DNA of 64,000 nucleotides from a virus, in IMG/VR virus record IMGVR_UViG_3300044701_001468, one strand, 5' to 3'. Positions 1 through 64,000 of this stretch are shown here, in pieces. Under the pieces are notes generated by a model, which was not told the origin of the DNA, ran no database searches, and worked only from the letters and a program-made list of their open reading frames with translations. The position numbers were made by a program, and so were the translations under genes. How positions within the stretch are numbered: position 1 is the first letter of the stretch; every line of letters starts with the position of its first letter.

Positions 1-2301
1 ACCTAAACTATCTAAGTTATCATTTAATGATACTCTTAAACTTTTTGGATTCGCTAAGTAAGAATATCCATACCCCAAAGACGTATCATTATTTTGGAAA
101 AAATAACCATAATTTGCATCTAAACTATTTTGCAGTTTAGCATACCTATTCTTTCTCCATGTTCTTACTTCGCTTATAGCAGTTGCTCCAGATCCAACTG
201 GTTCTATAATTACTTGAACATTCTGTTGAGTATAAAACTTTCCTCTATCGTTTTGTACAAAACCAGTTATTTTACCATCTGTTGAAATTTCGGCAGTATA
301 ACTTGCGAATCTACCTCTTCCCAGAGAATCTTTAATAATAACTCTAGGTGGAGATGAGTAGTATTCGCCAGGATTAATAATATTCAATCCAGTAATCTGA
401 TCTCCAGTTACTACTGCTTCTACAACTGCATTTCTACCAGAAGTAATAGTTACTTTTGGTACTGGAGGGAAAAATCCAGATCCAGATGTAATAACATCAA
501 TTCTTTCTACGACTTCGCCCGACATAATTGCCTTAGCCGATGCAACTATGTTATCAGAACCATCTTGAACCAATACATATGGTGCTGTAGCATATCCACT
601 ACCTTGAGAAGTAACTATGATATTAGTGATTTCGCCAAAAATTACTTTTTCAGTATCTTTTGCTCCCCTAATAGTCACTCCGTTTACTAAAATACCAATA
701 TCTGTATATGGCGTTTCGTAAATCTCTGTGGTAATTGATGGATACTTTCGAATGAGTTTTAAATGCTTTTGATCTTGTAAAGTTTGAGACCAAGAGTTCA
801 ATCCAATGGCATGAGATGGGTATCCAGATGATGTGATATAATAATATTGCTCATCCTCATAAATTGCAGAAACTTCGGAGATGGTCTGCTGCAAATCTGA
901 TGATATTGACGTATTAGATGAAGTAGGAGCACTATATGTCTCATTAATTTTCCATCTTACGTCATTATTCGCATTATCAAAAATAATTCTATTTCTAGTC
1001 TCAAATCCTGATCTTGAATATTGTACTAAATCGTTTTCTTGTGAATATGGAACATTAGAATCAATGTTCAAAGAGTAAATTACACCAAAGACAAGTAATT
1101 TAACTTCTTGTGATGCACCAAAGGTATCAACGTAACTACCAGTAACCAAAGAAAAATCATAAACTGGTGTATTTACTGGATGTGATTGTGGTGAAGATCC
1201 TCTACTTTCGATAGTAAATTGATTTACATTTTTTGATTTGTAATTAACTACTTCATTTCCTATTAAAAGTTGTCCAGATAGAGAATTCCAACCAGTAGTG
1301 GAATAAACGTAAATATTTTTATTTGCTCCATCTGAACCAGATAAAAATTTGGTTAAGAATGTTTGAGAAGCAACGGAAAATTCTCCAACAACACTAGACT
1401 CTGATAAAATTAATTCGTAGAAACCATCACCAATATCTTTTACATTGTCTACAATGGCAAAAGCTGTTTTGATTGAAGAGTCAAAGGTATTTTCTGGTTG
1501 AGTAATTTTCTCCCCAATCAACTTTGTTACATCGCCAGAAATGACTCTTACTTTTAGTGAATAGTTGTCTATCCATTCACCAGATGATGATTTGAATGTA
1601 CTTTCTCTTGGATAGTAAACACTGGGAACATCAGTAGGATCTTTAGCAATGATTGAATTGAATAAAAATCTAATTGATTGATCTGTTCCCTTTGACTGAT
1701 AAAACTTCTTAATGTTCTTGATTAATAGAGTTTTATCTACTTCTGGTTTTAAATCTTTTTCTGGAAAATCACCAAGATACTGAGACTCGAAATTTTTGAT
1801 TAATGAATATAAAAATAAATTACTGATATTGGATACAATTTTGCCACTCAGGTGCTCTGTTCCAGTTCCTAAGTCTGCATATTCTACATTTGTAATATCA
1901 GATTTGCTGTACAGATCACCAAGTTTTGTTGTGGCGTTTATATTTCTGTAGCAATCAACAAAAGAAGTTGCTGTCTTTGTTTTGTAAAATACTGCTTCAT
2001 CTTCTATCAGAATATACCCATTGGTATCTGGAAAAGACGATGTATCGGCAACATTAATGGTTGTTGATGTCGCTGAAATATTAGAAGTTAACGTAGTATT
2101 CTGTTGAAGAATAGTTTTTTCGTAAGTATCAATATCATGATACTTCGTTAAATTATTAATAAGATCTATAGGTTGCCCAGGCAATTCAAGCTGCTCGTAA
2201 TATTTCTGCATAAACGCAGAAAACTGAGGATATTCCGAAGAAATAAACTTTGGTAGTTGATCATCAACTAACGATGAGAGCTTTCTAACCTTGGTTGCCA
2301 T
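1..2301 (-). CDS. gp7: Baseplate wedge protein gp7-like, truncated at the window edge
   Basis: Read manually: ATG at 2301 gives MATKVRKLSSLVDDQLPKFISSEYPQFSAFMQKYYEQLE..., the typical T4-like gp7 N-terminus. It lies directly downstream of gp6 and appears to run off the window end, so it is absent from the ORF track. Confidence 0.8.
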   Translation of the reverse strand, partial: MATKVRKLSSLVDDQLPKFISSEYPQFSAFMQKYYEQLELPGQPIDLINNLTKYHDIDTYEKTILQQNTTLTSNISATSTTINVADTSSFPDTNGYILIEDEAVFYKTKTATSFVDCYRNINATTKLGDLYSKSDITNVEYADLGTGTEHLSGKIVSNISNLFLYSLIKNFESQYLGDFPEKDLKPEVDKTLLIKNIKKFYQSKGTDQSIRFLFNSIIAKDPTDVPSVYYPRESTFKSSSGEWIDNYSLKVRVISGDVTKLIGEKITQPENTFDSSIKTAFAIVDNVKDIGDGFYELILSESSVVGEFSVASQTFLTKFLSGSDGANKNIYVYSTTGWNSLSGQLLIGNEVVNYKSKNVNQFTIESRGSSPQSHPVNTPVYDFSLVTGSYVDTFGASQEVKLLVFGVIYSLNIDSNVPYSQENDLVQYSRSGFETRNRIIFDNANNDVRWKINETYSAPTSSNTSISSDLQQTISEVSAIYEDEQYYYITSSGYPSHAIGLNSWSQTLQDQKHLKLIRKYPSITTEIYETPYTDIGILVNGVTIRGAKDTEKVIFGEITNIIVTSQGSGYATAPYVLVQDGSDNIVASAKAIMSGEVVERIDVITSGSGFFPPVPKVTITSGRNAVVEAVVTGDQITGLNIINPGEYYSSPPRVIIKDSLGRGRFASYTAEISTDGKITGFVQNDRGKFYTQQNVQVIIEPVGSGATAISEVRTWRKNRYAKLQNSLDANYGYFFQNNDTSLGYGYSYLANPKSLRVSLNDNLDSLG

Positions 2302-2308
2302 TTATATT

Positions 2309-4108
2309 CTACTCTTGAATGAGGGTAAATGAACTATGATCAATATCAATATCTAAGAAGATTTCTCTCTTAGCAATAATGTCATTATATTCTGGTTTTA
2401 CACGAATTTCGATTCTATTATCGGAGAAGGTTCCTTTAATAATATTTAAATCAAATACTTGAATTTCTCCAGTGACATAATTAATTATTCCTTGATTTTG
2501 ATTCAGAACAATTTTTTCACCAGTCTGTGAGTCTAATCTGTATAGAACTATTTTTCCAGATCTATCTTCCAAATACACCGTATAAGAAGGATATTTCTGA
2601 ACTACAAATCCAGTAGAAGACATGGCATTGGTAGTCGAATCATTCAAAAATGGATTATTAAAACACAATTCATAATATGCATTATTATTTAACGAAGGAT
2701 AAAAATCCTTTCTCATGAGAATTGTAGTTAAGTTAGATTTTATAGATCTATCAGAACTATCAACTACACCCACTATTTTACTATATCTAAACTTCCCACC
2801 AAATTTCTCAGTATCACTACTTGCAATATATTTTGCGATATTTTCAATAATCTTTGTTTTTAAAGAATCTGCACTTAAATTAGTGACAGATTGGTTGTAG
2901 AAAATGTTGCTGTACAACTCAACGTAAATAATAGAAGCATCAACAATTTCTGGAATAACAGATGCTACCGAATATTTTCTTAATTCATCCAAAATAATTT
3001 TTTTGGTGTATGAAGAAATATATGCTGAATTGGTTGGTTTTATAGAAATTTTAACTTTACCATATTCGGGAGGATCTGCATTCTCTCCACCATAAGCAAT
3101 AATATCTGCTATATTTGGATATACTCTTTTAACAATAGCAGAATAGTCTACAGCAGTTACGGCACGATTCTGTGCTCCATACATTGCTGGTGCATTGATT
3201 TTTATACTATCAATGCTTTCTATGCCACTGCCGCCAAATGCTTTTGCAATAGTAGTAATGTTGTTAACTTGAACTATGAAATTACTATTTCCACTAACAT
3301 CACTAACTACACCAGAATAATTAAATATAGACGCTCCGTTGGTTGCATCTGCATTGGTAACTAAGTAACTTACTTCAACAACTTGCCCAGTGGTTAATTT
3401 TTTGCCAAATACGCCATCGCCAAAAATTAACTTGTAATTTTCATCTTCAATTTCATTGATGAAGAATACTGGAGATGATGGAGTAGTGTTTAAAATATTG
3501 TCGGAAAGAACATATCTTTCGTAGATAGATGCCGATGGAGAATCAAATACTCTAACTCTAATCGTGCTGACATCAATATTTGCGTTGTTTAATATTACAT
3601 TAAACACTCCGCCGCCTACTGTGTAAGTATTGGTAACAAAAGTTCCTTCGTAAATTTTTAAATTATTGAATGATACTGTATTATCTGGCAATACATTTGC
3701 CTGCACATCATCCAAAATAACATATTGATATAATTTTTCATCTACGTTTGTTAGAAACGCATTTCCTCTTCTTAAGAATACTGTGCTTGGTAATGTTGTT
3801 CCTTGTAAAGTCAATGAACAAGATACAGCAGCAGATGAAGCAACAGATGATCTTGGTGTATATCCTAGTTGTTTCGCTATAGCAACTACATTATCACGAA
3901 GAGTAGCAGAATCTAAAAATGTCTCATTAACAACCATGTTGGCGTTAAAAGACGTATAATAGGTATTATATGCTAATACGTCCAGTAATTGCCCTAATGT
4001 AGAACCCTCAAAATCATAATCAGTAAAATCCGAATTCGCTCTCAAATAATCTCTGAGAGCAACTTTAATATCAAAATAATCTAAATTTGTTAACTGATTG
4101 TATGGCAT
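2309..4108 (-). CDS. gp6: Baseplate wedge subunit gp6
   Basis: N-terminal LDYFDIKVALRDYLR...FTDYDFEGS...LDVLAYNTYY and AQNRAVT..DY motifs; adjacent to gp25. Confidence 0.95.
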   Translation of the reverse strand: MPYNQLTNLDYFDIKVALRDYLRANSDFTDYDFEGSTLGQLLDVLAYNTYYTSFNANMVVNETFLDSATLRDNVVAIAKQLGYTPRSSVASSAAVSCSLTLQGTTLPSTVFLRRGNAFLTNVDEKLYQYVILDDVQANVLPDNTVSFNNLKIYEGTFVTNTYTVGGGVFNVILNNANIDVSTIRVRVFDSPSASIYERYVLSDNILNTTPSSPVFFINEIEDENYKLIFGDGVFGKKLTTGQVVEVSYLVTNADATNGASIFNYSGVVSDVSGNSNFIVQVNNITTIAKAFGGSGIESIDSIKINAPAMYGAQNRAVTAVDYSAIVKRVYPNIADIIAYGGENADPPEYGKVKISIKPTNSAYISSYTKKIILDELRKYSVASVIPEIVDASIIYVELYSNIFYNQSVTNLSADSLKTKIIENIAKYIASSDTEKFGGKFRYSKIVGVVDSSDRSIKSNLTTILMRKDFYPSLNNNAYYELCFNNPFLNDSTTNAMSSTGFVVQKYPSYTVYLEDRSGKIVLYRLDSQTGEKIVLNQNQGIINYVTGEIQVFDLNIIKGTFSDNRIEIRVKPEYNDIIAKREIFLDIDIDHSSFTLIQE

Positions 4109-4112
4109 TTCT

Positions 4113-4508
4113 TTATGCTCTGGTTCTTTCTAGAAATAACTCGATTGTCTGGTATTGTTCTGGCAACCCAACCACTTGATATTCTATTTCAATGTCATAT
4201 CCATTAGCATCATAATTTTCTTCAGCAATTATATTTTTTAACCTTACTCTCGGCTCGAATGCATTGATAGTATATTCAATTTCACTCTTTACAGCATCGG
4301 CATTAATAAAGTCTAATGGTTCAAATAACAAATCAGTGATCCTGCTACCAATGTTTGGATTGAAAAATCTCTCTCCAGGAGCAGTTGTGATTAAATTTTG
4401 AATAGATTGTTTAATAGCAGTAAAATTTTTAGTCACCAATAAATCATCAGTGACTGGATGTTTTGCAAACGTAATACTGATGTCTTTAAACGACCTACTT
4501 ACAGGCAT
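4113..4508 (-). CDS. gp25: Baseplate wedge subunit gp25
   Basis: FKDISITF.KHP...IKQSIQNL..T..GER.FNP..GS...FEPRV is the gp25/GPW signature. Confidence 0.95.
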   Translation of the reverse strand: MPVSRSFKDISITFAKHPVTDDLLVTKNFTAIKQSIQNLITTAPGERFFNPNIGSRITDLLFEPLDFINADAVKSEIEYTINAFEPRVRLKNIIAEENYDANGYDIEIEYQVVGLPEQYQTIELFLERTRA

Positions 4509-4518
4509 AAAAATACCA

Positions 4519-4538
4519 TATTTATAGTATTATTTATA
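4519..4538 (-). promoter_or_regulatory. Two tandem T4-type late promoters (TATAAATA)
   Basis: tatttata at 4519-4526 and 4531-4538 on the plus strand, just upstream of the gp25 start. Confidence 0.85.
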
Positions 4539-4565
4539 CCTGTATGGGTAATGTCTGTCGGAGAT

Positions 4566-4766
4566 TTACACCATCCATTCGACATAATCATCAAAACCAT
4601 CCTTACCACCACAGAATTTTGACATTCTATCTTCTGGAGGATCATTTTTTTTCTTCTCTGTCGGAGTCACGCGCTTTTCATAACCATAATCAGTAATTAA
4701 TCGCGTAGTTCCCCACATTTCGCGCATGTAATTAACGTCTCTATCTGGATTTGGAGTGTTTGCCAT
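4566..4766 (-). CDS. Hypothetical protein (cyanophage-type)
   Basis: 66-aa ORF with GAGGA RBS upstream, in gene-flow orientation. Confidence 0.7.
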   Translation of the reverse strand: MANTPNPDRDVNYMREMWGTTRLITDYGYEKRVTPTEKKKNDPPEDRMSKFCGGKDGFDDYVEWMV

Positions 4767-4821
4767 CTGTTTTTCCTCAAAATTTGATTAAAACAGAACT
4801 TTTTACGGGGTTGCTATCCCG

Positions 4822-4861
4822 AAAAAAAGCGGTATTTCACCAAAAATAGGCAAAATACCGC
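4822..4861 (-). terminator. Intrinsic terminator candidate
   Basis: GCGGTATTT (4829-4837) / AAATACCGC (4853-4861) stem, followed on the minus strand by T7. Confidence 0.55.
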
Positions 4862-4889
4862 AAAAATTATCTGTATTCCTTCGAAATTT

Positions 4890-5036
4890 TCACGAACCCT
4901 GCCCGCGATAACGCTTTTTGCGTCCATTTCGACTCGTTGCAGCAAGATTTGTATTCTTTGAGCGCCCTTGACTAGTAAGCTTGGGCTTTCCAGGCACGTA
5001 ATTCGTCTTATTCAAACCAACTTTTGCTTTTGCCAT
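4890..5036 (-). CDS. Small, very basic hypothetical protein (48 aa)
   Basis: Read manually: MAKAKVGLNKTNYVPGKPKLTSQGRSKNTNLAATSRNGRKKRYRGQGS; GAGG RBS. Confidence 0.75.
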   Translation of the reverse strand: MAKAKVGLNKTNYVPGKPKLTSQGRSKNTNLAATSRNGRKKRYRGQGS

Positions 5037-5046
5037 AACTTTTACC

Positions 5047-5421
5047 TCACTTTGCTTTAGTTTTTAATCCAATAAACACTTGATCTTCAGTAAATGGACC
5101 GAGAATAATCGGTCTTTCTGTCCCCTCTATCACCGTAACATCTCCTGATATTACAGGTTGCAACTTACTAATGAATACATTAGGATTTGACTTGGCAATA
5201 TATGTCCTAACACCACTGGTTAAACACGGAAGAATTGGAATAATCGGTTCGCCAATCACTGGTACTGGCAAAAGTTTATGTTCAGCAAATCTAAATGGTT
5301 TTTTACCAGAAAATACATTAGGAGCAGCGATTTCAGTTCCTAATGGGGAAGGTTGAAATCTACAATTGATACCCCCAACGGAAATGGTATCGATTGATGC
5401 ACTGAATGCAATGTTGGACAT
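5047..5421 (-). CDS. Probable PAAR-like spike-tip protein (gp5.4-like)
   Basis: 124-aa beta-rich protein with a PNVF...P repeat pattern, located upstream of gp25. Confidence 0.45.
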   Translation of the reverse strand: MSNIAFSASIDTISVGGINCRFQPSPLGTEIAAPNVFSGKKPFRFAEHKLLPVPVIGEPIIPILPCLTSGVRTYIAKSNPNVFISKLQPVISGDVTVIEGTERPIILGPFTEDQVFIGLKTKAK

Positions 5422-5708
5422 TATTGGTCGAAATTACTTTCGATCCTATTTATTCTAGCATACAGATCGTCCAGTGTCAAATTTAATTTTTCATAGTCCT
5501 CCTTATGCGGCGGACGATAATAAATCACAAACGGATCTGGTAATTTACTTAAACGTAACTCTATTTTACTTAGAGTTCTTTCTAGATTCTTTAGTTGAAT
5601 CTCCAAATCCTTTACCTGCTGTTCTAGTGTCACCATAGAGATCTCGCAGGTTGTCTTCGAGACTTTCGGTAGACTCGATGTTGCTTCCAAAGGATGAGGA
5701 GTCTTCAT
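5421..5708 (-). CDS. Hypothetical coiled-coil protein (true start probably internal, at MVTLEQQ)
   Basis: ORF track; the 5' part overlaps the next ORF. Confidence 0.6.
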   Translation of the reverse strand: MKTPHPLEATSSLPKVSKTTCEISMVTLEQQVKDLEIQLKNLERTLSKIELRLSKLPDPFVIYYRPPHKEDYEKLNLTLDDLYARINRIESNFDQ

Positions 5709-5925
5709 AAATTACATTTCCAGTTTCATCAAAAGTTGAAATATTTACTTTGTCATCAGTGCTGTATATACCCTGATACCACTTGTCTGCTAACTCTAGC
5801 ATGTGATCAGCTAACTTATCATAATCAGTGAAAGTTTGATCGTCAACCACTTCACCTTCCTTGTTAACAATTTGATAATTAATCTTCTTCTCGGTCATTT
5901 GCAAATTCCTCGTCAACTCGTTCAA
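5566..5925 (-). CDS. Hypothetical acidic protein
   Basis: ORF track; likely start MTEKKINY. Confidence 0.6.
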   Translation of the reverse strand: MNELTRNLQMTEKKINYQIVNKEGEVVDDQTFTDYDKLADHMLELADKWYQGIYSTDDKVNISTFDETGNVIYEDSSSFGSNIESTESLEDNLRDLYGDTRTAGKGFGDSTKESRKNSK

Positions 5926-6079
5926 CTAAAATAGTGCCATCTTTGTTCACACTCCATTCTAGCACATCGCCCTCTTCCCATCCAACACTTTCTAATAGGT
6001 CTTCGGGGAGTGTTACGAAATACTCCTGAAAGTCATCATTGTATTCTACCGTTGTTTCGTATACTTTATGCATTATCAT
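5879..6079 (-). CDS. AbrB/MazE/SpoVT-family DNA-binding protein
   Basis: YFVTLPEDLLESVGWEEGDVLEWSVNKDGTILV matches the swapped-hairpin AbrB pattern (.LP......G...GD.L). Confidence 0.75.
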   Translation of the reverse strand: MIMHKVYETTVEYNDDFQEYFVTLPEDLLESVGWEEGDVLEWSVNKDGTILVERVDEEFANDREED

Positions 6080-6100
6080 TCATATAATCTTTTTTATATA

Positions 6101-6283
6101 TCACACTTTTGAAAGAATACGCCCATGCGGTAACCATTTCTCACACTTTGAAATCCCATAAAGAAATTCATCATATTTTTTATATGTTATTGTTACCTGT
6201 CTTCCATTGGTGCTGAAAGCATGAATCTCCATGGAACTTTGGTCTATTATAACATAACTTATCTCTTCCACAACATACTCCAA
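6101..6283 (-). CDS. Hypothetical protein
   Basis: ORF track, 60 aa, in gene-flow orientation. Confidence 0.45.
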   Translation of the reverse strand: MEYVVEEISYVIIDQSSMEIHAFSTNGRQVTITYKKYDEFLYGISKCEKWLPHGRILSKV

Positions 6284-6547
6284 AGTTCTTTCAGTACTAT
6301 GTAGATATACCCAAACTCTTCCATTCTAGTCGTCTTGGTGGACCTCGGATTGCATAGAGTAATTCCAGATTGCCATGGGCGAACGTTTTGAGGTTTTTGA
6401 GTCATTTTTATTTGGGAAAAATTTTTTTTATAAACGTGTAATCGATCGAGCGTTTTCAAAGTTTTGTAGGTTAATAGTATCTATGACTTTTCGCTCGGCC
6501 GCGCCGCCATAACGATAACGTTATAATATAACTGCTGCTCTGCCCCC

Positions 6548-6757
6548 TCAGGGGAGGGCAGCGAGTGCCTTCCTGATCACGGCGGACATGCCAGGGGAGA
6601 TGGTGCTGCGCCCCTTGCTGCCATGCGTCGGCAGGATGATGTCAGTCTGCCAGGCGGGGTGATTCCAGATCTGATGCGATGCTGTCGTTCGCTTGAGCAC
6701 GGCGCCGCTCGCTTTCAGATCTCGCTCCGCTTGCTTCCACTTGAGAGGTGAGGGCAT
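6548..6757 (-). CDS. hicA: HicA/YcfA-family mRNA interferase-like protein, no adjacent HicB
   Basis: LKASGAVLKRTTASHQIWNHP...IILPTH...ISPGMSAVIRK: HicA dsRBD-like pattern with the conserved (G/A)SH His; 69 aa. Confidence 0.75.
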   Translation of the reverse strand: MPSPLKWKQAERDLKASGAVLKRTTASHQIWNHPAWQTDIILPTHGSKGRSTISPGMSAVIRKALAALP

Positions 6758-6781
6758 GGTGTGATAGGATGATGGGTCGGG

Positions 6782-6979
6782 TCAGTCTTCAAATGTGGGG
6801 AGTTTGGCGATCGCCTCATCATGATGGGTCTCGGCATACTGGGCGGCGAGGACAGAGGCAGGCAGTCCCCAATGGATGAACTGAGAGGGGCGACTGCCGT
6901 TGTTCAGTTGATCGTGGCGGGAGATCCACCGAATCTGGCGGGTGGCGAGGTCAGAGCACTGGGCGAGGGGGAAGCGCAT
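6782..6979 (-). CDS. Small early hypothetical protein
   Basis: ORF preceded by a TAGACT -10 box (7001-7006) and an A/C-rich leader. Confidence 0.7.
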   Translation of the reverse strand: MRFPLAQCSDLATRQIRWISRHDQLNNGSRPSQFIHWGLPASVLAAQYAETHHDEAIAKLPTFED

Positions 6980-7019
6980 TGGTTGGTTGCTGATGTGGTT
7001 AGTCTACAGGGTCAGCGCC

Positions 7020-7169
7020 TCAGCGCCCATCCCAGCAGGCAGTCTGCCAACCGTCCCGCTCCATACGGCGGCGGTCGAAGTCGTCAGCATCCCAGCGATC
7101 GTCGAAGTCCATGTCGAAGATCTCGCCAGGGGCATCTTGGATCTCGGTGAAGCAGGTGTCGAATTCCAT
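7020..7169 (-). CDS. Small acidic early protein (49 aa)
   Basis: Read manually: MEFDTCFTEIQDAPGEIFDMDFDDRWDADDFDRRRMERDGWQTACWDGR, behind a promoter cassette at about 7194. Confidence 0.7.
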   Translation of the reverse strand: MEFDTCFTEIQDAPGEIFDMDFDDRWDADDFDRRRMERDGWQTACWDGR

Positions 7170-7210
7170 GGTTCGTTTCGTTTGATTGATCTTAGTCTAC
7201 AGGGTCGGGG

Positions 7211-7351
7211 TCAGTCCAGCGAGGCGATCTGTGCCACCTTCTCTGCTGTCACAGCGTCAAGGGTCTGGGCAGTCTGCAGGATGGCGCCAGCGGTCTGAGA
7301 GAACATCAGCAGCAGAGCAGCAGCGAGGGCGAGGCGAAGGGTGTTTGCCAT
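7211..7351 (-). CDS. Small early protein with signal or TM segment (46 aa)
   Basis: MANTLRLALAAALLLMFSQTAG...; 3' part of track ORF 7211..7411. Confidence 0.6.
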   Translation of the reverse strand: MANTLRLALAAALLLMFSQTAGAILQTAQTLDAVTAEKVAQIASLD

Positions 7352-7358
7352 GCTAGGA

Positions 7359-7520
7359 TCAGCGATCGAACTGAGCGAGGGAGGAAGGGGCGATGTGAGA
7401 GGGAGAACCACAGGAGCGGTAGAAGTCTACCATACGCTCTGCCTCTGCCAGGGTGGGGAACCACTGCGACCGCCACTCACAGGCATTGTAGGGGGTCTGG
7501 TAGCGAACTTCGATTCTCAT
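7359..7520 (-). CDS. Small early hypothetical protein (53 aa)
   Basis: Read manually: MRIEVRYQTPYNACEWRSQWFPTLAEAERMVDFYRSCGSPSHI..., directly behind a promoter/leader repeat. Confidence 0.75.
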   Translation of the reverse strand: MRIEVRYQTPYNACEWRSQWFPTLAEAERMVDFYRSCGSPSHIAPSSLAQFDR

Positions 7521-7560
7521 GGTCGTCTCGTTTGGTTGACTCTGTTAGTCTAGAGGATGA

Positions 7561-7755
7561 TCAGTTGCACCAGGCGGCGAGGTGTGCCAGTTCGCCTGCC
7601 GTCTCCTGCAGGTTGGATTCGGTCAGACCAGCGAGGCAGGATTCGAGATCATCGGGGTCGATGGCGTCGATGTCCCCATTGATCTCCCATGCCTGTGCCT
7701 CAGCGAGGGCGAGGCAGCGATCACGAAGCGAGAGGGTGAAGGTCTTTTCTTTCAT
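7561..7755 (-). CDS. Small acidic early hypothetical protein
   Basis: ORF track; TAGACT -10 at 7762-7767. Confidence 0.7.
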   Translation of the reverse strand: MKEKTFTLSLRDRCLALAEAQAWEINGDIDAIDPDDLESCLAGLTESNLQETAGELAHLAAWCN

Positions 7756-7764
7756 GCTGTTAGT

Positions 7765-8007
7765 CTAGATGGAGATGGTCTCGTGACGCTGCAGCAGGGT
7801 GCGGTTTGCCCACTGTCCCAGCGAGGTGCCAGGCATCATCAGGCGCAGCATGTCACGGCGGCGGCAGTCGTGACCGCTGACGCTGCCAGAGTGCCATTGC
7901 ACGATGGCGCGACGGGTCAGGGGCGACAGGATCACACGCTCACAGGCGCTGCTAGGGCGTTGCACGTTGATGAACACAGGCAGGTGATCGATGGCGAAGT
8001 TCAGCAT
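7765..8007 (-). CDS. Early hypothetical protein
   Basis: ORF track; behind the promoter/leader repeat at 8018-8040. Confidence 0.7.
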   Translation of the reverse strand: MLNFAIDHLPVFINVQRPSSACERVILSPLTRRAIVQWHSGSVSGHDCRRRDMLRLMMPGTSLGQWANRTLLQRHETISI

Positions 8008-8091
8008 GGGTTGGGTTGTTTGGTTGACTCTGTTAGTCTAGAGGGTCGGCGGTCGATGCTGGGGGCAGCGTGTGCCACCCCCTCAGGTGTC

Positions 8092-8520
8092 CTAATAGTC
8101 GCTGAACACAGCAACCTGACGATACTTCACTTCACAGCAGGTGAAATCGTAACGCAGGGAGGAATCGTAGGTTGCCTGCCAATCTACAACCAAAGCACAG
8201 GGAACATCGTGCAGATCGCTATAGTATTCTTCAGCGAAGTCTGCCTCAGATTCATACCAACCACGGAAGCGATCATCACATCCTTCGATGTCAGAAACGC
8301 AACCCATTTCACCAATCAAAGCATCAACGGCATCATATCCGATCGCTTCACCACAGCGGCAATACTCTTCATAATAGGAGACAAAATCGTTCTCATTGTA
8401 GGTGTCGATGAACTCCAGCATATCATCCAGAGCATAGTTCTCATCGATCAATTCATCGATCTTCTCAACAGCAGCAGCGGAGAGAACTTCTTTGTAGTTT
8501 GCAGTCAAGGTGATGCTCAT
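8092..8520 (-). CDS. ardA: ArdA-like antirestriction (DNA-mimic) protein
   Basis: Highly acidic 142 aa; C-terminal FRGWYESEADFAEEY...VDWQATY...YDF resembles the ArdA C-terminal motif; strong sigma70 promoter. Confidence 0.65.
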   Translation of the reverse strand: MSITLTANYKEVLSAAAVEKIDELIDENYALDDMLEFIDTYNENDFVSYYEEYCRCGEAIGYDAVDALIGEMGCVSDIEGCDDRFRGWYESEADFAEEYYSDLHDVPCALVVDWQATYDSSLRYDFTCCEVKYRQVAVFSDY

Positions 8521-8598
8521 GTCGTTTGTTTGGTTGACTCTGTTAGTATGGCAGGGATTGGGGAGGAAGTCAAGAGGTCTGTGCCACTTGTTGGATTG

Positions 8599-8766
8599 TC
8601 ACATCCCGTTCAGGAAGTCTGCCATCGCCTCCTGATACTCATCATAGGTTTTGAAGCGGTCAGCGAAGCGAGCGGGCACCTTGCCATCGAACTTAGCAGG
8701 GGCGGGCAGGTCGCGCCCCTTGGCGAGGATCTGCTGTTCATAGACGTTGGGGTTGAAGCGGGTCAT
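8599..8766 (-). CDS. Small early hypothetical protein (55 aa)
   Basis: Read manually: MTRFNPNVYEQQILAKGRDLPAPAKFDGKVPARFADRFKTYDEYQEAMADFLNGM. Confidence 0.7.
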   Translation of the reverse strand: MTRFNPNVYEQQILAKGRDLPAPAKFDGKVPARFADRFKTYDEYQEAMADFLNGM

Positions 8767-8847
8767 TCGGTCTCGTTTGTTTGGTATGCTTTAGTCTACA
8801 GGGTCAGGCGGGGGATCTGGTCCCCCTTGTGCCACCTTGCCAACTGG

Positions 8848-9081
8848 TCAGGGCAGCACCGCCAGACGCTCAGCGAGTCGCGCCTTCGCTTGAATCTCCT
8901 CAAGCGAGGGGATCTGTTCAATCCAACGCATCTCACACTTAGAGTAATCGTATCCCTGAACTTCCAATTCTTTCATGTATGCCACAGCGGCGGAGTGATA
9001 ATCGAACAGACGCAGGGAAGAGAAGTCTTCACCTTCATAATCCCATCCGCCGATGACAGCGTAGGCGCGAGGCGTTTCCAT
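8848..9081 (-). CDS. Early hypothetical protein
   Basis: METPRAYAVIGGWDYEGEDFSSLRLFD...; start re-assigned to the ATG after the leader repeat. Confidence 0.7.
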   Translation of the reverse strand: METPRAYAVIGGWDYEGEDFSSLRLFDYHSAAVAYMKELEVQGYDYSKCEMRWIEQIPSLEEIQAKARLAERLAVLP

Positions 9082-9254
9082 TTGATCTCCGTTTCGTTTG
9101 GTATGCTTTAGTATTGCACCGATCGGGGGGCATCGCAAGGGGGTCTGTGCCACCTGTGCTAGTGTCCACTGCCCCCTAGACAGACGCCCCCTAGGCGACT
9201 AACCTAGAGGGCGGGAGGGGAGGGAAGGGGGCAGCGAAGCGGCCGCCCAGTTTG

Positions 9255-9428
9255 TTATACTTCCAGTAGTTCAGGATAGTATTGCTGAACCTCTTCATTC
9301 AGTTCTTCATCGTTATACTTATCGTATCCCTCCATGAGATAATCGTAGCAGAGACACATCATAGTTTTGAGATCCATGTCATCCAACATTTGCTGGACAA
9401 GTTGATCCTGAAGTTCTTTGCGATCCAT
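9255..9428 (-). CDS. Small acidic hypothetical protein (57 aa)
   Basis: Read manually: MDRKELQDQLVQQMLDDMDLKTMMCLCYDYLMEGYDKYNDEELNEEVQQYYPELLEV; start overlaps the upstream stop. Confidence 0.7.
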   Translation of the reverse strand: MDRKELQDQLVQQMLDDMDLKTMMCLCYDYLMEGYDKYNDEELNEEVQQYYPELLEV

Positions 9429-9553
9429 CATTTGTTCAGGGGAGAATTGTAGAAAGATTTGAACACCGAAATCACAATGATAGCGGTGGAGATGACACCA
9501 ACGAACCCGAGGTAAGTTACAGCGTCACCAGTGAAATTGTAAGATTCAGGCAT
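9428..9553 (-). CDS. Small single-TM protein (41 aa)
   Basis: Read manually: MPESYNFTGDAVTYLGFVGVISTAIIVISVFKSFYNSPLNK, behind the promoter at 9574. Confidence 0.65.
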   Translation of the reverse strand: MPESYNFTGDAVTYLGFVGVISTAIIVISVFKSFYNSPLNK

Positions 9554-9651
9554 CGGATTTGTTTGACTCTGTTAGTATTGCATCAAATGTGGGCAGATGG
9601 TGATACCCTGTGCCACTTGTTGAACTGGCACAGGGTCACTTGACAATGATA

Positions 9652-9789
9652 TCAGAACTCGATAGTCTCAAGGGTAGGAGAATTCTGATACTCATCTGCC
9701 GAATCTTCGGTCAGAGTATCAAGAACTGCCATCAGTTCGTTACCATCAGCGGCACGATTGAGCAGGGAAAGCATTACTTCTTTGGTCAT
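9652..9789 (-). CDS. Small acidic hypothetical protein (45 aa)
   Basis: Read manually: MTKEVMLSLLNRAADGNELMAVLDTLTEDSADEYQNSPTLETIEF. Confidence 0.6.
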   Translation of the reverse strand: MTKEVMLSLLNRAADGNELMAVLDTLTEDSADEYQNSPTLETIEF

Positions 9790-9831
9790 GATGTTGTTGG
9801 GGGTAAGGTATACTATAGAGATTGAATATGA

Positions 9832-9960
9832 TTAGACATCATATTCAATTGTCATCGTATCTTCGATGATATAATCATCGATGATATAACCATCTTCATC
9901 TAGAAAGATATCAGCCACCTCTTGTTCTACAATTTCTTGATACATTTCAGAAATGGTCAT
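9832..9960 (-). CDS. Very acidic mini-protein (42 aa)
   Basis: Read manually: MTISEMYQEIVEQEVADIFLDEDGYIIDDYIIEDTMTIEYDV; GGAG RBS. Confidence 0.6.
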   Translation of the reverse strand: MTISEMYQEIVEQEVADIFLDEDGYIIDDYIIEDTMTIEYDV

Positions 9961-9984
9961 TAGTTAACTCCTTGAGGATTAATT

Positions 9985-10012
9985 AAATTTATAACTTTAA
10001 AGTTATAAATTT
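9985..10012. repeat. Perfect 28-bp AT-rich palindrome
   Basis: aaatttataacttt|aaagttataaattt. Confidence 0.95.
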
Positions 10013-10030
10013 TAAATTTCTTAAAATTCA

Positions 10031-10117
10031 AAGATTCTGAGGTTTCTGAGAATTTTAAGTTTTCAAGGTTTCTGAGAATTCAAAGTTTGTTAAAATTCTC
10101 AGAAACCTCAGAATCTT
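10031..10117. repeat. Perfect 28-bp inverted repeat with a 31-nt spacer
   Basis: aagattctgaggtttctgagaattttaa (10031-10058) and its exact reverse complement (10090-10117). Confidence 0.95.
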
Positions 10118-10431
10118 CAGTTCAGGCGCATTCCAGAAAAGAAAGGAATTGCACCGCCTTCCTGACTCACAAACCACTCAAATTTCTTCTGAAACACACG
10201 CTCACCAGGGATACCATGCTCACAGAGAATAGCATTCAGGCGAGACTTGGTGGTGTTAGATTGCCAACCACCATCAAAAAGAGTAACAAAGCACTCGCCA
10301 ATCTCAGCGATTTTGTTACCATGCAGGAAGACTTCGCTCACACCATCATTGGTGACAACTTTGGTGTTATCTTTCTGCCAATCTTTGCCGTTGGTGATAG
10401 CGGCGTTCATTTGGCGTTCGATGAGGCGCAT
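10117..10431 (-). CDS. Conserved-type early hypothetical protein
   Basis: MRLIERQMNAAI...VFLHGNKIAEIGE...TTKSRLNAIL; TTGACT-17-CATACT promoter at about 10455-10483. Confidence 0.75.
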   Translation of the reverse strand: MRLIERQMNAAITNGKDWQKDNTKVVTNDGVSEVFLHGNKIAEIGECFVTLFDGGWQSNTTKSRLNAILCEHGIPGERVFQKKFEWFVSQEGGAIPFFSGMRLN

Positions 10432-10539
10432 GGGTCGTTTGCTGTTGACTTGGTTAGTATGGAGCCGATCAGGGCAAAAGTCAACCCCCCTAACCATCAC
10501 CTTTGCTTATGGGTTCGATCAGGGGGGCTTATCGTTGAG

Positions 10540-10603
10540 TTTTCCACAGGGTTGTGGAAAACTATTGAAAGTTTTCCACAGGTTTTAGTATATCTGTGGA
10601 AAA
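10540..10603. promoter_or_regulatory. Four alternating DnaA-box-like 9-mers (TTTTCCACA)
   Basis: Exact copies at 10540 (+), 10553 (-), 10572 (+) and 10595 (-) in an intergenic gap. Confidence 0.7.
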
Positions 10604-10611
10604 CTATTTAC

Positions 10612-10776
10612 TTACCATTCAATATTATCTCCATCAAACTTAATTCTTTTCTGCTTCTTAGGAGTGCGTCCGAGATTCTTAATCTTAACGCCATACGTAT
10701 TCTCTACTACTTGTTCATCAAACTCGTCGAAATCTTGATAGAAATCGTTTTTGTTGGAGTTCTTACTACGTGCCAT
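10612..10776 (-). CDS. Small hypothetical protein (54 aa)
   Basis: Read manually: MARSKNSNKNDFYQDFDEFDEQVVENTYGVKIKNLGRTPKKQKRIKFDGDNIEW. Confidence 0.65.
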   Translation of the reverse strand: MARSKNSNKNDFYQDFDEFDEQVVENTYGVKIKNLGRTPKKQKRIKFDGDNIEW

Positions 10777-10873
10777 TTGTTTGTTCTAAGGTGTCTACAA
10801 TCGTCTGTAAGGGATATTGACAACCAAATTGGTGCAATCACCCCTTGACAAACATATTTATTGTGTGCTAGGG

Positions 10874-11119
10874 TCAGTCAACCAGCAGTTTCAGAGTGCC
10901 TTCGTTGACACTCTGGTTGATGAATCGACCCACCGAGATATCCTCAGAGTCGAATTCAGCAAGCAACTGACTATCAAATCCGACAGCATCTTCAGTGCTG
11001 TAAGTATAAGATTTGTCGGAATTGCTATTATACTGAATAGAAACCGTGTTCTTTTCAGTATCAATAACAATGTTTTTGATAGCAGAACTAGGAACTTCTT
11101 GGTAGTTTTTAACAGACAT
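10874..11119 (-). CDS. KTSC-domain-like protein
   Basis: SSAIKNI.ID....VSIQY.....YTY...........S.GRFIN matches the KTSC pattern. Confidence 0.55.
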   Translation of the reverse strand: MSVKNYQEVPSSAIKNIVIDTEKNTVSIQYNSNSDKSYTYSTEDAVGFDSQLLAEFDSEDISVGRFINQSVNEGTLKLLVD

Positions 11120-11180
11120 TCGATTGATTTGATCGATTACTTAGTAATAATACTATGGTCTTCTGAGTTTGTCAAGGGTT

Positions 11181-11390
11181 TTTTGATTAGTTTAACTTAT
11201 ATAACAATAGTATTATATTATAATATGTTATTATAATTATAATGTTTCTCAAAATTCTCAGAAATCTCAAAAACTTAAAAAACTTAAATATTAAGATTTC
11301 TAAAAAACTCGAAAACCCTTGGAAATACAGAATTCTCGGTTTTGACGCTTTTGAGATTTCCGAGATTTTTGAAATTTCTGAGATTTTTGG
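11181..11390. repeat. AT-rich tract plus imperfect inverted repeat built from 9-nt units
   Basis: 11181-11243 has 6 G/C in 63 nt. Arms 11249-11272 and 11349-11372 match at 22/24. Four tandem GAGATTTYY-like units at 11353-11388. Confidence 0.85.
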
Positions 11391-11564
11391 GTTTCCACAC
11401 AAAGCTTGACAACTCGTTAGGTCGCGTGCTAAGACTACAACAACTCAGAGCATTTCGTAGCATATACGAAGGTTTCTGAGTTCATTATACTATTTCTACA
11501 CACTATAACACTATCGTTATACATCACCAAACTATATTTAATTAAACCTTTCTTAATCTAATAG

Positions 11565-11585
11565 TTTTCCACAGGTTTTTCCACA
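11565..11585 (+). promoter_or_regulatory. Two tandem DnaA-box-like 9-mers
   Basis: TTTTCCACA at 11565-11573 and 11577-11585; one-mismatch copy at 11391-11399. Confidence 0.65.
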
Positions 11586-11612
11586 ACCTGACTATACCAG
11601 CACCTAGACAAC

Positions 11613-12314
11613 TCAATAAAACGTAGACTGTAACTTAAATGTTTCATTCCGCAACCTTTGTATATCACTCAGACTATACTCTTCATCTACTACTACATTA
11701 TACTCTAATGATCGTTTCATTGGTATGATTTGCATCATTGGTGTACCCACTGGTATAAGAGTAACACCATCAAGTACATGCCAAAAGAATTGTACATTAA
11801 GAGATGATGATTCTTGAGGATCAAGGATACCAGTTGTATGAGTAAACCTCACTTCATTATTATAGTGTACATGAGTAATAAGAAATACAATATCTTTAGG
11901 TGCTTGTACTCTCCATCCAAAATCAAATTTAAATATGGATGATAATGATGAGTGAGGTGTTGAGTGATATTGAGAAAATAATTCTGGTGGATGTAGGGAG
12001 AATTGTATAGGAGAATCTGTTGCTGCTATATTAACGATTGGCGACTGATGATTAGAGTCAGTGACGACACGAATATCTGTAGGTGTAGGTAATATCCATC
12101 CTGTATTCATCATTGAGCGAATACCAGGGCACTTAGCAATATTACCTATACGTTGAGTGAATGGGCATTTTTTAGTATGAAGATCTTTTGTCAGTTGTTT
12201 ATACTGCTGATGTGGTTGTTGTAACCAAGATCTTTGAATTGATTGTGCTGATACGATTGGATAGTTTGCTGCGACACCATCAATGATATTATAGAATCGA
12301 ATATTACGTTTCAT
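11613..12314 (-). CDS. Hypothetical protein, possibly DUF6065-like/cupin-type fold
   Basis: KCPGIRSMMNTGWILPTPTDI...GILD...INVQF.W...IPVGTPMMQIIP is a pattern seen in phage proteins; family call from memory. Confidence 0.45.
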   Translation of the reverse strand: MKRNIRFYNIIDGVAANYPIVSAQSIQRSWLQQPHQQYKQLTKDLHTKKCPFTQRIGNIAKCPGIRSMMNTGWILPTPTDIRVVTDSNHQSPIVNIAATDSPIQFSLHPPELFSQYHSTPHSSLSSIFKFDFGWRVQAPKDIVFLITHVHYNNEVRFTHTTGILDPQESSSLNVQFFWHVLDGVTLIPVGTPMMQIIPMKRSLEYNVVVDEEYSLSDIQRLRNETFKLQSTFY

Positions 12315-13185
12315 AATACTTATTGTATGTTTCTTTTAGAAGAGTTAGAGCATCATGATATGGTGTGATATCAGTATCATATTCATCACCAAAATTCCAT
12401 TCATTAAGTTGTTGAATAGCAGCAGTTGTTGCATTCATGAGAGTCAGTAAACCTTCACGATCTACAACAAGTGTTACCAGTGGTTCTTGATCAATTTTAC
12501 TTGAGATTTCCATGATAGGGTATGAAGAGAACGTTTTGTTTAGAATCTGAGTGTCTAGCAGCAAACCAATCAAAGAACTCTTCTTCTAGTGCTTGTGCAT
12601 TGATTCGATGTTTAGTTTTAAGTTGTGGTGTTTTACATGCACGAGAACGACTGAGTAGGTAATCGATACGAATACCCGCCCAATCGATGAGTTCATTGTA
12701 GTGTTGCTCTTTATTCATTGATAGTAAGAATCATTGAGAAATGATCATAAGATTGCATTGATTGATTTGCTGGTAGGAGTTCTTCAACAGATTTAACCCA
12801 TTCAGCAGGGAATTTATCACGCTTTCGTAGTAGTTTAACAAAATCATCATACTCTAGATCAGATTGATCAATAACAACTTTGTATTGAGTTTCGTTGAGA
12901 GGAGCAAGAGTAATCATGAGTCGTAAGGATTATTTGAATGTAAAGCATAGTTAAACACTAAAGCAATCAATGCTAGAGCAAACCATGCTGCAAAAAATGT
13001 CATCATTGTGGTAATGGTTTTAAACGGCGAGAGACACAATCTTGGAATTGTTGCCATTCTTTTTCTGTGAAGTTGTCGGAAGCATAAGGTATGCCAACAT
13101 AAGCAGCACAATAGCGAGCAACATTTTCTGGAACAGCATAAGGATCAGTGGCAGCAATCAGAGTAGACAGAGCAAGTTCAATCAT
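12304..13185 (-). other. Run of small overlapping hypothetical genes (12304-12573, 12497-12718, 12711-12917, 12914-~13003, 13003-13185)
   Basis: ORF track; start/stop overlaps typical of phage operons. Confidence 0.65.
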
Positions 13186-13308
13186 GATTTGTAAACTCTT
13201 TCATTAACTCATTTAGTCGTTGATTAGATCGATAGTTTTGAATGATGTCAACGACACAATAACCAAAGGCAAATCCTGCCATGATAGTAGTAATAATCAT
13301 AATAGTTT

Positions 13309-13731
13309 TTAGCGAGCGTAAAGATAAGAACCTGCCCAATCGGCATTAGCAAACAGATATTCGCGGTCAGAGATCAAACGAAGATCATAACGTACACCTT
13401 TGGCAGGTGCTTTAAGGCTAGCGGGTTTGTACACTTCACCAGTCTTTTTATCAATGAAAGCATGAATACTATCACGCTTACCATCGATACACATAAAGAT
13501 CTTGTGATACTTACGACCAGAAGAATTCAGTTCGTAACCATAACCATCAGGTGCAACGTGAGTGAGAGCATCACACAACATCATACCATACTTAACAACA
13601 TTCAGATACAGAGTGTTGCGAGCATCTTGCTCTGCTTGGAAGTCAGCGAAGGTGGCAGTCATTTGTTCTGTGCTGTTGTATGTATGATACCAAGGATGCC
13701 AGGACATGTCAAGGTATGGGGGCATTAGCAA
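13309..13731 (-). CDS. Conserved phage hypothetical protein (true start probably MTATFAD)
   Basis: GRKYHKI...SIHAFIDKKTGEVYKPAS.KAPAKGVRYDL motif, widespread in phages. Confidence 0.7.
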   Translation of the reverse strand: MLMPPYLDMSWHPWYHTYNSTEQMTATFADFQAEQDARNTLYLNVVKYGMMLCDALTHVAPDGYGYELNSSGRKYHKIFMCIDGKRDSIHAFIDKKTGEVYKPASLKAPAKGVRYDLRLISDREYLFANADWAGSYLYAR

Positions 13732-13930
13732 TCCTTATCGAACCATCGAGATTAAATACAGATCCACAATCAGGGCAATTCCACGAGTGAATTCTATCAG
13801 TTTCCCAGCTTGACACAGCGATTACAGTAGAGTAAAAGTATGGCGGGGAATGATTTTCATGATACTCAGGAGGAATTGGAAGTGTATGCCACAACGAATT
13901 ACATACTGGACAATGAGAAATCTTATCCAT
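13709..13930 (-). CDS. Zn-ribbon-like small protein
   Basis: CPVC...CPDC Cys pairs. Confidence 0.6.
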   Translation of the reverse strand: MDKISHCPVCNSLWHTLPIPPEYHENHSPPYFYSTVIAVSSWETDRIHSWNCPDCGSVFNLDGSIRIANAPIP

Positions 13931-14230
13931 TAAGTAAACTCCGCAATATAATAATCAACAGTCACCTCATTCTCCGCAGCAAGACGCTCAAGATCTTCTA
14001 CATAATAGTCAATCAATTCCTTCTCACGATATTCTTCAATATTGAGAAGAATTTCAGACATGTCTTGTTCTTCAGTCATTTCGCGTAAATGCAATTAGGA
14101 TTGTGAGGTTGCTGAGCACATGCTTTATCATATGCTTTCATCAATTCTTGATCACGTTTGATCAACATGCCATTCCACATCAGAACAGCAATCACACCAA
14201 GAAAAATGTAAGTGATGTTTTTGGATTTCA

Positions 14231-14753
14231 TCAGCAAGCACCGTAGAAAGGATTACCGAGTTGGGGAAGATTAGAATTGTCGCGGGTCTGAACATAACCA
14301 TATGCTTGACGCTCACGAATATCAAGCATCATCTCCACACGATTCAGAAACTTTTTAGATACTTGACCATGAGGAGCAAAGGTAACAGCACGAAGAAACC
14401 ACTGCTGCGAAATATCACCATAAGGAGTTTTGACAGGGTAGAAGTCAACAATCATGTTGCCATCCTTGCTAGTCAGTTGGGGCGTTTGCAGAGTCTGCAT
14501 CGGTCTGTCTCGATTACCTTAGTAGTATAAGGGATCAGGGGTCCAGTGTCAAGCGTCCCTTTGATTTGCTTTTCTTATGGGTCGCTGGGGTGGTCGATTT
14601 GGATTGCTTTTCTTTTGTGATTTTTTGCTGTTTTCTAATGTACTCTACTGCCTTGTCAGCGGTCGCAACATCTGCAATCTGCTGCCCATTGTAAAGTATA
14701 ACGTATCTAGTGCCATGCCACGGCACTGCTGCATATCCATCTTTAGTAATCAT
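14231..14753 (-). other. Two small hypothetical genes (14231-14500, 14535-14753) with a consensus sigma70 promoter between them
   Basis: TTGACA (14547-14552) - 17 - TATACT (14524-14529) on the minus strand. Confidence 0.7.
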
Positions 14754-15655
14754 CGCTTAACAATTAAAATTTCATGTGATTCTTTTGCTACATCCTGTGC
14801 TGGTGTTAGAATGCCACGATCCATTTTATTCTTACCAATTCTCTTCTCTCCTAGAGCATATGAGTAATGCCACTCTGGATAGTACAATTCAAAGTCTTTG
14901 TAATACTCTCGAATCGTTTCGCAGTTATTGTAAGATAGAATGAATGTACCTTTGTGATTGTGCAACAGATCACGCAGCTTTTCGTGATCAAATCCAGTGT
15001 GATGTACGTCGATGTTGCAGTTAGGATACATGCCTTTCAGCATTTTATTGTCGCTGTCCTTCTCTAGGTAGTAGGGCGGGTCCAGGTAAATGAAATCACG
15101 AGAAAATTCAGGAATGACATCCACGAAGTTACCTTGTGCCACTGATAATAGTGGATTGCGATAACTACGAATGTTGTCTACCATTTTATGCCACTTCTTC
15201 TCGTCCTGATAGATCTTACTGATCCATCCCAAATACATTGGACCATAGGACAAATTATGATTGAAATAGTAGTATGCTGCAGCAGTCACTGCTGACAACT
15301 GAATTGGATCACGCTTATAATAGTCTGTGCGCCAATCCTTGAGCAACTCCTGTGTATTCTCCCACTGAATCAAAATCTCTTTGATCTCAGCATACCTTTC
15401 CTTGGTAGGAGTCAGTGTCATCATCTCATCTGCTAATTCTTGTGGAGAATTCAGTAGTACATTCCAGAAGTTGACTAGAACATCGAAAATATCGAATCCC
15501 AGAACGGGCACACCATACTCTGATGCCCAACGCGACTCAAGACTGCCACCACCAACAAATGGTGAAATAATACGCTCAGGTTTGGTCTCGATGTAACCCG
15601 TAATGATATTATACGCTTTAGATTTACCACCAGCGTAGCGAATAGGTGTCTTCAT
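14750..15655 (-). CDS. dam: D12-class N6-adenine DNA methyltransferase (Dam-like)
   Basis: Start re-assigned to MKTPIRYAGGKSKA; SPFVGGGS (SAM binding) and FIYLDPPY (catalytic motif IV); 301 aa. Confidence 0.9.
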   Translation of the reverse strand: MKTPIRYAGGKSKAYNIITGYIETKPERIISPFVGGGSLESRWASEYGVPVLGFDIFDVLVNFWNVLLNSPQELADEMMTLTPTKERYAEIKEILIQWENTQELLKDWRTDYYKRDPIQLSAVTAAAYYYFNHNLSYGPMYLGWISKIYQDEKKWHKMVDNIRSYRNPLLSVAQGNFVDVIPEFSRDFIYLDPPYYLEKDSDNKMLKGMYPNCNIDVHHTGFDHEKLRDLLHNHKGTFILSYNNCETIREYYKDFELYYPEWHYSYALGEKRIGKNKMDRGILTPAQDVAKESHEILIVKR

Positions 15656-15659
15656 AGAT

Positions 15660-16232
15660 TCAACTGCTCTTAGATGTACGATCAATCTTGTATTGACCAA
15701 ATGCTTCGTGAATGTTGCTGGGAAGCGAAACGCCAGTCTCCTGATAGTTCCACTTGGGATAGCAATCTTCAATGATATTATACTGCGAAAGGCAATTTTC
15801 TTCAATACCCTTTGCGCTCACAGGAACAACCACTTGATTAGACTTGAACAACCCAGGCACCTCAACTACAATGGGTTCCATGTAAATCATATACACTTCG
15901 ACTTTATTACCTTTGTCGAGTTCTTCACGCATGAACCAGTTAATAGCAAATCGATTGATACCAGGGTCATCTTGACCAGCATTCAAATAAAAATTCATGC
16001 AACCTTGAATGCCACTCTTAGTGGAAGACTGACCAATTTTATATATCTCCTCGTTGACACACAGAATATACACCAGCGAAACGTGTTTTGTCTTCAGTTT
16101 CTTGGGGAAATTACTATCGTAATTCAGTGTCAGTTTAGTTTTGTGAAATACATGTTTAGGACCAGAATAAATTTCGGTTCCGTGTACAATTTCTCCTACT
16201 CGAATTGCAGTGGGAACATCAATAATTTTCAT
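15660..16232 (-). CDS. GIY-YIG-family nuclease, possible restriction endonuclease
   Basis: LVYILCVNEEIYKIGQS (GIY-YIG strands), followed by E...P.WN motifs; ends 4 nt before the MTase start. Confidence 0.6.
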   Translation of the reverse strand: MKIIDVPTAIRVGEIVHGTEIYSGPKHVFHKTKLTLNYDSNFPKKLKTKHVSLVYILCVNEEIYKIGQSSTKSGIQGCMNFYLNAGQDDPGINRFAINWFMREELDKGNKVEVYMIYMEPIVVEVPGLFKSNQVVVPVSAKGIEENCLSQYNIIEDCYPKWNYQETGVSLPSNIHEAFGQYKIDRTSKSS

Positions 16233-16255
16233 GGTTGGTTGGTTGGTATCTTGGT

Positions 16256-16284
16256 ATTATAAGGGAATGGGGGGCGCTTGTCAA
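16256..16284 (-). promoter_or_regulatory. Perfect-consensus sigma70 promoter
   Basis: TTGACA (16279-16284) - 17 nt - TATAAT (16256-16261). Confidence 0.9.
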
Positions 16285-16297
16285 CCCCCCTTGACAC

Positions 16298-17548
16298 TCA
16301 TGCAATAATGCTGGTGGGCGGCACCCCCTTCACAAAGATAGCATCAACAACTGCCTGCAGACGTTTCTGAATCTGAGCACCATAATTGCCGTAGATGGGT
16401 ACAGTTACGAAACCAAAAGGTTTGCGATAGTTACCCAGATCACCAGCGGTAATCTTACCTTCCGCAATGTCACGCGCATCATCAGCATTCATGCGGATCA
16501 CACGACCAATGGTTTGCGCCATCTCTACGATGTTAAGGTTACGAAGCAGCACACAATGCGTCAGACCAGGCACATTCATACCCTCAGACAGGATAGAATA
16601 GTGAAACACAACAAACTTACGATTGGGATCTTTGCCCCACGCAGTCAACGTGTCAAAGAATACCTCACGATTTACTTTGGTCTTGTTGATATATGCACCA
16701 TGCTTAGCAGTGATGTGCATCACATCATAACCACGCTCAGTGAGATCCTGCAGCATAGAAGTTGCAGCAACCATTCCCCAAATAATCTTGCTGCTAGGTG
16801 CTGCTACGAGGATTTTCTGCCCAGCATCAGCATCAAGATTATCAATGATGTCAAGCACAGTATTGCTATCGCAATCAGCAGCGTTAGACTTGGTGCGAGC
16901 AACTGCAGGTTGCTCATGAACAACAATCTGGGGAGGAATGATGCTGCCAGACTCAATCAATTCCTGAGCAGGAACGATGTGAAGAGTCTTACCGAACACC
17001 AGAGAGTTGTTCATACCACGACCCATAGGATTCTTCGACTGACGAGGAGTTGCAGTGAAGAAGTAGCAGGCATTTGCCATCTGAGAAACCATAGCAGTTT
17101 TAGGAAAGAACTGCCTGCTGGTAGCATTGTGTGCTTCATCGAAGTAAGCAACATCAATATCTACACCTGCCTCAACAATCTTGTGCAGAGAGTTGTAGGT
17201 AGTGAAGATCAAGCAAGACTCACCAGCAGCGCGGGCAGTGTTGTTAAACAGACCAATCTTATCAGATTTGGTGCTGCTGAAGTGATGAGTATCACCAGAG
17301 TGAACATGAAGAATGTGAACATTCTTGGTGTCAATTACTTGCAGGTATTCTTCACACAACTGGTTGACCAGCAGCAGGCGGGGGCAGACCACAACCGCCG
17401 TCAGACCACGCTGAGAGGCGCTCAGACGGCGCTGGAGGTCCATGATGGCAATCAGAGTCTTGCCGCCGCCAGTGGGCACCAGAACGCTGCCGTGGGACGC
17501 TTGGAGCATGGCATCGAGAGCAGTCTGCTGGTGGGGGCGAAGTTTCAT
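16298..17548 (-). CDS. Superfamily-2 helicase/ATPase (type III restriction Res-subunit-like)
   Basis: LRPHQQ (Q motif), PTGGGKT (Walker A), FDEAH (Walker B), FTATP, SILSEGMNVP and QTIGRVIR; own TTGACG-17-TATTAT promoter at 17572-17600. Confidence 0.9.
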   Translation of the reverse strand: MKLRPHQQTALDAMLQASHGSVLVPTGGGKTLIAIMDLQRRLSASQRGLTAVVVCPRLLLVNQLCEEYLQVIDTKNVHILHVHSGDTHHFSSTKSDKIGLFNNTARAAGESCLIFTTYNSLHKIVEAGVDIDVAYFDEAHNATSRQFFPKTAMVSQMANACYFFTATPRQSKNPMGRGMNNSLVFGKTLHIVPAQELIESGSIIPPQIVVHEQPAVARTKSNAADCDSNTVLDIIDNLDADAGQKILVAAPSSKIIWGMVAATSMLQDLTERGYDVMHITAKHGAYINKTKVNREVFFDTLTAWGKDPNRKFVVFHYSILSEGMNVPGLTHCVLLRNLNIVEMAQTIGRVIRMNADDARDIAEGKITAGDLGNYRKPFGFVTVPIYGNYGAQIQKRLQAVVDAIFVKGVPPTSIIA

Positions 17549-17640
17549 GGCGAATTGATTTGTATGAGACTATAATACAGGCAAAGGCAGGAGTCGTCAA
17601 GACCCCTGCCCATTAGCGTTGCTTATGATAGCAATAAAGT

Positions 17641-18048
17641 TTACTTATTCATCTGAAGTGTGGGCACAGGCATACCACCTTCGGTAGGCACATAGATGGT
17701 TACGTTACCATTTTTGCTACCATCTTCCAGACCAGTGATATACAAATACTGAAGATATTCACGATTATCTTTCAGACTATCACCGATGATTTGGTTTGCT
17801 TTGGCAACACCAGTAGCACGAATGATCTCAGCATCAGCAAGTTGTTGTGCCGAATCTTTCTTTGCTTGTGCTTCCAGAACTGCTACCTGACGAGTATATT
17901 CTGCCTTTTGCAGTTCTGCTTTACCAGCAAGAGATTGTTGCCACACATTGTAGAGTGGTCCACCAAAGAATAGCAGAGCAACGACAACTACAAACCCACC
18001 ACCAATAACAATGGCAACAGGGGTATTAGGATCATTGTAACGAGTCAT
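17641..18048 (-). CDS. Membrane-anchored coiled-coil protein (SPFH/band-7-like C-terminus)
   Basis: N-terminal TM segment, then EAQAKKDSA...AEIIRATGVAKANQII...YLQYLYI. Confidence 0.6.
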   Translation of the reverse strand: MTRYNDPNTPVAIVIGGGFVVVVALLFFGGPLYNVWQQSLAGKAELQKAEYTRQVAVLEAQAKKDSAQQLADAEIIRATGVAKANQIIGDSLKDNREYLQYLYITGLEDGSKNGNVTIYVPTEGGMPVPTLQMNK

Positions 18049-18063
18049 AATTTACCTCAAAAA

Positions 18064-18459
18064 TTAAACAGCAAGGGCGCCAGAAGGAATTTCTACAACT
18101 TCAGGCAGTTTACTATCATCAAACTGATTCATATTATAGCACACCCACTCACGACCACGGAAGATATATGCAAACTCTTCGCTGTTATCAGGCAGAAGAT
18201 ATTCACACAGGTTAGCATCAAGACGAGGGGGGCAGTTATCACCACGAGCAGAATAATACTCGGGTTGATAGTTGCCATTCTCACCAGTCCAGCAAGTGCT
18301 CATGTCACCACCATCAATCAGTTCAGCGACTTTATCTTTGGTGTTGTAGTGAGTGTTAAGAATACGTCCCAACCATTCGGGATAACCATCCCAATGATGA
18401 TAGGCAGACAGAATGCTGCCATCTTTCAGTTCAATACCAATGCGAGAACGAGTTGCCAT
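18064..18459 (-). CDS. Conserved phage hypothetical protein
   Basis: MATRSRIG...SAYHHWDGYP motif. Confidence 0.75.
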   Translation of the reverse strand: MATRSRIGIELKDGSILSAYHHWDGYPEWLGRILNTHYNTKDKVAELIDGGDMSTCWTGENGNYQPEYYSARGDNCPPRLDANLCEYLLPDNSEEFAYIFRGREWVCYNMNQFDDSKLPEVVEIPSGALAV

Positions 18460-18489
18460 GTCAGTTAATAAAATAGGAATCAGGTTGGT

Positions 18490-18630
18490 TCAGAACTTTA
18501 CATTAACGCCAACAACTTTTGCCTTAGGATTGCGAGCGAGAGCAGTCTCACGAGCATTTTGAGGATTAGTAGCAATCACTTCTTCATCCCAAGTTTTACC
18601 ACCAACATAAAGTTTGACGAGATAAGTCAT
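18490..18630 (-). CDS. Small hypothetical protein (46 aa)
   Basis: Read manually: MTYLVKLYVGGKTWDEEVIATNPQNARETALARNPKAKVVGVNVKF; sigma70 promoter at about 18655-18683. Confidence 0.7.
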   Translation of the reverse strand: MTYLVKLYVGGKTWDEEVIATNPQNARETALARNPKAKVVGVNVKF

Positions 18631-18694
18631 GGGTGTCTCTCGATTACCTATGTAATATAGGGCATTCGGGGGCAGGAGTCAAGGGGTCGAACCA

Positions 18695-21114
18695 TCAGGG
18701 TTTCTTATACATCGCTTTCAGTGTAGCGATTTCTGCTTTTAGTTCTAACATATCCTGCCTCAGATAGTCATAATCATTCTTCAAATATCCATTTTGTAGT
18801 GCTTCATCAACAAACTTACCACGATAGATGTTAAGTTCATCATCTGTCTCTACAAATAGATTCTGAAGTTCTTCATATTTGATTTTGAGTTCTTCAAAGT
18901 TACGACGCCAAGAATCACGCTCATCTCGCATAGCGTTATATTCCATTTGCATCAGTTCTTCGTCACTATACTGGTTCATCGCAGACATTTTGAATTGCTT
19001 CCATGAGCATAGCAGTGATCTGTTCTTCTGTCAAGTGATTGAACATTGCATACGCTGGATCATTTTTATCCCATGAAATAGTCAACGAACCATCTTCATT
19101 TTCTGTTATGCTCAATGAATCAGTAGACATCGTTAGTTACCTCAAACATAGTATAATTAATCAGAGCATCAATTTGTGCTTGTAGTCTATTTTCCAACTC
19201 GTAGAGTGCATTGGTAGTTTCTACATTTTCTTGTTCTAAAATATTCACTTTTTCTTCGAGAAATCTGACACGTTCCTCTAAACTATCGTTTTTCATGTGA
19301 AATCGCATTTCCTTTTCCTTGTAGTGATTTAGCAAGAAGATGACTATAATAATCTAGGTATTGAGGATCAAATGATGCTACAGAACCAGCATTTTTGATA
19401 TGGTCGCGCATCTCGGTGAGTTGCTGCCATTCTTCGTCTGTCATGGTTTTTTTAGCGTTTGTCATAGTATATTATCAGGAAATGCTGATAAATCAAGGTT
19501 TCTTTATATTGTCTTTTTATTGTTGTAACAATTTGTTACAATACACCAACTTCTCTAAGATACTCACGATATCTAGCAAATCTACCAAGGTGTGGTTGAC
19601 GTGGAATCTCCAACTGATGGCAAATTTCACAATAACATAACCATTCATACCATGGTGTAGTTGGATCTAACTCATGGTATGGATAGTAATCAGGTTTTTT
19701 TTCTCTTGTTTTAGAGTTTTCCACCTACTTCACCTTCATATGTTTTGGAAGTAGTCCAGCCTTCTTGGCATCCTTTAAGGTAAAATCTGGTTGCTGTAAT
19801 ACAAGTGTCTCTGTGTAATGACATGATGAGTCCTCTCCCATCTTTGTGAAAACTTTTCCAAGTTTTCCAGCGAGTTTCTTCAACACGGAATGTATCATCA
19901 ATCCAATCTACCTCAGCAATTTCAGGGTGTTCGTTTGGGTGGTTCATTCAAATTCTCGAATACGATTTTTGATTGTTGCTGTGTGATATACGTTCTCAAC
20001 TCTGGTGTCTCCTGCCATTCCCAGATTGTTCCATCTTTCTGCGTATGAGTCTTTGTTACTAGTTGTATTTTCATGGATCTCAATGAGTATTTGTGTTTCG
20101 TCATTCCAATGCCTCAAAACACCTGCTACAATGAAGCAGTTAGTGATAAGATATGTAGCGAAGATAATAGTGCGAATGATAGCAACCTTATCTGCTTCGT
20201 GATCTTTGTTGCTTGCTTTTTGCCCCAGTGCTTTCGCCCACCAGCGCCACATCATTCGTTGTTGCTTCATAGTCAGTTACTTTGTATCGTGTGATATGTT
20301 TAATGTAGTGGTCGTAGCATTGAAACCAGCAGGTTTTCTTGTCGTTGCCGTCTTTGTATTCTAAACGAATAGGGAATCCAGGATGAGGAAACTTAGCGGG
20401 GTCATTGCTGAGTTTAAGACTACATTCCTGTTGGGTAGGTGTAGGGATCTTTGTATCCTTCTTCTGTTTTGTCAGTTTGCCCCAGTTTTGATCCGTTTCC
20501 GCTTTGGCGGTAGCGCGGGTGTTCTTGGCAGACTTCGTAGCAGGCATCGTAGAAACTTTTTTCGGCATAACCACATCCTAACATGAAAGATTTAAAAATG
20601 TCAAGCAACTCGTGTGCATTGAGGTCGTCACACTTTGTTGAGATTGTCAGTGTCTTGGATGGGTAGCGTTCACCCATACACACCAGTTCATCGTTTTTGT
20701 AAGTGAAGGTTGTTGTACTCATCGTCCTGTTATGTCCTCATAGTCTTGTAGTTTACCATATTTGAAGTGCAATTTCAAGCGGGGCCAGTCCTCCCATGCT
20801 CCCTGCCAATTAGCAGGATACACTTCGATATACCTTGTGATATAACATGGTTGATATTTGCCATGCACACCAGTAGGAACCCATTCATGATTAAAAAACT
20901 TCTTGTCTGGATTATACTTAGGATGACCTTCTTCGTATATCTCCAGTGTGCTGCATCCAATATAACTTGGATACCACAATAGACCACTGGGATCTAACCA
21001 GTAGTCTGTCATGGTGCCACCAATACCATCTTCAATATCTTTGGTTTGGCACACCACATTTGTAAACTGCTCGCCCAAATCATATGATGAGCGGAAATAG
21101 TCGAACATACCCAT
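18695..21114 (-). other. Dense run of small hypothetical genes (18695-18988, 19120-19335, 19283-19465, 19536-19724, 19711-19947, 19922-20104, 19944-20270, 20188-20574, 20420-20722, 20719-21114)
   Basis: ORF track; contiguous and overlapping minus-strand ORFs. Confidence 0.65.
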
Positions 21115-21118
21115 AATT

Positions 21119-21439
21119 TTATCCGATTACTCTATAACATATGGTAGCATTACCACGACTGGGAGAAGAGATACGAGAGAATGCTGCGTAACTCAAATCT
21201 AAATCAGCATGGCTATATGGTCCCCTATCATTTATACGAACAATAACTTGCTTCATATTGTCTTGATTGGTGACACGAATTCTGCTACCCATTTTAAGAT
21301 ATGGGTGTGCTGCGGTTAATTGATAAGCACTGAAACGTTCACCATTAGCAGTTCTTTGTCCATGGAAACCATCACCAACACCATAGAAAGTAGCAATTCC
21401 ACACATTAGACCAGCAATAATCATTCTGATTGCTCCCAA
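21119..21439 (-). CDS. rlpA: RlpA-like double-psi beta-barrel protein (lytic transglycosylase family)
   Basis: ATFYG..DGFHGQRTANGERFSAYQLTAAHPYL.MGSRIRVTN...VIVRINDRGPY...DLDLSYAAF. Confidence 0.9.
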   Translation of the reverse strand: MGAIRMIIAGLMCGIATFYGVGDGFHGQRTANGERFSAYQLTAAHPYLKMGSRIRVTNQDNMKQVIVRINDRGPYSHADLDLSYAAFSRISSPSRGNATICYRVIG

Positions 21440-24400
21440 AGTTTGTTGTGTATTATTTCAATACATTGATTCCATTTATAAGAGTTTGTGTCATGCTCTT
21501 TTGGCAACCATTCTTCAACAGCATCCACAATCTCGTCACATATATCAATAGAGAAACCAAGTTTGTTTCTCATCACACTCCACAATGATTCAGTCATAGG
21601 GCACCTGCACATCCTTCTTCCATACATCAGTAAAGCACAACCATGGCTCCTCTTTGTGTGACATTTCTGCCATCCAATGCTGACCATTCTCATCAATCGC
21701 ATCCAAGTAATGAATGCGAGTCTTAGGGTCAATCGTGCGAGTCACATACACAAACTTTACTTTATTCATTTCCTATCACCCCATAGTTGCTCAAAATGCT
21801 TACCATCTCTACCACAATACATCTCAAAATCTCTGGCATTTTCACAACTTTGACTTTTTTTGTCTCCAGTTATAAAATCACCAGTTACGATGGGATTATA
21901 GCACCGATCAAGTGAGTTATTCCCAAAAAGATGACCTAACCAACTTTTCCTATAGTAGAGACAATCTTTACATAGTTTTCGTTGTTCAGAAGTCATACTT
22001 CACCTCTGTTTCTTTCATACGAAGCAGGAAACTATCGTCACCAATGTCACCACTGTAGAGATAATCAATATGCTTCATAATCTCTGCCATCTTACGCAGT
22101 TTGGGGATTTGCTCCTGTAAAACATCAATCACATCAGGGTCGTGGTTGGGATACCATTCACAACCATAAGTGCGATCTTCATTCCTTTCCTTACCATTAT
22201 TCTCAATCTCTACTTCCAACTCATCAGCAAATTGTGAGACCTTGTAATAGTCGTAATCTCCAAAGTGTCCGCCGCTCATTTCATTTCCTCGTATTCGTCA
22301 ATCTTTTCGTTGATAAATCCAGTCATATCAATGGTGTATGGATTTGTGCCCTCAATCTCACAATCAAGGAGAAACTCCATAACAGCACCAAGGATCAGAC
22401 ATGCTTTACGCTTATCATCCATTGGTTGAGCAATGTAGTGAACAATGTGGTCGTAGAGTTCATCGTAAGTCATTGGTAGTCCTCATCATCAAAAGTAAAG
22501 TATTCGTAGATAGCAGACATCACAGCTTCGTCAATCCTTTCCATAACGGCACTTGGCAAAGGATTCTCTACATGTTTGTGTGCAAGATGCCAACCACGAC
22601 GCACACCTTCTTCAATCGCCATCTCTAAGATGACACGAGTTTTAGCTTTCATTCTTCATCCTCCACAACTGCCCAACGATTTAGTGCCTCACGGATAGTT
22701 TTCCTAACTTCAGGATAAAGATTGTAATACCCTCCAATCTCATCCCAAAGTTCATCAATTTGTTTATCAGTGGGAATGTTAGTCATTCGATTACCTCTTT
22801 GATTTCAGAAATGATTTCCCAGTGTGCATCAGATTTGTCACCGAAACGATTAGTTCCAGTGCGAGTGCTGACCCACATAAAGTATTTGCGATTCTCTGAT
22901 GCTAAGAATAACTCACCACCAGTATCCTGTTCTACAATACAAACAGGATTGCCCTCCATGATGTTAGCAAAACGATTCTTTGCCTTGCTGCTTTTGGGTT
23001 TTACGATAACCTTTCTCATTTTGCAACAAGCAACAGAATAGCAATAACGACAAAAGCAAGAATAAGAGTAATCCACAAGGGAGACAATACCCACACCCAA
23101 GGCCAGGAAATGACTCCAGCAAGTTTCAAACCAATAAACAGAATGGTGAGCATACCAGTGAAACCAATACCACCACCAGAAGAAGAGTTGTTGTTAGCCA
23201 TGTAGATGCTTAAGCAGTTCGGGGAAGTTTGCTTTACCATGTAATAATACCCCACCCACCACGCACATGTCAAGTAGGAAGAGTATTAGTAAAAATAATG
23301 TGATGTATAACTTATCCTTATCAGACGGGTTCATGGATACCTGCCGACAATCTCAATAGTATATCTTATCTGTCCACCAAATCCAGTAAATGAGTTATCT
23401 ACTTGTGCCGAAATAGATGATACACATGCTTTTCCGTTTGCCACATCATTTATCACCTTGCACATTTGCTTTTCCATTTCTGTGACTTGTGGCAACCGAA
23501 ATGTGTTTGGATTAACAGATGATGTAGTTTTGCCGTTACTAATCAGTGCATCGGGTTTGAAATAGCTGCCATCCATACTGATAGCACCATTGTTTATAGT
23601 GGCGGCAGGAATGACAAATGCACCACTATCCATGATTTCTGACCCACCATTGATAGTTAATGATGGTTTTGGTGGATTTACATTGATAATATCATCTGCC
23701 ATACTTCCAAGCAGTCCAGATGATGTGTATCTTTCCTTCATCTCTTTGATGGATAGAGGCGGCTTTTTTTCTTCTACGACTTCTTCTTTCTTCTCACCGT
23801 AGATTTCTTCAAATTTTTGAATAAGCGGGTTTGTCATTGATATGATTCTCCATAACGATGATATCTTTCAAAGTTGCGTGGTGCTGATGTCAGAAAATCA
23901 CAGCGAATCTCAAACCACTTCCAGCGGAATGAGAATCCTGTGAGTGATCTACTACCGAAGCTAATCAGCAGCATAGGGAATATTTCTGTAGCAGGATAAT
24001 CATCCCACTGAATGACAACATCCATCAATGCGAAATGTGGATACCATCCAAGCAGTTGAAAATACCATTCGTGCCCAAAGTCTTCGTAGTGGTAGTAGTT
24101 GAAGAGTTTCATTCTGCTAACCTCAGTTTGCGCTCGGGTGAAGGGATATGTATACGATATGCATCATCATACGGATAGACATATTCATAATACCAACCTA
24201 CATTGATGGTCTCCCAGAACTCTTTCATTCCCCAGTAATCACCAGCATTATAGGCTTCAAGGGCACTGCAGATATAGCGGAATCCTTCAATGAAGTCTTC
24301 CCATTTGCTTTCTTTAAACCTCATGGCGTTTCATCACTCCAATAATATCTCAGTTGGTCTCCAGTGATATTCAAATGATAAATCTTACCATCTTGTCCAT

Positions 24401-26859
24401 AAACACCAATCCACAGTGCTCGTTCGTTCATACTTTCCAGGTGAAACAACTTCACCTCTTCCAGTACAATTTCATCAGGGTTTTCAGTCCAATTTACTAA
24501 TTTAGTCATGAGTAATTAACGTGTAGATGTGATTGCCATGTGAATGCAGGTTGATCACATCGATGTACTTGAACTTTTACATGATTTGGTATCAGTTCAG
24601 CATACTTTTCCATGAACTCTTCTTCAGTCAGTTCATCGCAACCACGCAAGTAATGATCATCAGGTACAAACTTTGCGAATCGTTCATACTCACGGTCTCG
24701 ATCAATTAATTGATAGTTACGGCAAATTTGTAGCCAATACGATCTACCCTCACCAGTGGCAAAATAATCAATCGCAAAGAAACGATAGAATGGTTTGTCA
24801 GTCATAAGTGGAAAATAGAAATACTTTAATTGTTTGTCCGTCATCTTGAAGACTTACCTGAACATTAGAGCATTCATATCGGACAAACTCTCTGCCATTA
24901 TCAGTAATAACTTCAACACGGGTAACATCTGGATAATTCTTCAGAAAGTCTCCATTTGGTTGTTGTATGTCTTCAGTCATTCAGTTTTGCCTCCAGTTTC
25001 TCAATCCTATTCATAAGTTCTGTGATAATGTGTATCAAAGAACGATAATCAATTGATTCCGTATCATCACCATTCTCCATATCAATATAATTTGAATAGA
25101 GAAGTTCTTGTGTAAGGTTTCGTTCAGTCATTGTTTTGTCTCACTCGTTCAAGAAACTTGGTTGCTTGATTGTCTAATTGTTCGATCAGATCTTCAATAT
25201 CACTGATAGAAATATGAGTGTATTCATCATTCAGATATTCACAACGCAGGGCATCAATCATGGATTGAAGAGTAATCATTTGTGTGTGCTCTGGTGTAAT
25301 GGGTGTGCCGTGAGGCAATCCAGCACATTCCATATTGTAGTAATCATTATATCGTTGTAGAACACGATTACTTTTTTCTCTACGTTCTGCCTCTTCAAGC
25401 ATTTCTTCGTGTTTCATAGCTCACCTCAAAACATACTGAATTAAATTTACCTTTAATGCCTCTAAGTTCTATTTTAGTATGCTGAGAGTGAACATGCACA
25501 TGCTCAACATAGTATTTGTCACCAACTATTAGAATACCAGTGGGGTCGGTATTATTTCCCCACTGAACTTGTTCTCTACTACAACCAAGAAACTTTACTG
25601 TGTTTCCTACTCTGATTTTATCCATTAATGCCCACCCAAGATTAGGCCAAGTATCTCTATATATTTGATTGAGACGCTCGTTGCCGTAATCGATCATCTT
25701 GGTTGTTCTTTTGTTTGCGTATACGCACAATCATACAATTCGTTAAGTATTTCATTACACTCATGGTATTGTTTACTATCATGAATACATTTATCAATTT
25801 GATAACGACGGACAGAAGTAAAAATTAATTTATATTGTTCAGGTGTGAAGTTCATAAGTAGGCGGATGATATTTTAGATATTCATAAAATGTAAGTTTCA
25901 TTTCTTTCTTTGACATGCCACAATGCTTTGCTGCTGCTGGTAATGTCATTTTGGCATGAAACAATGCTTCGTTTGCTTCTTTAACATTTTGTGGAGTTGT
26001 CTTAACTGGAATATCTACCAAAGATAATAGTGGCATTATTAAAAAAACCAAATTTGAATAAGTTTTACTGCTTCTACAATAGCAAAAAAGGCACGAATTG
26101 TCAAGATATCCCACATTCTCATTTTCTGAAAATGTGGCCAAGACATTGCATTACCTATCATTCTACAATAGATACCAACTTCAACATTCGTAAATAGAAT
26201 AACAATATATCCCACCACAAACATCATATTACCAACTACTCTCAACCAACTAAGAATAGGATAGTTGGGATCTATAAATCTATATTGATTCAATCAGTTG
26301 CCCTCCATTGTGCAACTTTTGTGCGAACAGATTGAAACTCTTCAACATGCTGAAGAATACGATGTGCTGCTTCTTTTGCAGTTTCTTGGTCATCTTCATT
26401 CCAACTGGAAACTTCAGTCCAAACGTAATAGATTTCATCGATAATGGAATCTACGAGTTTATCATAATGAGTCATTTAATTACCTCCAGTTGACGCTTGA
26501 GCGCCTGTTTACGAGCTTTTGCCTGACGCAGCATCTGAGGTTTCAGAGTACGTTTTGCTTCTTTTTTAGAATGATGCTGCCAGTTGGGCGTGGTCATTGT
26601 TCTATCCTTTTATGATTATATAGGACTATTGAAAAGTAGGACAAGTGAAGTAAGAAACTTCATCACCTTCTTCTGCAGTTCCCCACTCATGAAACTCTTG
26701 GCACAGAGCGAAGATATCAGCGTCACGTCCACCCATCTTGTCAAGGATTTCGAAACGTGCCTCTACATATTCAATAATATTTTCAACAACTTTTTCAACG
26801 TCGTCAGATTCGATCATAGGAACAACGCCGTCGTCGCCGTAGTCGATGATGCCTTTCAT
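21421..26859 (-). other. Long run of about 20 small hypothetical genes, including a TM protein at 23016-23201, an HTH-like gene ending at 25839 and a basic 41-aa gene at 26472-26597
   Basis: ORF track plus manual reading; sigma70 promoters at about 23243-23272 and 26887-26916. Confidence 0.65.
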
Positions 26860-26911
26860 GAGAGGGGTCTTTTTGAGTACAGAGTCAGTGTAGCACCCCC
26901 GTCAACCCCTG

Positions 26912-27283
26912 TCAAGCCCCCTCGGCAGGTTCCTCGTCTGGCGGGAATAGTCTTTCGTTTTCAAATACACTATTACCATTTTCATCAAAAATGTGAACAT
27001 AAACATAATATTCATCATCCATTTCACCTTTAAATGGGAACCACTCTTCAGCTTTCTGAATAGCAGCCATGGCATTGTTGACAAAAATATAATTATGTAG
27101 AGATCCTTTTACACCTGCAAAAATTTCTGGAGGTAATACATTATTATAATGAGTCCAAACCTCGTTAATTTTATCTACATCTTTAGATTGATCAAGACCA
27201 ACTGGTTTGAAATAAAGTAAAGCTTTTCCAGCATTTCTTGCTGCTTGTTCTAAAAGATCAATGAATGAAAATACTTCGTGCAT
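26912..27283 (-). CDS. Hypothetical protein, last gene of the fibre operon
   Basis: ORF track; abuts the upstream oxygenase stop. Confidence 0.75.
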   Translation of the reverse strand: MHEVFSFIDLLEQAARNAGKALLYFKPVGLDQSKDVDKINEVWTHYNNVLPPEIFAGVKGSLHNYIFVNNAMAAIQKAEEWFPFKGEMDDEYYVYVHIFDENGNSVFENERLFPPDEEPAEGA

Positions 27284-27954
27284 TATTGTAACCCCTCGTA
27301 ATTACCAAATTGTCTTTTAAGTTGAAATTTAAGATTTAAAATGCCTTCATATACTTCTGGCATTTCCGTTAGCAATCTGTCATTGTATTTATCCCACAGA
27401 ACATGCAATTCCGAATGCATATTTCTGATGACTGCATTTTGAATGGAAGATTCAATCCAAAACACTATAACTTTTCTCGAACCTTTGGTGACTTCATTAA
27501 CTTTATGTCTTAATCCAGTTGGATAAACAATTAATTTACCCGCTTCTGGTTTAAATTTGAGTTCTTGATTACCTACCATAATACATAATTCTCCACCTTC
27601 ATATTCATCTGGAGAAGATAGAAAACAAGTAGCACTATAATCTGTTCTAGTTCCCGACATCAAATAGTGATCATTATGAAATCCATAATGCATACCTTCA
27701 TCATATTTCAAAAAATAGATTGAACCAAACTTTCTTACACTGAGTAGATCACTCAAATACATATCATCACAAAGACATTTCAAAAACAAACCAGAAGCTG
27801 CTTGGTAGTGTTCATCAACCACCATTTGCTTGTTGTTTTTGACATTCTTGGATCTAGGTCCAGAGAACTTTCCATCTTGAAAGTTTGAAAACTCATAAAA
27901 ATTCAAAAAATGACGTACTTTAGTGTCATTTAAAAAATCAAGTTCATAAATCAT
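27283..27954 (-). CDS. PKHD-type 2OG-Fe(II) oxygenase
   Basis: YGFHND (HxD), FLSSPDEYEGGEL, RHKVNEVTKGSRKVIVFW (distal His and Arg). Confidence 0.92.
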   Translation of the reverse strand: MIYELDFLNDTKVRHFLNFYEFSNFQDGKFSGPRSKNVKNNKQMVVDEHYQAASGLFLKCLCDDMYLSDLLSVRKFGSIYFLKYDEGMHYGFHNDHYLMSGTRTDYSATCFLSSPDEYEGGELCIMVGNQELKFKPEAGKLIVYPTGLRHKVNEVTKGSRKVIVFWIESSIQNAVIRNMHSELHVLWDKYNDRLLTEMPEVYEGILNLKFQLKRQFGNYEGLQ

Positions 27955-27960
27955 ATAATT

Positions 27961-28893
27961 TTATTCAGTAGGAGGGGTTTCTGCGTCTTGGTGATATTGT
28001 TGGAATTCTGATAGTTCTTTATCAATCATAGCATCCAGAGCAACAGGATTTGTGTTTACAAATGGTACTAGATTTTGAGCAGGCAATTCATAAGTCATAT
28101 CAATCTTCTTCATTGCATTGTCAAGAAGTTTTCTTGCATTTTCATAATTAAGATCTTCAACATTTCCAATGCCTTCGAGGATAGATGGTAGACCAAGATG
28201 CTCAAGGAATCTAATCAATTTGAGTTTTGCTTGAACAACTGCTTTACTTTCAAACTGATCTGGTGTTGACAAATATTCTGGTCTTGTTTCCGAATCTGGG
28301 AAGTAAATAAAATATTCTTTTGGTCCCATAGGAAACTCCACCTTCAAGGTGTTAGTTTCCCAATCTGGATGATCACTCATATCTCTAAGATATTGGCGAT
28401 ACTTGAACCACATTTCCTTTTCACCTTCATTCTTGAAAGTTACATCAGGAAGAACTGCCCAATCGCTAGCAGCAAGATACTGATTACGCATGTTAAGAAC
28501 ATTTTGCTGATAAACAGTATTTGCTTCTTCTGCTTGCTGTTTTACTTCCTCAAGGATTCTTCTATAATCACTAATTTTTATATTTTCATACGCTCTCATA
28601 CATGCAGAGAAAGCATGTCTTGCATCCTCTGGTGTTGCTTCCACGAAAGTATATACTCTTTCTACACTTTCTCTAATTCTATAGTCATATACTTGCTTTT
28701 TCTTTTCACAGAGAAAAGATCCATCGTTATAGTATTCAAATAAAATTATAGCATCTTTATCAGAATGCCAAAATTCTCCAAGATCTTCGTAAAGATCATT
28801 TAGATCTTTCTCGTTAATCTTAATTGCTTTACCACCATAGTAAATAATGCTTTCGGAAAGCAATAACTGCAACAATAGAGTCTTTTCTTCCAT
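27961..28893 (-). CDS. Protein with a phage tail-fibre assembly chaperone domain
   Basis: MRNQYLAASDWAVLPDV...WFKYRQYLRDM...FP is the fibre-chaperone motif. Confidence 0.7.
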   Translation of the reverse strand: MEEKTLLLQLLLSESIIYYGGKAIKINEKDLNDLYEDLGEFWHSDKDAIILFEYYNDGSFLCEKKKQVYDYRIRESVERVYTFVEATPEDARHAFSACMRAYENIKISDYRRILEEVKQQAEEANTVYQQNVLNMRNQYLAASDWAVLPDVTFKNEGEKEMWFKYRQYLRDMSDHPDWETNTLKVEFPMGPKEYFIYFPDSETRPEYLSTPDQFESKAVVQAKLKLIRFLEHLGLPSILEGIGNVEDLNYENARKLLDNAMKKIDMTYELPAQNLVPFVNTNPVALDAMIDKELSEFQQYHQDAETPPTE

Positions 28894-28902
28894 TTTTTTT
28901 GC

Positions 28903-29562
28903 TTATCCTCTAGGAACTTTGATGTACCAACCCGTCAAAACATATTTATCTTCAGAATAAACTGTTAATCCTCTATGAACATGGGTCATACCTGCTGGCC
29001 AAACAACACAGGTTCCAGCCTTTGGTTGTATTCTTGTTTTTTGATATAAGAATTCTGTTTCGCCTTCATTTTCTGGAAGATCATTTAGGTAGATCATCCA
29101 AACCAATTCTCTTTGAGCATGATGATACGATCCTGCTTCATAATGCCAAACGTGATACCCACCGCAGGGAGGAGTTCTTTGCATTTTGATATCAGTAGAT
29201 ACCATAGGAACACCAGCCAATTGACCATATTGTTCAATATAATGCAAAAAACATGCTTGAAGGTATTGATTAACTTCAGATGATAATTGATCGTTATGAT
29301 AGTTTAAAAGAATACTAGTGTCCTTTCTACCAAGATTTTTTGTGGAAAATTGCTGTTTTCCATCCATTAAAGTATCTAAAACACTAGGTCCATCACTTTG
29401 TTGATGAATAGAATTTGTAGACGCATCAGTATCAACTACTGCGTTAAAATATTTGATTAATTTTTCACAAACAAATTTAGGAACATGATTTTCCCAAACC
29501 CCGATAAAATCCTGAAAGTCGCCTTTCATCAATTCAATAGGTTTAATAGGCACAATTGACAT
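28903..29562 (-). CDS. 2OG-Fe(II) oxygenase (prolyl-4-hydroxylase-like)
   Basis: GYHVWHYE...WMIYLNDLPENEGETEF...WPAGMTHVHRG...KYVLTGW. Confidence 0.92.
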   Translation of the reverse strand: MSIVPIKPIELMKGDFQDFIGVWENHVPKFVCEKLIKYFNAVVDTDASTNSIHQQSDGPSVLDTLMDGKQQFSTKNLGRKDTSILLNYHNDQLSSEVNQYLQACFLHYIEQYGQLAGVPMVSTDIKMQRTPPCGGYHVWHYEAGSYHHAQRELVWMIYLNDLPENEGETEFLYQKTRIQPKAGTCVVWPAGMTHVHRGLTVYSEDKYVLTGWYIKVPRG

Positions 29563-29579
29563 AAATTACTCCAAAAAAA

Positions 29580-30887
29580 TTATATGGCTTTGATGAGATA
29601 TTTATTCCTGTGATAAGGTTGCATCATAGGCAAAGTTTCGGCACTTGTCAAGTTCATCGAAAGTCTAGAATCAAATAATGTTCTAGAACTAGAAGACATA
29701 ACAAAAGATCCTTGATTCATTTCCATTCCCGCTTGAGAAAGTGGAATAATTTTAGTTACTGTGTTATCCAAATCAGTTGCAGCATTGGCACCTGGAGAAT
29801 AGGAAGCAGATTGTGCTCCAAGATTGCCACCAAATTCATCATGCCCCCATGTAGCAGAGTTTGGTCCAACAATGCTAAGTTTATGTGTATGTTTTCTTAG
29901 CGGTTGACTAACTCCTGGATTAGTAAATGTAACAGATGGAGCAGAAGTATATCCAGCACCAGCAAAAGTGATGGTGACAGAAGTTACCGAACCACCGCTG
30001 ATATTAACCGAAGCAATAGGACTAGACCCACCCGCTGGAGGATCACTAAAAATAATGGAAGGAGCAATAGTGTATCCAGATCCTCCACTATTAACAGTAA
30101 CACTGCCAACTCCTCCACCAGATAGATTAGCGGTTCCAGTAGCAACAGACGTACCAGCTGCTCCCTGAACAACCCTATTGTATGTCACAATAGTTTGATC
30201 GTTCAACGCCTGCCATACTGGAATTTTATCATTTACTGGACCTGGACCACCATCAGCTGTACTACCAGCAGTAGCACTATTAACTCTTCTACAATGTGTC
30301 AAAGAGTGTGTATGTGGTGGGGCTTGATAAACACCAGCTTGTTTTAGTGGTCCAAGTACCTGAGTGATATTACCACTAATATTTGCAGTAACATCAGCAA
30401 TTGCCGTATCAAATCCAGAAGTTCTGTATGTTCCGATATCAAAAGTATCGTCTTGGGTTGGATTGAGCTGTCTTAAACTATCAATTACATATTGACCACC
30501 CCTAGATCCTGGTATGTTAATACTGGCAGTAGATCCTCCACCTGGAGCGGTTGATGGCGATAATCCTGGACTAGATGTTGAGTTGCCATCAACTACACCA
30601 GTTCCACATACATACCTACCTCTATAATTCGGTAGATTGAATGTTCCAACATAATTTGGATAAGATCCAGTAACAGTACCACCATAACTGGTTCCTATTA
30701 CTTGATACAATGCATAGTATTGATTTGGATTTAATGCAGATCCATCACATTCCAAATACCCAGGATATCTTGACGAAATCTGCCAATCATCACTACCACT
30801 AGACCACCCAGATGGTTTAGCTATACAAATTACTGTGCCTATTGCAGCACCACTCTTCTGAATCTGTTGTGAGTAATACTTTGGCAT
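29580..30887 (-). CDS. Tail fibre with collar domain (paralog 3)
   Basis: GYLECDGS...YYALYQVIGTSYGG...FNLPNYRG (collar); HTH and HTHKL motifs; GGSGYT.AP repeats. Confidence 0.8.
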   Translation of the reverse strand: MPKYYSQQIQKSGAAIGTVICIAKPSGWSSGSDDWQISSRYPGYLECDGSALNPNQYYALYQVIGTSYGGTVTGSYPNYVGTFNLPNYRGRYVCGTGVVDGNSTSSPGLSPSTAPGGGSTASINIPGSRGGQYVIDSLRQLNPTQDDTFDIGTYRTSGFDTAIADVTANISGNITQVLGPLKQAGVYQAPPHTHSLTHCRRVNSATAGSTADGGPGPVNDKIPVWQALNDQTIVTYNRVVQGAAGTSVATGTANLSGGGVGSVTVNSGGSGYTIAPSIIFSDPPAGGSSPIASVNISGGSVTSVTITFAGAGYTSAPSVTFTNPGVSQPLRKHTHKLSIVGPNSATWGHDEFGGNLGAQSASYSPGANAATDLDNTVTKIIPLSQAGMEMNQGSFVMSSSSRTLFDSRLSMNLTSAETLPMMQPYHRNKYLIKAI

Positions 30888-30889
30888 GG

Positions 30890-31801
30890 TTAGTACTTGA
30901 TTAGATATTCTACTAAAATGAATGGAGGTTGAAGATCGTTCATGACTTCGGTATTATCAATTCTTAACGTAACATTGGTAACTATGTTTTCGGCACTTAT
31001 ATTAAAAGTTGGTATGTTGCCATTAATTGATCTACTAGGATTACCTCTTTCAATAACATGATCATGAGCCGTATCATTTAAAGTTAGTCCAGTTGACGGA
31101 ACAATACTAGTAGCGGCTTCTACACCCCAAATATCTTTTTGTGAATATCCACCACCAGTATCAGCATCACCACTAACAATTTTACTGGTGGGATCTTCAA
31201 TACTAGCAGTATTAGAGAAGTGAGCATGTGGAAGAAAAGTATCATTTGGAACTGTGTTGCTACTAGTAGCAGAGTTAATTGTTATACTAAAATTACCACT
31301 AAATGCAACTGCTCTTCCTGGAGCAATAAAAAATCCAGTAGAACCAGCGGTATTTCCCTGGTAACTCATTTGGGCAGTTACAGTATTTCCTGTTCCTAAA
31401 TTAGAACTTAATTCCGTAGCAATACCAACTCTTCTATTTTGTGTGCCGACAGTATTGTTGTTAAAAACAGCAGAATAAGTACCACTTTGAGCACCAGCTC
31501 GAACATATTTTGACCCCAGATCAGGTAATTGGAATTGTCCTCCAGTTCCATCCTCATTTGCTTCCTGCAAGGTAATATATGGTTTTCTGTAAATACTATC
31601 AGCACCAACACCAAGAACAGCTTTTAAATCTGGATATAAATCTCCATTCACAACACTACCATCACACCTCAGATAACCAGCTGGTATTTTACTTGTCCAA
31701 CTCGAAGAAGCGGGATCTTTTCCATTTAATTCGACAGGAAATGGATAGATCGTACCAACTGCTCCACCAAATTTTCCTTTTTCGAAAGAATAGTTTCTCA
31801 T
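30890..31801 (-). CDS. Tail fibre with collar domain (paralog 2)
   Basis: PAGYLRCDGS...YPDLKAVLG...FQLPDLGSK; HAH and HDH motifs; C-terminal QPPFILVEYLIKY. Confidence 0.8.
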   Translation of the reverse strand: MRNYSFEKGKFGGAVGTIYPFPVELNGKDPASSSWTSKIPAGYLRCDGSVVNGDLYPDLKAVLGVGADSIYRKPYITLQEANEDGTGGQFQLPDLGSKYVRAGAQSGTYSAVFNNNTVGTQNRRVGIATELSSNLGTGNTVTAQMSYQGNTAGSTGFFIAPGRAVAFSGNFSITINSATSSNTVPNDTFLPHAHFSNTASIEDPTSKIVSGDADTGGGYSQKDIWGVEAATSIVPSTGLTLNDTAHDHVIERGNPSRSINGNIPTFNISAENIVTNVTLRIDNTEVMNDLQPPFILVEYLIKY

Positions 31802-31802
31802 T

Positions 31803-32897
31803 TTAGTATGCCTTTATAATATATGTTGTTGTTACCGAAGCAGTTTCAACATCAGCATTATAAGAAAGAACACTTTGATTATTTGCATTTGCTGGAGTTA
31901 CATTTCCAGTTTGAATATCAGAAATTGTTACAGCAGTTGGAGATCTGAATCCTCCCATGTTAATACTATAGTTAATATCGGCATGACTATGCCCAGTTAA
32001 CTGAGTAGTACCAGCATTCACCCCACCCCAATTATAAAAAGTTCCACTTAAAGTAGTTGGCCAATTATAAGGATCTGTTTGCAACACAGTATCATCACTA
32101 CTACCCAACCAGTTTTTTGGAGCTGCATTAATACGTGGAGGACTATTTGTATTAACTGGACCACTAGCATTGAACGAACGTTCATTACCACTTCCACCTA
32201 ATGGAAAACCACCAAGCAAAGAGTTTTTATATAATGCGTTCACATTATTAGATGTCCAATTCAATTCACATGCATATGTTGTAATAGTAGCACAGCAGTC
32301 AGCCCAACCAAAAGGTCCACAACCATTGAAAGGACCATTAACAGCACCATTTTGACAAGACTCAATTTGAGGAGAGTTTTGTTTAGATACCGAACTATAT
32401 CCACCACTATGACTATGACTTGCTGTGTGCATGTCACCCAATTTTCTTTCGGCAATAATTACAGATTCAAAAATTGCTGGTGGATTCGGCGTGACATCAG
32501 AAATGACTCCACTATATCCAGCAGTAGAAGAAATATTATTATCAATAGCACCAACTAAATCAATTGTAGAAGTATAATTAGTGTTATTTGCATTTGCGCT
32601 ATCATTACCAACTAAAGCGGTGAAAACTGAAGATGTTCCAGCTGGAATGTATGCAGTATCATTTTTAAAATCTACAAGCGCCTTAGCACCAATATCTGGC
32701 AATCTAAATGTTCCCGTACCAGACCCATATGTAGTACCAATAGTAGAATAAAGTAACGGAAATTCAGTATTATTTTTGTAAGTTCCATCACAAAGTAACC
32801 ATCCTTTAGGAATCTGAGTTAATGCACCAGACCAGGGGATGATAGTACCTATTGCCATCCCCTTCATCGATTTAATTCTATTATAATTAACCGACAT
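31803..32897 (-). CDS. Tail fibre with collar domain (paralog 1)
   Basis: IGTIIPWSG...IPKGWLLCDG...FPLLYSTIGTTYG...FRLPD; HSH motifs; C-terminal YIIKAY. Confidence 0.85.
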   Translation of the reverse strand: MSVNYNRIKSMKGMAIGTIIPWSGALTQIPKGWLLCDGTYKNNTEFPLLYSTIGTTYGSGTGTFRLPDIGAKALVDFKNDTAYIPAGTSSVFTALVGNDSANANNTNYTSTIDLVGAIDNNISSTAGYSGVISDVTPNPPAIFESVIIAERKLGDMHTASHSHSGGYSSVSKQNSPQIESCQNGAVNGPFNGCGPFGWADCCATITTYACELNWTSNNVNALYKNSLLGGFPLGGSGNERSFNASGPVNTNSPPRINAAPKNWLGSSDDTVLQTDPYNWPTTLSGTFYNWGGVNAGTTQLTGHSHADINYSINMGGFRSPTAVTISDIQTGNVTPANANNQSVLSYNADVETASVTTTYIIKAY

Positions 32898-32898
32898 A

Positions 32899-35800
32899 TT
32901 AGATCTCCATTAACCACCAACCTTGAGCATCAGTATCAATTGCTACACCACCGCCGTCAGTTGCACCAAAGTAAATTAAACCAAATGAAGCGTTAGGTGT
33001 TTGAACCAACAATTCACCACCTGTCCAAGCAGAACCTAACCCACCAGCTGTAGAACCAGTTGCATCCCCTTGAACTTTGATTCCAGTAGGAGCTCTGAGT
33101 ATTAAAGTACACTGATAAGAGAGATTTCCACCAATGTCAACGAATCTAATCATATCACCTGTTTGAGCTGTTGAAGGTAGTTTGAGAATTAATGTAGTGT
33201 TAGTTCCAGCAGGTCTGATAATGTATCCCTGATTTACTCCTAAGGTAGGAGCGGTAGAATCAGTGTTTGATCCAGTAGCAAACCAATTCCATCTCGATCC
33301 ACCGCTAGATGTTCTGTAATTTGTAATACCGAAAGCATCAATACTTGCATCTTGTTTAAATTTATATGGTTTGGCGTTGCTAACACCAAGTCCATTAATT
33401 AGTAGAGAAACATTAGCAGAAGAAGGAGTAGCGGTAGAAACTCCTGTAACTGTTAAGTATCTGCCAACTATAGTATCACCAGTTGAAGCATCAACCGTAA
33501 ACTTATTAGTATTTATAGCAAGGTTTCCGAGGAAAGATGTATTGCCATTTGCAGTATCAACCTGGAATGTTGTAGTTCCAGCGCCATTTGTAATTGTTAG
33601 ATACTGGGTAGAAGCAGTAGAACTTCCATTTAAAGTAATTGTATTTTCTACTGTTAATGTACCAGCAATATTAGTATTTCCATCAGCAGTTCTGATTGTA
33701 AATGTTTCTGCTGTAGATCCATTAGTTACTACTAATTTTTGTGCGGTTGAATCAGTTGCAGAATTACCAGAAAGAGTTAGCGTATCATAAACAAGTAAAG
33801 TTCCAGTGCCATTTCCAGTGGTTCCTGTAGGATTTCCTATGATCGTGTTACCAGTGGTTGAATCAACTTCAAATACTGTTTTTGGAGATACCGTTCCACC
33901 ATCAGTGATCGTCAACTTCTGAGGAGACGATGCGTTGATGGAAGTAATTATCATAAATTCATTATCAATCTTGAGAATATCATTCGTCTTGAAAGATCCA
34001 CCAAATTCTGCCAGATTAATTACAGAACCATTTACTGTGTATGCAGCGCCACCAGAAGTACCACCGATATCAACAACATTAATTACTGGATATGTTTCGG
34101 ATAACTGGAAGATTTGATCGCTTCCAGAAGTAGAAACATTTACAATATAATAACGAAGAGCAGTAGTAGTTATTCCAGTGATAGATCCAACACTGGTAAA
34201 TGTGACTCTATATCCATTCTCTAAGTTGCTACCAGCAGATGTCAAGAAGTTTGTGCTTGCATTAATGCTGCTAACTGTTTTGTTTAGTGCAGAAGCTGGG
34301 ATTGGACCTGGATCAACGTAAGTTGCACCAGTTACCTTATTCAATTTGTAGATAATAGTATCATCTAGATGAGCAGCAGCGGTAGTTCCATCAACTGCTC
34401 TACTTACCGTCATGGTAAATGGCGAAGTAGATGTTGGTGGAGTTGTAACTCTTACAATTTCCTGATCAATCAAGAGATAATCAAATTGACTGATACCAGC
34501 AGCATTCTTAACTGGTAGTGTTGTATCAGATGAAGACCAAGGAACGCCACCAGTGGTATCAATTTGAGTATACTTGAGAGTTGCGGATCCGCCTACTGTT
34601 CCACTAGTTGTTATGGTAACAGCAGATCCGCCAAGAATAGTAGATACCTGGAAACTATTAGAAGTTCTATTAATTACATAATAATCAACACCAGCAGTAA
34701 CTCCAGTGAAATTAGAAATATTTGCAAATCTAATTATATCATTATTATAGAACTTATTATCAATTACAGAGAATGTATTGCTCGTGATTGAAGTGATATT
34801 TGTAGCGCCATCAATATCATCAATATACTCATAGTAAGTAACATTGAGATTAGCAAGAGAACCAATGGTATGTGCTGCAGCAGTTGTATTGAGAGATGCT
34901 CTAGTTACGCTTACCGAAGAATTTCTAAGACCACCGATGATAGTTAAATCACCATAATCGGTGATATTTCCATTAACGATTAGAGAGTTTCTGATAGTAG
35001 TATTACCAGCAACCGCACCCATATTGATGACAGCGGCAAAATTACCGATGTTAAGTACGTTTGCTGTTCCTGGGTTGTTGAGGAAGTTAAAGGTAGTAGC
35101 ACTAGTCTTGATAGAACCACCATTAACTTCAAGATCTCCATCTAATTGTACGTTCTTATTTCTAATTGTTAGTCTGGATCCAGATGAATTATTAAATGCG
35201 CCACCAATAGTGATGTTGGATACAGCAGTTAGAGAAGAAGAAGCATTGCCAATATTAATAGTCGATGTTGTAGCGCCAGTGTGTAGATTTAGTGTAGCAG
35301 TAGTAGCAGCAGTGCCAATCGAAAGACTTTGCGTTGTAGCAGAATTGCCAATATTTAAAGTTTGAGCACTAGTTGCACTATTGAATAGATTTGCAGTAGT
35401 TGCAAACCCAGCAAAATTCAAGGTTGTAGCAGTACCAGTAGTATTCAATAGATTGAATGTTGTGGCAGTTGTGGTTAGATCGCCACCATTAACTGCTAAA
35501 TCATCTTCGAAAGTTAGTGAACCAGTAAATCTTGATGTTCCAACAACAACAAAGTTGCGATCAAGTTGAGCATGAGTAGCATTAATACCTACTCTACCAT
35601 TTGTTAATCCATTCGGAGTGGTAGCAACTCTTAAGGTTGAAATATTAGAAGGTGTTGCACTATCACCACCAACTAAGAAAGCATAATCCTGATTTGTCTC
35701 AGTTTTGGTAGTAGAAGATTCAGTGGAATAAGATAAAATTTTCTTACCACTAATAAATGCATTACCAACTAGATCTAAGTTAGCTCTTGGAGTTGTCTCA

Positions 35801-38800
35801 GTAGAAACAAATGCAGTTTTGTAAGCAGTGTGTGCAGATCTAGCAACTGTATTAATACCTAATTTATAATCACCAATGCTAGTAGTTTCTGTTCTTAGTG
35901 CTTCTGCACCAATTACACCCACTTCTTTAAATGCAGTTTGAGATCTTGCAATATTGATAGATGGTTGTGCTACTTGATCAACAGGATATCCATTATTTGG
36001 TGTTGGAATTGCAGTGTAAATTGGTAAATTAGCATTAGTTAAGATATTAACATATGCGTTACCACTAGCAAATGGATCCAATACACTTGAATATACAGGC
36101 CATACACCATTAACTCCCTGTAGACTTCCAGTTGCACCAGTGATTCTAATTTGAGTTGAAGATGTAATACCAAGTGTATTGTTAGTAACACCTGTATTCC
36201 AATTCAATCTAATAACAGTTCCAGTAGAGTTTCCTTGAATTCCTAGAATTTGTGGATTTACTCCAACCGATGACTGATTATCAATAGTAATATAATCGTT
36301 CGCATATACCCAAGCGAGAGAACCAGTAAATAAGGTCTGTGCTCCCTTGAACAATACATCACCAGATGCGAGTGGCGCTAAAGTATTGAAGTATGCGTTT
36401 GCTGGTTGATCTGCACCATATAATGAAGTTGTGTTTGGTGTTACATTAGAAATAGCACCTCTAAATGTGTATCTCTGTGTACCGCGTGGATGCATATTCC
36501 AAACGGCAGAAGAAATAGTATTCTGATGTAGGGTGATATCTCCTGTTTTTTGACCAGCAATATTTGTCTCTAGTCTTTGATCATAATTTCCATCAGCAAA
36601 TGGTTTTCCACTTGTATCGGTATAAATTGTCAATGCATTGCTGTTCAATACAGCTCCAAGCATTGTTGGACTTTGAATAGCAACTGGGCAGAAGAATGTG
36701 CTTGTCTTGGTTCCCTCTAATCCAGATACTGTAATGATATCATTGAACGTAACTGGAGTATCAAATGTTGTTACAAGAGTTCCAATATCTTCCGTTTCGT
36801 CAGCAGATTCAACCAAGATTGCCTGCTCTAGGAATGTCTCTTCGCCTGTAATAGCATTGATCTTACGATTACCGATATAAAGGTCGCCATTAGAGTTTAG
36901 ACCCGTGTAGAAGACGATACCAGCGTCCTCACGCTTCGCTTGAGCATAGAAGTCTTGCGTGTCCGTTAGAACGACTTCCTGACGCGCTGGGAAACCAGTA
37001 GAGTAGTTACCAGGACCGAAACCTAGGTATTCAAAGGTGTGGTTACCAGAACGAGCAATAGATGGACGACGAAGTTCTACATAAAGTTTCTTCTCCAGTG
37101 GATATGGCGAATCTCCACAGATAGAAATTTTTCTTGCTTCAGAACCAGCAGATGCTGATCCTGGTTGTGCTTGAATTACATTTGATCCAGTAAATGTATT
37201 GAGTTTGGTTCCAGAATCACTGATTAAATCATAAACAACTTCTTTGGTAAGAGATCCTTTAGAATCGTTAACTGTCACCAATCCATGAACATAGTTGTCG
37301 GCAGCAGATATCGTAGCTGGAGGATCTAGTAAAGTAGCAGAACCTGTGTCTATACCCTTGTACCACTCAGGATCATTTTTATAGAATTCTGGGTAAATTT
37401 TTGATACTGGTTGCGAGAATCTAAAGTTTCTAAAGTTTTCCCCAACACCAGATCCAGTAGGATAAGGTCTGATGTCACCACGGAGACAAGTCAAGTAATA
37501 AACACCATCTTGTTGTCCGAAAATTCTTCTGCGAATTGTATTAATATCAAAAATATAATAAGTATTCTCAAAATCATCTACGTCTTCTACATCAGCGATA
37601 GTGTACGAAACTCCATTATCATCATTAAGTGTATCACCAGGAGTCATCGTGTAAACGTTAGCACCCTCAATAACATACAAGAAATTAGCAATATCAGATC
37701 TTCCTGAGTTTGCATCTTCTAGAAGAGTAGCAGTAACTTTTGTAGATCCAGTTCCCTGACTGAAAGTAGTGGTTACGTTATTATTGTAATCAATACTAGA
37801 ATTACCAGCAAAATCTTTCAAGATCATGTAATAGTTATTTTGATATGCAAAATAAGCATGTACATAAGCAGTTCCAGAAGAATTTCCAGACCACGTAACT
37901 TTATTTGTGTTATTTGAATTAGGAATACTACCGATAAAGTTACCCGATCCACCTTGAGGAGCAGAAATTTTTACGGTTGTGAATAGTTTTGTCTTGTAAT
38001 CATTATTATCAACACCAATATCAAATACAGTTAATTCTAGATAATTTTGATTAGAGATTTGTCTCTTTCTAGCAGACTGAATGGTGAATGAAATTTTAGA
38101 ATTAGTTTCTACACGCTTAGGATTACCAGCTGGTGAAGAGTCATAAGTACTGATGTAATTAGGATTTAAAACTAATTGTTCTGCAGTGGTTAGTCCCAAC
38201 TTTTCGCCAGTTACTGGTGCTACAAAGTTAGCAACACTAGAACCAGTTGATGTTGGTTTTAGAAGAATTTTTTGAGGTAGTAGTCTTCTCTTTTCATCAG
38301 TTCTAATCTTAAGAACAAATCCATTTAAAGGATCTCTTACTGTCTTGAGATTTTTAGGAATTACATAACGTAATCTATAAACTCTATCTTCCTTAGATCT
38401 GGTATCAACCACTCTTTCATAATAGGTATCAGTTGTTGGAGCAATTCTTCCTTCAAAAATTGATTCCTTCATCTTAGGAATAATTTCATTTCCAGATACT
38501 AAAGTATTGATATACCAAGATCCATTGTTATTTGAAGCAGTGGTTCCAACCACTGGATCAAATTTCATTGGGCTTCTCTTCTTGCTCGCAAAAGTATAGA
38601 ACTTAGCAGTGCTACCTGTTTGGAACGTTACTGGAGAAGATAAAACAAGATTGCCACCACTATCTACTGTTGCAGACTCGTGAATAGTAAATCTTGTGCT
38701 ACTGACATAATTTACATAATATTCTACTTTACTGGATAGGGTTGTTCCGCCAAAAGAAGAAGATAATGTTGGAAGAGCACTTCCAGAAATATCACTACCT

Positions 38801-41800
38801 ACTCTAAAGAATACTCTCTGTAAAGTAGTATTTGGTGTTGGTTTATCGAAAATATGTGGTCTGTCAGTCTCAAATTCTGTGCTACTTCCAGATGCTAATC
38901 CAGTTTGATATTGATGTAGATCGTATTTGATATCTAGAACATACTGATAAACATCAATCTCAACCTGAGAGTCAACCGCATCAGTTTCGGAAGAATAAAT
39001 GTAAATACCAGCAGCAGCATTTTCTTCGCTTGTTGCAAGCATTAGATTTTGTTGGTTGGATCCATTAAATCCAATCGAAGTAGCATAATTAAATGGATCA
39101 GTTCTTCTACCTGGAGCAATTACATAGTATAGTGTGTTGGTATCAAATCCCTTTGGAAGACGTATAACTCTTTTATCTGGATTTGTTCCTGCTTTAGCTC
39201 TAGGAACCAATCTAACTGGTGTTCCTGTTTCTAAATCATGTGGGTTTGTTGTAGCAGCACCATTGCTATCATACTCAGTTAACGTGAACAATGTTGATCT
39301 TTGAGCAAGTGTTCCCGTATTTAAAGTAGAAGCAACTCTAGGTACAGTTCCAACACCAGAATTAATGATGGTGCTAATTGTCTGGAAGTAATTTGTAATA
39401 GATAAAGCAGTTGAAGCACATTCTCCACCAGGAGCACCAGTTGATGGGTCTCCAGCAGCAAGGTAGTTATAATCTTGAATAACTGCGGAATCTGTAATTG
39501 GATCGAGTGCTGTGCTCCAAAGACCAGATGTTAGTTCAACATATAGTTTTACCGTTGTTGAAGAAGCAGTTGCATTTACGGTAGTACCGCTATTAAATCT
39601 ACTTCCTTGTGTTCCAAGTTCAATTTGATTGCTGGTTAATCCGTTGGTTCCATCACCAATTTTTTTGATGTATGCGGTGCTAGGAATAGTTGATGTGAAA
39701 TTAACTACCGAAGAAGAAGAGGTAGGAATTGCATCAACACTTCTTACTCTCATACCAATAGAGAGTCCAACTGTGCTGGAAAGTGTAACAATTGCAGATC
39801 CAGAAGTTGTTGTTGCGTTATTAATGTAAGTATTGTGATTTCTCATCGAAGAAATCGCCAAGTTTCTTACATAATTGTAAGCATCAATAGTTTCTGGTCT
39901 TTCATTTTCAATATAATCTAGAGTAAATCCATCTTGATTACCATCAGTGGTATCTGTATTCAGAGGAATGGCAGTATAGTATGCTTCTGCTGCATTAATA
40001 GTATTTTCGTTACCACCTAATCTTAAGTCAGAAGTTACTGCTTCAATGATATATCCAATATCACGCTTACACTTACTTGCTTCACTAATTTGTGACCACT
40101 GACCTGGATTTTCAGTTGGTAGTCCGTTTAAATTACCATTAGCAAGAGAAGTATTGATAATAGTAACTAATGTATCAATTGTGTTTCTAACATTAGCACA
40201 ATCCCAATCACCATTATCAACCGCAGGAAGATTGGTTAGAGTTCCAGCAGTAATTACACCAGTAACAATAGCAAATAAGTTGTCAACTGTTGTTCTAACG
40301 TCTGCACAAGAACTTGCAGAAGTATTAGCAATGTTTCCACCACCGCCACCAGCAACTGAAGGACCAGCAGAAATAGTTAGATTCTTAACCGTAAGTTGGT
40401 TTGTGATTGCCTGCTTTACAAGATTTCTAGCAGCATTGAAAGCAAATACAGATTGTGTTTCTTCACCTACTAGTCCACCAGAAAGAGGAGTTCCAGAAAG
40501 AGTAAAATATTCTCTTACAGCACCAACTGTAAATTCATTACCACCCCAGAATAAATCCTGTGCAACTGAATCTACAATATAACCAATATCTCGCTTACAC
40601 TTGGTATCATTACCCCCAGGAACGACAAAGGTTGGGAATGCCGCCTGCATCTGAGAGAATGCAGTATCAATAATTTCGGTTCTGTTGCTATTGATTAGAG
40701 CATAAGAATCCTTAAATCTACCTACACTAGGATCATCGTTAACTGGATCAATAGTGATATTAGAAACATAATACGCACCAGTTGCAGGAGAAACTGAAGG
40801 AGCAACAGCAGCAGTATATCTGAACTGAGTTGCTGTTAATCCAGCAGAAAGAACTGCATATTTGCCATTATATTCAGTTTGAGTTGCACCACCAATGGTA
40901 ACAAATGTTCCAGAGGTGAGGTTATGTGGGGTGCTGCAAGTAACGGTGATTGTAGTACCACTACTTGTGATTGAAGTAACAGATAAAAGTGATTTATTTG
41001 TTAATAGGTTAGAAATTGCTTTTTTACACCAATCTTTTGCTCTATTGAAAGCAAAGATTGATTGTGTTTCTTCACCAGCAAGTCCATTGCTAAGAGGGGC
41101 ACCAGCATTAGTAAAGTATGCTCTGGTTGCGGCAATCATGTTTGCATTACCGCCATCATAAAGATCAGCAGCAATAGCATCTACAATATATCCAATATCT
41201 CTCTTACACTTATCATTCTGCGAACCAGGAACGGTAAATGATGGGAACGCAGTTTGCATCTGAGCAAACGCATAATCAATAATTTCAGTTCTGTTTGCGA
41301 GAATAAGATTTCTAGCGTCTCTATAACGACCAGTTTCAGATGTAATATTTGGATTTACATATGGTCTATTTTGTAGGTATGGATATTTCTCTAGAATATA
41401 TCCAAATGCTTCAGATTGAATGAATGTTTTATTTGCATCAATTAGGTTGGCAGCATCTTGTGCTTTGTTATATGCTGCATCAAATACAGTACCACCAGTT
41501 GGATTTAATGTGCTTACAGCAGCAGTCCATTTTTTAAATCCAGATGGAGATAGTTCAGCTGATTTAACGTTAGTATTATCTAATTTAACATAGATTTTTT
41601 CATTTCTTCTAGCACCAATTCTATATCCATTTACAGTAGATGCTGGGCGATCTTCTGGATTTCTTGTCGTCTCGGATCCAAGATATAGTTTATTGGTGTT
41701 ACTAGAAGATCTAGTGTAAGGGAAATCAAGAACATAATATTGTTGCTTTGATTTATTCAACGAAGAAAGAGTTTTTGGAGGAATAATATCAGTAATATAT

Positions 41801-43560
41801 CCACCCTTGTCTTGGTTGAATGCAAATCCTTTATAACCCTTCGAGTGCATCGAAGTGTTACCGAAGTTTGAGTTCGAGTTGGTGATTGACATGTCACCGC
41901 CAGACTCAAGTAGGAAGTGATCAGCAAAACCTACAGCAAAGATCGAAACGTTCTGAATGAATGAGTCATCCGAAGCACGAACGTGGAAGTTTCTCCAATC
42001 ATCCTTCCAATATGCATCACCCTTGATGTGATAAGGAGTGGTAGCAAACGCATCAGTTAGAGGTGCCTGATTCCATGTGTTGCTGAACTCATCGTAACGA
42101 ATGAACGCTCTATCGTCTTTCTGTAGTGAAACACCCGTATACTGGGCGATAACCATCGATTTGAAACCAGTTGCCTTGCGACCATCAGCCCAGATACCAC
42201 AAATACCCCAAGTTGAACGAATCGAAACGTTGAAGACGTATGGAGATGCCGATTCTACGCTGTCTACTTCCGCCTGTACGGTGGCATTAGTATCAAGTGC
42301 TGGAGAAGATACAGCAGTGTATGTGGCGCCGCTTAGAAGACCTAAACCAGTGGCAGTGGTTTGAACTCTGTAGGTAAATTCTTTTGGATCAGTTTGACTG
42401 ATAGAATATACTTTGAATACTCCATTCAACGAGGTATTCAATCCATTATTTGTAATGGCAACATATTGCCCTGGGAAAAATCCGTGATTGATTTTAGTTC
42501 TAACTTTTACACTAAGTATACCAGCTGGAGAAGAATCTGTAACTGATACTTCATCTAATCTAACAGCATCAGAAAGTGGTCCAACAATTCTGTTTTCTTG
42601 TACTCTATAATCAAATTCTCTACCACGGATTACCAACAGAGACCATTTAGTATCATCTGTTCCTGGTATAACATTCGTTGAAGATGCACTGGCAATATAT
42701 GCCTTTCCATTGTAGATAACTCTATCACTAATTTGATATGTGGCGCTCGATAACCAAGCATCAGTTACTGGAGTGGTAGAACCTTCTACATATACGTCAT
42801 CAATCGCTGGTTGATAGTCACTGAATACACGAGCAATCTTTCTATAAAGAAGACCTAGATCCTCTCTATCCGCAAAGACAAAGTTTGTCATTTTGTGGTG
42901 AGAGAATTCAGGAATCGCTAAATTGGTAGTGCTGCCAGGTTGAGTATATACTTTACCAATACCAACTGGACTACCAACATTATAAAGTGGTGAACTTGAT
43001 TCTAGATCACCATCAAGAATGGTGAATTGCCAGAAGTAACAACCGCCAGTTACGTTGAAAAGAGCGGTACGAGGAACATCTTTGTCTGCAGGATCTGGAA
43101 CATATAGAGCACGAACCTGAGTTCTACGAAGGTCTGTACCTACGAGAGAAGTACCTCTAGGAATCGTTGCACCACCATCACGACCATTAAATTTGTAGAG
43201 AATATTATTAGGATCGCTTAAATTGAAACTAACATTAGTGTTAGATTCCCACTCATTGGTTGCTTGATTGAATTGAAATACGGGTAACTCTTCTACATCA
43301 GTAACTCCTGGTCTGTTATCAATGTAGTGATTACCAGGCGCCAGCATAATAGTAAACTGGTCAAATCTGTCATTATCTACATCTGGAAGATATGAGAATC
43401 TAGCCGCTTCTAGAAATGCCCTTTGAATGGTTACAAATGGTCTTAGAGGTGAATTTCCCCTATTATCTAAGGCATCTGTAGCATTAAAGTCGTCAGGTGA
43501 AACATAAAGATATTTACCAGTCTTACTAGAAATAAGATTATCTAATCTTGTTAATGGCAT
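32899..43560 (-). CDS. Giant virion structural/tail-fibre protein (3553 aa)
   Basis: Cyanophage-type N-terminus MPLTRLDNL...YVSPDDFNATD..DNRGNS.LRPFVTIQRA; Thr/Ser/Gly-rich; internal repeats; late promoter upstream. Confidence 0.85.
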   Translation of the reverse strand: MPLTRLDNLISSKTGKYLYVSPDDFNATDALDNRGNSPLRPFVTIQRAFLEAARFSYLPDVDNDRFDQFTIMLAPGNHYIDNRPGVTDVEELPVFQFNQATNEWESNTNVSFNLSDPNNILYKFNGRDGGATIPRGTSLVGTDLRRTQVRALYVPDPADKDVPRTALFNVTGGCYFWQFTILDGDLESSSPLYNVGSPVGIGKVYTQPGSTTNLAIPEFSHHKMTNFVFADREDLGLLYRKIARVFSDYQPAIDDVYVEGSTTPVTDAWLSSATYQISDRVIYNGKAYIASASSTNVIPGTDDTKWSLLVIRGREFDYRVQENRIVGPLSDAVRLDEVSVTDSSPAGILSVKVRTKINHGFFPGQYVAITNNGLNTSLNGVFKVYSISQTDPKEFTYRVQTTATGLGLLSGATYTAVSSPALDTNATVQAEVDSVESASPYVFNVSIRSTWGICGIWADGRKATGFKSMVIAQYTGVSLQKDDRAFIRYDEFSNTWNQAPLTDAFATTPYHIKGDAYWKDDWRNFHVRASDDSFIQNVSIFAVGFADHFLLESGGDMSITNSNSNFGNTSMHSKGYKGFAFNQDKGGYITDIIPPKTLSSLNKSKQQYYVLDFPYTRSSSNTNKLYLGSETTRNPEDRPASTVNGYRIGARRNEKIYVKLDNTNVKSAELSPSGFKKWTAAVSTLNPTGGTVFDAAYNKAQDAANLIDANKTFIQSEAFGYILEKYPYLQNRPYVNPNITSETGRYRDARNLILANRTEIIDYAFAQMQTAFPSFTVPGSQNDKCKRDIGYIVDAIAADLYDGGNANMIAATRAYFTNAGAPLSNGLAGEETQSIFAFNRAKDWCKKAISNLLTNKSLLSVTSITSSGTTITVTCSTPHNLTSGTFVTIGGATQTEYNGKYAVLSAGLTATQFRYTAAVAPSVSPATGAYYVSNITIDPVNDDPSVGRFKDSYALINSNRTEIIDTAFSQMQAAFPTFVVPGGNDTKCKRDIGYIVDSVAQDLFWGGNEFTVGAVREYFTLSGTPLSGGLVGEETQSVFAFNAARNLVKQAITNQLTVKNLTISAGPSVAGGGGGNIANTSASSCADVRTTVDNLFAIVTGVITAGTLTNLPAVDNGDWDCANVRNTIDTLVTIINTSLANGNLNGLPTENPGQWSQISEASKCKRDIGYIIEAVTSDLRLGGNENTINAAEAYYTAIPLNTDTTDGNQDGFTLDYIENERPETIDAYNYVRNLAISSMRNHNTYINNATTTSGSAIVTLSSTVGLSIGMRVRSVDAIPTSSSSVVNFTSTIPSTAYIKKIGDGTNGLTSNQIELGTQGSRFNSGTTVNATASSTTVKLYVELTSGLWSTALDPITDSAVIQDYNYLAAGDPSTGAPGGECASTALSITNYFQTISTIINSGVGTVPRVASTLNTGTLAQRSTLFTLTEYDSNGAATTNPHDLETGTPVRLVPRAKAGTNPDKRVIRLPKGFDTNTLYYVIAPGRRTDPFNYATSIGFNGSNQQNLMLATSEENAAAGIYIYSSETDAVDSQVEIDVYQYVLDIKYDLHQYQTGLASGSSTEFETDRPHIFDKPTPNTTLQRVFFRVGSDISGSALPTLSSSFGGTTLSSKVEYYVNYVSSTRFTIHESATVDSGGNLVLSSPVTFQTGSTAKFYTFASKKRSPMKFDPVVGTTASNNNGSWYINTLVSGNEIIPKMKESIFEGRIAPTTDTYYERVVDTRSKEDRVYRLRYVIPKNLKTVRDPLNGFVLKIRTDEKRRLLPQKILLKPTSTGSSVANFVAPVTGEKLGLTTAEQLVLNPNYISTYDSSPAGNPKRVETNSKISFTIQSARKRQISNQNYLELTVFDIGVDNNDYKTKLFTTVKISAPQGGSGNFIGSIPNSNNTNKVTWSGNSSGTAYVHAYFAYQNNYYMILKDFAGNSSIDYNNNVTTTFSQGTGSTKVTATLLEDANSGRSDIANFLYVIEGANVYTMTPGDTLNDDNGVSYTIADVEDVDDFENTYYIFDINTIRRRIFGQQDGVYYLTCLRGDIRPYPTGSGVGENFRNFRFSQPVSKIYPEFYKNDPEWYKGIDTGSATLLDPPATISAADNYVHGLVTVNDSKGSLTKEVVYDLISDSGTKLNTFTGSNVIQAQPGSASAGSEARKISICGDSPYPLEKKLYVELRRPSIARSGNHTFEYLGFGPGNYSTGFPARQEVVLTDTQDFYAQAKREDAGIVFYTGLNSNGDLYIGNRKINAITGEETFLEQAILVESADETEDIGTLVTTFDTPVTFNDIITVSGLEGTKTSTFFCPVAIQSPTMLGAVLNSNALTIYTDTSGKPFADGNYDQRLETNIAGQKTGDITLHQNTISSAVWNMHPRGTQRYTFRGAISNVTPNTTSLYGADQPANAYFNTLAPLASGDVLFKGAQTLFTGSLAWVYANDYITIDNQSSVGVNPQILGIQGNSTGTVIRLNWNTGVTNNTLGITSSTQIRITGATGSLQGVNGVWPVYSSVLDPFASGNAYVNILTNANLPIYTAIPTPNNGYPVDQVAQPSINIARSQTAFKEVGVIGAEALRTETTSIGDYKLGINTVARSAHTAYKTAFVSTETTPRANLDLVGNAFISGKKILSYSTESSTTKTETNQDYAFLVGGDSATPSNISTLRVATTPNGLTNGRVGINATHAQLDRNFVVVGTSRFTGSLTFEDDLAVNGGDLTTTATTFNLLNTTGTATTLNFAGFATTANLFNSATSAQTLNIGNSATTQSLSIGTAATTATLNLHTGATTSTINIGNASSSLTAVSNITIGGAFNNSSGSRLTIRNKNVQLDGDLEVNGGSIKTSATTFNFLNNPGTANVLNIGNFAAVINMGAVAGNTTIRNSLIVNGNITDYGDLTIIGGLRNSSVSVTRASLNTTAAAHTIGSLANLNVTYYEYIDDIDGATNITSITSNTFSVIDNKFYNNDIIRFANISNFTGVTAGVDYYVINRTSNSFQVSTILGGSAVTITTSGTVGGSATLKYTQIDTTGGVPWSSSDTTLPVKNAAGISQFDYLLIDQEIVRVTTPPTSTSPFTMTVSRAVDGTTAAAHLDDTIIYKLNKVTGATYVDPGPIPASALNKTVSSINASTNFLTSAGSNLENGYRVTFTSVGSITGITTTALRYYIVNVSTSGSDQIFQLSETYPVINVVDIGGTSGGAAYTVNGSVINLAEFGGSFKTNDILKIDNEFMIITSINASSPQKLTITDGGTVSPKTVFEVDSTTGNTIIGNPTGTTGNGTGTLLVYDTLTLSGNSATDSTAQKLVVTNGSTAETFTIRTADGNTNIAGTLTVENTITLNGSSTASTQYLTITNGAGTTTFQVDTANGNTSFLGNLAINTNKFTVDASTGDTIVGRYLTVTGVSTATPSSANVSLLINGLGVSNAKPYKFKQDASIDAFGITNYRTSSGGSRWNWFATGSNTDSTAPTLGVNQGYIIRPAGTNTTLILKLPSTAQTGDMIRFVDIGGNLSYQCTLILRAPTGIKVQGDATGSTAGGLGSAWTGGELLVQTPNASFGLIYFGATDGGGVAIDTDAQGWWLMEI

Positions 43561-43598
43561 CTTCTCAGTAACCCGTAGTATGGAGATTTCTTCTGAGT

Positions 43599-43606
43599 TA
43601 TTTATA
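43599..43606 (-). promoter_or_regulatory. T4-type late promoter TATAAATA
   Basis: tatttata on the plus strand, about 40 nt upstream of the giant fibre start. Confidence 0.85.
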
Positions 43607-43607
43607 C

Positions 43608-43632
43608 AAAAAAACCTGAGGGCATCCTCAGG
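43608..43632 (-). terminator. Intrinsic terminator downstream of tRNA-Thr
   Basis: CCTGAGG-loop4-CCTCAGG stem followed by T7 on the minus strand. Confidence 0.75.
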
Positions 43633-43657
43633 CTTAATTGACTTCCTTCACACGGAG

Positions 43658-43729
43658 AGCCCCCGATCTGATTCGAACAGACGACCAGCGGTTTACAAAA
43701 CCGCTGCTCTACCACTGAGCTACAAGGGC
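43658..43729 (-). tRNA. trnT: tRNA-Thr(UGU), CCA not encoded
   Basis: GCCCTTGTAGCTCAGTGGTAGAGCAGCGGTTTTGTAAACCGCTGGTCGTCTGTTCGAATCAGATCGGGGGCT: cloverleaf, anticodon TGT. Confidence 0.95.
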
Positions 43730-44193
43730 GATTTGACAAACTGGAATTGCCCGTTAAAGGAACCCCATATGTGTTTGTCGGTATTTATATCGTATCCCTT
43801 ATCAATTACATGATAGTAATTGTTTCCGAGAATACTTTCGGTTTGAAGATAGGTTTGGTTCCCAGCCCAAGTAACAAAACATTCTTTACACAGATTTTTG
43901 CCGTGGAACTCATCGCCTATCGATTCAAATAGTATATCACACCCTGGCAGGTATGTCAACCCCCCATCTTCTTTGTAGTTTTTCACAAGAATGTTAGTAT
44001 CTTGAGCAATAACCTCGATTACTGCTCTTCGATATTCTTGTTTATCGACGTAGTAACGCTGAATACACCGAAACTTATTATCATCGAGTTTTTCATGGAT
44101 TAACTCGATCATAGCAAACTTTGTCGGATAAGACATTGCTTGCATTTTGTTGTCGAACGTTCCTTCAAAATATTCACAAAATTTGTCAATCAT
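43720..44193 (-). CDS. cpeT: CpeT/CpcT-like phycobiliprotein lyase
   Basis: FEGTFDNKMQA.SYP..FA.I.L.H...QRYY...YR...GCD...C.C.V...YL...YHVIDKGYD...WGS..G.FQF is the T-type lyase pattern. Confidence 0.8.
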   Translation of the reverse strand: MIDKFCEYFEGTFDNKMQAMSYPTKFAMIELIHEKLDDNKFRCIQRYYVDKQEYRRAVIEVIAQDTNILVKNYKEDGGLTYLPGCDILFESIGDEFHGKNLCKECFVTWAGNQTYLQTESILGNNYYHVIDKGYDINTDKHIWGSFNGQFQFVKSPL

Positions 44194-44464
44194 CTTTAGG
44201 TAACAACTCAGGATTTTCTACTTCAATATCATACATCAAAGGGTGCATTTCTTCCATTATCAAATAATTTGATATCCTGTATAAATCTTCATCATCATAA
44301 TCTCTATAAGAGAGTGCTTCTGTTTGAACAGAAGGATGATCTTGAATTATTTGAGGTAACTCATCAAATGTGTATGGAAGATCTTGTATGAAATACATAC
44401 GCACAACCTCACCCATATAAAAACAATATGCTTGAGATAATGTGTATTTCATAACATTTTCCAC
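44186..44464 (-). CDS. Conserved cyanophage-type hypothetical protein
   Basis: YCFYMGEVVRMYFIQDLPYTFDELP; late promoter variant ACTAAATA at 44472-44479. Confidence 0.75.
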   Translation of the reverse strand: MENVMKYTLSQAYCFYMGEVVRMYFIQDLPYTFDELPQIIQDHPSVQTEALSYRDYDDEDLYRISNYLIMEEMHPLMYDIEVENPELLPKDD

Positions 44465-44484
44465 TACAAAATATTTAGTGGAAA

Positions 44485-44567
44485 TAGGAGCAGGGAGACT
44501 TGAACTCCCACAGGCAATGCCCGACAGATTTTAAGTCTGGTGTGTCTACCGATTCCACCATGCTCCC
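44485..44567 (-). tRNA. trnL: tRNA-Leu(UAA), CCA not encoded
   Basis: GGGAGCATGGTGGAATCGGTAGACACACCAGACTTAAAATCTGTCGGGCATTGCCTGTGGGAGTTCAAGTCTCCCTGCTCCTA: long variable arm, anticodon TAA, no intron. Confidence 0.95.
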
Positions 44568-44574
44568 AAGAAAG

Positions 44575-44754
44575 TCACCTTACGGTGACGTTTTCAACCT
44601 TTAGCAACTTTTTACACTCATTCATCAGATTAATCATTTCTGTAACTGATGAACACCTAAACACCACTATCGAACCATCGCTTCCTCTCGTGATGACCTT
44701 ATTATTATACAGGTCAACCGAGATTTTGTCAAGCATGTGTTCCTTTGAATCCAT
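44575..44754 (-). CDS. Small hypothetical protein (59 aa)
   Basis: Read manually: MDSKEHMLDKISVDLYNNKVITRGSDGSIVVFRCSS...; TTGACA-17-TAGAAT promoter at about 44782-44810. Confidence 0.65.
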   Translation of the reverse strand: MDSKEHMLDKISVDLYNNKVITRGSDGSIVVFRCSSVTEMINLMNECKKLLKVENVTVR

Positions 44755-44889
44755 AATGACTCTGAAGCGACGACACTGCTGATTCTACCAGTATATAGGG
44801 GGTCTGTCAAGCTCGACTTTTTTGAGCAAAAATATGCCGAGATTTTTTTAGCGACCTTTTGGTAATTGGAGGTCGATTTTGAAATGACC

Positions 44890-46464
44890 TTAGTTTAAAT
44901 AAATTCCTGAGATATTTTTGATCTCTAAGGTAACTGAATTGATGTCAATTGATTTATCAACTGGTTTCGGTGATGGAGCACCAGATGGTGTAACAGACAT
45001 AACTGTTTGTACAGTACTGAAAACATCAACTCTAGTTGCTTTTGACCCAACATAAACACCTGGCAACTTAGCGGTAAGTGCTGTAGCTTTAGGAGCATAT
45101 TTATCAGTTGGTGCTTTCTTTAAGATAGAACCCAAAACACCTAGTTCACTATGCATCAAAATATTTCCAGACAGAGTTGACATGTCTATGTCTCCTGCCA
45201 GTGCTCTAACACGCAAACCACCAACCAAAGGATTTTGAATTTTTGTACCAGAGTTAATACTTAATACTGGATAAATTGTTCCTTCGACTCCTGGCAATCC
45301 TTCTGCGTGAGTTGGGATTCCAACACCAACTGGTTTGAATGTTGGTCCAGTTGTGATAACATATCCAGATTGTTGTCCAGCTAATAAAGCATCTCCTAAT
45401 GCAGGCAAAGATGCTCCCATGTTTGCCATGACTTCAGTTTTCTTTCTGCCACCAATGATTTCATACATATCACCAGTAACTTTGATTTCCATAGATCCAG
45501 CAGAGGTAATTCCAAAGTTACCAGCTGGATTTGTCATAGCAAATACGACTTCTCCGTTGATTTTTTTGTAATCAGATTCAACTAAGGTTTGTTCAGAAGA
45601 TTTATCAATTTCTAACTTACCTGTCTTCATGGTGATCGTTCCACCATAACTTTTATCAGTTGCTCCCGCACCTGTTTTGGGTCCAGCACCTGCTAAAATT
45701 TCTACTTGTTCTGCAGATTTAAGAGTTAGTTTTTTACCAGCACTCAACTCAATATTTCCCTCAGTTTTTACACTGAGATCGCCAGTATTTTCGATTCTTA
45801 CATCGCCAATAACATATAGAGAAAATGCAGTTCCAGTTGACTCGGATGATAAAGGATTTTCACCAGAATTTATTTTATTCTGATTCCTTACATCAATCAC
45901 CATGCACTCACCAACTCTATAAACTGTAGGACCAGCAGAGTTTACCCAAAATGCACCACCCTTATGATTATTCTTGGGAGATTTAGCAGCAGAGAATACA
46001 AAACTACCATCAGTATCTTTAGCCCAGTGAGACTCATCACCCCAAGTAGTTCCACAATAACTACCACCAAATTGATTATTTCCTCTTACAGTAGAAGAAT
46101 CGTCAGCAGCATGAGATTCTGTAGTTGCGGTGTCATCGTCAATGTCTGCAACTGTCGAAGCAGTAGCATCGGCAGCAGTAGTTTGATTAGCAAGATCATT
46201 TAACGGCGGAATCCACGCTCCAATGTCAGTGAGAACACTCATGACATCAGAGCCGAAAGCATCGATTGCTGCTTGAGTTTCTGCTAAAGCATCGTTGACT
46301 GCAGAAAGGTCTAATCCATCAATATCAATTTCGTTTGATTGATCAGTAACACTAGTAACACCACAACCAAAATTAGAAGTGGGTGTGAGAAATGTTGCCC
46401 CAGAATTTTTTATCGCATCTACTAATTCTAAGTAATTACTAGCCATTTTTATTCCTATGGACAA
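44890..46464 (-). CDS. gp5 C-terminal-like spike (beta-helix) protein
   Basis: Repetitive short beta-strand periodicity (YVIGDVRIENTGDLSVKTEGNIELSAGKKLTLKS); follows the gp5 N-terminal gene. Confidence 0.6.
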   Translation of the reverse strand: MSIGIKMASNYLELVDAIKNSGATFLTPTSNFGCGVTSVTDQSNEIDIDGLDLSAVNDALAETQAAIDAFGSDVMSVLTDIGAWIPPLNDLANQTTAADATASTVADIDDDTATTESHAADDSSTVRGNNQFGGSYCGTTWGDESHWAKDTDGSFVFSAAKSPKNNHKGGAFWVNSAGPTVYRVGECMVIDVRNQNKINSGENPLSSESTGTAFSLYVIGDVRIENTGDLSVKTEGNIELSAGKKLTLKSAEQVEILAGAGPKTGAGATDKSYGGTITMKTGKLEIDKSSEQTLVESDYKKINGEVVFAMTNPAGNFGITSAGSMEIKVTGDMYEIIGGRKKTEVMANMGASLPALGDALLAGQQSGYVITTGPTFKPVGVGIPTHAEGLPGVEGTIYPVLSINSGTKIQNPLVGGLRVRALAGDIDMSTLSGNILMHSELGVLGSILKKAPTDKYAPKATALTAKLPGVYVGSKATRVDVFSTVQTVMSVTPSGAPSPKPVDKSIDINSVTLEIKNISGIYLN

Positions 46465-49352
46465 TCAACAACTGAATCAACGCCAGAAGGTGCAACCTCA
46501 CTGACATACTTATTATATGTAGGAGTATCTGTGCAATTGAAAGTAGGCATAATAATTGCCCCAGCACCATTACCAACCACTCTAACCTTGGGGAAACTAT
46601 TATAAATTTTTGTTTTATCGATGACTTCTAAACCGACAACAAATCCGTTATCAATTTTTGCTCTGACGATATTCGAATCACCATCAATAAAAATCTTAGG
46701 TTCTTCAGTGTATCCAATTCCTGGTTTTATCAAATTAAATCCATCGATATAACAATTAGTATTTTTTCTAGATGGAGTATATCCTCTTCCAGACCTCTCA
46801 ACTTTCACCTTTCTTATGAATCCATCACCATCAAGAACGGCGCTAGCAAATGCACCTATGCCATCTCCATAGATATTAATAATTGGTGGATAAAGATAAC
46901 GATCGCCAGGATCTAAAATAGGAATATCTATAATTTGCCCATTGTTATCTACTTCTGGAGTACCCAAGACAGGAGCTTTAAATGTCGGAATTGTTGTTGG
47001 AGTTGTTGGAATTGTTGGAGAAGGATTAACGATAGAGAATGTCACTGATCTATAGTTGACACTGAATAAAACATCTGCTACACTACTAACACTAGTGGTA
47101 TCGGAAATAGTAATAGTTTTTGAAGCAACATTATTAGTCATCGTCATGTCACCTGTCAAAGTTCCATCAGAAAAATCACTAGGTAAAATCAATCCGAACA
47201 TAGTATAATTAAATTTCGTACCATTAGGCACGATGCCATTTGATGCAGTGAGAGTAAATGTTATGCTTTGACCAGGAGTAACTGATGTTTTGTTGGAAGT
47301 TAATGTATAGGATATTGCAGTGCTAATCGGTGTTGGATTTAAATCAATTTCATAAGAAGTGATTAAATTATTTCCCTCAAATTTTACATATCCATTCACA
47401 GAAAAATTATATGTGTCAATAGATTGCACATTAATCTCATTGTTAGAAGATCCTTTTAATTTAATTGAAGATTCTGAAAGAAGAGTTTCATTTACTGGAA
47501 TAGTTATGGCAGAAGAAGTTTCATCATCTTCATTTGTTAATTCTACTTCTGCACTAACTGATTGATAATTTGTGTCAGTTGAAGAAGCAACTAATAAAAC
47601 TCTATACAATTGATTGCCATCTGCTACACTATCATCCACACCAGTAGCAGTAATAACTTGATCAGTGTACCAATTTGATGGAGTAAATATCAAAGAAGAA
47701 GGTGATGCAGTACCTTCTGAAGCACCAGCTACTGATACATCAATATTAACATTTGCGGTTGGTGCATATGTTAATCTAACATTAAAGGTAGCAGTTCCTC
47801 CACTCTCTGTTGTATTTGATGAAGGTGATCCTGTTTGTATACCAGCAAGTATTGATCCCATGAAAGGTGGGGTCGTTGGTATTGGTGTTGTTGGTGATGA
47901 TCCAGTATAAGAAATTGGATTCGGCACTCCACCAGTTACATTTGCAGTCGTTAATGGTGGGCAAGGCAGTGACGTTGTTCCTGGACAACCAGATTGCAAT
48001 ACTACCCCACCATCATCAGCTGATAATTGAGATATTAATCTATCTAATGTATCAAAATCATCTTGCCCTGGTTTTTTCTTGGAGTTCTTACAAAATTGCG
48101 TGGTTTCTGGTGAAGTACAATTCTTTGGACCAGCACATTGTAGACCAATTAAATTGAATATGTACTGCAATGCTTTTGAAAGTAAATTCAAAGGAGATGC
48201 TATAATATCCAACAATGCTTGAAGTGGTCCCAGTATAGTATTAATAATACCTGTCAATAGTGCTTCGATTTCGGACAGCACTTCACTGATTAAAGATTCT
48301 AGAGCACAGGTTGTTGCATTTATTGTGTTGAGAATAAAATTATAAATCAAATCCGTCAATAGATTTAATAGAGCCAGTTCTAGATCAGCAAATGTACAAT
48401 TAATTAAACTAAGTTGTTCATTTAAAAAATTAATAACCTGACCAAACAATCCGATTTTAGTTTTTTTACCAGTAGTCGGATCAACACTGACTCCCATAAT
48501 ACTTTGTAGTAACTGGGAGACTCCCTTTTTTACCCAACTTAATAGGTCTCCCTTCAATGATGTTATCCATGCTTTTGCTACACCAAAGCACCTTTCTACA
48601 TATCCTTGTGCCGTAGCAGCATAATCCAACAACACTCCACTATAAGGACTTAATATATTTGCTCCTAAATTCCCACCACTTTGTTGTATATCTCGCATCG
48701 CTTCGCTGAGAATCTGCTCAAATCTAGATTGAACAGTTCCATTATCTGTTTCACATGGTTTTGCGGACACGTTAGCACAACCATATCTACCCGCCATGTT
48801 ATTATTACTATTCTCCTTCGCCCCAGCGCCGTTCAATGGAGAGTTAGTAGGATTTTTATCGGTGTTTGTTGTATCTGGTGAAGATGGTTGTGTACCAGTA
48901 GAAGTAGCGTTATTTGGAATCTGTCTATATGGATTTTTTACATTGACTACTCTTTGATACGGAATGCAAGTATCTTCAGTATTAGTTGTTGGTCCCGTGT
49001 TGGCATTTGCCTTTGTTGTTTGGGGTATTTGACCCATGATCACTGGTTGCTGCCCTCTGGCACCATCCATAAAGAATCCAATTACCCAATCTCCACCTTG
49101 TAATTTTATAGAAGTAAAATTATTATTTCCAGCAGGAATAGGATGCGTTACTGGCATCATCACAACTGCCCATGGCAAATCAGCCGTAGCAATCGCGCTA
49201 CAACTCTTTACATGCTGACCAATAATTCTTACTTTGTATCTGTTGCCAATGGACTTATCTTTGGGATCAGTGTAATTTTGTACCTGACCAATCCACCAAT
49301 AAAAACCATCTCTACCAGCTACACTTATGGGTAAATTTAATTCAGGTATCAT
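46455..49352 (-). CDS. gp5: Baseplate central spike gp5, N-terminal OB-fold part, with Calx-beta/Ig-like inserts
   Basis: DGFYWWIGQV...YKVRIIGQH...DLPWA...GDWVIGFFMDG..QQPVIMG; Calx-beta-like TESGGTATFNVRL...FTPSNW...GVDD. Confidence 0.85.
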   Translation of the reverse strand: MIPELNLPISVAGRDGFYWWIGQVQNYTDPKDKSIGNRYKVRIIGQHVKSCSAIATADLPWAVVMMPVTHPIPAGNNNFTSIKLQGGDWVIGFFMDGARGQQPVIMGQIPQTTKANANTGPTTNTEDTCIPYQRVVNVKNPYRQIPNNATSTGTQPSSPDTTNTDKNPTNSPLNGAGAKENSNNNMAGRYGCANVSAKPCETDNGTVQSRFEQILSEAMRDIQQSGGNLGANILSPYSGVLLDYAATAQGYVERCFGVAKAWITSLKGDLLSWVKKGVSQLLQSIMGVSVDPTTGKKTKIGLFGQVINFLNEQLSLINCTFADLELALLNLLTDLIYNFILNTINATTCALESLISEVLSEIEALLTGIINTILGPLQALLDIIASPLNLLSKALQYIFNLIGLQCAGPKNCTSPETTQFCKNSKKKPGQDDFDTLDRLISQLSADDGGVVLQSGCPGTTSLPCPPLTTANVTGGVPNPISYTGSSPTTPIPTTPPFMGSILAGIQTGSPSSNTTESGGTATFNVRLTYAPTANVNIDVSVAGASEGTASPSSLIFTPSNWYTDQVITATGVDDSVADGNQLYRVLLVASSTDTNYQSVSAEVELTNEDDETSSAITIPVNETLLSESSIKLKGSSNNEINVQSIDTYNFSVNGYVKFEGNNLITSYEIDLNPTPISTAISYTLTSNKTSVTPGQSITFTLTASNGIVPNGTKFNYTMFGLILPSDFSDGTLTGDMTMTNNVASKTITISDTTSVSSVADVLFSVNYRSVTFSIVNPSPTIPTTPTTIPTFKAPVLGTPEVDNNGQIIDIPILDPGDRYLYPPIINIYGDGIGAFASAVLDGDGFIRKVKVERSGRGYTPSRKNTNCYIDGFNLIKPGIGYTEEPKIFIDGDSNIVRAKIDNGFVVGLEVIDKTKIYNSFPKVRVVGNGAGAIIMPTFNCTDTPTYNKYVSEVAPSGVDSVVDCP

Positions 49353-49561
49353 ACGTCAAAAATTTTACATTCATGTGCATTTGGATTAGTATCACAAAAT
49401 AATTCTAATGGGGTTGGGTCGTGATCATCATTAGGATGATTAACAAGATATTGTTCCAAGGCATCTAATTCCTCTTCAACATGTCTTCTTGACTGAGATG
49501 ATGTCATTGGATCATCTAGTATTTTCTTATCTTTGTTAATATGATCATATATGTTGTCCAT
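49349..49561 (-). CDS. cp12: Phage CP12, Calvin-cycle inhibitor
   Basis: HINKDKKILDDP..S.QSRRHVEEEL...HDPTPLELFCDTNPNAHECKIFD: CP12 C-terminal C-x8-C pair. Confidence 0.88.
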   Translation of the reverse strand: MDNIYDHINKDKKILDDPMTSSQSRRHVEEELDALEQYLVNHPNDDHDPTPLELFCDTNPNAHECKIFDV

Positions 49562-50964
49562 TATTTACTCCCGAAATTATCTCTTATAATTTGTACGTTA
49601 GATACTGCAACGCCACCTCTGTCACTATAAAATTCGTATGAGATGGATTTAATCAAATAAGTTCCACTAAATTGTTCATCATATGCACCTTTAGATGCGG
49701 TAAGTGAAGTTACTACTTGATTTCTTAATAGAATATCAATTTTATCTCCAGCTCGCAAATCTAAATTACATGGTATATTGATATTTAGAACTTGATTTTC
49801 TAATATTGCATTTCTAGATATTGATTGCGCTAATGTGTATGCCCTATAATCTTTGAACTGACTATTAGTTGTACCATTATCTGCTCCATTATAATATGTT
49901 TCCTGATCAATCATTTGCACCAAGATTCTAGATGGAGATTGTGCCAATGACTTGATGTTGTCTGGAATCTTTTCTTCCTTTCCTAAGTGTTTTTGATTAG
50001 AATAATCTTGATCAAGCACAAATAATTTCTCTGTGTATTCTAGTGTTGATGGATTGAAAGTTTGTAACAAAGATGAATAAACTCCGTGACGCATCTTCTT
50101 CAAAATATTAATTTCAGAACCAAATGAATAGTTCAGAATTTTAAATGCATTAGATTTTGCATTTGATTGCTCGTCCTGTGCAAGGGCTTGAGCATATGTT
50201 TTGTGCTTAACTGGTGCTGATATCAACGAATCGATTGATTTGAAAACATATCCATCATACGTTTCGAAAAAATAGTAACCAGCACTACCAGTGATGGTAG
50301 AATCATATCCTGTGTCTGTCTTTCCTTCTTTTGGTTTAGAAGATTTCGGTGTGTTTGAAGAGAGAGGTTGTTGTTGAGGATTAGTTGTAGCAGATATACA
50401 CTCTGGTAGAATTTGTGTTATAACTTCAAAGGGTCTCTTCAAAGAAGGAATAAGTTTCATTGGAAACTTACAAGCTTCAAAGTTTGTGGATGTATCTTTC
50501 TTTGTCTGTAAGTATTCACTCAGAACTCGCTTAGCAATAACGTCTCCACTACCAGCAAAAGTTTTACCAACTCTAACTGTTTCATTTGTTAATGCCTCTT
50601 CAGAAAAAAGATCTAATGTATATTGTTGATAGTTTTTTGAGGAAGCTCGTGCTCTAATTCCGTAGATGATAAAATTATATTCATATATTTTGTCAGAAAT
50701 ATTAGGCGTCTTTATTTTTATAGTAACTTGTTCTGAACCTACTAAAGGAACAGAACTGATTAGATTGATTGCTGTGTCAATCACTATCATTTCTGCCATT
50801 AATGTAGTTGACTCAACGCTTTCATATATTTTAAATGAAGATACTTGTGCTTCTGGACTAGTTCCAGAAAGCATATGCTTTACTCCCTTTGTATCAGTTA
50901 AACTAATCTCAATAGCCTGAAAATTTAAATCTAACATTATCCCACCCCCGATGTAGATAAGCAA
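49561..50964 (-). CDS. Baseplate hub-like structural protein (gp27/VgrG-like)
   Basis: FKIYES.ES...AEMIVIDTAINL...GYYFFETYDGYVFKSIDSL...DLRAGDKI...SGTYLIKSI; located between the tape-like genes and gp5. Confidence 0.65.
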   Translation of the reverse strand: MLIYIGGGIMLDLNFQAIEISLTDTKGVKHMLSGTSPEAQVSSFKIYESVESTTLMAEMIVIDTAINLISSVPLVGSEQVTIKIKTPNISDKIYEYNFIIYGIRARASSKNYQQYTLDLFSEEALTNETVRVGKTFAGSGDVIAKRVLSEYLQTKKDTSTNFEACKFPMKLIPSLKRPFEVITQILPECISATTNPQQQPLSSNTPKSSKPKEGKTDTGYDSTITGSAGYYFFETYDGYVFKSIDSLISAPVKHKTYAQALAQDEQSNAKSNAFKILNYSFGSEINILKKMRHGVYSSLLQTFNPSTLEYTEKLFVLDQDYSNQKHLGKEEKIPDNIKSLAQSPSRILVQMIDQETYYNGADNGTTNSQFKDYRAYTLAQSISRNAILENQVLNINIPCNLDLRAGDKIDILLRNQVVTSLTASKGAYDEQFSGTYLIKSISYEFYSDRGGVAVSNVQIIRDNFGSK

Positions 50965-53660
50965 AGATATGCCGCCAAACCATCAGAGGTTGAACTGCCA
51001 AAATAATTCATATCATCTGATTCATTAGAAACATTTATAGGAGATGCTGCTCCACCACCAGCACTTATCATATTGAATACAAACATGCCATCAGATACAT
51101 CACTAGTTTCTGATGTTGCTGATGGTGCTGATACTGCTGGCGCTGCCTTAGGTAATTTGGGTTTAGGCATCTCTTTATTTGCTGTATCAACAGCAGGAGA
51201 TAAAGAATTAATTGAAGTATTATTTACTTCCCCCAATATATCTTTAAGAGAAGTGAATATAATACCCTGCATTAAATCTGTAAATGCATCGATACCATTT
51301 GTATTTGTTTGCTCAACACCATACAATTTATGAGAACCACCTTTAGCGTAACCAAGTTCTTTCATCATCTCTCTTTGTTTTGCAATTCTAGAAAGAGGAC
51401 TATTTTTATCAGCATAATCAGTTGACTTGGTATTTCTGTGAGTGTCTACAATATTACCGAAGAAATCCCACCAAGGTCTTTGAACTTGTTTACCACCCTG
51501 TTCATATGATTTAATAGTTCCTCCTTGTTCTTTACCACTTGCTGCGCGTGCTTTTTTTGCATCCTTGGATTGTTCTGGAGAAAGATATTTAACTTGTGCT
51601 CCTCTACCAGGAGCATGTTTTTCATACGCTTCAACAACTATTTTGTGTGATCTTCGTAATAAAGCCTCGTTGAGACCTCCTGGTTTTGGATTAGATAAAT
51701 CAACAGGTTGATCAATTCCCAAAAATCCAGCACCTGTTTTAAATACTTCATAGTCACCATTAGTATAATTTAATAGCACTTTGTAGTTTTGGTTATCTCC
51801 CTTATGAACAAAAGGAAAAACTCCTTGTTTAACATTAGTCGCCGTAAGATTTGGTTTTTCTGCTGATGTTCTTCCATGGTCTGCTCCGCTAGTAACGTCT
51901 TCATACTTACCATCCATTGGTTTATTTTTACCATCGGGTTGAGCAGCATTTTGTTGTCTCTGTGAAACTGACCCTGTATCTGGATTAGTTGGATTAGATT
52001 GCGTCTTTTGCTCTTGGGTTGTCTGTGGTGTAGTTTTAGGTGCGACTGGTTTTTCCTTTGTTTTTGCTCCCAAAGATTTCAATGAACCAGATATTAAATC
52101 TTGTAAAAAGTTTTTTCTATCTTTCTGATTGTCTTTAGACGCTGGAAATTTTCCACCCCCAATATTAAGATTGGGAAGCACATTAGACATTCCAAAATCT
52201 CTTGCAAGATTTTGAATATCAGGACCAAGTGCTTGTGATACAGGTGAACCCAGTGGACCCAATGCTTTTATAAAAGTATCTGTCATAGCAAGCATTGATC
52301 CACCAACTGCTTTCATTGAAGCATCTGATGCTAAATTATTGCCTTTGGCATCTGAAGAATTTAAATCAACAACAGCTTCTTTACCTGCCTCACCAATCAT
52401 CGCCCCGCCTTCAGCGAGTTTACCTTCTTTACCATAAAGACCTAGAGTACCCCACGATCCTTTAGTACCACCACCACCTTCTATAACTTGTCTAAAGTTT
52501 TCACGAATGTTTGCATCAGCAGATGCCATGATCTCATTTGATTTATTAATATCACCACCACTCAACACAAATTCTAAAACTGCTCGGAATGGAGCACCTA
52601 TAGTTTCTCCTAATCCAGATTGTAAATCAAGAACTCTTGCAATAGGATCTTCAGTCGCTTCTAATAACTGATCTGGTATCAATCCAGTCTGTGCTGCTAT
52701 GCCTATAGGAGTCAATGGAGGAATCATTAACACCGTGCTCAACAGAGGATTTTTTAATACATCTTTTTTCTCTTTACTATCTAAATCTCTCCACGTATCT
52801 CCCCAGTTACGCATAGCTTGACCAGCATAGCTGGCACCCAGACCAACCCCAGTGACGGCAGCAGCACTCGCCGCTATAGTTCCAGCTCCGACGCCTCCAG
52901 CAGCGCCAGCGGCGCCCGTAGACCCCGTTGCAGCGGCAGCAGCGGGAGTAGCAGCGCCGCCGCCGATACCAAGCATAGAACCTATCCTAGCAAGGGCACC
53001 GCCGCCACTCAGGAAGTTCCATGCAGTCTGTGCTGCATTCCATAAACCTTTTATTGATCCTAAAATATCACCCTCACCTGATACCTTAGAGGATTCACCT
53101 CCGTATAAAGTTTTGCTTTGATCTAATAGATTTTCTTGAGCCTGATATTCAAATGATTCTATCTGATCTACTTGTAATTGCGTTTGAGCATTTAATGCTG
53201 CAGCAATAGATTGAACACCCGAAGATGTAGCGTTTTGAGCTTGGTTCTGAGAATTTAAAAAGAATGCTAATTTAGATAGACCACCCTGTATTGCCGAACT
53301 ATCAGTAAGTAATGATCCAAAACCAACCTTCAGAATTTTTTCTAATCCAGATGCCTTGCTTTCACCCCTTGGTTTACTAGATTTTTTTTCCTTAGGATCC
53401 TTGGTCGGAAGTTTGTGTGTAAAATTATCTCCAAAATTTTTCTTACCAGAAAAGGTACTACCACCTAAGTTGTGGAATAGTGCTTTTGCAAAAAGATTTT
53501 TTTTATCTCTGTCTTTTACTTCGCCGCCTTTCTTTTCTACGCCTTCTTGTCTCTTTTGCTCTTTCTTAGCATCTGAACGAGACTGAACTATTTTATCGTA
53601 TATAATTCCACCAAGGCTTTGACCCTCTCCTGCTGATTGTGCTGCCTCAGTACCGTACAT
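50937..53660 (-). CDS. Tape-measure-like virion protein (paralog C)
   Basis: Ala/Gly-rich TM-like segment; LAEGG/YAKGG motifs; N-terminus shared with 53687..56071. Confidence 0.6.
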   Translation of the reverse strand: MYGTEAAQSAGEGQSLGGIIYDKIVQSRSDAKKEQKRQEGVEKKGGEVKDRDKKNLFAKALFHNLGGSTFSGKKNFGDNFTHKLPTKDPKEKKSSKPRGESKASGLEKILKVGFGSLLTDSSAIQGGLSKLAFFLNSQNQAQNATSSGVQSIAAALNAQTQLQVDQIESFEYQAQENLLDQSKTLYGGESSKVSGEGDILGSIKGLWNAAQTAWNFLSGGGALARIGSMLGIGGGAATPAAAAATGSTGAAGAAGGVGAGTIAASAAAVTGVGLGASYAGQAMRNWGDTWRDLDSKEKKDVLKNPLLSTVLMIPPLTPIGIAAQTGLIPDQLLEATEDPIARVLDLQSGLGETIGAPFRAVLEFVLSGGDINKSNEIMASADANIRENFRQVIEGGGGTKGSWGTLGLYGKEGKLAEGGAMIGEAGKEAVVDLNSSDAKGNNLASDASMKAVGGSMLAMTDTFIKALGPLGSPVSQALGPDIQNLARDFGMSNVLPNLNIGGGKFPASKDNQKDRKNFLQDLISGSLKSLGAKTKEKPVAPKTTPQTTQEQKTQSNPTNPDTGSVSQRQQNAAQPDGKNKPMDGKYEDVTSGADHGRTSAEKPNLTATNVKQGVFPFVHKGDNQNYKVLLNYTNGDYEVFKTGAGFLGIDQPVDLSNPKPGGLNEALLRRSHKIVVEAYEKHAPGRGAQVKYLSPEQSKDAKKARAASGKEQGGTIKSYEQGGKQVQRPWWDFFGNIVDTHRNTKSTDYADKNSPLSRIAKQREMMKELGYAKGGSHKLYGVEQTNTNGIDAFTDLMQGIIFTSLKDILGEVNNTSINSLSPAVDTANKEMPKPKLPKAAPAVSAPSATSETSDVSDGMFVFNMISAGGGAASPINVSNESDDMNYFGSSTSDGLAAYLCLSTSGVG

Positions 53661-53686
53661 TGATAGTATTTACCTTTTAGAAATAT

Positions 53687-56071
53687 TTATTTGGTATTTC
53701 GTAAACGTTTCTCATTCCTATGTTTTAATGGATCATAAAAGACCCTAACAATGGAAGAAGTCACTGATTGTATAGTCTGAATAACTGGTTGTGCCTGAGA
53801 TTTCTGACCAAAGTTATTCACAACTACTTTTGGATTTGTGGAAGTTGATGCTGGAACTTTATTCAAATTTTTTGATCCAGAAAGTATTAATTGTTTTTCA
53901 TTCTTTTCTCTTTCTGGCAATCCTCTGTCTACATTAGCCGCAACGGCATTCATATCACCTCTATTTAATGCAGCATACATTTTAGGAGCACCAGTTCCTA
54001 ATAAATGGGCTGGTTGATTGTAACCATATGCAAGTAGTCCACCTTGTTGTTTGGCAGACATTTTATTCCAATATTTTTTGTACCATTTTTCCCCCTTCAA
54101 TGTAGTCACGTAGTTATTCACTAATCCCGTCAATAAAGAATCTGCTTTTGCTTTTGTTACAACATCTCCTGGTTTAACTGCTTTTGTGCCAGCAGTGATA
54201 GAATCATAATATGTCATGCCCCATCCAATGGTAGTTCTGTCACCAGAAACTCCAGTTTCATAAGCATGTACGGGAGTCGATGCAGATATTTTTGACCATG
54301 GCACTGAAGAAATAACACTAGGTCCACGATTAACAATGTAATCGTTCTTTCCCCTAGAAAGTGAAGATAGTGCTTCATCATGTTTGATTGCTTTAACTCC
54401 TTCCGAAACTCCACCAGAAGCAAATGAAGTTGTTGTTGTGCTAGATCCATGTGCAATTTCTTTCCACCTTTGAATAACACCAAATGGATCTTCCGAAAAA
54501 TCATATTGTCTATTTCGAACAGGGAAAACTTGGAATCCATTTGCTGATGGAACAATAATTTCTTCTCCGTGCAAAGTAACTGGTATTCCTTGAATAGTAG
54601 TATCGAAACCAGATTCTGGTCCAGAAATTAAATATGGAGATAATGGATTTGTATTGTTTCCTTCTTTACCACCTCGCGCAAAAGATTTCTGTTTGACTTT
54701 TTGCACTGCACCCTGAAACTCTTCCCATGTCGCATGTGCTTTATTTCTATATGCACCAGAATCTTGATATGTTTGTCCAGCAGAATTTGCAGGGAGTCCT
54801 CTCCACTCTGCGGCAAGATTCTTCATGAACACATCGTCATTTATCTTTCTTTTTTTCCAATCATTACCTTGTCTTTTATTTTCAATGATCCATACTGCCA
54901 TCTTATCTTGATTGGCAGGACTAAACTTGTCTGTATCTGGATTCAACCCAGCATCTTTTGCTTGGGCAATAGGAGACATGAATTGATATTGCCCCAGAGC
55001 ACCAGAAGAATCTGGATACTTTTGATGATATAGTTGAGCAGCTGCATCTGCTTCTCGTATTGTCATCTCAGTCAATCCATCAATAAATCCTGGTCCACTA
55101 CCATAGTTAACCGCATTATATTTGTGAGTTACTGCTTCAACTTTTTTAATAAGGTCTAGTATTGGTTGCCACTCACCAGTATACGGATCATCATCTTCAG
55201 TTTGTCTCAATATTTCTGGATCAATAAACATACTAAGAAATTTTTCATCATTTAAAAACATCCCCCAAGTTTTAGAAAACTCAACAAGTAAAGCATCTTT
55301 TTTATCTTTGGAAACATCGAGTGGAGATCCCAACAATCTATCAAGATCATCATTTGTTACTCCAAAAGAACTAGCATAAGGATATATCGTGTCCTTTATC
55401 ATTGGTTCGGCAAATGCTGATACTGCTCCAGCAGATTTTATAAGATCGGATAAAATTCCAATCGCAGCAAGAGAAGATGCACGTAATGGCATCGACATAA
55501 CTTCATGAAATGGTAGCGATTTATAACTTGGTTCTGTTTTTCCAGGTACAACACCACCCTCTGCTAATTTTGTCTGAGCAGCACCCTTTCCCCTACTAGC
55601 AACCGCCTTAAAAAGTTTACCACCAGCTTTCTTTAATAAATTTGCCTTCTTTCCCTGTGGTTTGTTTGGTTCTTCAGTTGATGTTGGTTCAGTAGCAACT
55701 TCAGTTACTTGAGGTGTTGGAGTAGACTTTTTCTCTAGCAAAGAACCTGATTGTATCTGATTAAAAGATTGCTGCAGAACATTTCTTTGGGTTAGTAATC
55801 CAGATAATATTTGAACCTCTTTAACTATATCCTTTTCTACCTCTAACCTTTCAGAAACAATTTTATTCTGTATTGTTATAGATTTTCTAATCTCCTTAAA
55901 GGAGAATGAAAAGTTATCAAATGCTTTTTTTAATTGTGATTCTATATCTTGCTTTTCTTTTTTCTCATCTTGTTTACGTGATTCTTGTCTAGACTTTTTC
56001 ATCTCCTGAAAGATGAGTTTGCCTATGCTCTGCCCTTCTCCAGCTGCGATGGATGATTCAGTTCCGTACAT
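53687..56071 (-). CDS. Tape-measure-like virion protein with two lysozyme-like domains (paralog B)
   Basis: E......YNAVN...GALGQYQF...FSPANQDKMA...EWRGLP (muramidase) and HDEA...TTIGWGMTYYD...GDVVTKAKADSLL...LLAYGYN (GH24-like). Confidence 0.7.
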   Translation of the reverse strand: MYGTESSIAAGEGQSIGKLIFQEMKKSRQESRKQDEKKEKQDIESQLKKAFDNFSFSFKEIRKSITIQNKIVSERLEVEKDIVKEVQILSGLLTQRNVLQQSFNQIQSGSLLEKKSTPTPQVTEVATEPTSTEEPNKPQGKKANLLKKAGGKLFKAVASRGKGAAQTKLAEGGVVPGKTEPSYKSLPFHEVMSMPLRASSLAAIGILSDLIKSAGAVSAFAEPMIKDTIYPYASSFGVTNDDLDRLLGSPLDVSKDKKDALLVEFSKTWGMFLNDEKFLSMFIDPEILRQTEDDDPYTGEWQPILDLIKKVEAVTHKYNAVNYGSGPGFIDGLTEMTIREADAAAQLYHQKYPDSSGALGQYQFMSPIAQAKDAGLNPDTDKFSPANQDKMAVWIIENKRQGNDWKKRKINDDVFMKNLAAEWRGLPANSAGQTYQDSGAYRNKAHATWEEFQGAVQKVKQKSFARGGKEGNNTNPLSPYLISGPESGFDTTIQGIPVTLHGEEIIVPSANGFQVFPVRNRQYDFSEDPFGVIQRWKEIAHGSSTTTTSFASGGVSEGVKAIKHDEALSSLSRGKNDYIVNRGPSVISSVPWSKISASTPVHAYETGVSGDRTTIGWGMTYYDSITAGTKAVKPGDVVTKAKADSLLTGLVNNYVTTLKGEKWYKKYWNKMSAKQQGGLLAYGYNQPAHLLGTGAPKMYAALNRGDMNAVAANVDRGLPEREKNEKQLILSGSKNLNKVPASTSTNPKVVVNNFGQKSQAQPVIQTIQSVTSSIVRVFYDPLKHRNEKRLRNTK

Positions 56072-58749
56072 TATCTAATCCTCCTCATTTGATCTATGCT
56101 TTCTACATATTGAGTGCTCATAGGAAGATCTACCACGTTAATTTTTGGTGATGGTGTGGAAGATATTTGTGGTTGAGATTGTGCTGGAATATTTACATTA
56201 TATACTTTTGGTCCTTTATATCCTGGTGCATTATAGTAAGCATTAGGACCAGATATCTGATCAAACGATGAGGTTGGTGCTGGATCTATTGCGTCGCCAA
56301 TGACAGGAAGGTTCAGCACACCAATAAATCTACCACCAAATTTCAGTATTCCTGTTTTAAATGCTTGAGCCATAGTTGGAGTGGCTTTATTCAACAGAGG
56401 AAGGAGAGATTGTGCTTTTGGTCCAGTATATTTTCCAGACAAAATACCTTCAGCGATTCTCAATCCTCTGTTTGCTTGTCGTTCCGAAACAACTGTTGCA
56501 CCCCTGAAAGTTTTAGACGCTTGAGGAACTAACAAATCTAATCGTGGTCCTTGCCCAGGTATAATACCTTTCCATGCGCCCGCCCCACGATAAGTATCAG
56601 CAACCCATCCCTTAGTGCTTCCATACACACCCTTACCAATCATACCAGATTGACCACGGAATCCAGTTGCTCGTATTAAATCAGGAACTCCTTGTTTGGT
56701 TCCATGCATAATTCTTTTTAATGGAACGTGTGATAATCCTGAAGGTTTTTTTAGAATCTTAGATGCGAAATCAGTAATAATTTTAATCCATCCACCCGAT
56801 GCTAAACTTGGTTTGTTTTCATGTGTCCATTCAACAGGATCTATTTGACCACCATTTTGACTGGTTCTAACCTCCCAGTGCAAGTGAGGACCAGTTGAAC
56901 GTCCAGTGCTGCCCAGTGTTCCAATAACTTCACCTGCTTTTACTTTGGTGCCAATATTCAACTGATTAGCTACGTCCTGTAAGTGACCATAAAAAGTGAA
57001 TATCTTTGGATTATCATGTTGAATACCAACTAAGTTACCATATCCACCCCCATTATCTTGAGGCCAGTTTCTATTGATATCAAAGACAGTTCCTGCAAAA
57101 GGAGAAATGATTTTTATACCACGATCACCATCTAAATCGATACCGCTGTGTTGTCTACCCCATCTCCAACCAAATCCAGAAACATATCCTATTTTACCAC
57201 TATCTGATTTTGAAAATGGTATCCATGCTGGTGCTTTTCCTACATTAGTTCCACCCTTGAAACGAAGCCCTTCTCCTTCGGAACCAATTGTTAAAATATC
57301 TTCTGCTATTTCTCCAGAAGTAAGTCCACCACCAGTAATACCACCAGCACCAAAAAAACCAAGATTATTATCATCTAGAAACGTTTTCCATTGTTTATAG
57401 AATGATTTTTTATCTTCTTCATTATCTTCAACACCAGCATATGCTTTACCACCAAGCAAAGAAGTAACTATAGAATCGGTTACCCCCATCAATCCAGATA
57501 GAGGACCGATTAAACCACGAATACCAGCATTAAAAAATCCTGCTAGTGGTCCAAGCGCAGTTAAAAATTCTCCTATCTTTGCAACAACCGCACCCAGCAT
57601 TGCAGATGCTGGTTTGATCATCAACTGAGCAAGTGAATTACTATACCTTTCTATATCTTTGGACCCAAATATATCTTTTCCGTAGTTCCTATTGAGAGGA
57701 ATGACTGCGGTTCCTGGTTTTAAATTTCCTGTTGTTGGTTTATCGTATATACCAGGCTCCAAATAATCAGCAGAACTTCCCAAGTCCCCAGTTACTATAC
57801 CACCTTTTGCTAGCTTAACTTGAGAATTTGATTGTGATATTGTATCTACATTTTCATCGGTTACCGATTCAATTATATTTTCAGTGACCTGCGATTCTCT
57901 GTCATCAAAAAATTCTTTATATGTTTGAATTTGATTTCCTAAAATCTGATTGACTGACTTAAACTGTGTCAGTATCTTTTTAGATTTTAATAATTGTGCA
58001 TTGTATTCGGTAGTCTGATTATTTAAAGTTTTTACAATGCCATCAAGAGATTTTTTATACTTATCAAATACTAATATAGTTTCAGTAGAAAGTTTATTCG
58101 GTACTGATATGCGTTTAGATTTCTTTTGTTTTTCTTCTTCTGATTTTACCTTAGGTGGTTCTGCAGCTGCAACAGATTGTTGCAACTCTTCTGGTGCTGC
58201 TGGTGGTAACATTGGAGGTGTTTTGCCAGCATCATATGATTGCTGCACCACTTTCAAATGTTGTATCAGTGGTTTGGATGGAACACTATAACTCCCAGAC
58301 CAAGGATCAACTATTTTTTGCTGTGGTTGTATATCATTTTGCTTTGGTTTATTCAAAGAAGAAGCAATCTTCTTTTTATTTTCCTGTATTTCTTTTACTC
58401 TTGCTTCAACTTCAGCCGCTTCTATCTTATCATTCGTTTGCTTACGAAATGGTTTCTCAAGGTATTCCTCTACCAACCACTCCTGATATTTTTGTAGATT
58501 TTCATACTCTTTAGCACCGCCAGTATTATTAAACTGAGGATATCCTCTTGGATCTTTTTTTAAATTTTCTATTAACCTATTAGCATCCGCTTCAGTTAAG
58601 TTGACAAAAGATGAATAATGAGTTCCATCATCCATCTTTCTACCAGTCAACCTAGCTTTAAGAAGTTTCCAAGTTCTCTCACCAACCTTGGCGGTATACC
58701 AAGGTATTTTAGGATCTAATACTCCTTCTGGTGGTTGAGGTAAACTCAT
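56071..58749 (-). CDS. Tape-measure-like virion protein with M23 peptidase and an ART-like C-terminal domain (paralog A)
   Basis: GFGWRWGRQHSGIDL...GYGNLV...YGHL...GSTGRSTGPHLHWEVR (M23 HxxxD/HxH); HGT...GF...GKGVY near 56620-56706. Confidence 0.8.
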   Translation of the reverse strand: MSLPQPPEGVLDPKIPWYTAKVGERTWKLLKARLTGRKMDDGTHYSSFVNLTEADANRLIENLKKDPRGYPQFNNTGGAKEYENLQKYQEWLVEEYLEKPFRKQTNDKIEAAEVEARVKEIQENKKKIASSLNKPKQNDIQPQQKIVDPWSGSYSVPSKPLIQHLKVVQQSYDAGKTPPMLPPAAPEELQQSVAAAEPPKVKSEEEKQKKSKRISVPNKLSTETILVFDKYKKSLDGIVKTLNNQTTEYNAQLLKSKKILTQFKSVNQILGNQIQTYKEFFDDRESQVTENIIESVTDENVDTISQSNSQVKLAKGGIVTGDLGSSADYLEPGIYDKPTTGNLKPGTAVIPLNRNYGKDIFGSKDIERYSNSLAQLMIKPASAMLGAVVAKIGEFLTALGPLAGFFNAGIRGLIGPLSGLMGVTDSIVTSLLGGKAYAGVEDNEEDKKSFYKQWKTFLDDNNLGFFGAGGITGGGLTSGEIAEDILTIGSEGEGLRFKGGTNVGKAPAWIPFSKSDSGKIGYVSGFGWRWGRQHSGIDLDGDRGIKIISPFAGTVFDINRNWPQDNGGGYGNLVGIQHDNPKIFTFYGHLQDVANQLNIGTKVKAGEVIGTLGSTGRSTGPHLHWEVRTSQNGGQIDPVEWTHENKPSLASGGWIKIITDFASKILKKPSGLSHVPLKRIMHGTKQGVPDLIRATGFRGQSGMIGKGVYGSTKGWVADTYRGAGAWKGIIPGQGPRLDLLVPQASKTFRGATVVSERQANRGLRIAEGILSGKYTGPKAQSLLPLLNKATPTMAQAFKTGILKFGGRFIGVLNLPVIGDAIDPAPTSSFDQISGPNAYYNAPGYKGPKVYNVNIPAQSQPQISSTPSPKINVVDLPMSTQYVESIDQMRRIR

Positions 58750-58919
58750 TTATTTTTTCTGTTATACTCTTCTATGTAAGCATTTAACATAGCAATGTAT
58801 GCCTGTCTTTCCCATGGCATCATATTATCTAGTTCAGTTAACGTAAATTTATGATGATACATCAAATTAAAATTTGATTGGTAATGATTCAATAATGATT
58901 CATGAAACAGGCTTATGCG
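58746..58919 (-). CDS. gp51: gp51-like baseplate/tail assembly ORF, probably the -1 frameshift extension of gp26; first ATG only at 58862
   Basis: Read manually: RISLFHESLLNHYQSNFNLMYHHKFTLTELDNMMPWERQAYIAMLNAYIEEYNRKNK; MxHH..L.E...M.PWER is the gp51 signature. Confidence 0.8.
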   Translation of the reverse strand, partial: RISLFHESLLNHYQSNFNLMYHHKFTLTELDNMMPWERQAYIAMLNAYIEEYNRKNK

Positions 58920-59629
58920 AAAAAATTTACTAGTCCTTCAATCGTATATTCAGATTCAACTTCTGTATTGGGATTGGTTATCTTAAATGAATGGGATAAC
59001 TTAGGCATTGTAGCAAAGAACTCTTGTATCTTAGCAAATTGCTTTGATGTTAGACCTTCTAGATATGCTTCAATGTCTTTTTTGTTGGTAGTTTTTGCTT
59101 CAAAAACTTCGTCTCCAGTGAAAACTTGATCAACAGAATTAACAACGATATCAAATACTTCTTCAGCTGATAGAGTTTTCATCATGATCTGTGTATCAAT
59201 AAAGGAATTAACTCCAGGATATTTCATCACCACACCACTATCATCATTCAACATGATTTTATTTGTGTGACCTTCTTGTTTAATAACTTGAATGTCTTCA
59301 ACGTTGATGACGTAATTAACTTGTGTCTCATCATCATCTCTACAAGTAATCTTTAGTTGAATTTCTTCTCCTGCAGATTTACCTCTGATATTTAAAAAGA
59401 TGTATTCAATATCAAAACTTGGCAACTCTTCTATCTTGATACCACGAGTCTGAATACAATTTTTTAAAAGATCAACGACAGCATTTTTGATTTGCTTTTC
59501 ATCTTGTGACTCCATAGCCACGAGAAGAATTTTTTCTTCCTTGACTAAGAATGGTCTGTATTTAATTGTTTTCCCTGTGGATGGTAATTGCAACTCATAA
59601 GAGGGAACGGGTGGACTTGGTAAAGGCAT
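58913..59629 (-). CDS. gp26: Baseplate hub assembly protein gp26-like
   Basis: MPLP...PSYELQLPSTGKTIKYRPFLVKEEKILL...FDIEYIFLNIRGKSAGE...EGL.NFF. Confidence 0.9.
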   Translation of the reverse strand: MPLPSPPVPSYELQLPSTGKTIKYRPFLVKEEKILLVAMESQDEKQIKNAVVDLLKNCIQTRGIKIEELPSFDIEYIFLNIRGKSAGEEIQLKITCRDDDETQVNYVINVEDIQVIKQEGHTNKIMLNDDSGVVMKYPGVNSFIDTQIMMKTLSAEEVFDIVVNSVDQVFTGDEVFEAKTTNKKDIEAYLEGLTSKQFAKIQEFFATMPKLSHSFKITNPNTEVESEYTIEGLVNFFA

Positions 59630-59666
59630 AATTACTCCAAAAAGAAATTATAATTTATGTTGATAT

Positions 59667-60299
59667 TTAGTTACGACGTTGAGCTTCTTTCAACTCCTGC
59701 TTAATAAGTTTCCATTTGCGATAGTAGAAGTTAACAGTTAATTTTACCAACTGGGAACTACCATATGACAATGGTATTTGATCGATAGAATATGGCCATA
59801 TCTTATCAAACTCATATTGTAAAGAATATTTGCCACCATCAGTAAGAGCACTTTTCTCAGTTTTTCTAACTGACATAGTAGCTTGATATGTATTTGGATA
59901 ACGAAGACTTATAGATTGATTGGAATCTTCTGATCTAAAAATGTATTCCATCCAATCGTTTATTTTTTTGATTGGTGTCATGTTCGCATCACACATAAAT
60001 GATAATTGTATATCATTATACATTCTACCTGTTGGATAATACCAAATACCAGAACCAGGAAGAACATTAGTAAGTTGTCCTGTAGTTGCTTGAATTCCTG
60101 GTAAAGAGACTTCATCACAAAACAACATCATTCTTTCTTCGTCATTGGAAGCTCTAGCATCATTAGTATTTAAATTACCCCATCTAGATCCAACAACAGA
60201 ACTAACGCCAGATGGAAATACAAATTCCAAAGCATAATTATTACTGGTTGCCATGCCACCGCCTGCAGCAATGTTAGCCAGTAAAGCAGAGATGCCCAT
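59667..60299 (-). CDS. gp54: Tail-tube-fold protein (gp54/gp19-like baseplate-tube initiator)
   Basis: LFCDEVSLPG...YPTGRMYNDIQLSFMCD...WP.SI....LSYGSSQLVKLTVNF.YRKW. Confidence 0.65.
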   Translation of the reverse strand: MGISALLANIAAGGGMATSNNYALEFVFPSGVSSVVGSRWGNLNTNDARASNDEERMMLFCDEVSLPGIQATTGQLTNVLPGSGIWYYPTGRMYNDIQLSFMCDANMTPIKKINDWMEYIFRSEDSNQSISLRYPNTYQATMSVRKTEKSALTDGGKYSLQYEFDKIWPYSIDQIPLSYGSSQLVKLTVNFYYRKWKLIKQELKEAQRRN

Positions 60300-60301
60300 C
60301 T

Positions 60302-60330
60302 ACTAAATACCTTGAGAAGTTATATTTATA
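60302..60330. promoter_or_regulatory. Divergent late promoters
   Basis: ACTAAATA (+, 60302-60309) toward gp4; TATAAATA (-, 60323-60330) toward the tube-like gene. Confidence 0.75.
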
Positions 60331-60333
60331 TTT

Positions 60334-60771
60334 ATGGCGTACTCGGGATTTTATCGCCCAACAAATCCCAGCAAATACAGAGGAAATCCGATGAACATTG
60401 TTTATCGTTCTCTCTGGGAAAGAAAGTTTATGGTTTTTTGTGATCGTAATGCTAACATAATTGAGTGGGGCAGTGAGGAAGTTGTGATACCTTATCGTTC
60501 TCCTTTGGATGGTAGAGTACATCGTTATTATGTTGACTTCTATATTAAGGTTCGTACTAAAACAAATGAAATTAAAAAGTATCTCATTGAAATCAAACCA
60601 AAGCAACAGACAACTCCTCCACCACCATCAAAGAAACAGACAAAAGTATATAAAGATAAAGTATTAACATTCCTGAAGAACCAAGCGAAATGGGAAGCCG
60701 CAAGTGACTGGTGTGAGGATAGGCAAATGGAGTTTCTTATTCTCACCGAAGATCACTTGGGGATAAAATAA
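60334..60771 (+). CDS. gp4: Head completion nuclease gp4
   Basis: MAYSGFYRP.NPSKY.G....IVYRSLWE..FM..CD....W.SEE..IPY.SP.DG..HRYYVDF...IEIKP. Confidence 0.95.
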   Translation: MAYSGFYRPTNPSKYRGNPMNIVYRSLWERKFMVFCDRNANIIEWGSEEVVIPYRSPLDGRVHRYYVDFYIKVRTKTNEIKKYLIEIKPKQQTTPPPPSKKQTKVYKDKVLTFLKNQAKWEAASDWCEDRQMEFLILTEDHLGIK

Positions 60772-61452
60772 ATGGCAAAGGGATTCAAAAAAGAAGATAA
60801 ACAAAAAACAAAAGGTTATAATACTCTGTTCGAAAGAGTAAAAGAAAAATCAGGAAACGAAGAACAGACTTGGCAGTGGTATAGAAAGACTGTTCGAACA
60901 ATGGCGTTGGAATATAAACAACAACCAGACAAAACATTAAGAGATGAACGCAGAGATAAATCAGACGACGAAGAAAATAAAGATGCAAATCAATTAAGAA
61001 GATACGCTAGGGTCGGTAGGTTATTTCTCTTTGAATACAAAGCAAAGATGAAGTATCTACCATACTACGATACATTTCCTCTGGTATATGTGATTAAAGC
61101 AAATGCAGATCATTTCTTTGGTGCTAATTTGCATTATCTAGAACCGAGAAAAAGAGTTCTTGCAATAGAGAAACTAAAAAATGATCGTATTGACTTACCT
61201 CGCTCATGTTTTCATAAATATATTCTAGACCATGTAGATGGATTCCTATTAGATCTTGCTCTCGATGAATGGGATACTGCTATTGCATTGCCAGTGGAAC
61301 ACTTTGTTAAGGAAAGAGGCAATACATTAGTTCCATACAAATCATCTGATGTGTGGAAAGAAACCAACGAAAAATATAGTGATCGAATAAAAGCAAAAAG
61401 AATCATTAGAGGTTATGGTAGACCAGAGGACATCGAGGTAGTAAGACAATGA
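60772..61452 (+). CDS. gp2: DNA end-protector protein gp2
   Basis: GRLFLFEYKAK...LPYYDTFPLV...FGANLHYL...FHKY. Confidence 0.9.
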   Translation: MAKGFKKEDKQKTKGYNTLFERVKEKSGNEEQTWQWYRKTVRTMALEYKQQPDKTLRDERRDKSDDEENKDANQLRRYARVGRLFLFEYKAKMKYLPYYDTFPLVYVIKANADHFFGANLHYLEPRKRVLAIEKLKNDRIDLPRSCFHKYILDHVDGFLLDLALDEWDTAIALPVEHFVKERGNTLVPYKSSDVWKETNEKYSDRIKAKRIIRGYGRPEDIEVVRQ

Positions 61453-62357
61453 GTATTTTAAAATATCCCAAAGATATATCATCAGAATATTATATAAAAT
61501 TTCAATTTTATACTTACGAACCAGCATATAGTGCTAAGGCTTCAGTAACTGCCCAGGGTTCCACAACTAATGTAACTCAAGGATATAATGCTTCTCTAGA
61601 CATAGCAAAAAAGAAATCTGATCTTCCAGACATTTATTTACCTATGCCAGCAGAAATAGGTTCTCAGTATGTTGGTCAGTGGGGAGGTCAAAATATGAGT
61701 TCGTTAGCATCCACAGCATTAACTGCAGTATCAAAAGCAGCTGGGATGTCTGGTGCAGCCGCACCAAAAGCAATAATGGACGCATTAAAAAATCCAAACA
61801 ACAACGCTGCAACAGGAGCTGGTATAGCACTAGAACAAGCTTTTAAAACAGCGAAAGATTTTTTAAACAATACTCCCTTAATAGGAGCAAATTTAACCAC
61901 AGATCAATTATTAGCATTAGGAACCAATTCTATTTTAAATCCCAACACAGAACTTTTATATGGTGGAACTGATTTGAGAACTCATGGATATAAATTTAAA
62001 TTAGTGCCAAACAGCGATAGCGAAGCAAGAAATATAAAACAGATCGTAACCATATTCAAACAAGCAGCTTTACCAAAAAGAGAATCTTCTGTTTTTGGGT
62101 TATCAGCAAGAAACTTTATTGGAATACCTGATCTATGCAAAGTAGAATTCATCAAAAGAGGTGGAGGAGACAACAAAAATCTACCAAAGTATAAACTTTC
62201 AGCTATCTCAAATGTAGATGTAAATTATATAACTGATGGTCAATACATAGAATATGATGATGGGTTTCCACTAGGAATAGAACTAACGTTAGCATTCAAA
62301 GAACTCAAACTATTGTTCTCTGAAGAAATTGGCGAAGGTAATACGGATTATAGGTAA
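61449..62357 (+). CDS. gp48: Baseplate tail-tube cap gp48
   Basis: LKYP...IYLPMP...NPNTELLY.G..LR.H.Y.FKL.P.S..EA..I..I...FK...IPD...V.VNY..DG...LTL.FKE. Confidence 0.88.
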   Translation: MSILKYPKDISSEYYIKFQFYTYEPAYSAKASVTAQGSTTNVTQGYNASLDIAKKKSDLPDIYLPMPAEIGSQYVGQWGGQNMSSLASTALTAVSKAAGMSGAAAPKAIMDALKNPNNNAATGAGIALEQAFKTAKDFLNNTPLIGANLTTDQLLALGTNSILNPNTELLYGGTDLRTHGYKFKLVPNSDSEARNIKQIVTIFKQAALPKRESSVFGLSARNFIGIPDLCKVEFIKRGGGDNKNLPKYKLSAISNVDVNYITDGQYIEYDDGFPLGIELTLAFKELKLLFSEEIGEGNTDYR

Positions 62358-62362
62358 CACTC

Positions 62363-63037
62363 ATGGCATTTTTCAACAGACTTCCAGACGTAGAGTACGA
62401 TTTAAAACCATTAGTGTTTCCTTTTTCGGAACAACAATATACTCTTGCAAAAAATTTCTTCAGAAGATACAAACTATCTGAAGGATCATTCAATTACACC
62501 ACGTTGTTCACCGAATACGTGATGACAGATAATGATAGACCAGATACTATATCAAATAAATTCTACAAGACACCAGAATATGATTGGGTAGTATTAATTA
62601 CTAATAATATTATCAATACTTATTTTGATTTGCCTGTAAAAGAATCATATCTATATGATATGGTAAACGAAGCGTATAAAAACACTCCAGGATCTCAACA
62701 ATATCCAGCAGATAGAATTCATCATTACGAAACATACGAAATTAAAAATTCATCTGGCAAGGTAGTTCTACAAAAAAATATAAAAGTAGAAAAATCTTTT
62801 TATGATTCACCATTTAAGTATTACGATAATGGTTCAATAGTTACGATACCTGGGAACCAAGTGTCAACCCCAGTAACAAACTACGAATACGAAAAAAATC
62901 TAAATGACGAAAAAAGAAAAATTTATGTATTGAAACCTGAGTTTGTGCAAGAATTTATTTCTCAATATGAAACTGGTATGGTGTACTCAAGATCTAATTC
63001 TTACATAGATAGAAAAACAAAGCGATCTGGAATCTGA
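62363..63037 (+). CDS. gp53: Baseplate wedge gp53
   Basis: FFNRLPDVEY...KNFFRR...RPDTIS.KFY...YDWVVLITNNI...IHHYET...EYE..LND.KR.I. Confidence 0.92.
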   Translation: MAFFNRLPDVEYDLKPLVFPFSEQQYTLAKNFFRRYKLSEGSFNYTTLFTEYVMTDNDRPDTISNKFYKTPEYDWVVLITNNIINTYFDLPVKESYLYDMVNEAYKNTPGSQQYPADRIHHYETYEIKNSSGKVVLQKNIKVEKSFYDSPFKYYDNGSIVTIPGNQVSTPVTNYEYEKNLNDEKRKIYVLKPEFVQEFISQYETGMVYSRSNSYIDRKTKRSGI

Positions 63038-63051
63038 AAACCTTTTAGGCA

Positions 63052-63082
63052 AAAAAATTGGGCGGATTTTTTTTCCGCCCAA
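63052..63082. terminator. Terminator hairpin between the convergent gp53 and gp32 genes
   Basis: TTGGGCGGA (63058-63066) / TCCGCCCAA (63074-63082), with an A7 run on the left. Confidence 0.75.
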
Positions 63083-63109
63083 ATGGTTTTCGTTATGTGA
63101 TTTTGAAAA

Positions 63110-64000
63110 TCAGTCTTCCTCAGCGAGTCGAGCGAAGTAACTGAGAGCATCATCCTCTTCATCGTCAGCAGGAACGGTAGCAGCAACCTTAGGCAGTGCA
63201 GGTTCACGACGAGGAGCAGGGGCAGCGAACTCTTCATCCTCTTCCTCATCCATCACACGAGTCACCTGAGCAGCGCGAGCGGCGGCAGGAGTCTTGGTGA
63301 TACCAAGCACCAGATTCAGGCGCTCTTCCAGTTCTTCATAGGACTTGAAGTTATCAGGAGCGACAAACGCTTGAAGGGAATGCGCCTGCTTCCATACTTT
63401 TTCAAGCACAGAATCATCGGCGTTGAGTGCAGAGGGAGCAGCAAACTCAGACTTATCGTAGTTCCAGTAACCAGCAACGTTAGTGATCTTCAGTTTGAAG
63501 TTAGCACCTTCCCACAGATCGAAAGGATTGATGGGAGTTTCATCTTCAAACTCAGGTTGCATAGCGGCAGTGATCTTGTCAAAGATCTTCTTGCCAAACT
63601 TATACAGGAACACTTTGCCTTCATTCTCGGGATTTGCTTTGTCGCTCACCACATAGATGTTGGCGTAGTAAGTCAGTTTACGCTTCTGCTTACGAGCAGT
63701 TTCTTTATCAGCATCACGACCACTATTCCACAGGCGGCGATTCACTTCACCCACAGGGTCTTTACCACCCAGAGTAGTCAAAGAGTTTTCGATATACCAA
63801 CCACCATCACCTTGGAAGGCATGGGAATAGAGTTTCACGAACGGAATTTCCTCACCATCAGGCGCAGGGAGGAAACGGATCACGGCAAATCCATTACCAG
63901 CGGCGTCAACGCTGGGCTTCCAGAAACGATCGTCGCCACTAGAAGTAGAGTTTGCTTTCTCCAGTTCCTTAGTCAGGGAAGAGAAAGAGTTTTGGGATTT
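63110..64000 (-). CDS. gp32: Single-stranded DNA-binding protein gp32, 5' end outside the window
   Basis: DDRFWKP.VD..GNGFAVIRFLPAP.GE..PFVKLYSHAFQG.GGWYIENSLTTLG.KDPV...YKFGKKIFDKI; acidic tail DDALSYFARLAEED. Confidence 0.97.
   Translation of the reverse strand, partial: KSQNSFSSLTKELEKANSTSSGDDRFWKPSVDAAGNGFAVIRFLPAPDGEEIPFVKLYSHAFQGDGGWYIENSLTTLGGKDPVGEVNRRLWNSGRDADKETARKQKRKLTYYANIYVVSDKANPENEGKVFLYKFGKKIFDKITAAMQPEFEDETPINPFDLWEGANFKLKITNVAGYWNYDKSEFAAPSALNADDSVLEKVWKQAHSLQAFVAPDNFKSYEELEERLNLVLGITKTPAAARAAQVTRVMDEEEDEEFAAPAPRREPALPKVAATVPADDEEDDALSYFARLAEED

Follow-up and report, generated by a model that had tools for sequence, protein, structure and literature searches.

Six exact copies of the 9-mer TTTTCCACA, the published cyanobacterial DnaA-box consensus (PMC4009838, PMC4674748), lie in two non-coding clusters (10540-10603 and 11565-11585) of a 64-kb window, the whole stretch of viral DNA analyzed here, and one of the clusters closes the leader of a conserved promoter that points at no gene. 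Because perfect DnaA words adjoin this gene-less promoter, the virus probably docks the host initiator at the locus. Our best explanation is that we are looking at a host-DnaA docking array, accessory to a transcription-primed origin or control region and housed in a conserved non-coding cyanophage cassette, and we would give this reading an even chance of being right. Its parts differ in strength: DnaA is the likely binder of the six 9-mers, and an association of the cassette with an origin is a tentative proposal that we think somewhat more apt to fail than to hold. The source contig (103.7 kb) is a fragment of a freshwater-type member of the Kyanoviridae, T4-like viruses of cyanobacteria. 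The new element of this analysis is the predicted orphan promoter, which is strongly conserved and appears to be tied to the boxes.

To our knowledge the host initiator is not used by T4-type phages, as the textbook account has it, and we know of no mapped replication origin in the T4-like cyanophages. The cassette of orphan promoter and perfect DnaA boxes offers a concrete single-copy candidate locus that can be tested in S-PM2, Syn9 and P-SSM7. If DnaA binds there, it would form a direct molecular link from host cell-cycle state to phage development in picocyanobacteria, and such a link would be relevant to the modeling of viral lysis in lake and ocean waters; if it does not bind, the boxes would still be a strongly conserved operator for another binder. 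A host-initiator-gated origin, if that is what the cassette contains, would tie phage replication to the cell-cycle and diel DnaA state of the host. The T4 superfamily would then have its first origin that depends on a host initiator, and for these viruses, which abound in oceans and lakes, it would be the first origin to be mapped.

Exact DnaA-box words in the contig and in related phages

The six copies start at 10540(+), 10553(-), 10572(+), 10595(-), 11565(+) and 11577(+), exactly where the first-pass annotation of this DNA had placed them, and the longer context that it saw around several of them is an AATAG prefix common to three. The further copy that it had noticed in coding DNA is also present, at 29341(-) inside a 2OG-Fe(II) oxygenase gene. 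Is this number of copies beyond chance? Shuffling of the window gave 1.25 copies on average and never more than 4, where the first-pass annotation had estimated about one chance copy in 64 kb, and 0 of 100 shuffles reached the 7 copies observed. The entire contig holds 8 copies of TTTTCCACA and none of the reversed control word, and a Poisson estimate for at least six copies within 1046 bp is ~1e-13. One-mismatch copies are not enriched as a class in the window (34 found, 30 expected); the one reported at 11391, GTTTCCACA, is real, and it is not conserved in the closest relatives. Both clusters were said to occupy non-coding gaps, and this holds: the real genes are on the minus strand, and the long plus-strand frame running through cluster 1 is not preserved in relatives, so a coding explanation of cluster 1 was rejected.

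Homology to Kyano_Gp96 found 592 relatives in IMG/VR, and an unbiased comparison set was made of 80 loci that were picked solely by gp96 homology and not by the presence of boxes. In these 80 loci TTTTCCACA is the top 9-mer, with 135 copies against 2 of the control word, so the word is enriched, clustered and conserved beyond chance at the syntenic locus of related cyanophages. The boxes are nevertheless an optional accessory, as the promoter cassette occurs without them and about half of the related phages have none: they are absent from 45 of the 80 loci (35 are box-positive) and from 11 of 17 isolates (S-T4, S-B43, five of the six Prochlorococcus phages, S-RSM4, S-SSM7, S-CRM01 and S-SKS1). 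P-SSM7, a Prochlorococcus phage, carries TTTTCCACA. No clusters were found in T4, RB69, KVP40 or HTVC008M.

The 9-mer is letter-for-letter identical in marine and freshwater genera, although their gp96 proteins share only 62-90% identity. The cluster 1 boxes are invariant in six relatives, with spacers that are variable or flipped, and the cluster 2 site is occupied in relatives by an inverted pair, by three boxes or, in L182, by four boxes in tandem; the two-cluster layout recurs in many related phages. Head-to-head pairs of TTTTCCACA were found at 120 IMG/VR loci, 83 of them cyanomyovirus-like, with spacer peaks at 4 and 14-15. The one-base variant TTTTCTACA, which served as a specificity control, gave a flat spacer distribution, and 6 of its 108 loci are cyanomyovirus-like. 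A literature search found no paper that describes DnaA boxes in cyanophages.

In the phage loci, boxes in tandem are 12 or 21 bp apart, head-to-head boxes 13, 23 or 24 bp, and tail-to-tail boxes 19 bp. The flanks prefer A at -2, G or T at -1 and G or A at +9, while C is avoided at +9 and A at -1. In relatives, the density of one-mismatch copies is 18 times higher within 80 bp of an exact box. The mismatches in these near-boxes affect positions 1, 7, 3 and 5, positions 4, 6 and 9 are always spared, and the commonest variant is T1 to G. The phage flanks and tolerated variants match those of the boxes in cyanobacterial chromosomal arrays, a comparison that is biased because the chromosomal set was selected by means of tandem triples. 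Together with the exact match of the six copies at the locus to the published consensus, this upholds the first-pass assignment of the word to the cyanobacterial type of DnaA box. The flanks, the spared positions and the flexible spacing and orientation are compatible with a protein that, like DnaA, binds as a monomer to each 9-mer.

Anatomy of the locus and its orphan promoter

A 90% AT tract and inverted arrays of 9-bp repeats lie between two sigma-70-type promoters that diverge (Table 1), and the locus is a local transcriptional divergence point. The leftward promoter, which is conserved in two relatives (L008 and L011), is followed by two small genes and then by cluster 1; the rightward orphan promoter runs opposite to all neighboring genes, has no ORF downstream, and leads through a 128-nt AT-rich leader without a gene into cluster 2. 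The clusters thus stand at the far ends of both divergent units, and the boxes would therefore bracket an early control unit of ~1 kb. The C6/G6 stem-loop with its promoter element, to the left of cluster 1, is conserved and is repeated ahead of inserted genes in relatives.

Table 1. Features of the locus, in window coordinates
Feature	Position	Strand	Remarks
Kyano_Gp96-family gene (PF23790)	10117..10431	-	E = 1e-43; anchor of the unbiased comparison
C6/G6 stem-loop (10485-10527), then promoter TTGACT-17-CATACT (10484..10456) of the Kyano_Gp96 gene	10456..10527	-	
Cluster 1: four exact boxes, two head-to-head pairs	10540..10603	.	10540/10553, spacer 4 bp; 10572/10595, spacer 14 bp
Small ORF, 54 aa, without family match	10612..10776	-	Ends 9 bp before cluster 1; in only 6/35 box-positive loci
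Small acidic ORF, 81 aa (phrog_4357)	10874..11119	-	In only 11/35 box-positive loci
Sigma-70-type promoter TTGACA-17-TATTAT	11147..11175	-	Drives two small genes towards cluster 1; score 11/12
AT tract, 90% AT, between the two divergent promoters	11181..11243	.	Tied for highest AT in the contig
Two arrays of 9-bp repeats, mutually inverted	11246..11389	.	TTCTCAAAA / AAAAACTTA at 11246-11288; TGAGATTTC at 11349-11389
One-mismatch box GTTTCCACA	11391..11399	+	7 bp upstream of the orphan-promoter -35
Orphan promoter	11406..11435	+	TTGACA 11406-11411, 18-nt conserved spacer, extended -10 TGcTAAGAC 11427-11435
Non-coding leader, 70% AT, from orphan promoter to cluster 2	11437..11564	+	Hairpin at about 11443-11483
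Cluster 2: two tandem exact boxes	11565..11585	+	Box starts 12 bp apart, where the orphan-promoter leader ends
233-aa gene (phrog_7084)	11613..12314	-	Convergent with the orphan transcript

The 90% AT tract to which the first-pass annotation had drawn attention between the two clusters is real, but it lies upstream of the two divergent promoters, which is not the geometry of an oriC, where such DNA is beside the boxes. Nor is it unique in the contig, since at a 60-bp window about three other places share its rank as the most AT-rich stretch. GAGATTT-type repeats like those at 11246-11389 precede the orphan promoter in S-PM2 and in close relatives as well, and they are among the top 9-mers of the box-positive loci.

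The orphan promoter is present in 19 of the 80 unbiased loci, 18 of which also have boxes (Fisher p = 2e-7), and the cassette of promoter and boxes is common to the isolates S-PM2 (around 19.15-19.35 kb), P-SSM7 and Syn9 (around 52.5-52.7 kb). Leader length, measured from the estimated start, is 36-149 nt in 21 leaders, and the distance from promoter core to box goes up to 163 nt. We rejected the idea of a structured RNA: no Rfam family matches at the cassette, and no conserved fold was found among the leaders, which are too variable for a shared one.

Comparison with cyanobacterial oriC and other known systems

How closely does the array resemble the origin of a cyanobacterial chromosome? The two have in common the identical word TTTTCCACA, the same flank preferences, and perfect boxes clustered in non-coding DNA near AT-rich sequence. 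The phage element, however, is carried by a lytic phage and is not beside dnaN or dnaA, and its boxes are mostly head-to-head (N4, N14-15) or in tandem at 12 bp, whereas those of the chromosomes are in tandem at 9, 11 or 21 bp. Exact head-to-head pairs occur in just 3 of 401 cyanobacterial genomes, and on this ground a copy of the host oriC layout was rejected; in diverse bacteria the head-to-head N14-15 geometry is found beside dnaA or origin-proximal genes. The published basal unwinding rule calls for one or more boxes, a spacer of up to 16 bp, and at least three DnaA-trios leading into AT-rich DNA (PMC8287927). The run of trios is at most 3 at all six phage boxes and at most 2 at the tandem pair, a run of at least 3 is expected by chance in 39% of cases, and the tandem pair is oriented away from AT-rich DNA with no trio run downstream; the locus does not follow the rule and was not retained as a basal unwinding system. 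Cumulative GC skew has no extremum at the locus, which makes it uninformative here, and no DnaA domain was found in the contig. The 'oriC-like' label of the first-pass annotation is not supported, as the box-spacer-trio rule, the GC-skew turning point and the layout of the chromosomal arrays all fail to appear in the phage DNA.

The phage word also does not co-vary with the hosts. AT-rich picocyanobacterial genomes have TTTTCTACA arrays upstream of dnaN, and phage arrays of TTTTCTACA were found neither in the six Prochlorococcus phages nor in IMG/VR, so host co-variation of the box was rejected. Small GC-rich cyanobacterial genomes contain 1 and 7 exact boxes in 2.9 and 2.7 Mb, and their dnaN-upstream regions have near-consensus boxes only.

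Bipartite and plasmid origins with flanking DnaA boxes are known from B. subtilis and H. pylori oriC and from P1 oriR, and the two phage clusters, 0.4-1 kb apart, likewise bracket genes, repeats and AT-rich DNA. The phage locus differs from these in that it has no Rep or initiator gene and that its 9-bp repeats have no known binder.

T4 origins sit at transcriptional divergence points (PMC3016281), and the cassette is like T4 oriF/oriG and oriE in that it belongs to a T4-type genome and places a predicted promoter for host RNA polymerase, with DNA beyond it that may melt easily, at such a point. Repeats lie near the phage cassette, as the iterons do at oriE. Of the promoter and downstream unwinding element expected at an R-loop origin, the 70% AT leader could supply the latter; the 90% AT tract is upstream of the promoter. 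T4 oriF and oriG have MotA-dependent middle promoters and no host initiator, whereas the orphan promoter of the phage cassette is of sigma-70 type, its -10 element is extended, and predicted DnaA boxes lie downstream of it. No MotA-type -30 box was seen at the orphan promoter, which has a TTGACA -35 and the extended -10 instead.

In E. coli the A-site of the ABC primosome, a single-stranded hairpin whose stem is a duplex DnaA box, nucleates the primosome and enables helicase loading by DnaA (PMC6127211). The two cluster 1 pairs as single-stranded DNA fold into predicted hairpins with a DnaA-box stem (-10.8 and -11.3 kcal/mol, z about -6), and the tandem cluster 2 forms none. ColE1/pBR322-type origins are similar in having boxes downstream of a primer-type transcript. 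The phage differs from both systems in that it encodes its own helicase and loader, and that a hairpin in its DNA during infection is a prediction.

Proposed mechanism and competing explanations

The sequence of events that we envisage would begin early in infection, when host RNA polymerase would fire the orphan promoter and the short AT-rich transcript would open the DNA or make an R-loop, as at T4 oriF/oriG or ColE1-type origins. DnaA on the boxes could then stabilize the opening, stall the transcript or recruit a helicase, and a head-to-head pair, once single-stranded, could form a stem-loop in which the DnaA box is double-stranded, the structure on which the ABC primosome of E. coli nucleates. 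We infer this combination of transcript opening and docked DnaA from the layout of the cassette. Its fullest form, a T4-like cyanophage origin or origin switch gated by the host initiator, in which the orphan promoter primes or opens the DNA and DnaA on the bracketing arrays licenses fork assembly, is a possibility that we regard as doubtful.

The docked DnaA might instead control transcription alone, serving as a roadblock or insulator and taking no part in replication, and early expression would then follow the host DnaA level. The orphan transcript would be stopped before its antisense run into the 233-aa gene, and the leftward two-gene unit would be closed before the gp96 promoter. Several observations suit this reading: each of the two divergent transcription units has a cluster exactly at its downstream end, the boxes are 36-163 nt downstream of the orphan promoter in many phages, the first box has the same orientation, facing the promoter, in 14 of 18 distinct cassettes, and the bacterial head-to-head pairs beside dnaA occupy expected autoregulatory sites. 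In E. coli, DnaA/box complexes reportedly block RNA polymerase, a result attributed to Schaefer and Messer. We nonetheless consider the roadblock unlikely, as a simple terminator could do the same job without a host protein, S-B43 has the promoter cassette without boxes, and the orphan transcript itself is left without a function.

That the 9-mer is an operator for a phage early regulator or some other host factor, and its identity with the DnaA box a coincidence or mimicry, is decidedly unlikely. The array is found in only part of the family, as would be the case for an accessory regulator/operator pair; the phage word does not follow the TTTTCTACA variant of the AT-rich hosts; the phage layout is unlike host oriC; and a phage-encoded binder could sit in the missing half of the contig, since only 54% of the genome is represented. 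But the 9-mer is invariant across genera whose gp96 proteins have diverged, where a regulator and operator co-evolving in the phage should have drifted; its free spacing and orientation argue against a dimeric regulator, and its flanks and tolerated variants are those of DnaA boxes. The contig, 54% complete, has no match to the DnaA DNA-binding domain (Bac_DnaA_C), so a phage-borne DnaA-like binder was rejected within it, and the neighboring small proteins were rejected as binders as well: p54 and p81 occur in only 6 and 11 of the 35 box-positive loci, and p81 and p58 are acidic.

A DnaA sink is the next alternative, and an improbable one: the boxes would multiply with the phage genomes, titrate host DnaA and shut off chromosome initiation. 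Box clusters outside oriC that regulate DnaA are known from E. coli (datA) and from B. subtilis. The phage array likewise groups predicted high-affinity boxes away from the host origin and could titrate DnaA or modulate it; it differs from those chromosomal loci in its tie to an orphan promoter and in that its copies would rise with those of the phage genome. Since the small GC-rich cyanobacterial genomes hold very few perfect boxes, one phage genome with its 6-8 boxes would rival a whole chromosome, and replication would multiply that number. The fixed link to the orphan promoter is not needed by a sink, yet it is very strong; there are only 2-8 boxes per genome and many relatives have none; and T4-like cyanophages already degrade or outcompete host DNA.

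It is very improbable that the array has no protein partner and that its hairpins are either terminators working in both directions or recombination cassettes that gene conversion keeps alike, on the model of the promoter-early stem-loops of T4-type phages: a terminator scan flags both cluster 1 pairs, their stem-loops are stable, and the spacers between inverted boxes are flipped in relatives, which shows recombination between copies, but tandem and single copies cannot form a hairpin (cluster 2, and the four tandem boxes in L182), the stem is one invariant word across genera although hairpins tolerate compensatory change, and the N4 pair is not followed by a T-run. The AT-rich invariant stems, the tandem copies and the weak T-run also led us to reject membership in the intrinsic terminator or promoter-early stem-loop class, for which a GC-rich hairpin with a T-run and a stem free to co-vary in sequence would be expected. 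Other cassettes of stem-loop and promoter are plentiful in the region, and the neighboring TGTGCCACT-type stem-loops, unlike the box stems, vary.

A repeated 9-mer and its occurrence in relatives

The window covers positions 711-64710, on the reverse strand, of an IMG/VR virus contig of 103.7 kb that is 54% complete. Judged by sequence similarity, the region considered here is the small-early-gene block of a T4-like cyanophage, because it carries a gene of the Kyano_Gp96 family (gp96 below), its closest isolates by DNA are the Synechococcus phages S-PM2, S-T4 and S-B43, and a gp6-like baseplate gene, a Dam-type methylase and a UvsW-like helicase lie at most 7 kb away; the nearest metagenomic relatives of the contig come from lake-type samples. 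The first-pass annotation had described six exact copies of the cyanobacterial-type DnaA-box 9-mer TTTTCCACA in two non-coding clusters, and pattern search recovered all of them, along with the reported one-mismatch copy at 11391 and 90% AT tract (the latter shares the highest AT content of any 60-bp stretch in the contig with about three other sites). The window holds 7 exact copies where dinucleotide-preserving shuffles predict 1.25 (7 was reached in 0 of 100 shuffles), and a Poisson estimate gives P ~1e-13 for six copies within 1046 bp. The genome-wide count that the annotation had proposed likewise shows enrichment, with 8 copies on the full contig and 0 of the reversed control word. Both clusters are non-coding and the local genes are on the - strand; a long + strand frame across cluster 1 was rejected as a coding explanation, as it is not retained in relatives.

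Features of the locus (window positions)
Feature	Position	Strand	Remarks
Exact TTTTCCACA copies	10540, 10553, 10572, 10595, 11565, 11577, 29341	+, -, +, -, +, +, -	pattern search of window
Palindromes TGTGCCACT-N6-7-AGTGGCACA	7229, 8579, 9145, 9608		arms vary
Hairpin	10032-10118		near-perfect, ~29 bp, immediately past gp96 stop
gp96	10117-10431	-	Kyano_Gp96 family, PF23790, E = 1e-43
C6/G6 stem-loop, then gp96 promoter			beyond cluster 1
Cluster 1	10540-10603		two head-to-head box pairs, spacers 4 bp and 14 bp; starts 9 bp past second small ORF
Promoter-like element	10817-10873	+	TTGACA-N15-TGcTAGGGT
Sigma-70-type promoter	11175..11147	-	transcribes two small ORFs, 10874-11119 and 10612-10776
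AT tract	11181-11243		90% AT
Orphan promoter	11406-11435	+	TTGACA at 11406, 18-nt spacer, TGcTAAGAC ending 11435; no ORF downstream
Leader of orphan promoter		+	128 nt, 70% AT; terminates in cluster 2
Cluster 2	11565-11585		two tandem boxes, 12 bp apart, then 3' end of convergent 233-aa gene

Conservation in related cyanophages was borne out with an unbiased set of 80 IMG/VR loci picked by gp96 homology only (62-90% identity): these 383 kb contain 135 exact copies of TTTTCCACA and 2 of the control word. Of these loci, 35 have one copy or more, frequently grouped into two clusters separated by 0.4-1 kb, and once near-duplicates are removed TTTTCCACA is the top 9-mer of the box-positive loci. 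Among isolates, S-PM2, P-SSM7, Syn9, S-SM1, S-SM2 and Syn19 carry a box pair or cluster at one locus; S-T4, S-B43, P-SSM2, P-SSM4, P-HM1, P-HM2, P-RSM4, S-RSM4, S-SSM7, S-CRM01 and S-SKS1 have neither, and T4, RB69, KVP40 and a Pelagibacter myophage have no TTWTCCACA clusters. In S-PM2 (NC_006820, ~18.5-19.3 kb; L121 4653-5480) RefSeq annotates several tRNAs over or beside the box cassette, with tRNA-Asn and tRNA-Leu across the boxes; these look misplaced, since ARAGORN finds zero tRNAs in L121 4300-5600.

Cluster 1 is identical to the letter in three close relatives, among which the layout of cluster 2 differs (tandem pair, inverted pair or three boxes) with the 9-mer always retained. A six-way alignment shows invariant boxes and spacers that vary or are inverted. 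Between window 10549-10594 and the comparison loci L008, L124 and L135 the inter-box segments occur in either orientation (N4 spacer ACCC/GGGT, inter-pair spacer CTTTCAATAG/CTATTGAAAG), and such flipped spacers between inverted boxes imply, as read from the alignment, inversion by recombination between box copies. Loci L124, L127 and L135 have an extra small gene inserted between the box cluster and gp96, with its own G-run stem-loop and TTGAC...CCATACT promoter, which illustrates the modular shuffling of genes in this region.

Divergent transcription units and the orphan promoter

From the layout of promoters, ORFs and leader (Table), the two clusters lie at the distal ends of two divergent transcription units. 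The AT tract and two mutually inverted 9-bp repeat arrays are upstream of the leftward promoter, and the orphan promoter is oriented opposite to all neighbouring genes. As single-stranded DNA, cluster 1 is computed to form two stable hairpins (-10.8 and -11.3 kcal/mol) whose stems are the duplex boxes. The second promoter-like element on the + strand, between the two small - strand ORFs, is kept in L008 and L011, and its transcript would be antisense to the 81-aa ORF.

The orphan promoter also occurs in S-PM2, P-SSM7, Syn9 and many metagenomic relatives, and in alignment it is conserved well outside the hexamers, the spacer and first transcribed bases included. The leader from promoter to boxes is in each occurrence 36-163 nt long, AT-rich, non-coding and poorly conserved; Rfam gave zero family matches at the cassette and a shared leader fold was not found. 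The promoter profile matches 19 of the 80 gp96-chosen loci, every time opposite to gp96, and boxes are present in 18 of these 19 versus 17 of the 61 without the promoter (Fisher p = 2e-7). Since S-B43 retains the promoter and its T-rich leader but has no boxes, the boxes count as an accessory of the cassette.

Two other structures were seen nearby. The palindromes, also present in L125, L128 and L155 and in box-positive and box-negative relatives alike, directly precede early-type TTGACA promoters in the gaps between small genes and resemble the promoter-early stem-loop cassettes of T4-type phages. The hairpin past gp96 (RNA fold -43 kcal/mol, z = -10) is made of TCTGAG/GAGAAT-type repeats, and its Rfam microRNA-family matches are spurious.

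Relation to DnaA boxes and to host origins

Published work names TTTTCCACA as the DnaA box of the phylum Cyanobacteria (PMC4009838; PMC4674748), but are the phage copies read as such? The bases beside 106 distinct phage copies favor A at -2, either G or T at -1 and either G or A at +9, and C at +9 and A at -1 hardly occur; 108 copies taken from arrays on cyanobacterial chromosomes show the same preferences. Variants that differ from the word by one base show an 18-fold higher density within 80 bp of an exact box and affect positions 1, 7, 3 and 5, never 4, 6 or 9; these tolerated positions agree with the relaxed E. coli DnaA-box consensus. Box orientation and spacing are free among phage arrays, which fits a protein that would read each 9-mer as a monomer. 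Head-to-head TTTTCCACA pairs were collected from 120 IMG/VR loci; 83 of these have proteins in common with our contig, and the spacer lengths show peaks at 4 and 14-15. For the control TTTTCTACA, the C6-to-T variant, the spacer distribution was flat, only 6 of its 108 loci were cyanomyovirus-like, and an association with the promoter was not found. Head-to-head pairs with a 14-15 bp spacer also occur in many unrelated bacteria, beside dnaA or origin-proximal parB/yidC in 6 of 10 sampled cases. We think it probable that host DnaA binds the phage boxes.

The annotation's term "oriC-like" was not supported. The published unwinding module consists of one or more boxes, a short spacer and at least 3 trios (in S. 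elongatus, two abutting boxes, GCCC and CTA repeats), whereas DnaA-trios at all six clustered boxes never exceed chance and the tandem pair of cluster 2 points away from AT-rich DNA. In our sample of cyanobacterial chromosomal arrays, which is biased by the way it was selected, boxes repeat in tandem every 11 or 21 bp, unlike the head-to-head cluster 1; and of 401 cyanobacterial genomes just 3 have exact head-to-head pairs with a spacer of 3-15 bp, fewer than for the reversed control pattern. The cumulative GC skew, a check that the annotation had suggested, has no extremum at the locus. On the chance-level trios, absent extremum and rarity of head-to-head pairs, we rejected a copy of the host oriC layout.

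Four small cyanobacterial genomes have no genome-wide excess of exact TTTTCCACA. Upstream of dnaN, the two GC-rich ones have 3-5 near-consensus boxes, and AT-rich picocyanobacteria appear to use the C6-to-T box at oriC, because the two AT-rich ones (27-31% GC; L449, L450) have 7-8 copies of TTTTCTACA and none of TTTTCCACA there. The phage box does not track this host variant, since no phage arrays built of TTTTCTACA were found in IMG/VR or in six Prochlorococcus phages, and P-SSM7, the sole box-positive Prochlorococcus phage, carries TTTTCCACA. The mismatch is neutral to mildly negative for the DnaA reading, as any DnaA should bind best to the consensus word.

Possible roles of the cassette

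The observation itself (word, clustering, conservation, promoter link and divergent-promoter anatomy) is solid. A role of the cassette at a replication origin is plausible, and we propose it tentatively: host DnaA would occupy the boxes, the orphan transcript would open the AT-rich DNA or form an R-loop as at T4 oriF/oriG (PMC3016281), and DnaA bound to the boxes themselves or, in the manner of the ABC-primosome A-site (PMC6127211), to hairpins that the boxes form in the displaced strand, would help to hold the opening or load helicase. Two rivals also invoke DnaA, namely a roadblock that would terminate both divergent transcripts and a sink for DnaA, the latter favored by the just 1-7 perfect boxes in total in GC-rich host-type genomes. 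Recognition of the 9-mer by some other protein is weakened by the invariance of the word across genera, and no co-located binder was found. Hairpins acting without protein fail on the existence of tandem copies and the sequence invariance of the boxes.

DnaA boxes are known on plasmids, phage lambda-type replicons and chromosomal regulatory loci. Our literature search turned up no paper on T4-type phages in which a conserved array of DnaA boxes is linked to an orphan promoter. Phages of other groups may carry DnaA-box pairs as well: in L044, L046, L056, L073, L083, L095 and L096, viral contigs of 56-60% GC that are not cyanomyoviruses, a terminator-like GC hairpin adjoins two head-to-head copies of TTTTCCACA separated by 18 bp.

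Follow-up and report, generated by a model that had tools for sequence, protein, structure and literature searches.

In phage lambda, as in other long-tailed phages, a -1 frameshift in the tail assembly chaperone genes underlies the gpG/gpGT type of pair (Levin et al. 1993; Xu et al. 2004, 2013, 2014, summarised in PMC5009743), and 2OB9, 3KLU and 3FGX are the solved tail assembly chaperones (PMC9603447). Table 2 of Leiman et al. 2010 (PMC3004832) counts both gp26 and gp51 of bacteriophage T4 among the chaperones of baseplate hub assembly; gp51 is needed for assembly and is missing from the particle (PMC3004832). Two features of frameshifting in Escherichia coli complete this background: the dnaX signal, which comprises an SD-like element, the heptamer A AAA AAG and a downstream hairpin (PMC6787027; reviewed in PMC5009743), and the motif U_UU.U_UU.C, which is among those that shift efficiently by -1 (PMC4066793). 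We analysed the gp26 locus of an uncultured, T4-like marine phage within a 64,000-nt stretch of DNA (the window), for which an earlier note, made from the letters alone, had proposed that a -1 slip fuses gp26 to a gp51-like ORF. We consider it probable, at roughly 85% and on sequence grounds, that gp26 is made as 238-aa and 294-aa forms through a -1 slip on TTTTTTC. Our literature search found no reports of frameshifting in gp26/gp51 or in cyanophage tail chaperones, subscription journals lying mostly outside its reach.

The features of the locus are collected in Table 1. On the minus strand, gp26 ends GGA CTA GTA AAT TTT TTC GCA TAA, and the triplets AAT TTT TTC (58927..58919) set the heptamer, at the place given in the earlier note, in a register that lets both tRNAs re-pair in the -1 frame. 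After the slip, the -1 frame reads R-I-S-L-F-H-E-S-L-L-N-H-Y-Q-S-N-F-N-L-M-Y-H-H and continues through the gp51-like ORF to its TGA. The predicted fusion would measure 237+57 = 294 aa, the size anticipated earlier, with the junction ...TIEGLVNFFR followed by ISLFHESLLNHYQSNFNLMYHHK; the short form ends ...GLVNFFA. The extension frame is open for 19 codons before its first ATG at codon 20 (58862..58860), and no purine-rich stretch precedes that ATG, in agreement with the earlier remark that an SD is not evident there. The sole canonical start before it is a TTG at codon 10 (58892). On the other side of the heptamer, the -1 frame meets a stop 4 codons 5' with no start codon between.

Table 1. 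Features of the gp26 locus in the window
Feature	Position	Strand	Description
gp26, zero-frame product	59629..58913	-	238 aa, short form; TAA stop 58915..58913
Slippery heptamer T TTT TTC	58925..58919	-	reads X XXY YYZ in frame with gp26
Predicted -1 frame extension, gp51-like	58746..58919	-	57 codons RISLFHE...NRKNK + TGA 58748..58746; three helices predicted
Glu-Gly codons GAA GGA	58934..58939	-	site of SD-like GAGGG in relatives; weakened here
Weak candidate hairpin	58884..58903	-	15 nt 3' of heptamer; MFE -3.9 kcal/mol, z -0.8, not significant
Tail-tube-fold gene	59667..60299	-	210 aa; directly upstream of gp26
Next gene, M23 peptidase domain	56071..58749	-	892 aa; ATG overlaps extension TGA (ATGA)

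The gp26 protein matched PF12322 (T4_baseplate) along profile positions 2-219 of 219 (E 1.6e-67; 227.9 bits, gathering cut-off 24.5 bits) and the baseplate hub family phrog_150 (E 9.6e-72), and its AlphaFold2 model had a pLDDT of 92.8. The extension matched phrog_634, 'baseplate hub assembly catalyst' (E 2.5e-20, profile positions 58-113 of 121); the score of the small ORF against this profile rose from 51.6 bits when read from the ATG to 73.9 bits when read from the slip site. The AlphaFold2 model of the extension (pLDDT 76) placed helices at residues 9-23, 27-31 and 35-56. TTTTTTC occurs in the window at chance level (26 copies, 28 expected from shuffles), so the significance of the heptamer rests entirely on its conservation in relatives.

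We turned to two sets of homologous loci, a close set of 83 gp26/gp51 junctions (49-63% identity) and a distant set of 8 T4-like phages. In-register T TTT TTC was present in every junction of the close set, the run being always exactly T6 followed by C and never longer. The codon before TTT-TTC ended in T in all 83 cases (AGT, TCT, AAT, GCT or GAT, coding for four amino acids). At 21-33% identity, T TTT TTY was retained in seven of the eight distant phages (phiM7, C48C1, KVP40, Yut2, Aeh1, Ci1 and OLIVR6), each time with an open gp51-like -1 frame behind it; phiM7 and C48C1 carry T7 and T8 runs at the slip site. In Menlow, the eighth, ATT TTC alone remains. Another conserved Phe-Phe pair in gp26 served as a control and was encoded variously (TTC-TTT 41, TTT-TTT 31, TTT-TTC 7 and TTC-TTC 3), and TTTTTTC was found elsewhere in gp26 bodies just twice in 59.6 kb. 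The heptamer is thus conserved at the nucleotide level beyond the needs of the protein, synonymous positions included. Furthermore, in every relative examined the -1 frame runs from the heptamer into the gp51-like ORF without meeting a stop. The conservation on which the earlier proposal had staked itself is therefore present, as is the open frame.

These patterns bear directly on the reading that heptamer and open frame came together by chance, or survive as a relic without function beside a decaying small ORF. The chance-level frequency of TTTTTTC in the window and the absence of strong stimulatory elements at this locus would agree with that reading. The motif is invariant across phage families, however, and the extension peptide is itself conserved, with 1965 HMMER relatives at E <= 0.001 and a third-position variability that marks it as coding. 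On this sequence evidence, the reading is strongly disfavoured and we give it almost no credence.

The extension peptide has a mean column identity of 69%, with N16, F17, P35 and E37 invariant, and at all loci examined the -1 frame is open from the heptamer into the gp51-like ORF, with no ATG, GTG or TTG in that frame upstream of the heptamer. In 65 of the 83 close relatives an ATG lies 2 nt past the gp26 stop, from which a free 57-aa peptide could be made independently of any slip, and in S-PM2 and P-SSM2 it is annotated as the start of gp51. This post-stop ATG is absent in 18/83 close and 4/7 distant junctions. A start codon for the small ORF is missing from at least 21 lineages, but their -1 frame has a clear coding signature: in the ATG-less set, synonymous changes made up 47% of codon differences over the 16 codons that precede the first ATG, compared with about 10% in other frames. 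The ATG-less state involves at least 8 changes on the tree and occupies the deepest branches. We conclude from these codon patterns that the extension is translated although a start codon is absent.

It is here that the main competing reading must be weighed, namely that no frameshift takes place and the small ORF is translated alone as a peptide of about 40-57 aa, either through stop-restart coupling where gp26 terminates or from a start that is weak or non-canonical, which in this phage could be the CTG of codon 4, the TTG of codon 10 or the ATG of codon 20. On this view, the U-rich run would serve such initiation as a leader, for instance by binding S1. The frequent post-stop ATG speaks for this possibility, as does the conserved hairpin that encloses it (described below), an arrangement known from coupling by start-codon occlusion; in our phage, a CTG occupies the homologous codon and a TTG follows six codons further. 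Against it, ATG, GTG and TTG are all absent ahead of codon 16-19 in lineages that include L040/L059/L081, L010/L014 and L003, together with Aeh1, Ci1, C48C1 and OLIVR6, while purifying selection acts in the -1 frame on the codons preceding that point. The supposed start codon reads L, V or I in these lineages and so resembles a hydrophobic residue inside a protein. For a leader, moreover, neither the exact X XXY YYZ register nor the C would be required, hairpins are kept in seven lineages devoid of the ATG, and in T4 the extension occurs solely at the C-terminal end of a protein related to gp26. Separate translation of the small ORF consequently appears unlikely, and a frameshift from gp26 remains the preferred route to the extension.

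Other candidate forms of the extension were set aside. The forms of about 78 aa returned by the HMMER search are products of gene calling, their ORFs starting from upstream codons of the -1 frame that are not conserved. Three metagenomic in-frame fusions of the type ...FF|RIS... (P0002, P0003 and P0132) were excluded as evidence because they are single-contig singletons and may be homopolymer errors. A word-index search for longer proteins containing the -1 peptide of the window gave no match.

The sequences flanking the heptamer in relatives resemble stimulatory elements at canonical distances in most cases. An SD-like GAGGG is located 9 nt 5' of the heptamer. The spacing is constant, and 64/66 distinct sequences use GAG for the Glu of this element, compared with 27% GAG elsewhere in gp26; the phage studied here provides one of the two GAA exceptions. 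Relatives bearing the ATG have a strong hairpin 6 nt 3' of the heptamer (mean -12.2 kcal/mol, z -3.3) that is supported by compensatory changes, as at pair 27-41 (UA 37, AU 13, GC 8), and by a 10-bp helix in which 77% of cells were paired, compared with at most 44% after sliding. A hairpin is retained in seven ATG-less lineages. Note that the post-stop ATG is located within the 5' arm of the relatives' hairpin, a placement that fits classical translational coupling too. RNAalifold, applied to all 74 junctions, recovered 4 base pairs; the yield is small because ATG-less lineages use other hairpins or none, and the 10-bp helix was assessed separately. In our phage, the combination of GAA with a hairpin of z -0.8 suggests that the rate of frameshifting could be low. 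The SD-like element may in part be incidental, since T4 gene 26 keeps an AGAGG upstream despite having no heptamer.

The same elements help to separate a slip of the ribosome from a slip of the transcript. In the latter case, RNA polymerase would add an extra U at T6 and a minority of mRNAs would encode the identical fusion in frame. The site is indeed a homopolymer, lengthened to T7 and T8 in two of the distant phages, although six T are short for efficient polymerase slippage. In none of the 83 close relatives does the run exceed T6, C always follows it and the codon register is the same throughout, and the SD-like element and hairpin of relatives stand at the spacings of ribosomal frameshifting (9 nt and 6 nt, respectively). 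The ATT TTC of Menlow amounts to a U_UU.C tetramer, which suits slippage of a tRNA but not of a polymerase. Genes avoid U7 runs whatever the frame, possibly owing to transcriptional slippage (PMC4066793), a point in favour of such slippage at U-runs. Taken together, we regard the transcriptional route as very improbable and retain the ribosomal slip.

Comparison with T4 provides a further line of evidence. T4 gp51 matched PF12322 across residues 1-201 (E 3.9e-52) and phrog_634 across residues 147-246 (E 1.2e-23); by these profile matches it is a full gp26-family protein with the same extension in one ORF. When ten conceptual -1 fusion products were aligned with T4 gp51, the alignment was gap-free at the junction, making the two colinear. 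T4 gp26, for its part, terminates 3 residues past the conserved FF, whose codons are the non-slippery TTC TTT. The heptamer-bearing genomes examined have a single gp26-family gene (one PF12322 copy each in S-PM2, P-SSM2, KVP40 and Aeh1), whereas T4 has two such genes and no heptamer. We found 1375 phage records with a long-form ORF of the T4 type; enterobacterial and Acinetobacter phages account for most of them.

The neighbourhood of the gene agrees in part with the V-G-T-H order of long-tailed phages that the earlier note had recognized. On the upstream side, the tube-fold gene matched PF23849, Phage_TTP_2 (E 5.1e-36), and the tail tube family phrog_45 (E 3.2e-42), its counterparts in relatives are annotated as tail tube or gp54-like tube initiator, and the same neighbour occurs in phiM7, C48C1, KVP40, Aeh1, Ci1 and OLIVR6. 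On the downstream side, the 892-aa protein contains a PF01551 Peptidase_M23 domain (E 1.1e-24), its PHROG tape-measure matches run through that domain alone, and BLASTP detected no similarity to T4 gp29 or gp27. This protein is a candidate tape measure or hub protein. In T4, the gp29 gene lies three genes past gene 51.

In structural comparison, the best matches were tail assembly chaperones. With residues 1 to about 91 of the gp26 model, the three highest-ranking among 48,161 chains were HK97 gp13 (2OB9), B. subtilis YqbN (3KLU) and G. stearothermophilus Rbstp2171 (3FGX), with Z scores of 6.8, 6.7 and 6.2 that fall below the caution line of 8; the next structure had a Z of 4.2. These matches aligned 85-86 residues at an rmsd of 3.9-4.1 Å, with 4-10% sequence identity, and covered the N-terminal third of gp26 alone. 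Foldseek returned no match of the model in the PDB at E <= 0.001 (2ob9 ranked 17th, probability 0.63), and a profile search of PDB sequences with gp26 gave no meaningful match.

What we infer from the locus is the slip itself, its rate and the mechanism of chaperoning. Most ribosomes would terminate at the TAA and release the short form. In some, the tRNA-Phe molecules on TTT and TTC of T TTT TTC would slip back one base, re-pair with TTT TTT and continue for 57 more codons in the -1 frame, so that the long form would consist of the gp26 body with a helical gp51-like tail. The pair would match T4 gp26 (short) and gp51 (long), which T4 and closely related phages encode as two paralogous genes. 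If the parallel with lambda gpG/gpGT is drawn, tape measure or hub proteins would be held by the TAC-like N-terminal domain common to both forms, and a second contact, needed at a lower dose, would come from the extension. The analogy is strengthened by three observations, which also lend support to the suggestion of the earlier note that gp26 and gp51 are a frameshifted chaperone pair: T4 gp51 is a gp26 paralogue with the same extension, the heptamer is found in one-gene genomes and absent from two-gene T4, and residues 1 to about 90 of gp26 best match three solved chaperones. On balance, and with only slightly more confidence than doubt, we favour the broader reading in which gp26 and gp51 correspond to G/GT in T4-like phages, the frameshift being ancestral and still most widespread and T4 gene 51 having arisen later, by a duplication that took the place of the slip.

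The proposed site would add to the known recoding signals one that is deeply conserved, previously unreported and spread over several phage families, abundant marine cyanophages among them. Should gp26 and gp51 be two forms, short and long, of a single chaperone that other phages make by frameshifting, assembly of the T4 hub could be read through lambda G/GT, the T4 superfamily would join the long-tailed phages in which tail chaperones depend on a conserved frameshift, and the long-obscure, essential gp51 of T4 would gain a defined role. The phages would also offer a natural case in which a frameshift-encoded pair is interchangeable with a two-gene pair. For annotation, hundreds of 'gp51' mini-genes would be mis-called C-terminal extensions; small genes labelled 'gp51' or 'baseplate hub assembly catalyst' have inconsistent starts or go missed, as in Aeh1 and Menlow.

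The signal of most relatives resembles that of E. coli dnaX in having an SD-like GAGGG 9 nt upstream of a heptamer and a hairpin 6 nt downstream. It differs in the heptamer, and both flanking elements are weak in this phage; moreover, the dnaX slip truncates its protein, whereas the slip proposed here would extend gp26. With lambda G/GT, the locus shares a putative -1 slip on X XXY YYZ, close to where the chaperone gene ends, that would yield short and C-terminally extended forms, a position after a tube-fold gene and products that act in assembly (T4 gp51 is absent from virions); the model suggests a TAC-like N-terminal domain as a further possible resemblance. The lambda heptamer is G GGA AAG, that of this phage T TTT TTC with a stop one codon past the slip site, and sequence similarity of lambda to gp26 is undetectable; compared with a typical TAC, gp26 is about twice as large, with an additional C-terminal domain of about 150 residues, and the extension has 57 aa. 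The closest counterpart is T4, whose gp26 (208 aa) and gp51 (249 aa) both belong to PF12322, as does gp26 of this phage, and are surrounded by the same hub and baseplate gene module. T4 gp26 resembles the short form, ending just past the conserved FF, and the C-terminus of T4 gp51 is colinear with the -1 frame extension. T4, however, has two divergently transcribed paralogous genes, 20% identical, where this phage has one gene and a slip site.

The gp26 gene of the window ends in AAT TTT TTC GCA TAA, which places a T TTT TTC heptamer (58925..58919, minus strand) in the X XXY YYZ register. Past the heptamer, 57 codons can be read in the -1 frame before a TGA, which shares bases with the start ATG of the following gene, and the first ATG of this frame is codon 20; a -1 slip is predicted to append this gp51-like extension to gp26 in a product of 294 aa. 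Upstream, a stop closes the -1 frame four codons from the heptamer, with no start codon between them. The gp26 ending, the heptamer position, the open frame, the product length and the ATG at codon 20 were all described in the earlier note and were confirmed from the window sequence. The heptamer by itself means little, since the window has 26 copies of TTTTTTC where 28 would be expected.

Conservation of the heptamer was evaluated in 83 junctions, those of the window and of 82 relatives (S-PM2, P-SSM2 and 80 IMG/VR contigs; gp26 identity 49-63%). TTTTTTC was found in the same register in 83/83, with a single codon between heptamer and stop in 81. The codon preceding the T run specifies Ser (AGT or TCT), Asn, Ala or Asp, its third base being invariably T. 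Elsewhere in these gp26 genes Phe is written TTT (75%) or TTC (25%), a second conserved Phe-Phe serving as control uses all four codon pairs (41/31/7/3), and TTTTTTC recurs only twice in a total of 59.6 kb of gp26 sequence. Eight distant phages (gp26 identity 21-33%) were also compared: KVP40, Aeh1, Ci1, Yut2 and OLIVR6 carry GAT TTT TTC, phiM7 and C48C1 carry T TTT TTT, and in all seven the -1 frame leads into gp51-like sequence (...P-W/F-E-R-E...). The eighth, Klebsiella phage Menlow (Ackermannviridae), has ATT TTC in place of the T6C heptamer and retains the tetramer U_UU.C. The conservation of T TTT TTY that the earlier note had proposed to check thus extends to every close junction and to 7 of 8 distant phages. 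In E. coli, U_UU.U_UU.C ranks among the efficient heptamers for -1 slippage and U_UU.C is the second-best tetramer (Sharma et al. 2014, PMC4066793). Unannotated gp51-like -1 ORFs are present at the Aeh1 locus (L087, about 2203-2380) and the Menlow locus (L089, after 2304).

A rival explanation holds that the small ORF has its own translation start, coupled to the gp26 stop, and that no slip occurs. An ATG located 2 nt past the stop, the one at which gp51 begins in the S-PM2 and P-SSM2 annotations, is available for this in 65 of the 83 junctions. The other 18, including the window, have CTN, GTC, ATT or TTG at that codon, and their first ATG lies 18-19 codons further downstream or is missing altogether. 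The ATG after the stop is also missing in Aeh1, Ci1, C48C1 and OLIVR6, and at no locus was ATG, GTG or TTG found in the -1 frame from the preceding stop to the heptamer. Along the 16 codons from gp26 stop to first ATG in the ATG-less set, third-position variation dominates (entropy 0.77, 0.58 and 1.27 at positions 1, 2 and 3), and synonymous pairwise codon differences number 547/1167 in the -1 frame versus 127/1213 and 102/1148 in the others. The phrog_634 score of the window peptide increases from 51.6 bits when read from the ATG to 73.9 bits when read from the slip site. On the gp26 tree the deepest branches are ATG-less, and the ATG state changed at least eight times, at least four of these changes being forced by well-supported branches. 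These patterns indicate that the extension needs no separate start codon to be translated. Because of the ATG-less lineages, the coding signature of the -1 frame and the repeated changes of state, the Met at the annotated gp51 start looks like one choice of internal hydrophobic residue, an optional one, and not like a required start. In alignment A1 (columns 22-24), lineages that lack this ATG (position 3680 of the S-PM2 locus, L001; 3726 of the P-SSM2 locus, L002) encode Leu, Val or Ile in its place; the Met may be internal, or the ATG may enable a third, free small product. Three metagenome (ENA) proteins (P0002, P0003 and P0132), each from a single contig, span the junction in frame (...FF/RIS...); each is either a genuine, rare fusion or the product of a homopolymer error in which T6 was read as T7.

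Phage T4 offers a two-gene counterpart. Its genes 26 and 51 are divergent neighbours encoding hub assembly chaperones, gp51 being required for assembly and not part of the particle (Leiman et al. 2010, PMC3004832). PF12322 covers residues 1-206 of gp26 (208 aa) and 1-201 of gp51 (249 aa; E 3.9e-52), the two proteins are 20% identical, and residues 147-246 of gp51 match phrog_634 (E 1.2e-23). When conceptual -1 fusions from ten phages (291-338 aa) were aligned with T4 gp51, all junctions fell in the same column, gap-free there; T4 gp26 ends three residues beyond its FF, spelled TTC TTT. There is one PF12322 gene copy in the heptamer-bearing complete genomes of S-PM2, P-SSM2, KVP40 and Aeh1, and there are two in T4. 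As judged by sequence, T4 gp51 is the natural long form, and one-piece forms of this type occur in 1375 phage records, chiefly of enterobacterial and Acinetobacter phages. The same alignment revealed CxxC...CxxC zinc-ribbon cysteines before the G-L-x-x-F-F end, kept in KVP40, Aeh1, Ci1, Yut2 and T4 gp26 and lost in cyanophage-type gp26 (window 58916..59010, minus strand).

Most junctions, those with the ATG, have a 10-bp hairpin that begins 6 nt 3' of the heptamer (mean MFE -12.2 kcal/mol, z -3.3), with 77% of cells paired versus at most 44% in slid controls and with covariation at pairs 27-41 (UA 37, AU 13, GC 8) and 25-43 (GU 50, UA 9). Because the ATG sits in its 5' arm, this hairpin alone cannot tell frameshift stimulation from coupling; hairpins of different sequence (-10 to -13.5 kcal/mol) occupy this position in seven ATG-less lineages. 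Nine nt upstream of the heptamer, a conserved Glu-Gly is written GAG GGN in 64 of 66 distinct sequences, forming an SD-like GAGGG (GAG share of Glu codons elsewhere in gp26, 27%). This element calls for caution, because T4 gene 26 retains AGAGG though it has no heptamer. The window departs from most of its relatives in both elements, having GAA GGA and a hairpin of just -3.9 kcal/mol (z -0.8), and the hairpin is also absent in its nearest relative (L003).

Overall, a programmed -1 frameshift yielding a gp51-type long form is probably the best explanation for the family (probability about 0.85). The conserved heptamer, the start-less coding extension and T4 gp51 as a one-piece long form support the frameshift interpretation of the earlier note; for the rate of frameshifting in the window phage specifically, our confidence is a little lower. 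No published gp26-gp51 frameshift was found in the literature searched, whose coverage mostly excludes subscription journals.

The window, part of an IMG/VR virus contig of 103.7 kb (completeness estimate 54%), has on its minus strand a module of baseplate and hub genes of the T4 type.

Genes surrounding the gp26/gp51 junction in the window
Feature	Coordinates or place	Strand	Remarks
gp2, gp48 and gp53 homologues	60772..63037		divergent from gp26 module
Tube-fold gene	60299..59667	minus	PF23849, phrog_45; directly upstream of gp26
gp26	59629..58913	minus	PF12322, E 1.6e-67
gp51-like small ORF	after gp26	minus	
892-aa protein	after gp51-like ORF	minus	M23 peptidase domain
794-aa protein	after 892-aa protein	minus	lysozyme domain
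907-aa protein	after 794-aa protein	minus	no family match (no PHROG match)
Tail protein, gp5-like hub/lysozyme protein, gp27-like protein	beyond 907-aa protein	minus	

The three large proteins are encoded between gp26/51 and the gp5-like gene (50937..58749, minus strand), and one among them may be the tape measure. The earlier note had read the order as tube-fold gene, gp26, gp51 and tape-measure-like genes; its upstream part stands, and downstream the 892-aa M23 protein is a candidate tape measure or hub protein, for which BLASTP detected no similarity to T4 gp29 or gp27. A single ORF of 3553 aa (32899..43560, minus strand) lies within the tail/baseplate module, adjoining short-tail-fibre-like genes.

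The AlphaFold2 model of window gp26 (48 sequences) was confident (pLDDT 92.8, pTM 0.86), and the extension was modeled as three helices (pLDDT 76). Foldseek against the PDB returned no significant match for gp26, the HK97 tail assembly chaperone 2ob9 having the top probability (0.63) at rank 17. A Foldseek-independent search of 48,161 chains placed 3klu (YqbN, Z 6.8), 2ob9 (HK97 gp13, Z 6.7) and 3fgx (Rbstp2171, Z 6.2) first, followed by a fourth match at Z 4.2; the three align on gp26 residues 1-~91 (85-86 residues, rmsd about 4 A), and are exactly the solved tail assembly chaperones (PMC9603447). All three scores are under Z 8, the level below which the tool advises caution, and the match is therefore only suggestive of a chaperone fold shared by the N-terminal part of gp26. 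A G/GT-type chaperone function of the gp26/gp51 pair is plausible, and we lean slightly towards it. As in lambda, window gp26 is directly preceded by a tube-fold gene, and the SD-like element, heptamer and downstream hairpin of the relatives recall the layout of dnaX.
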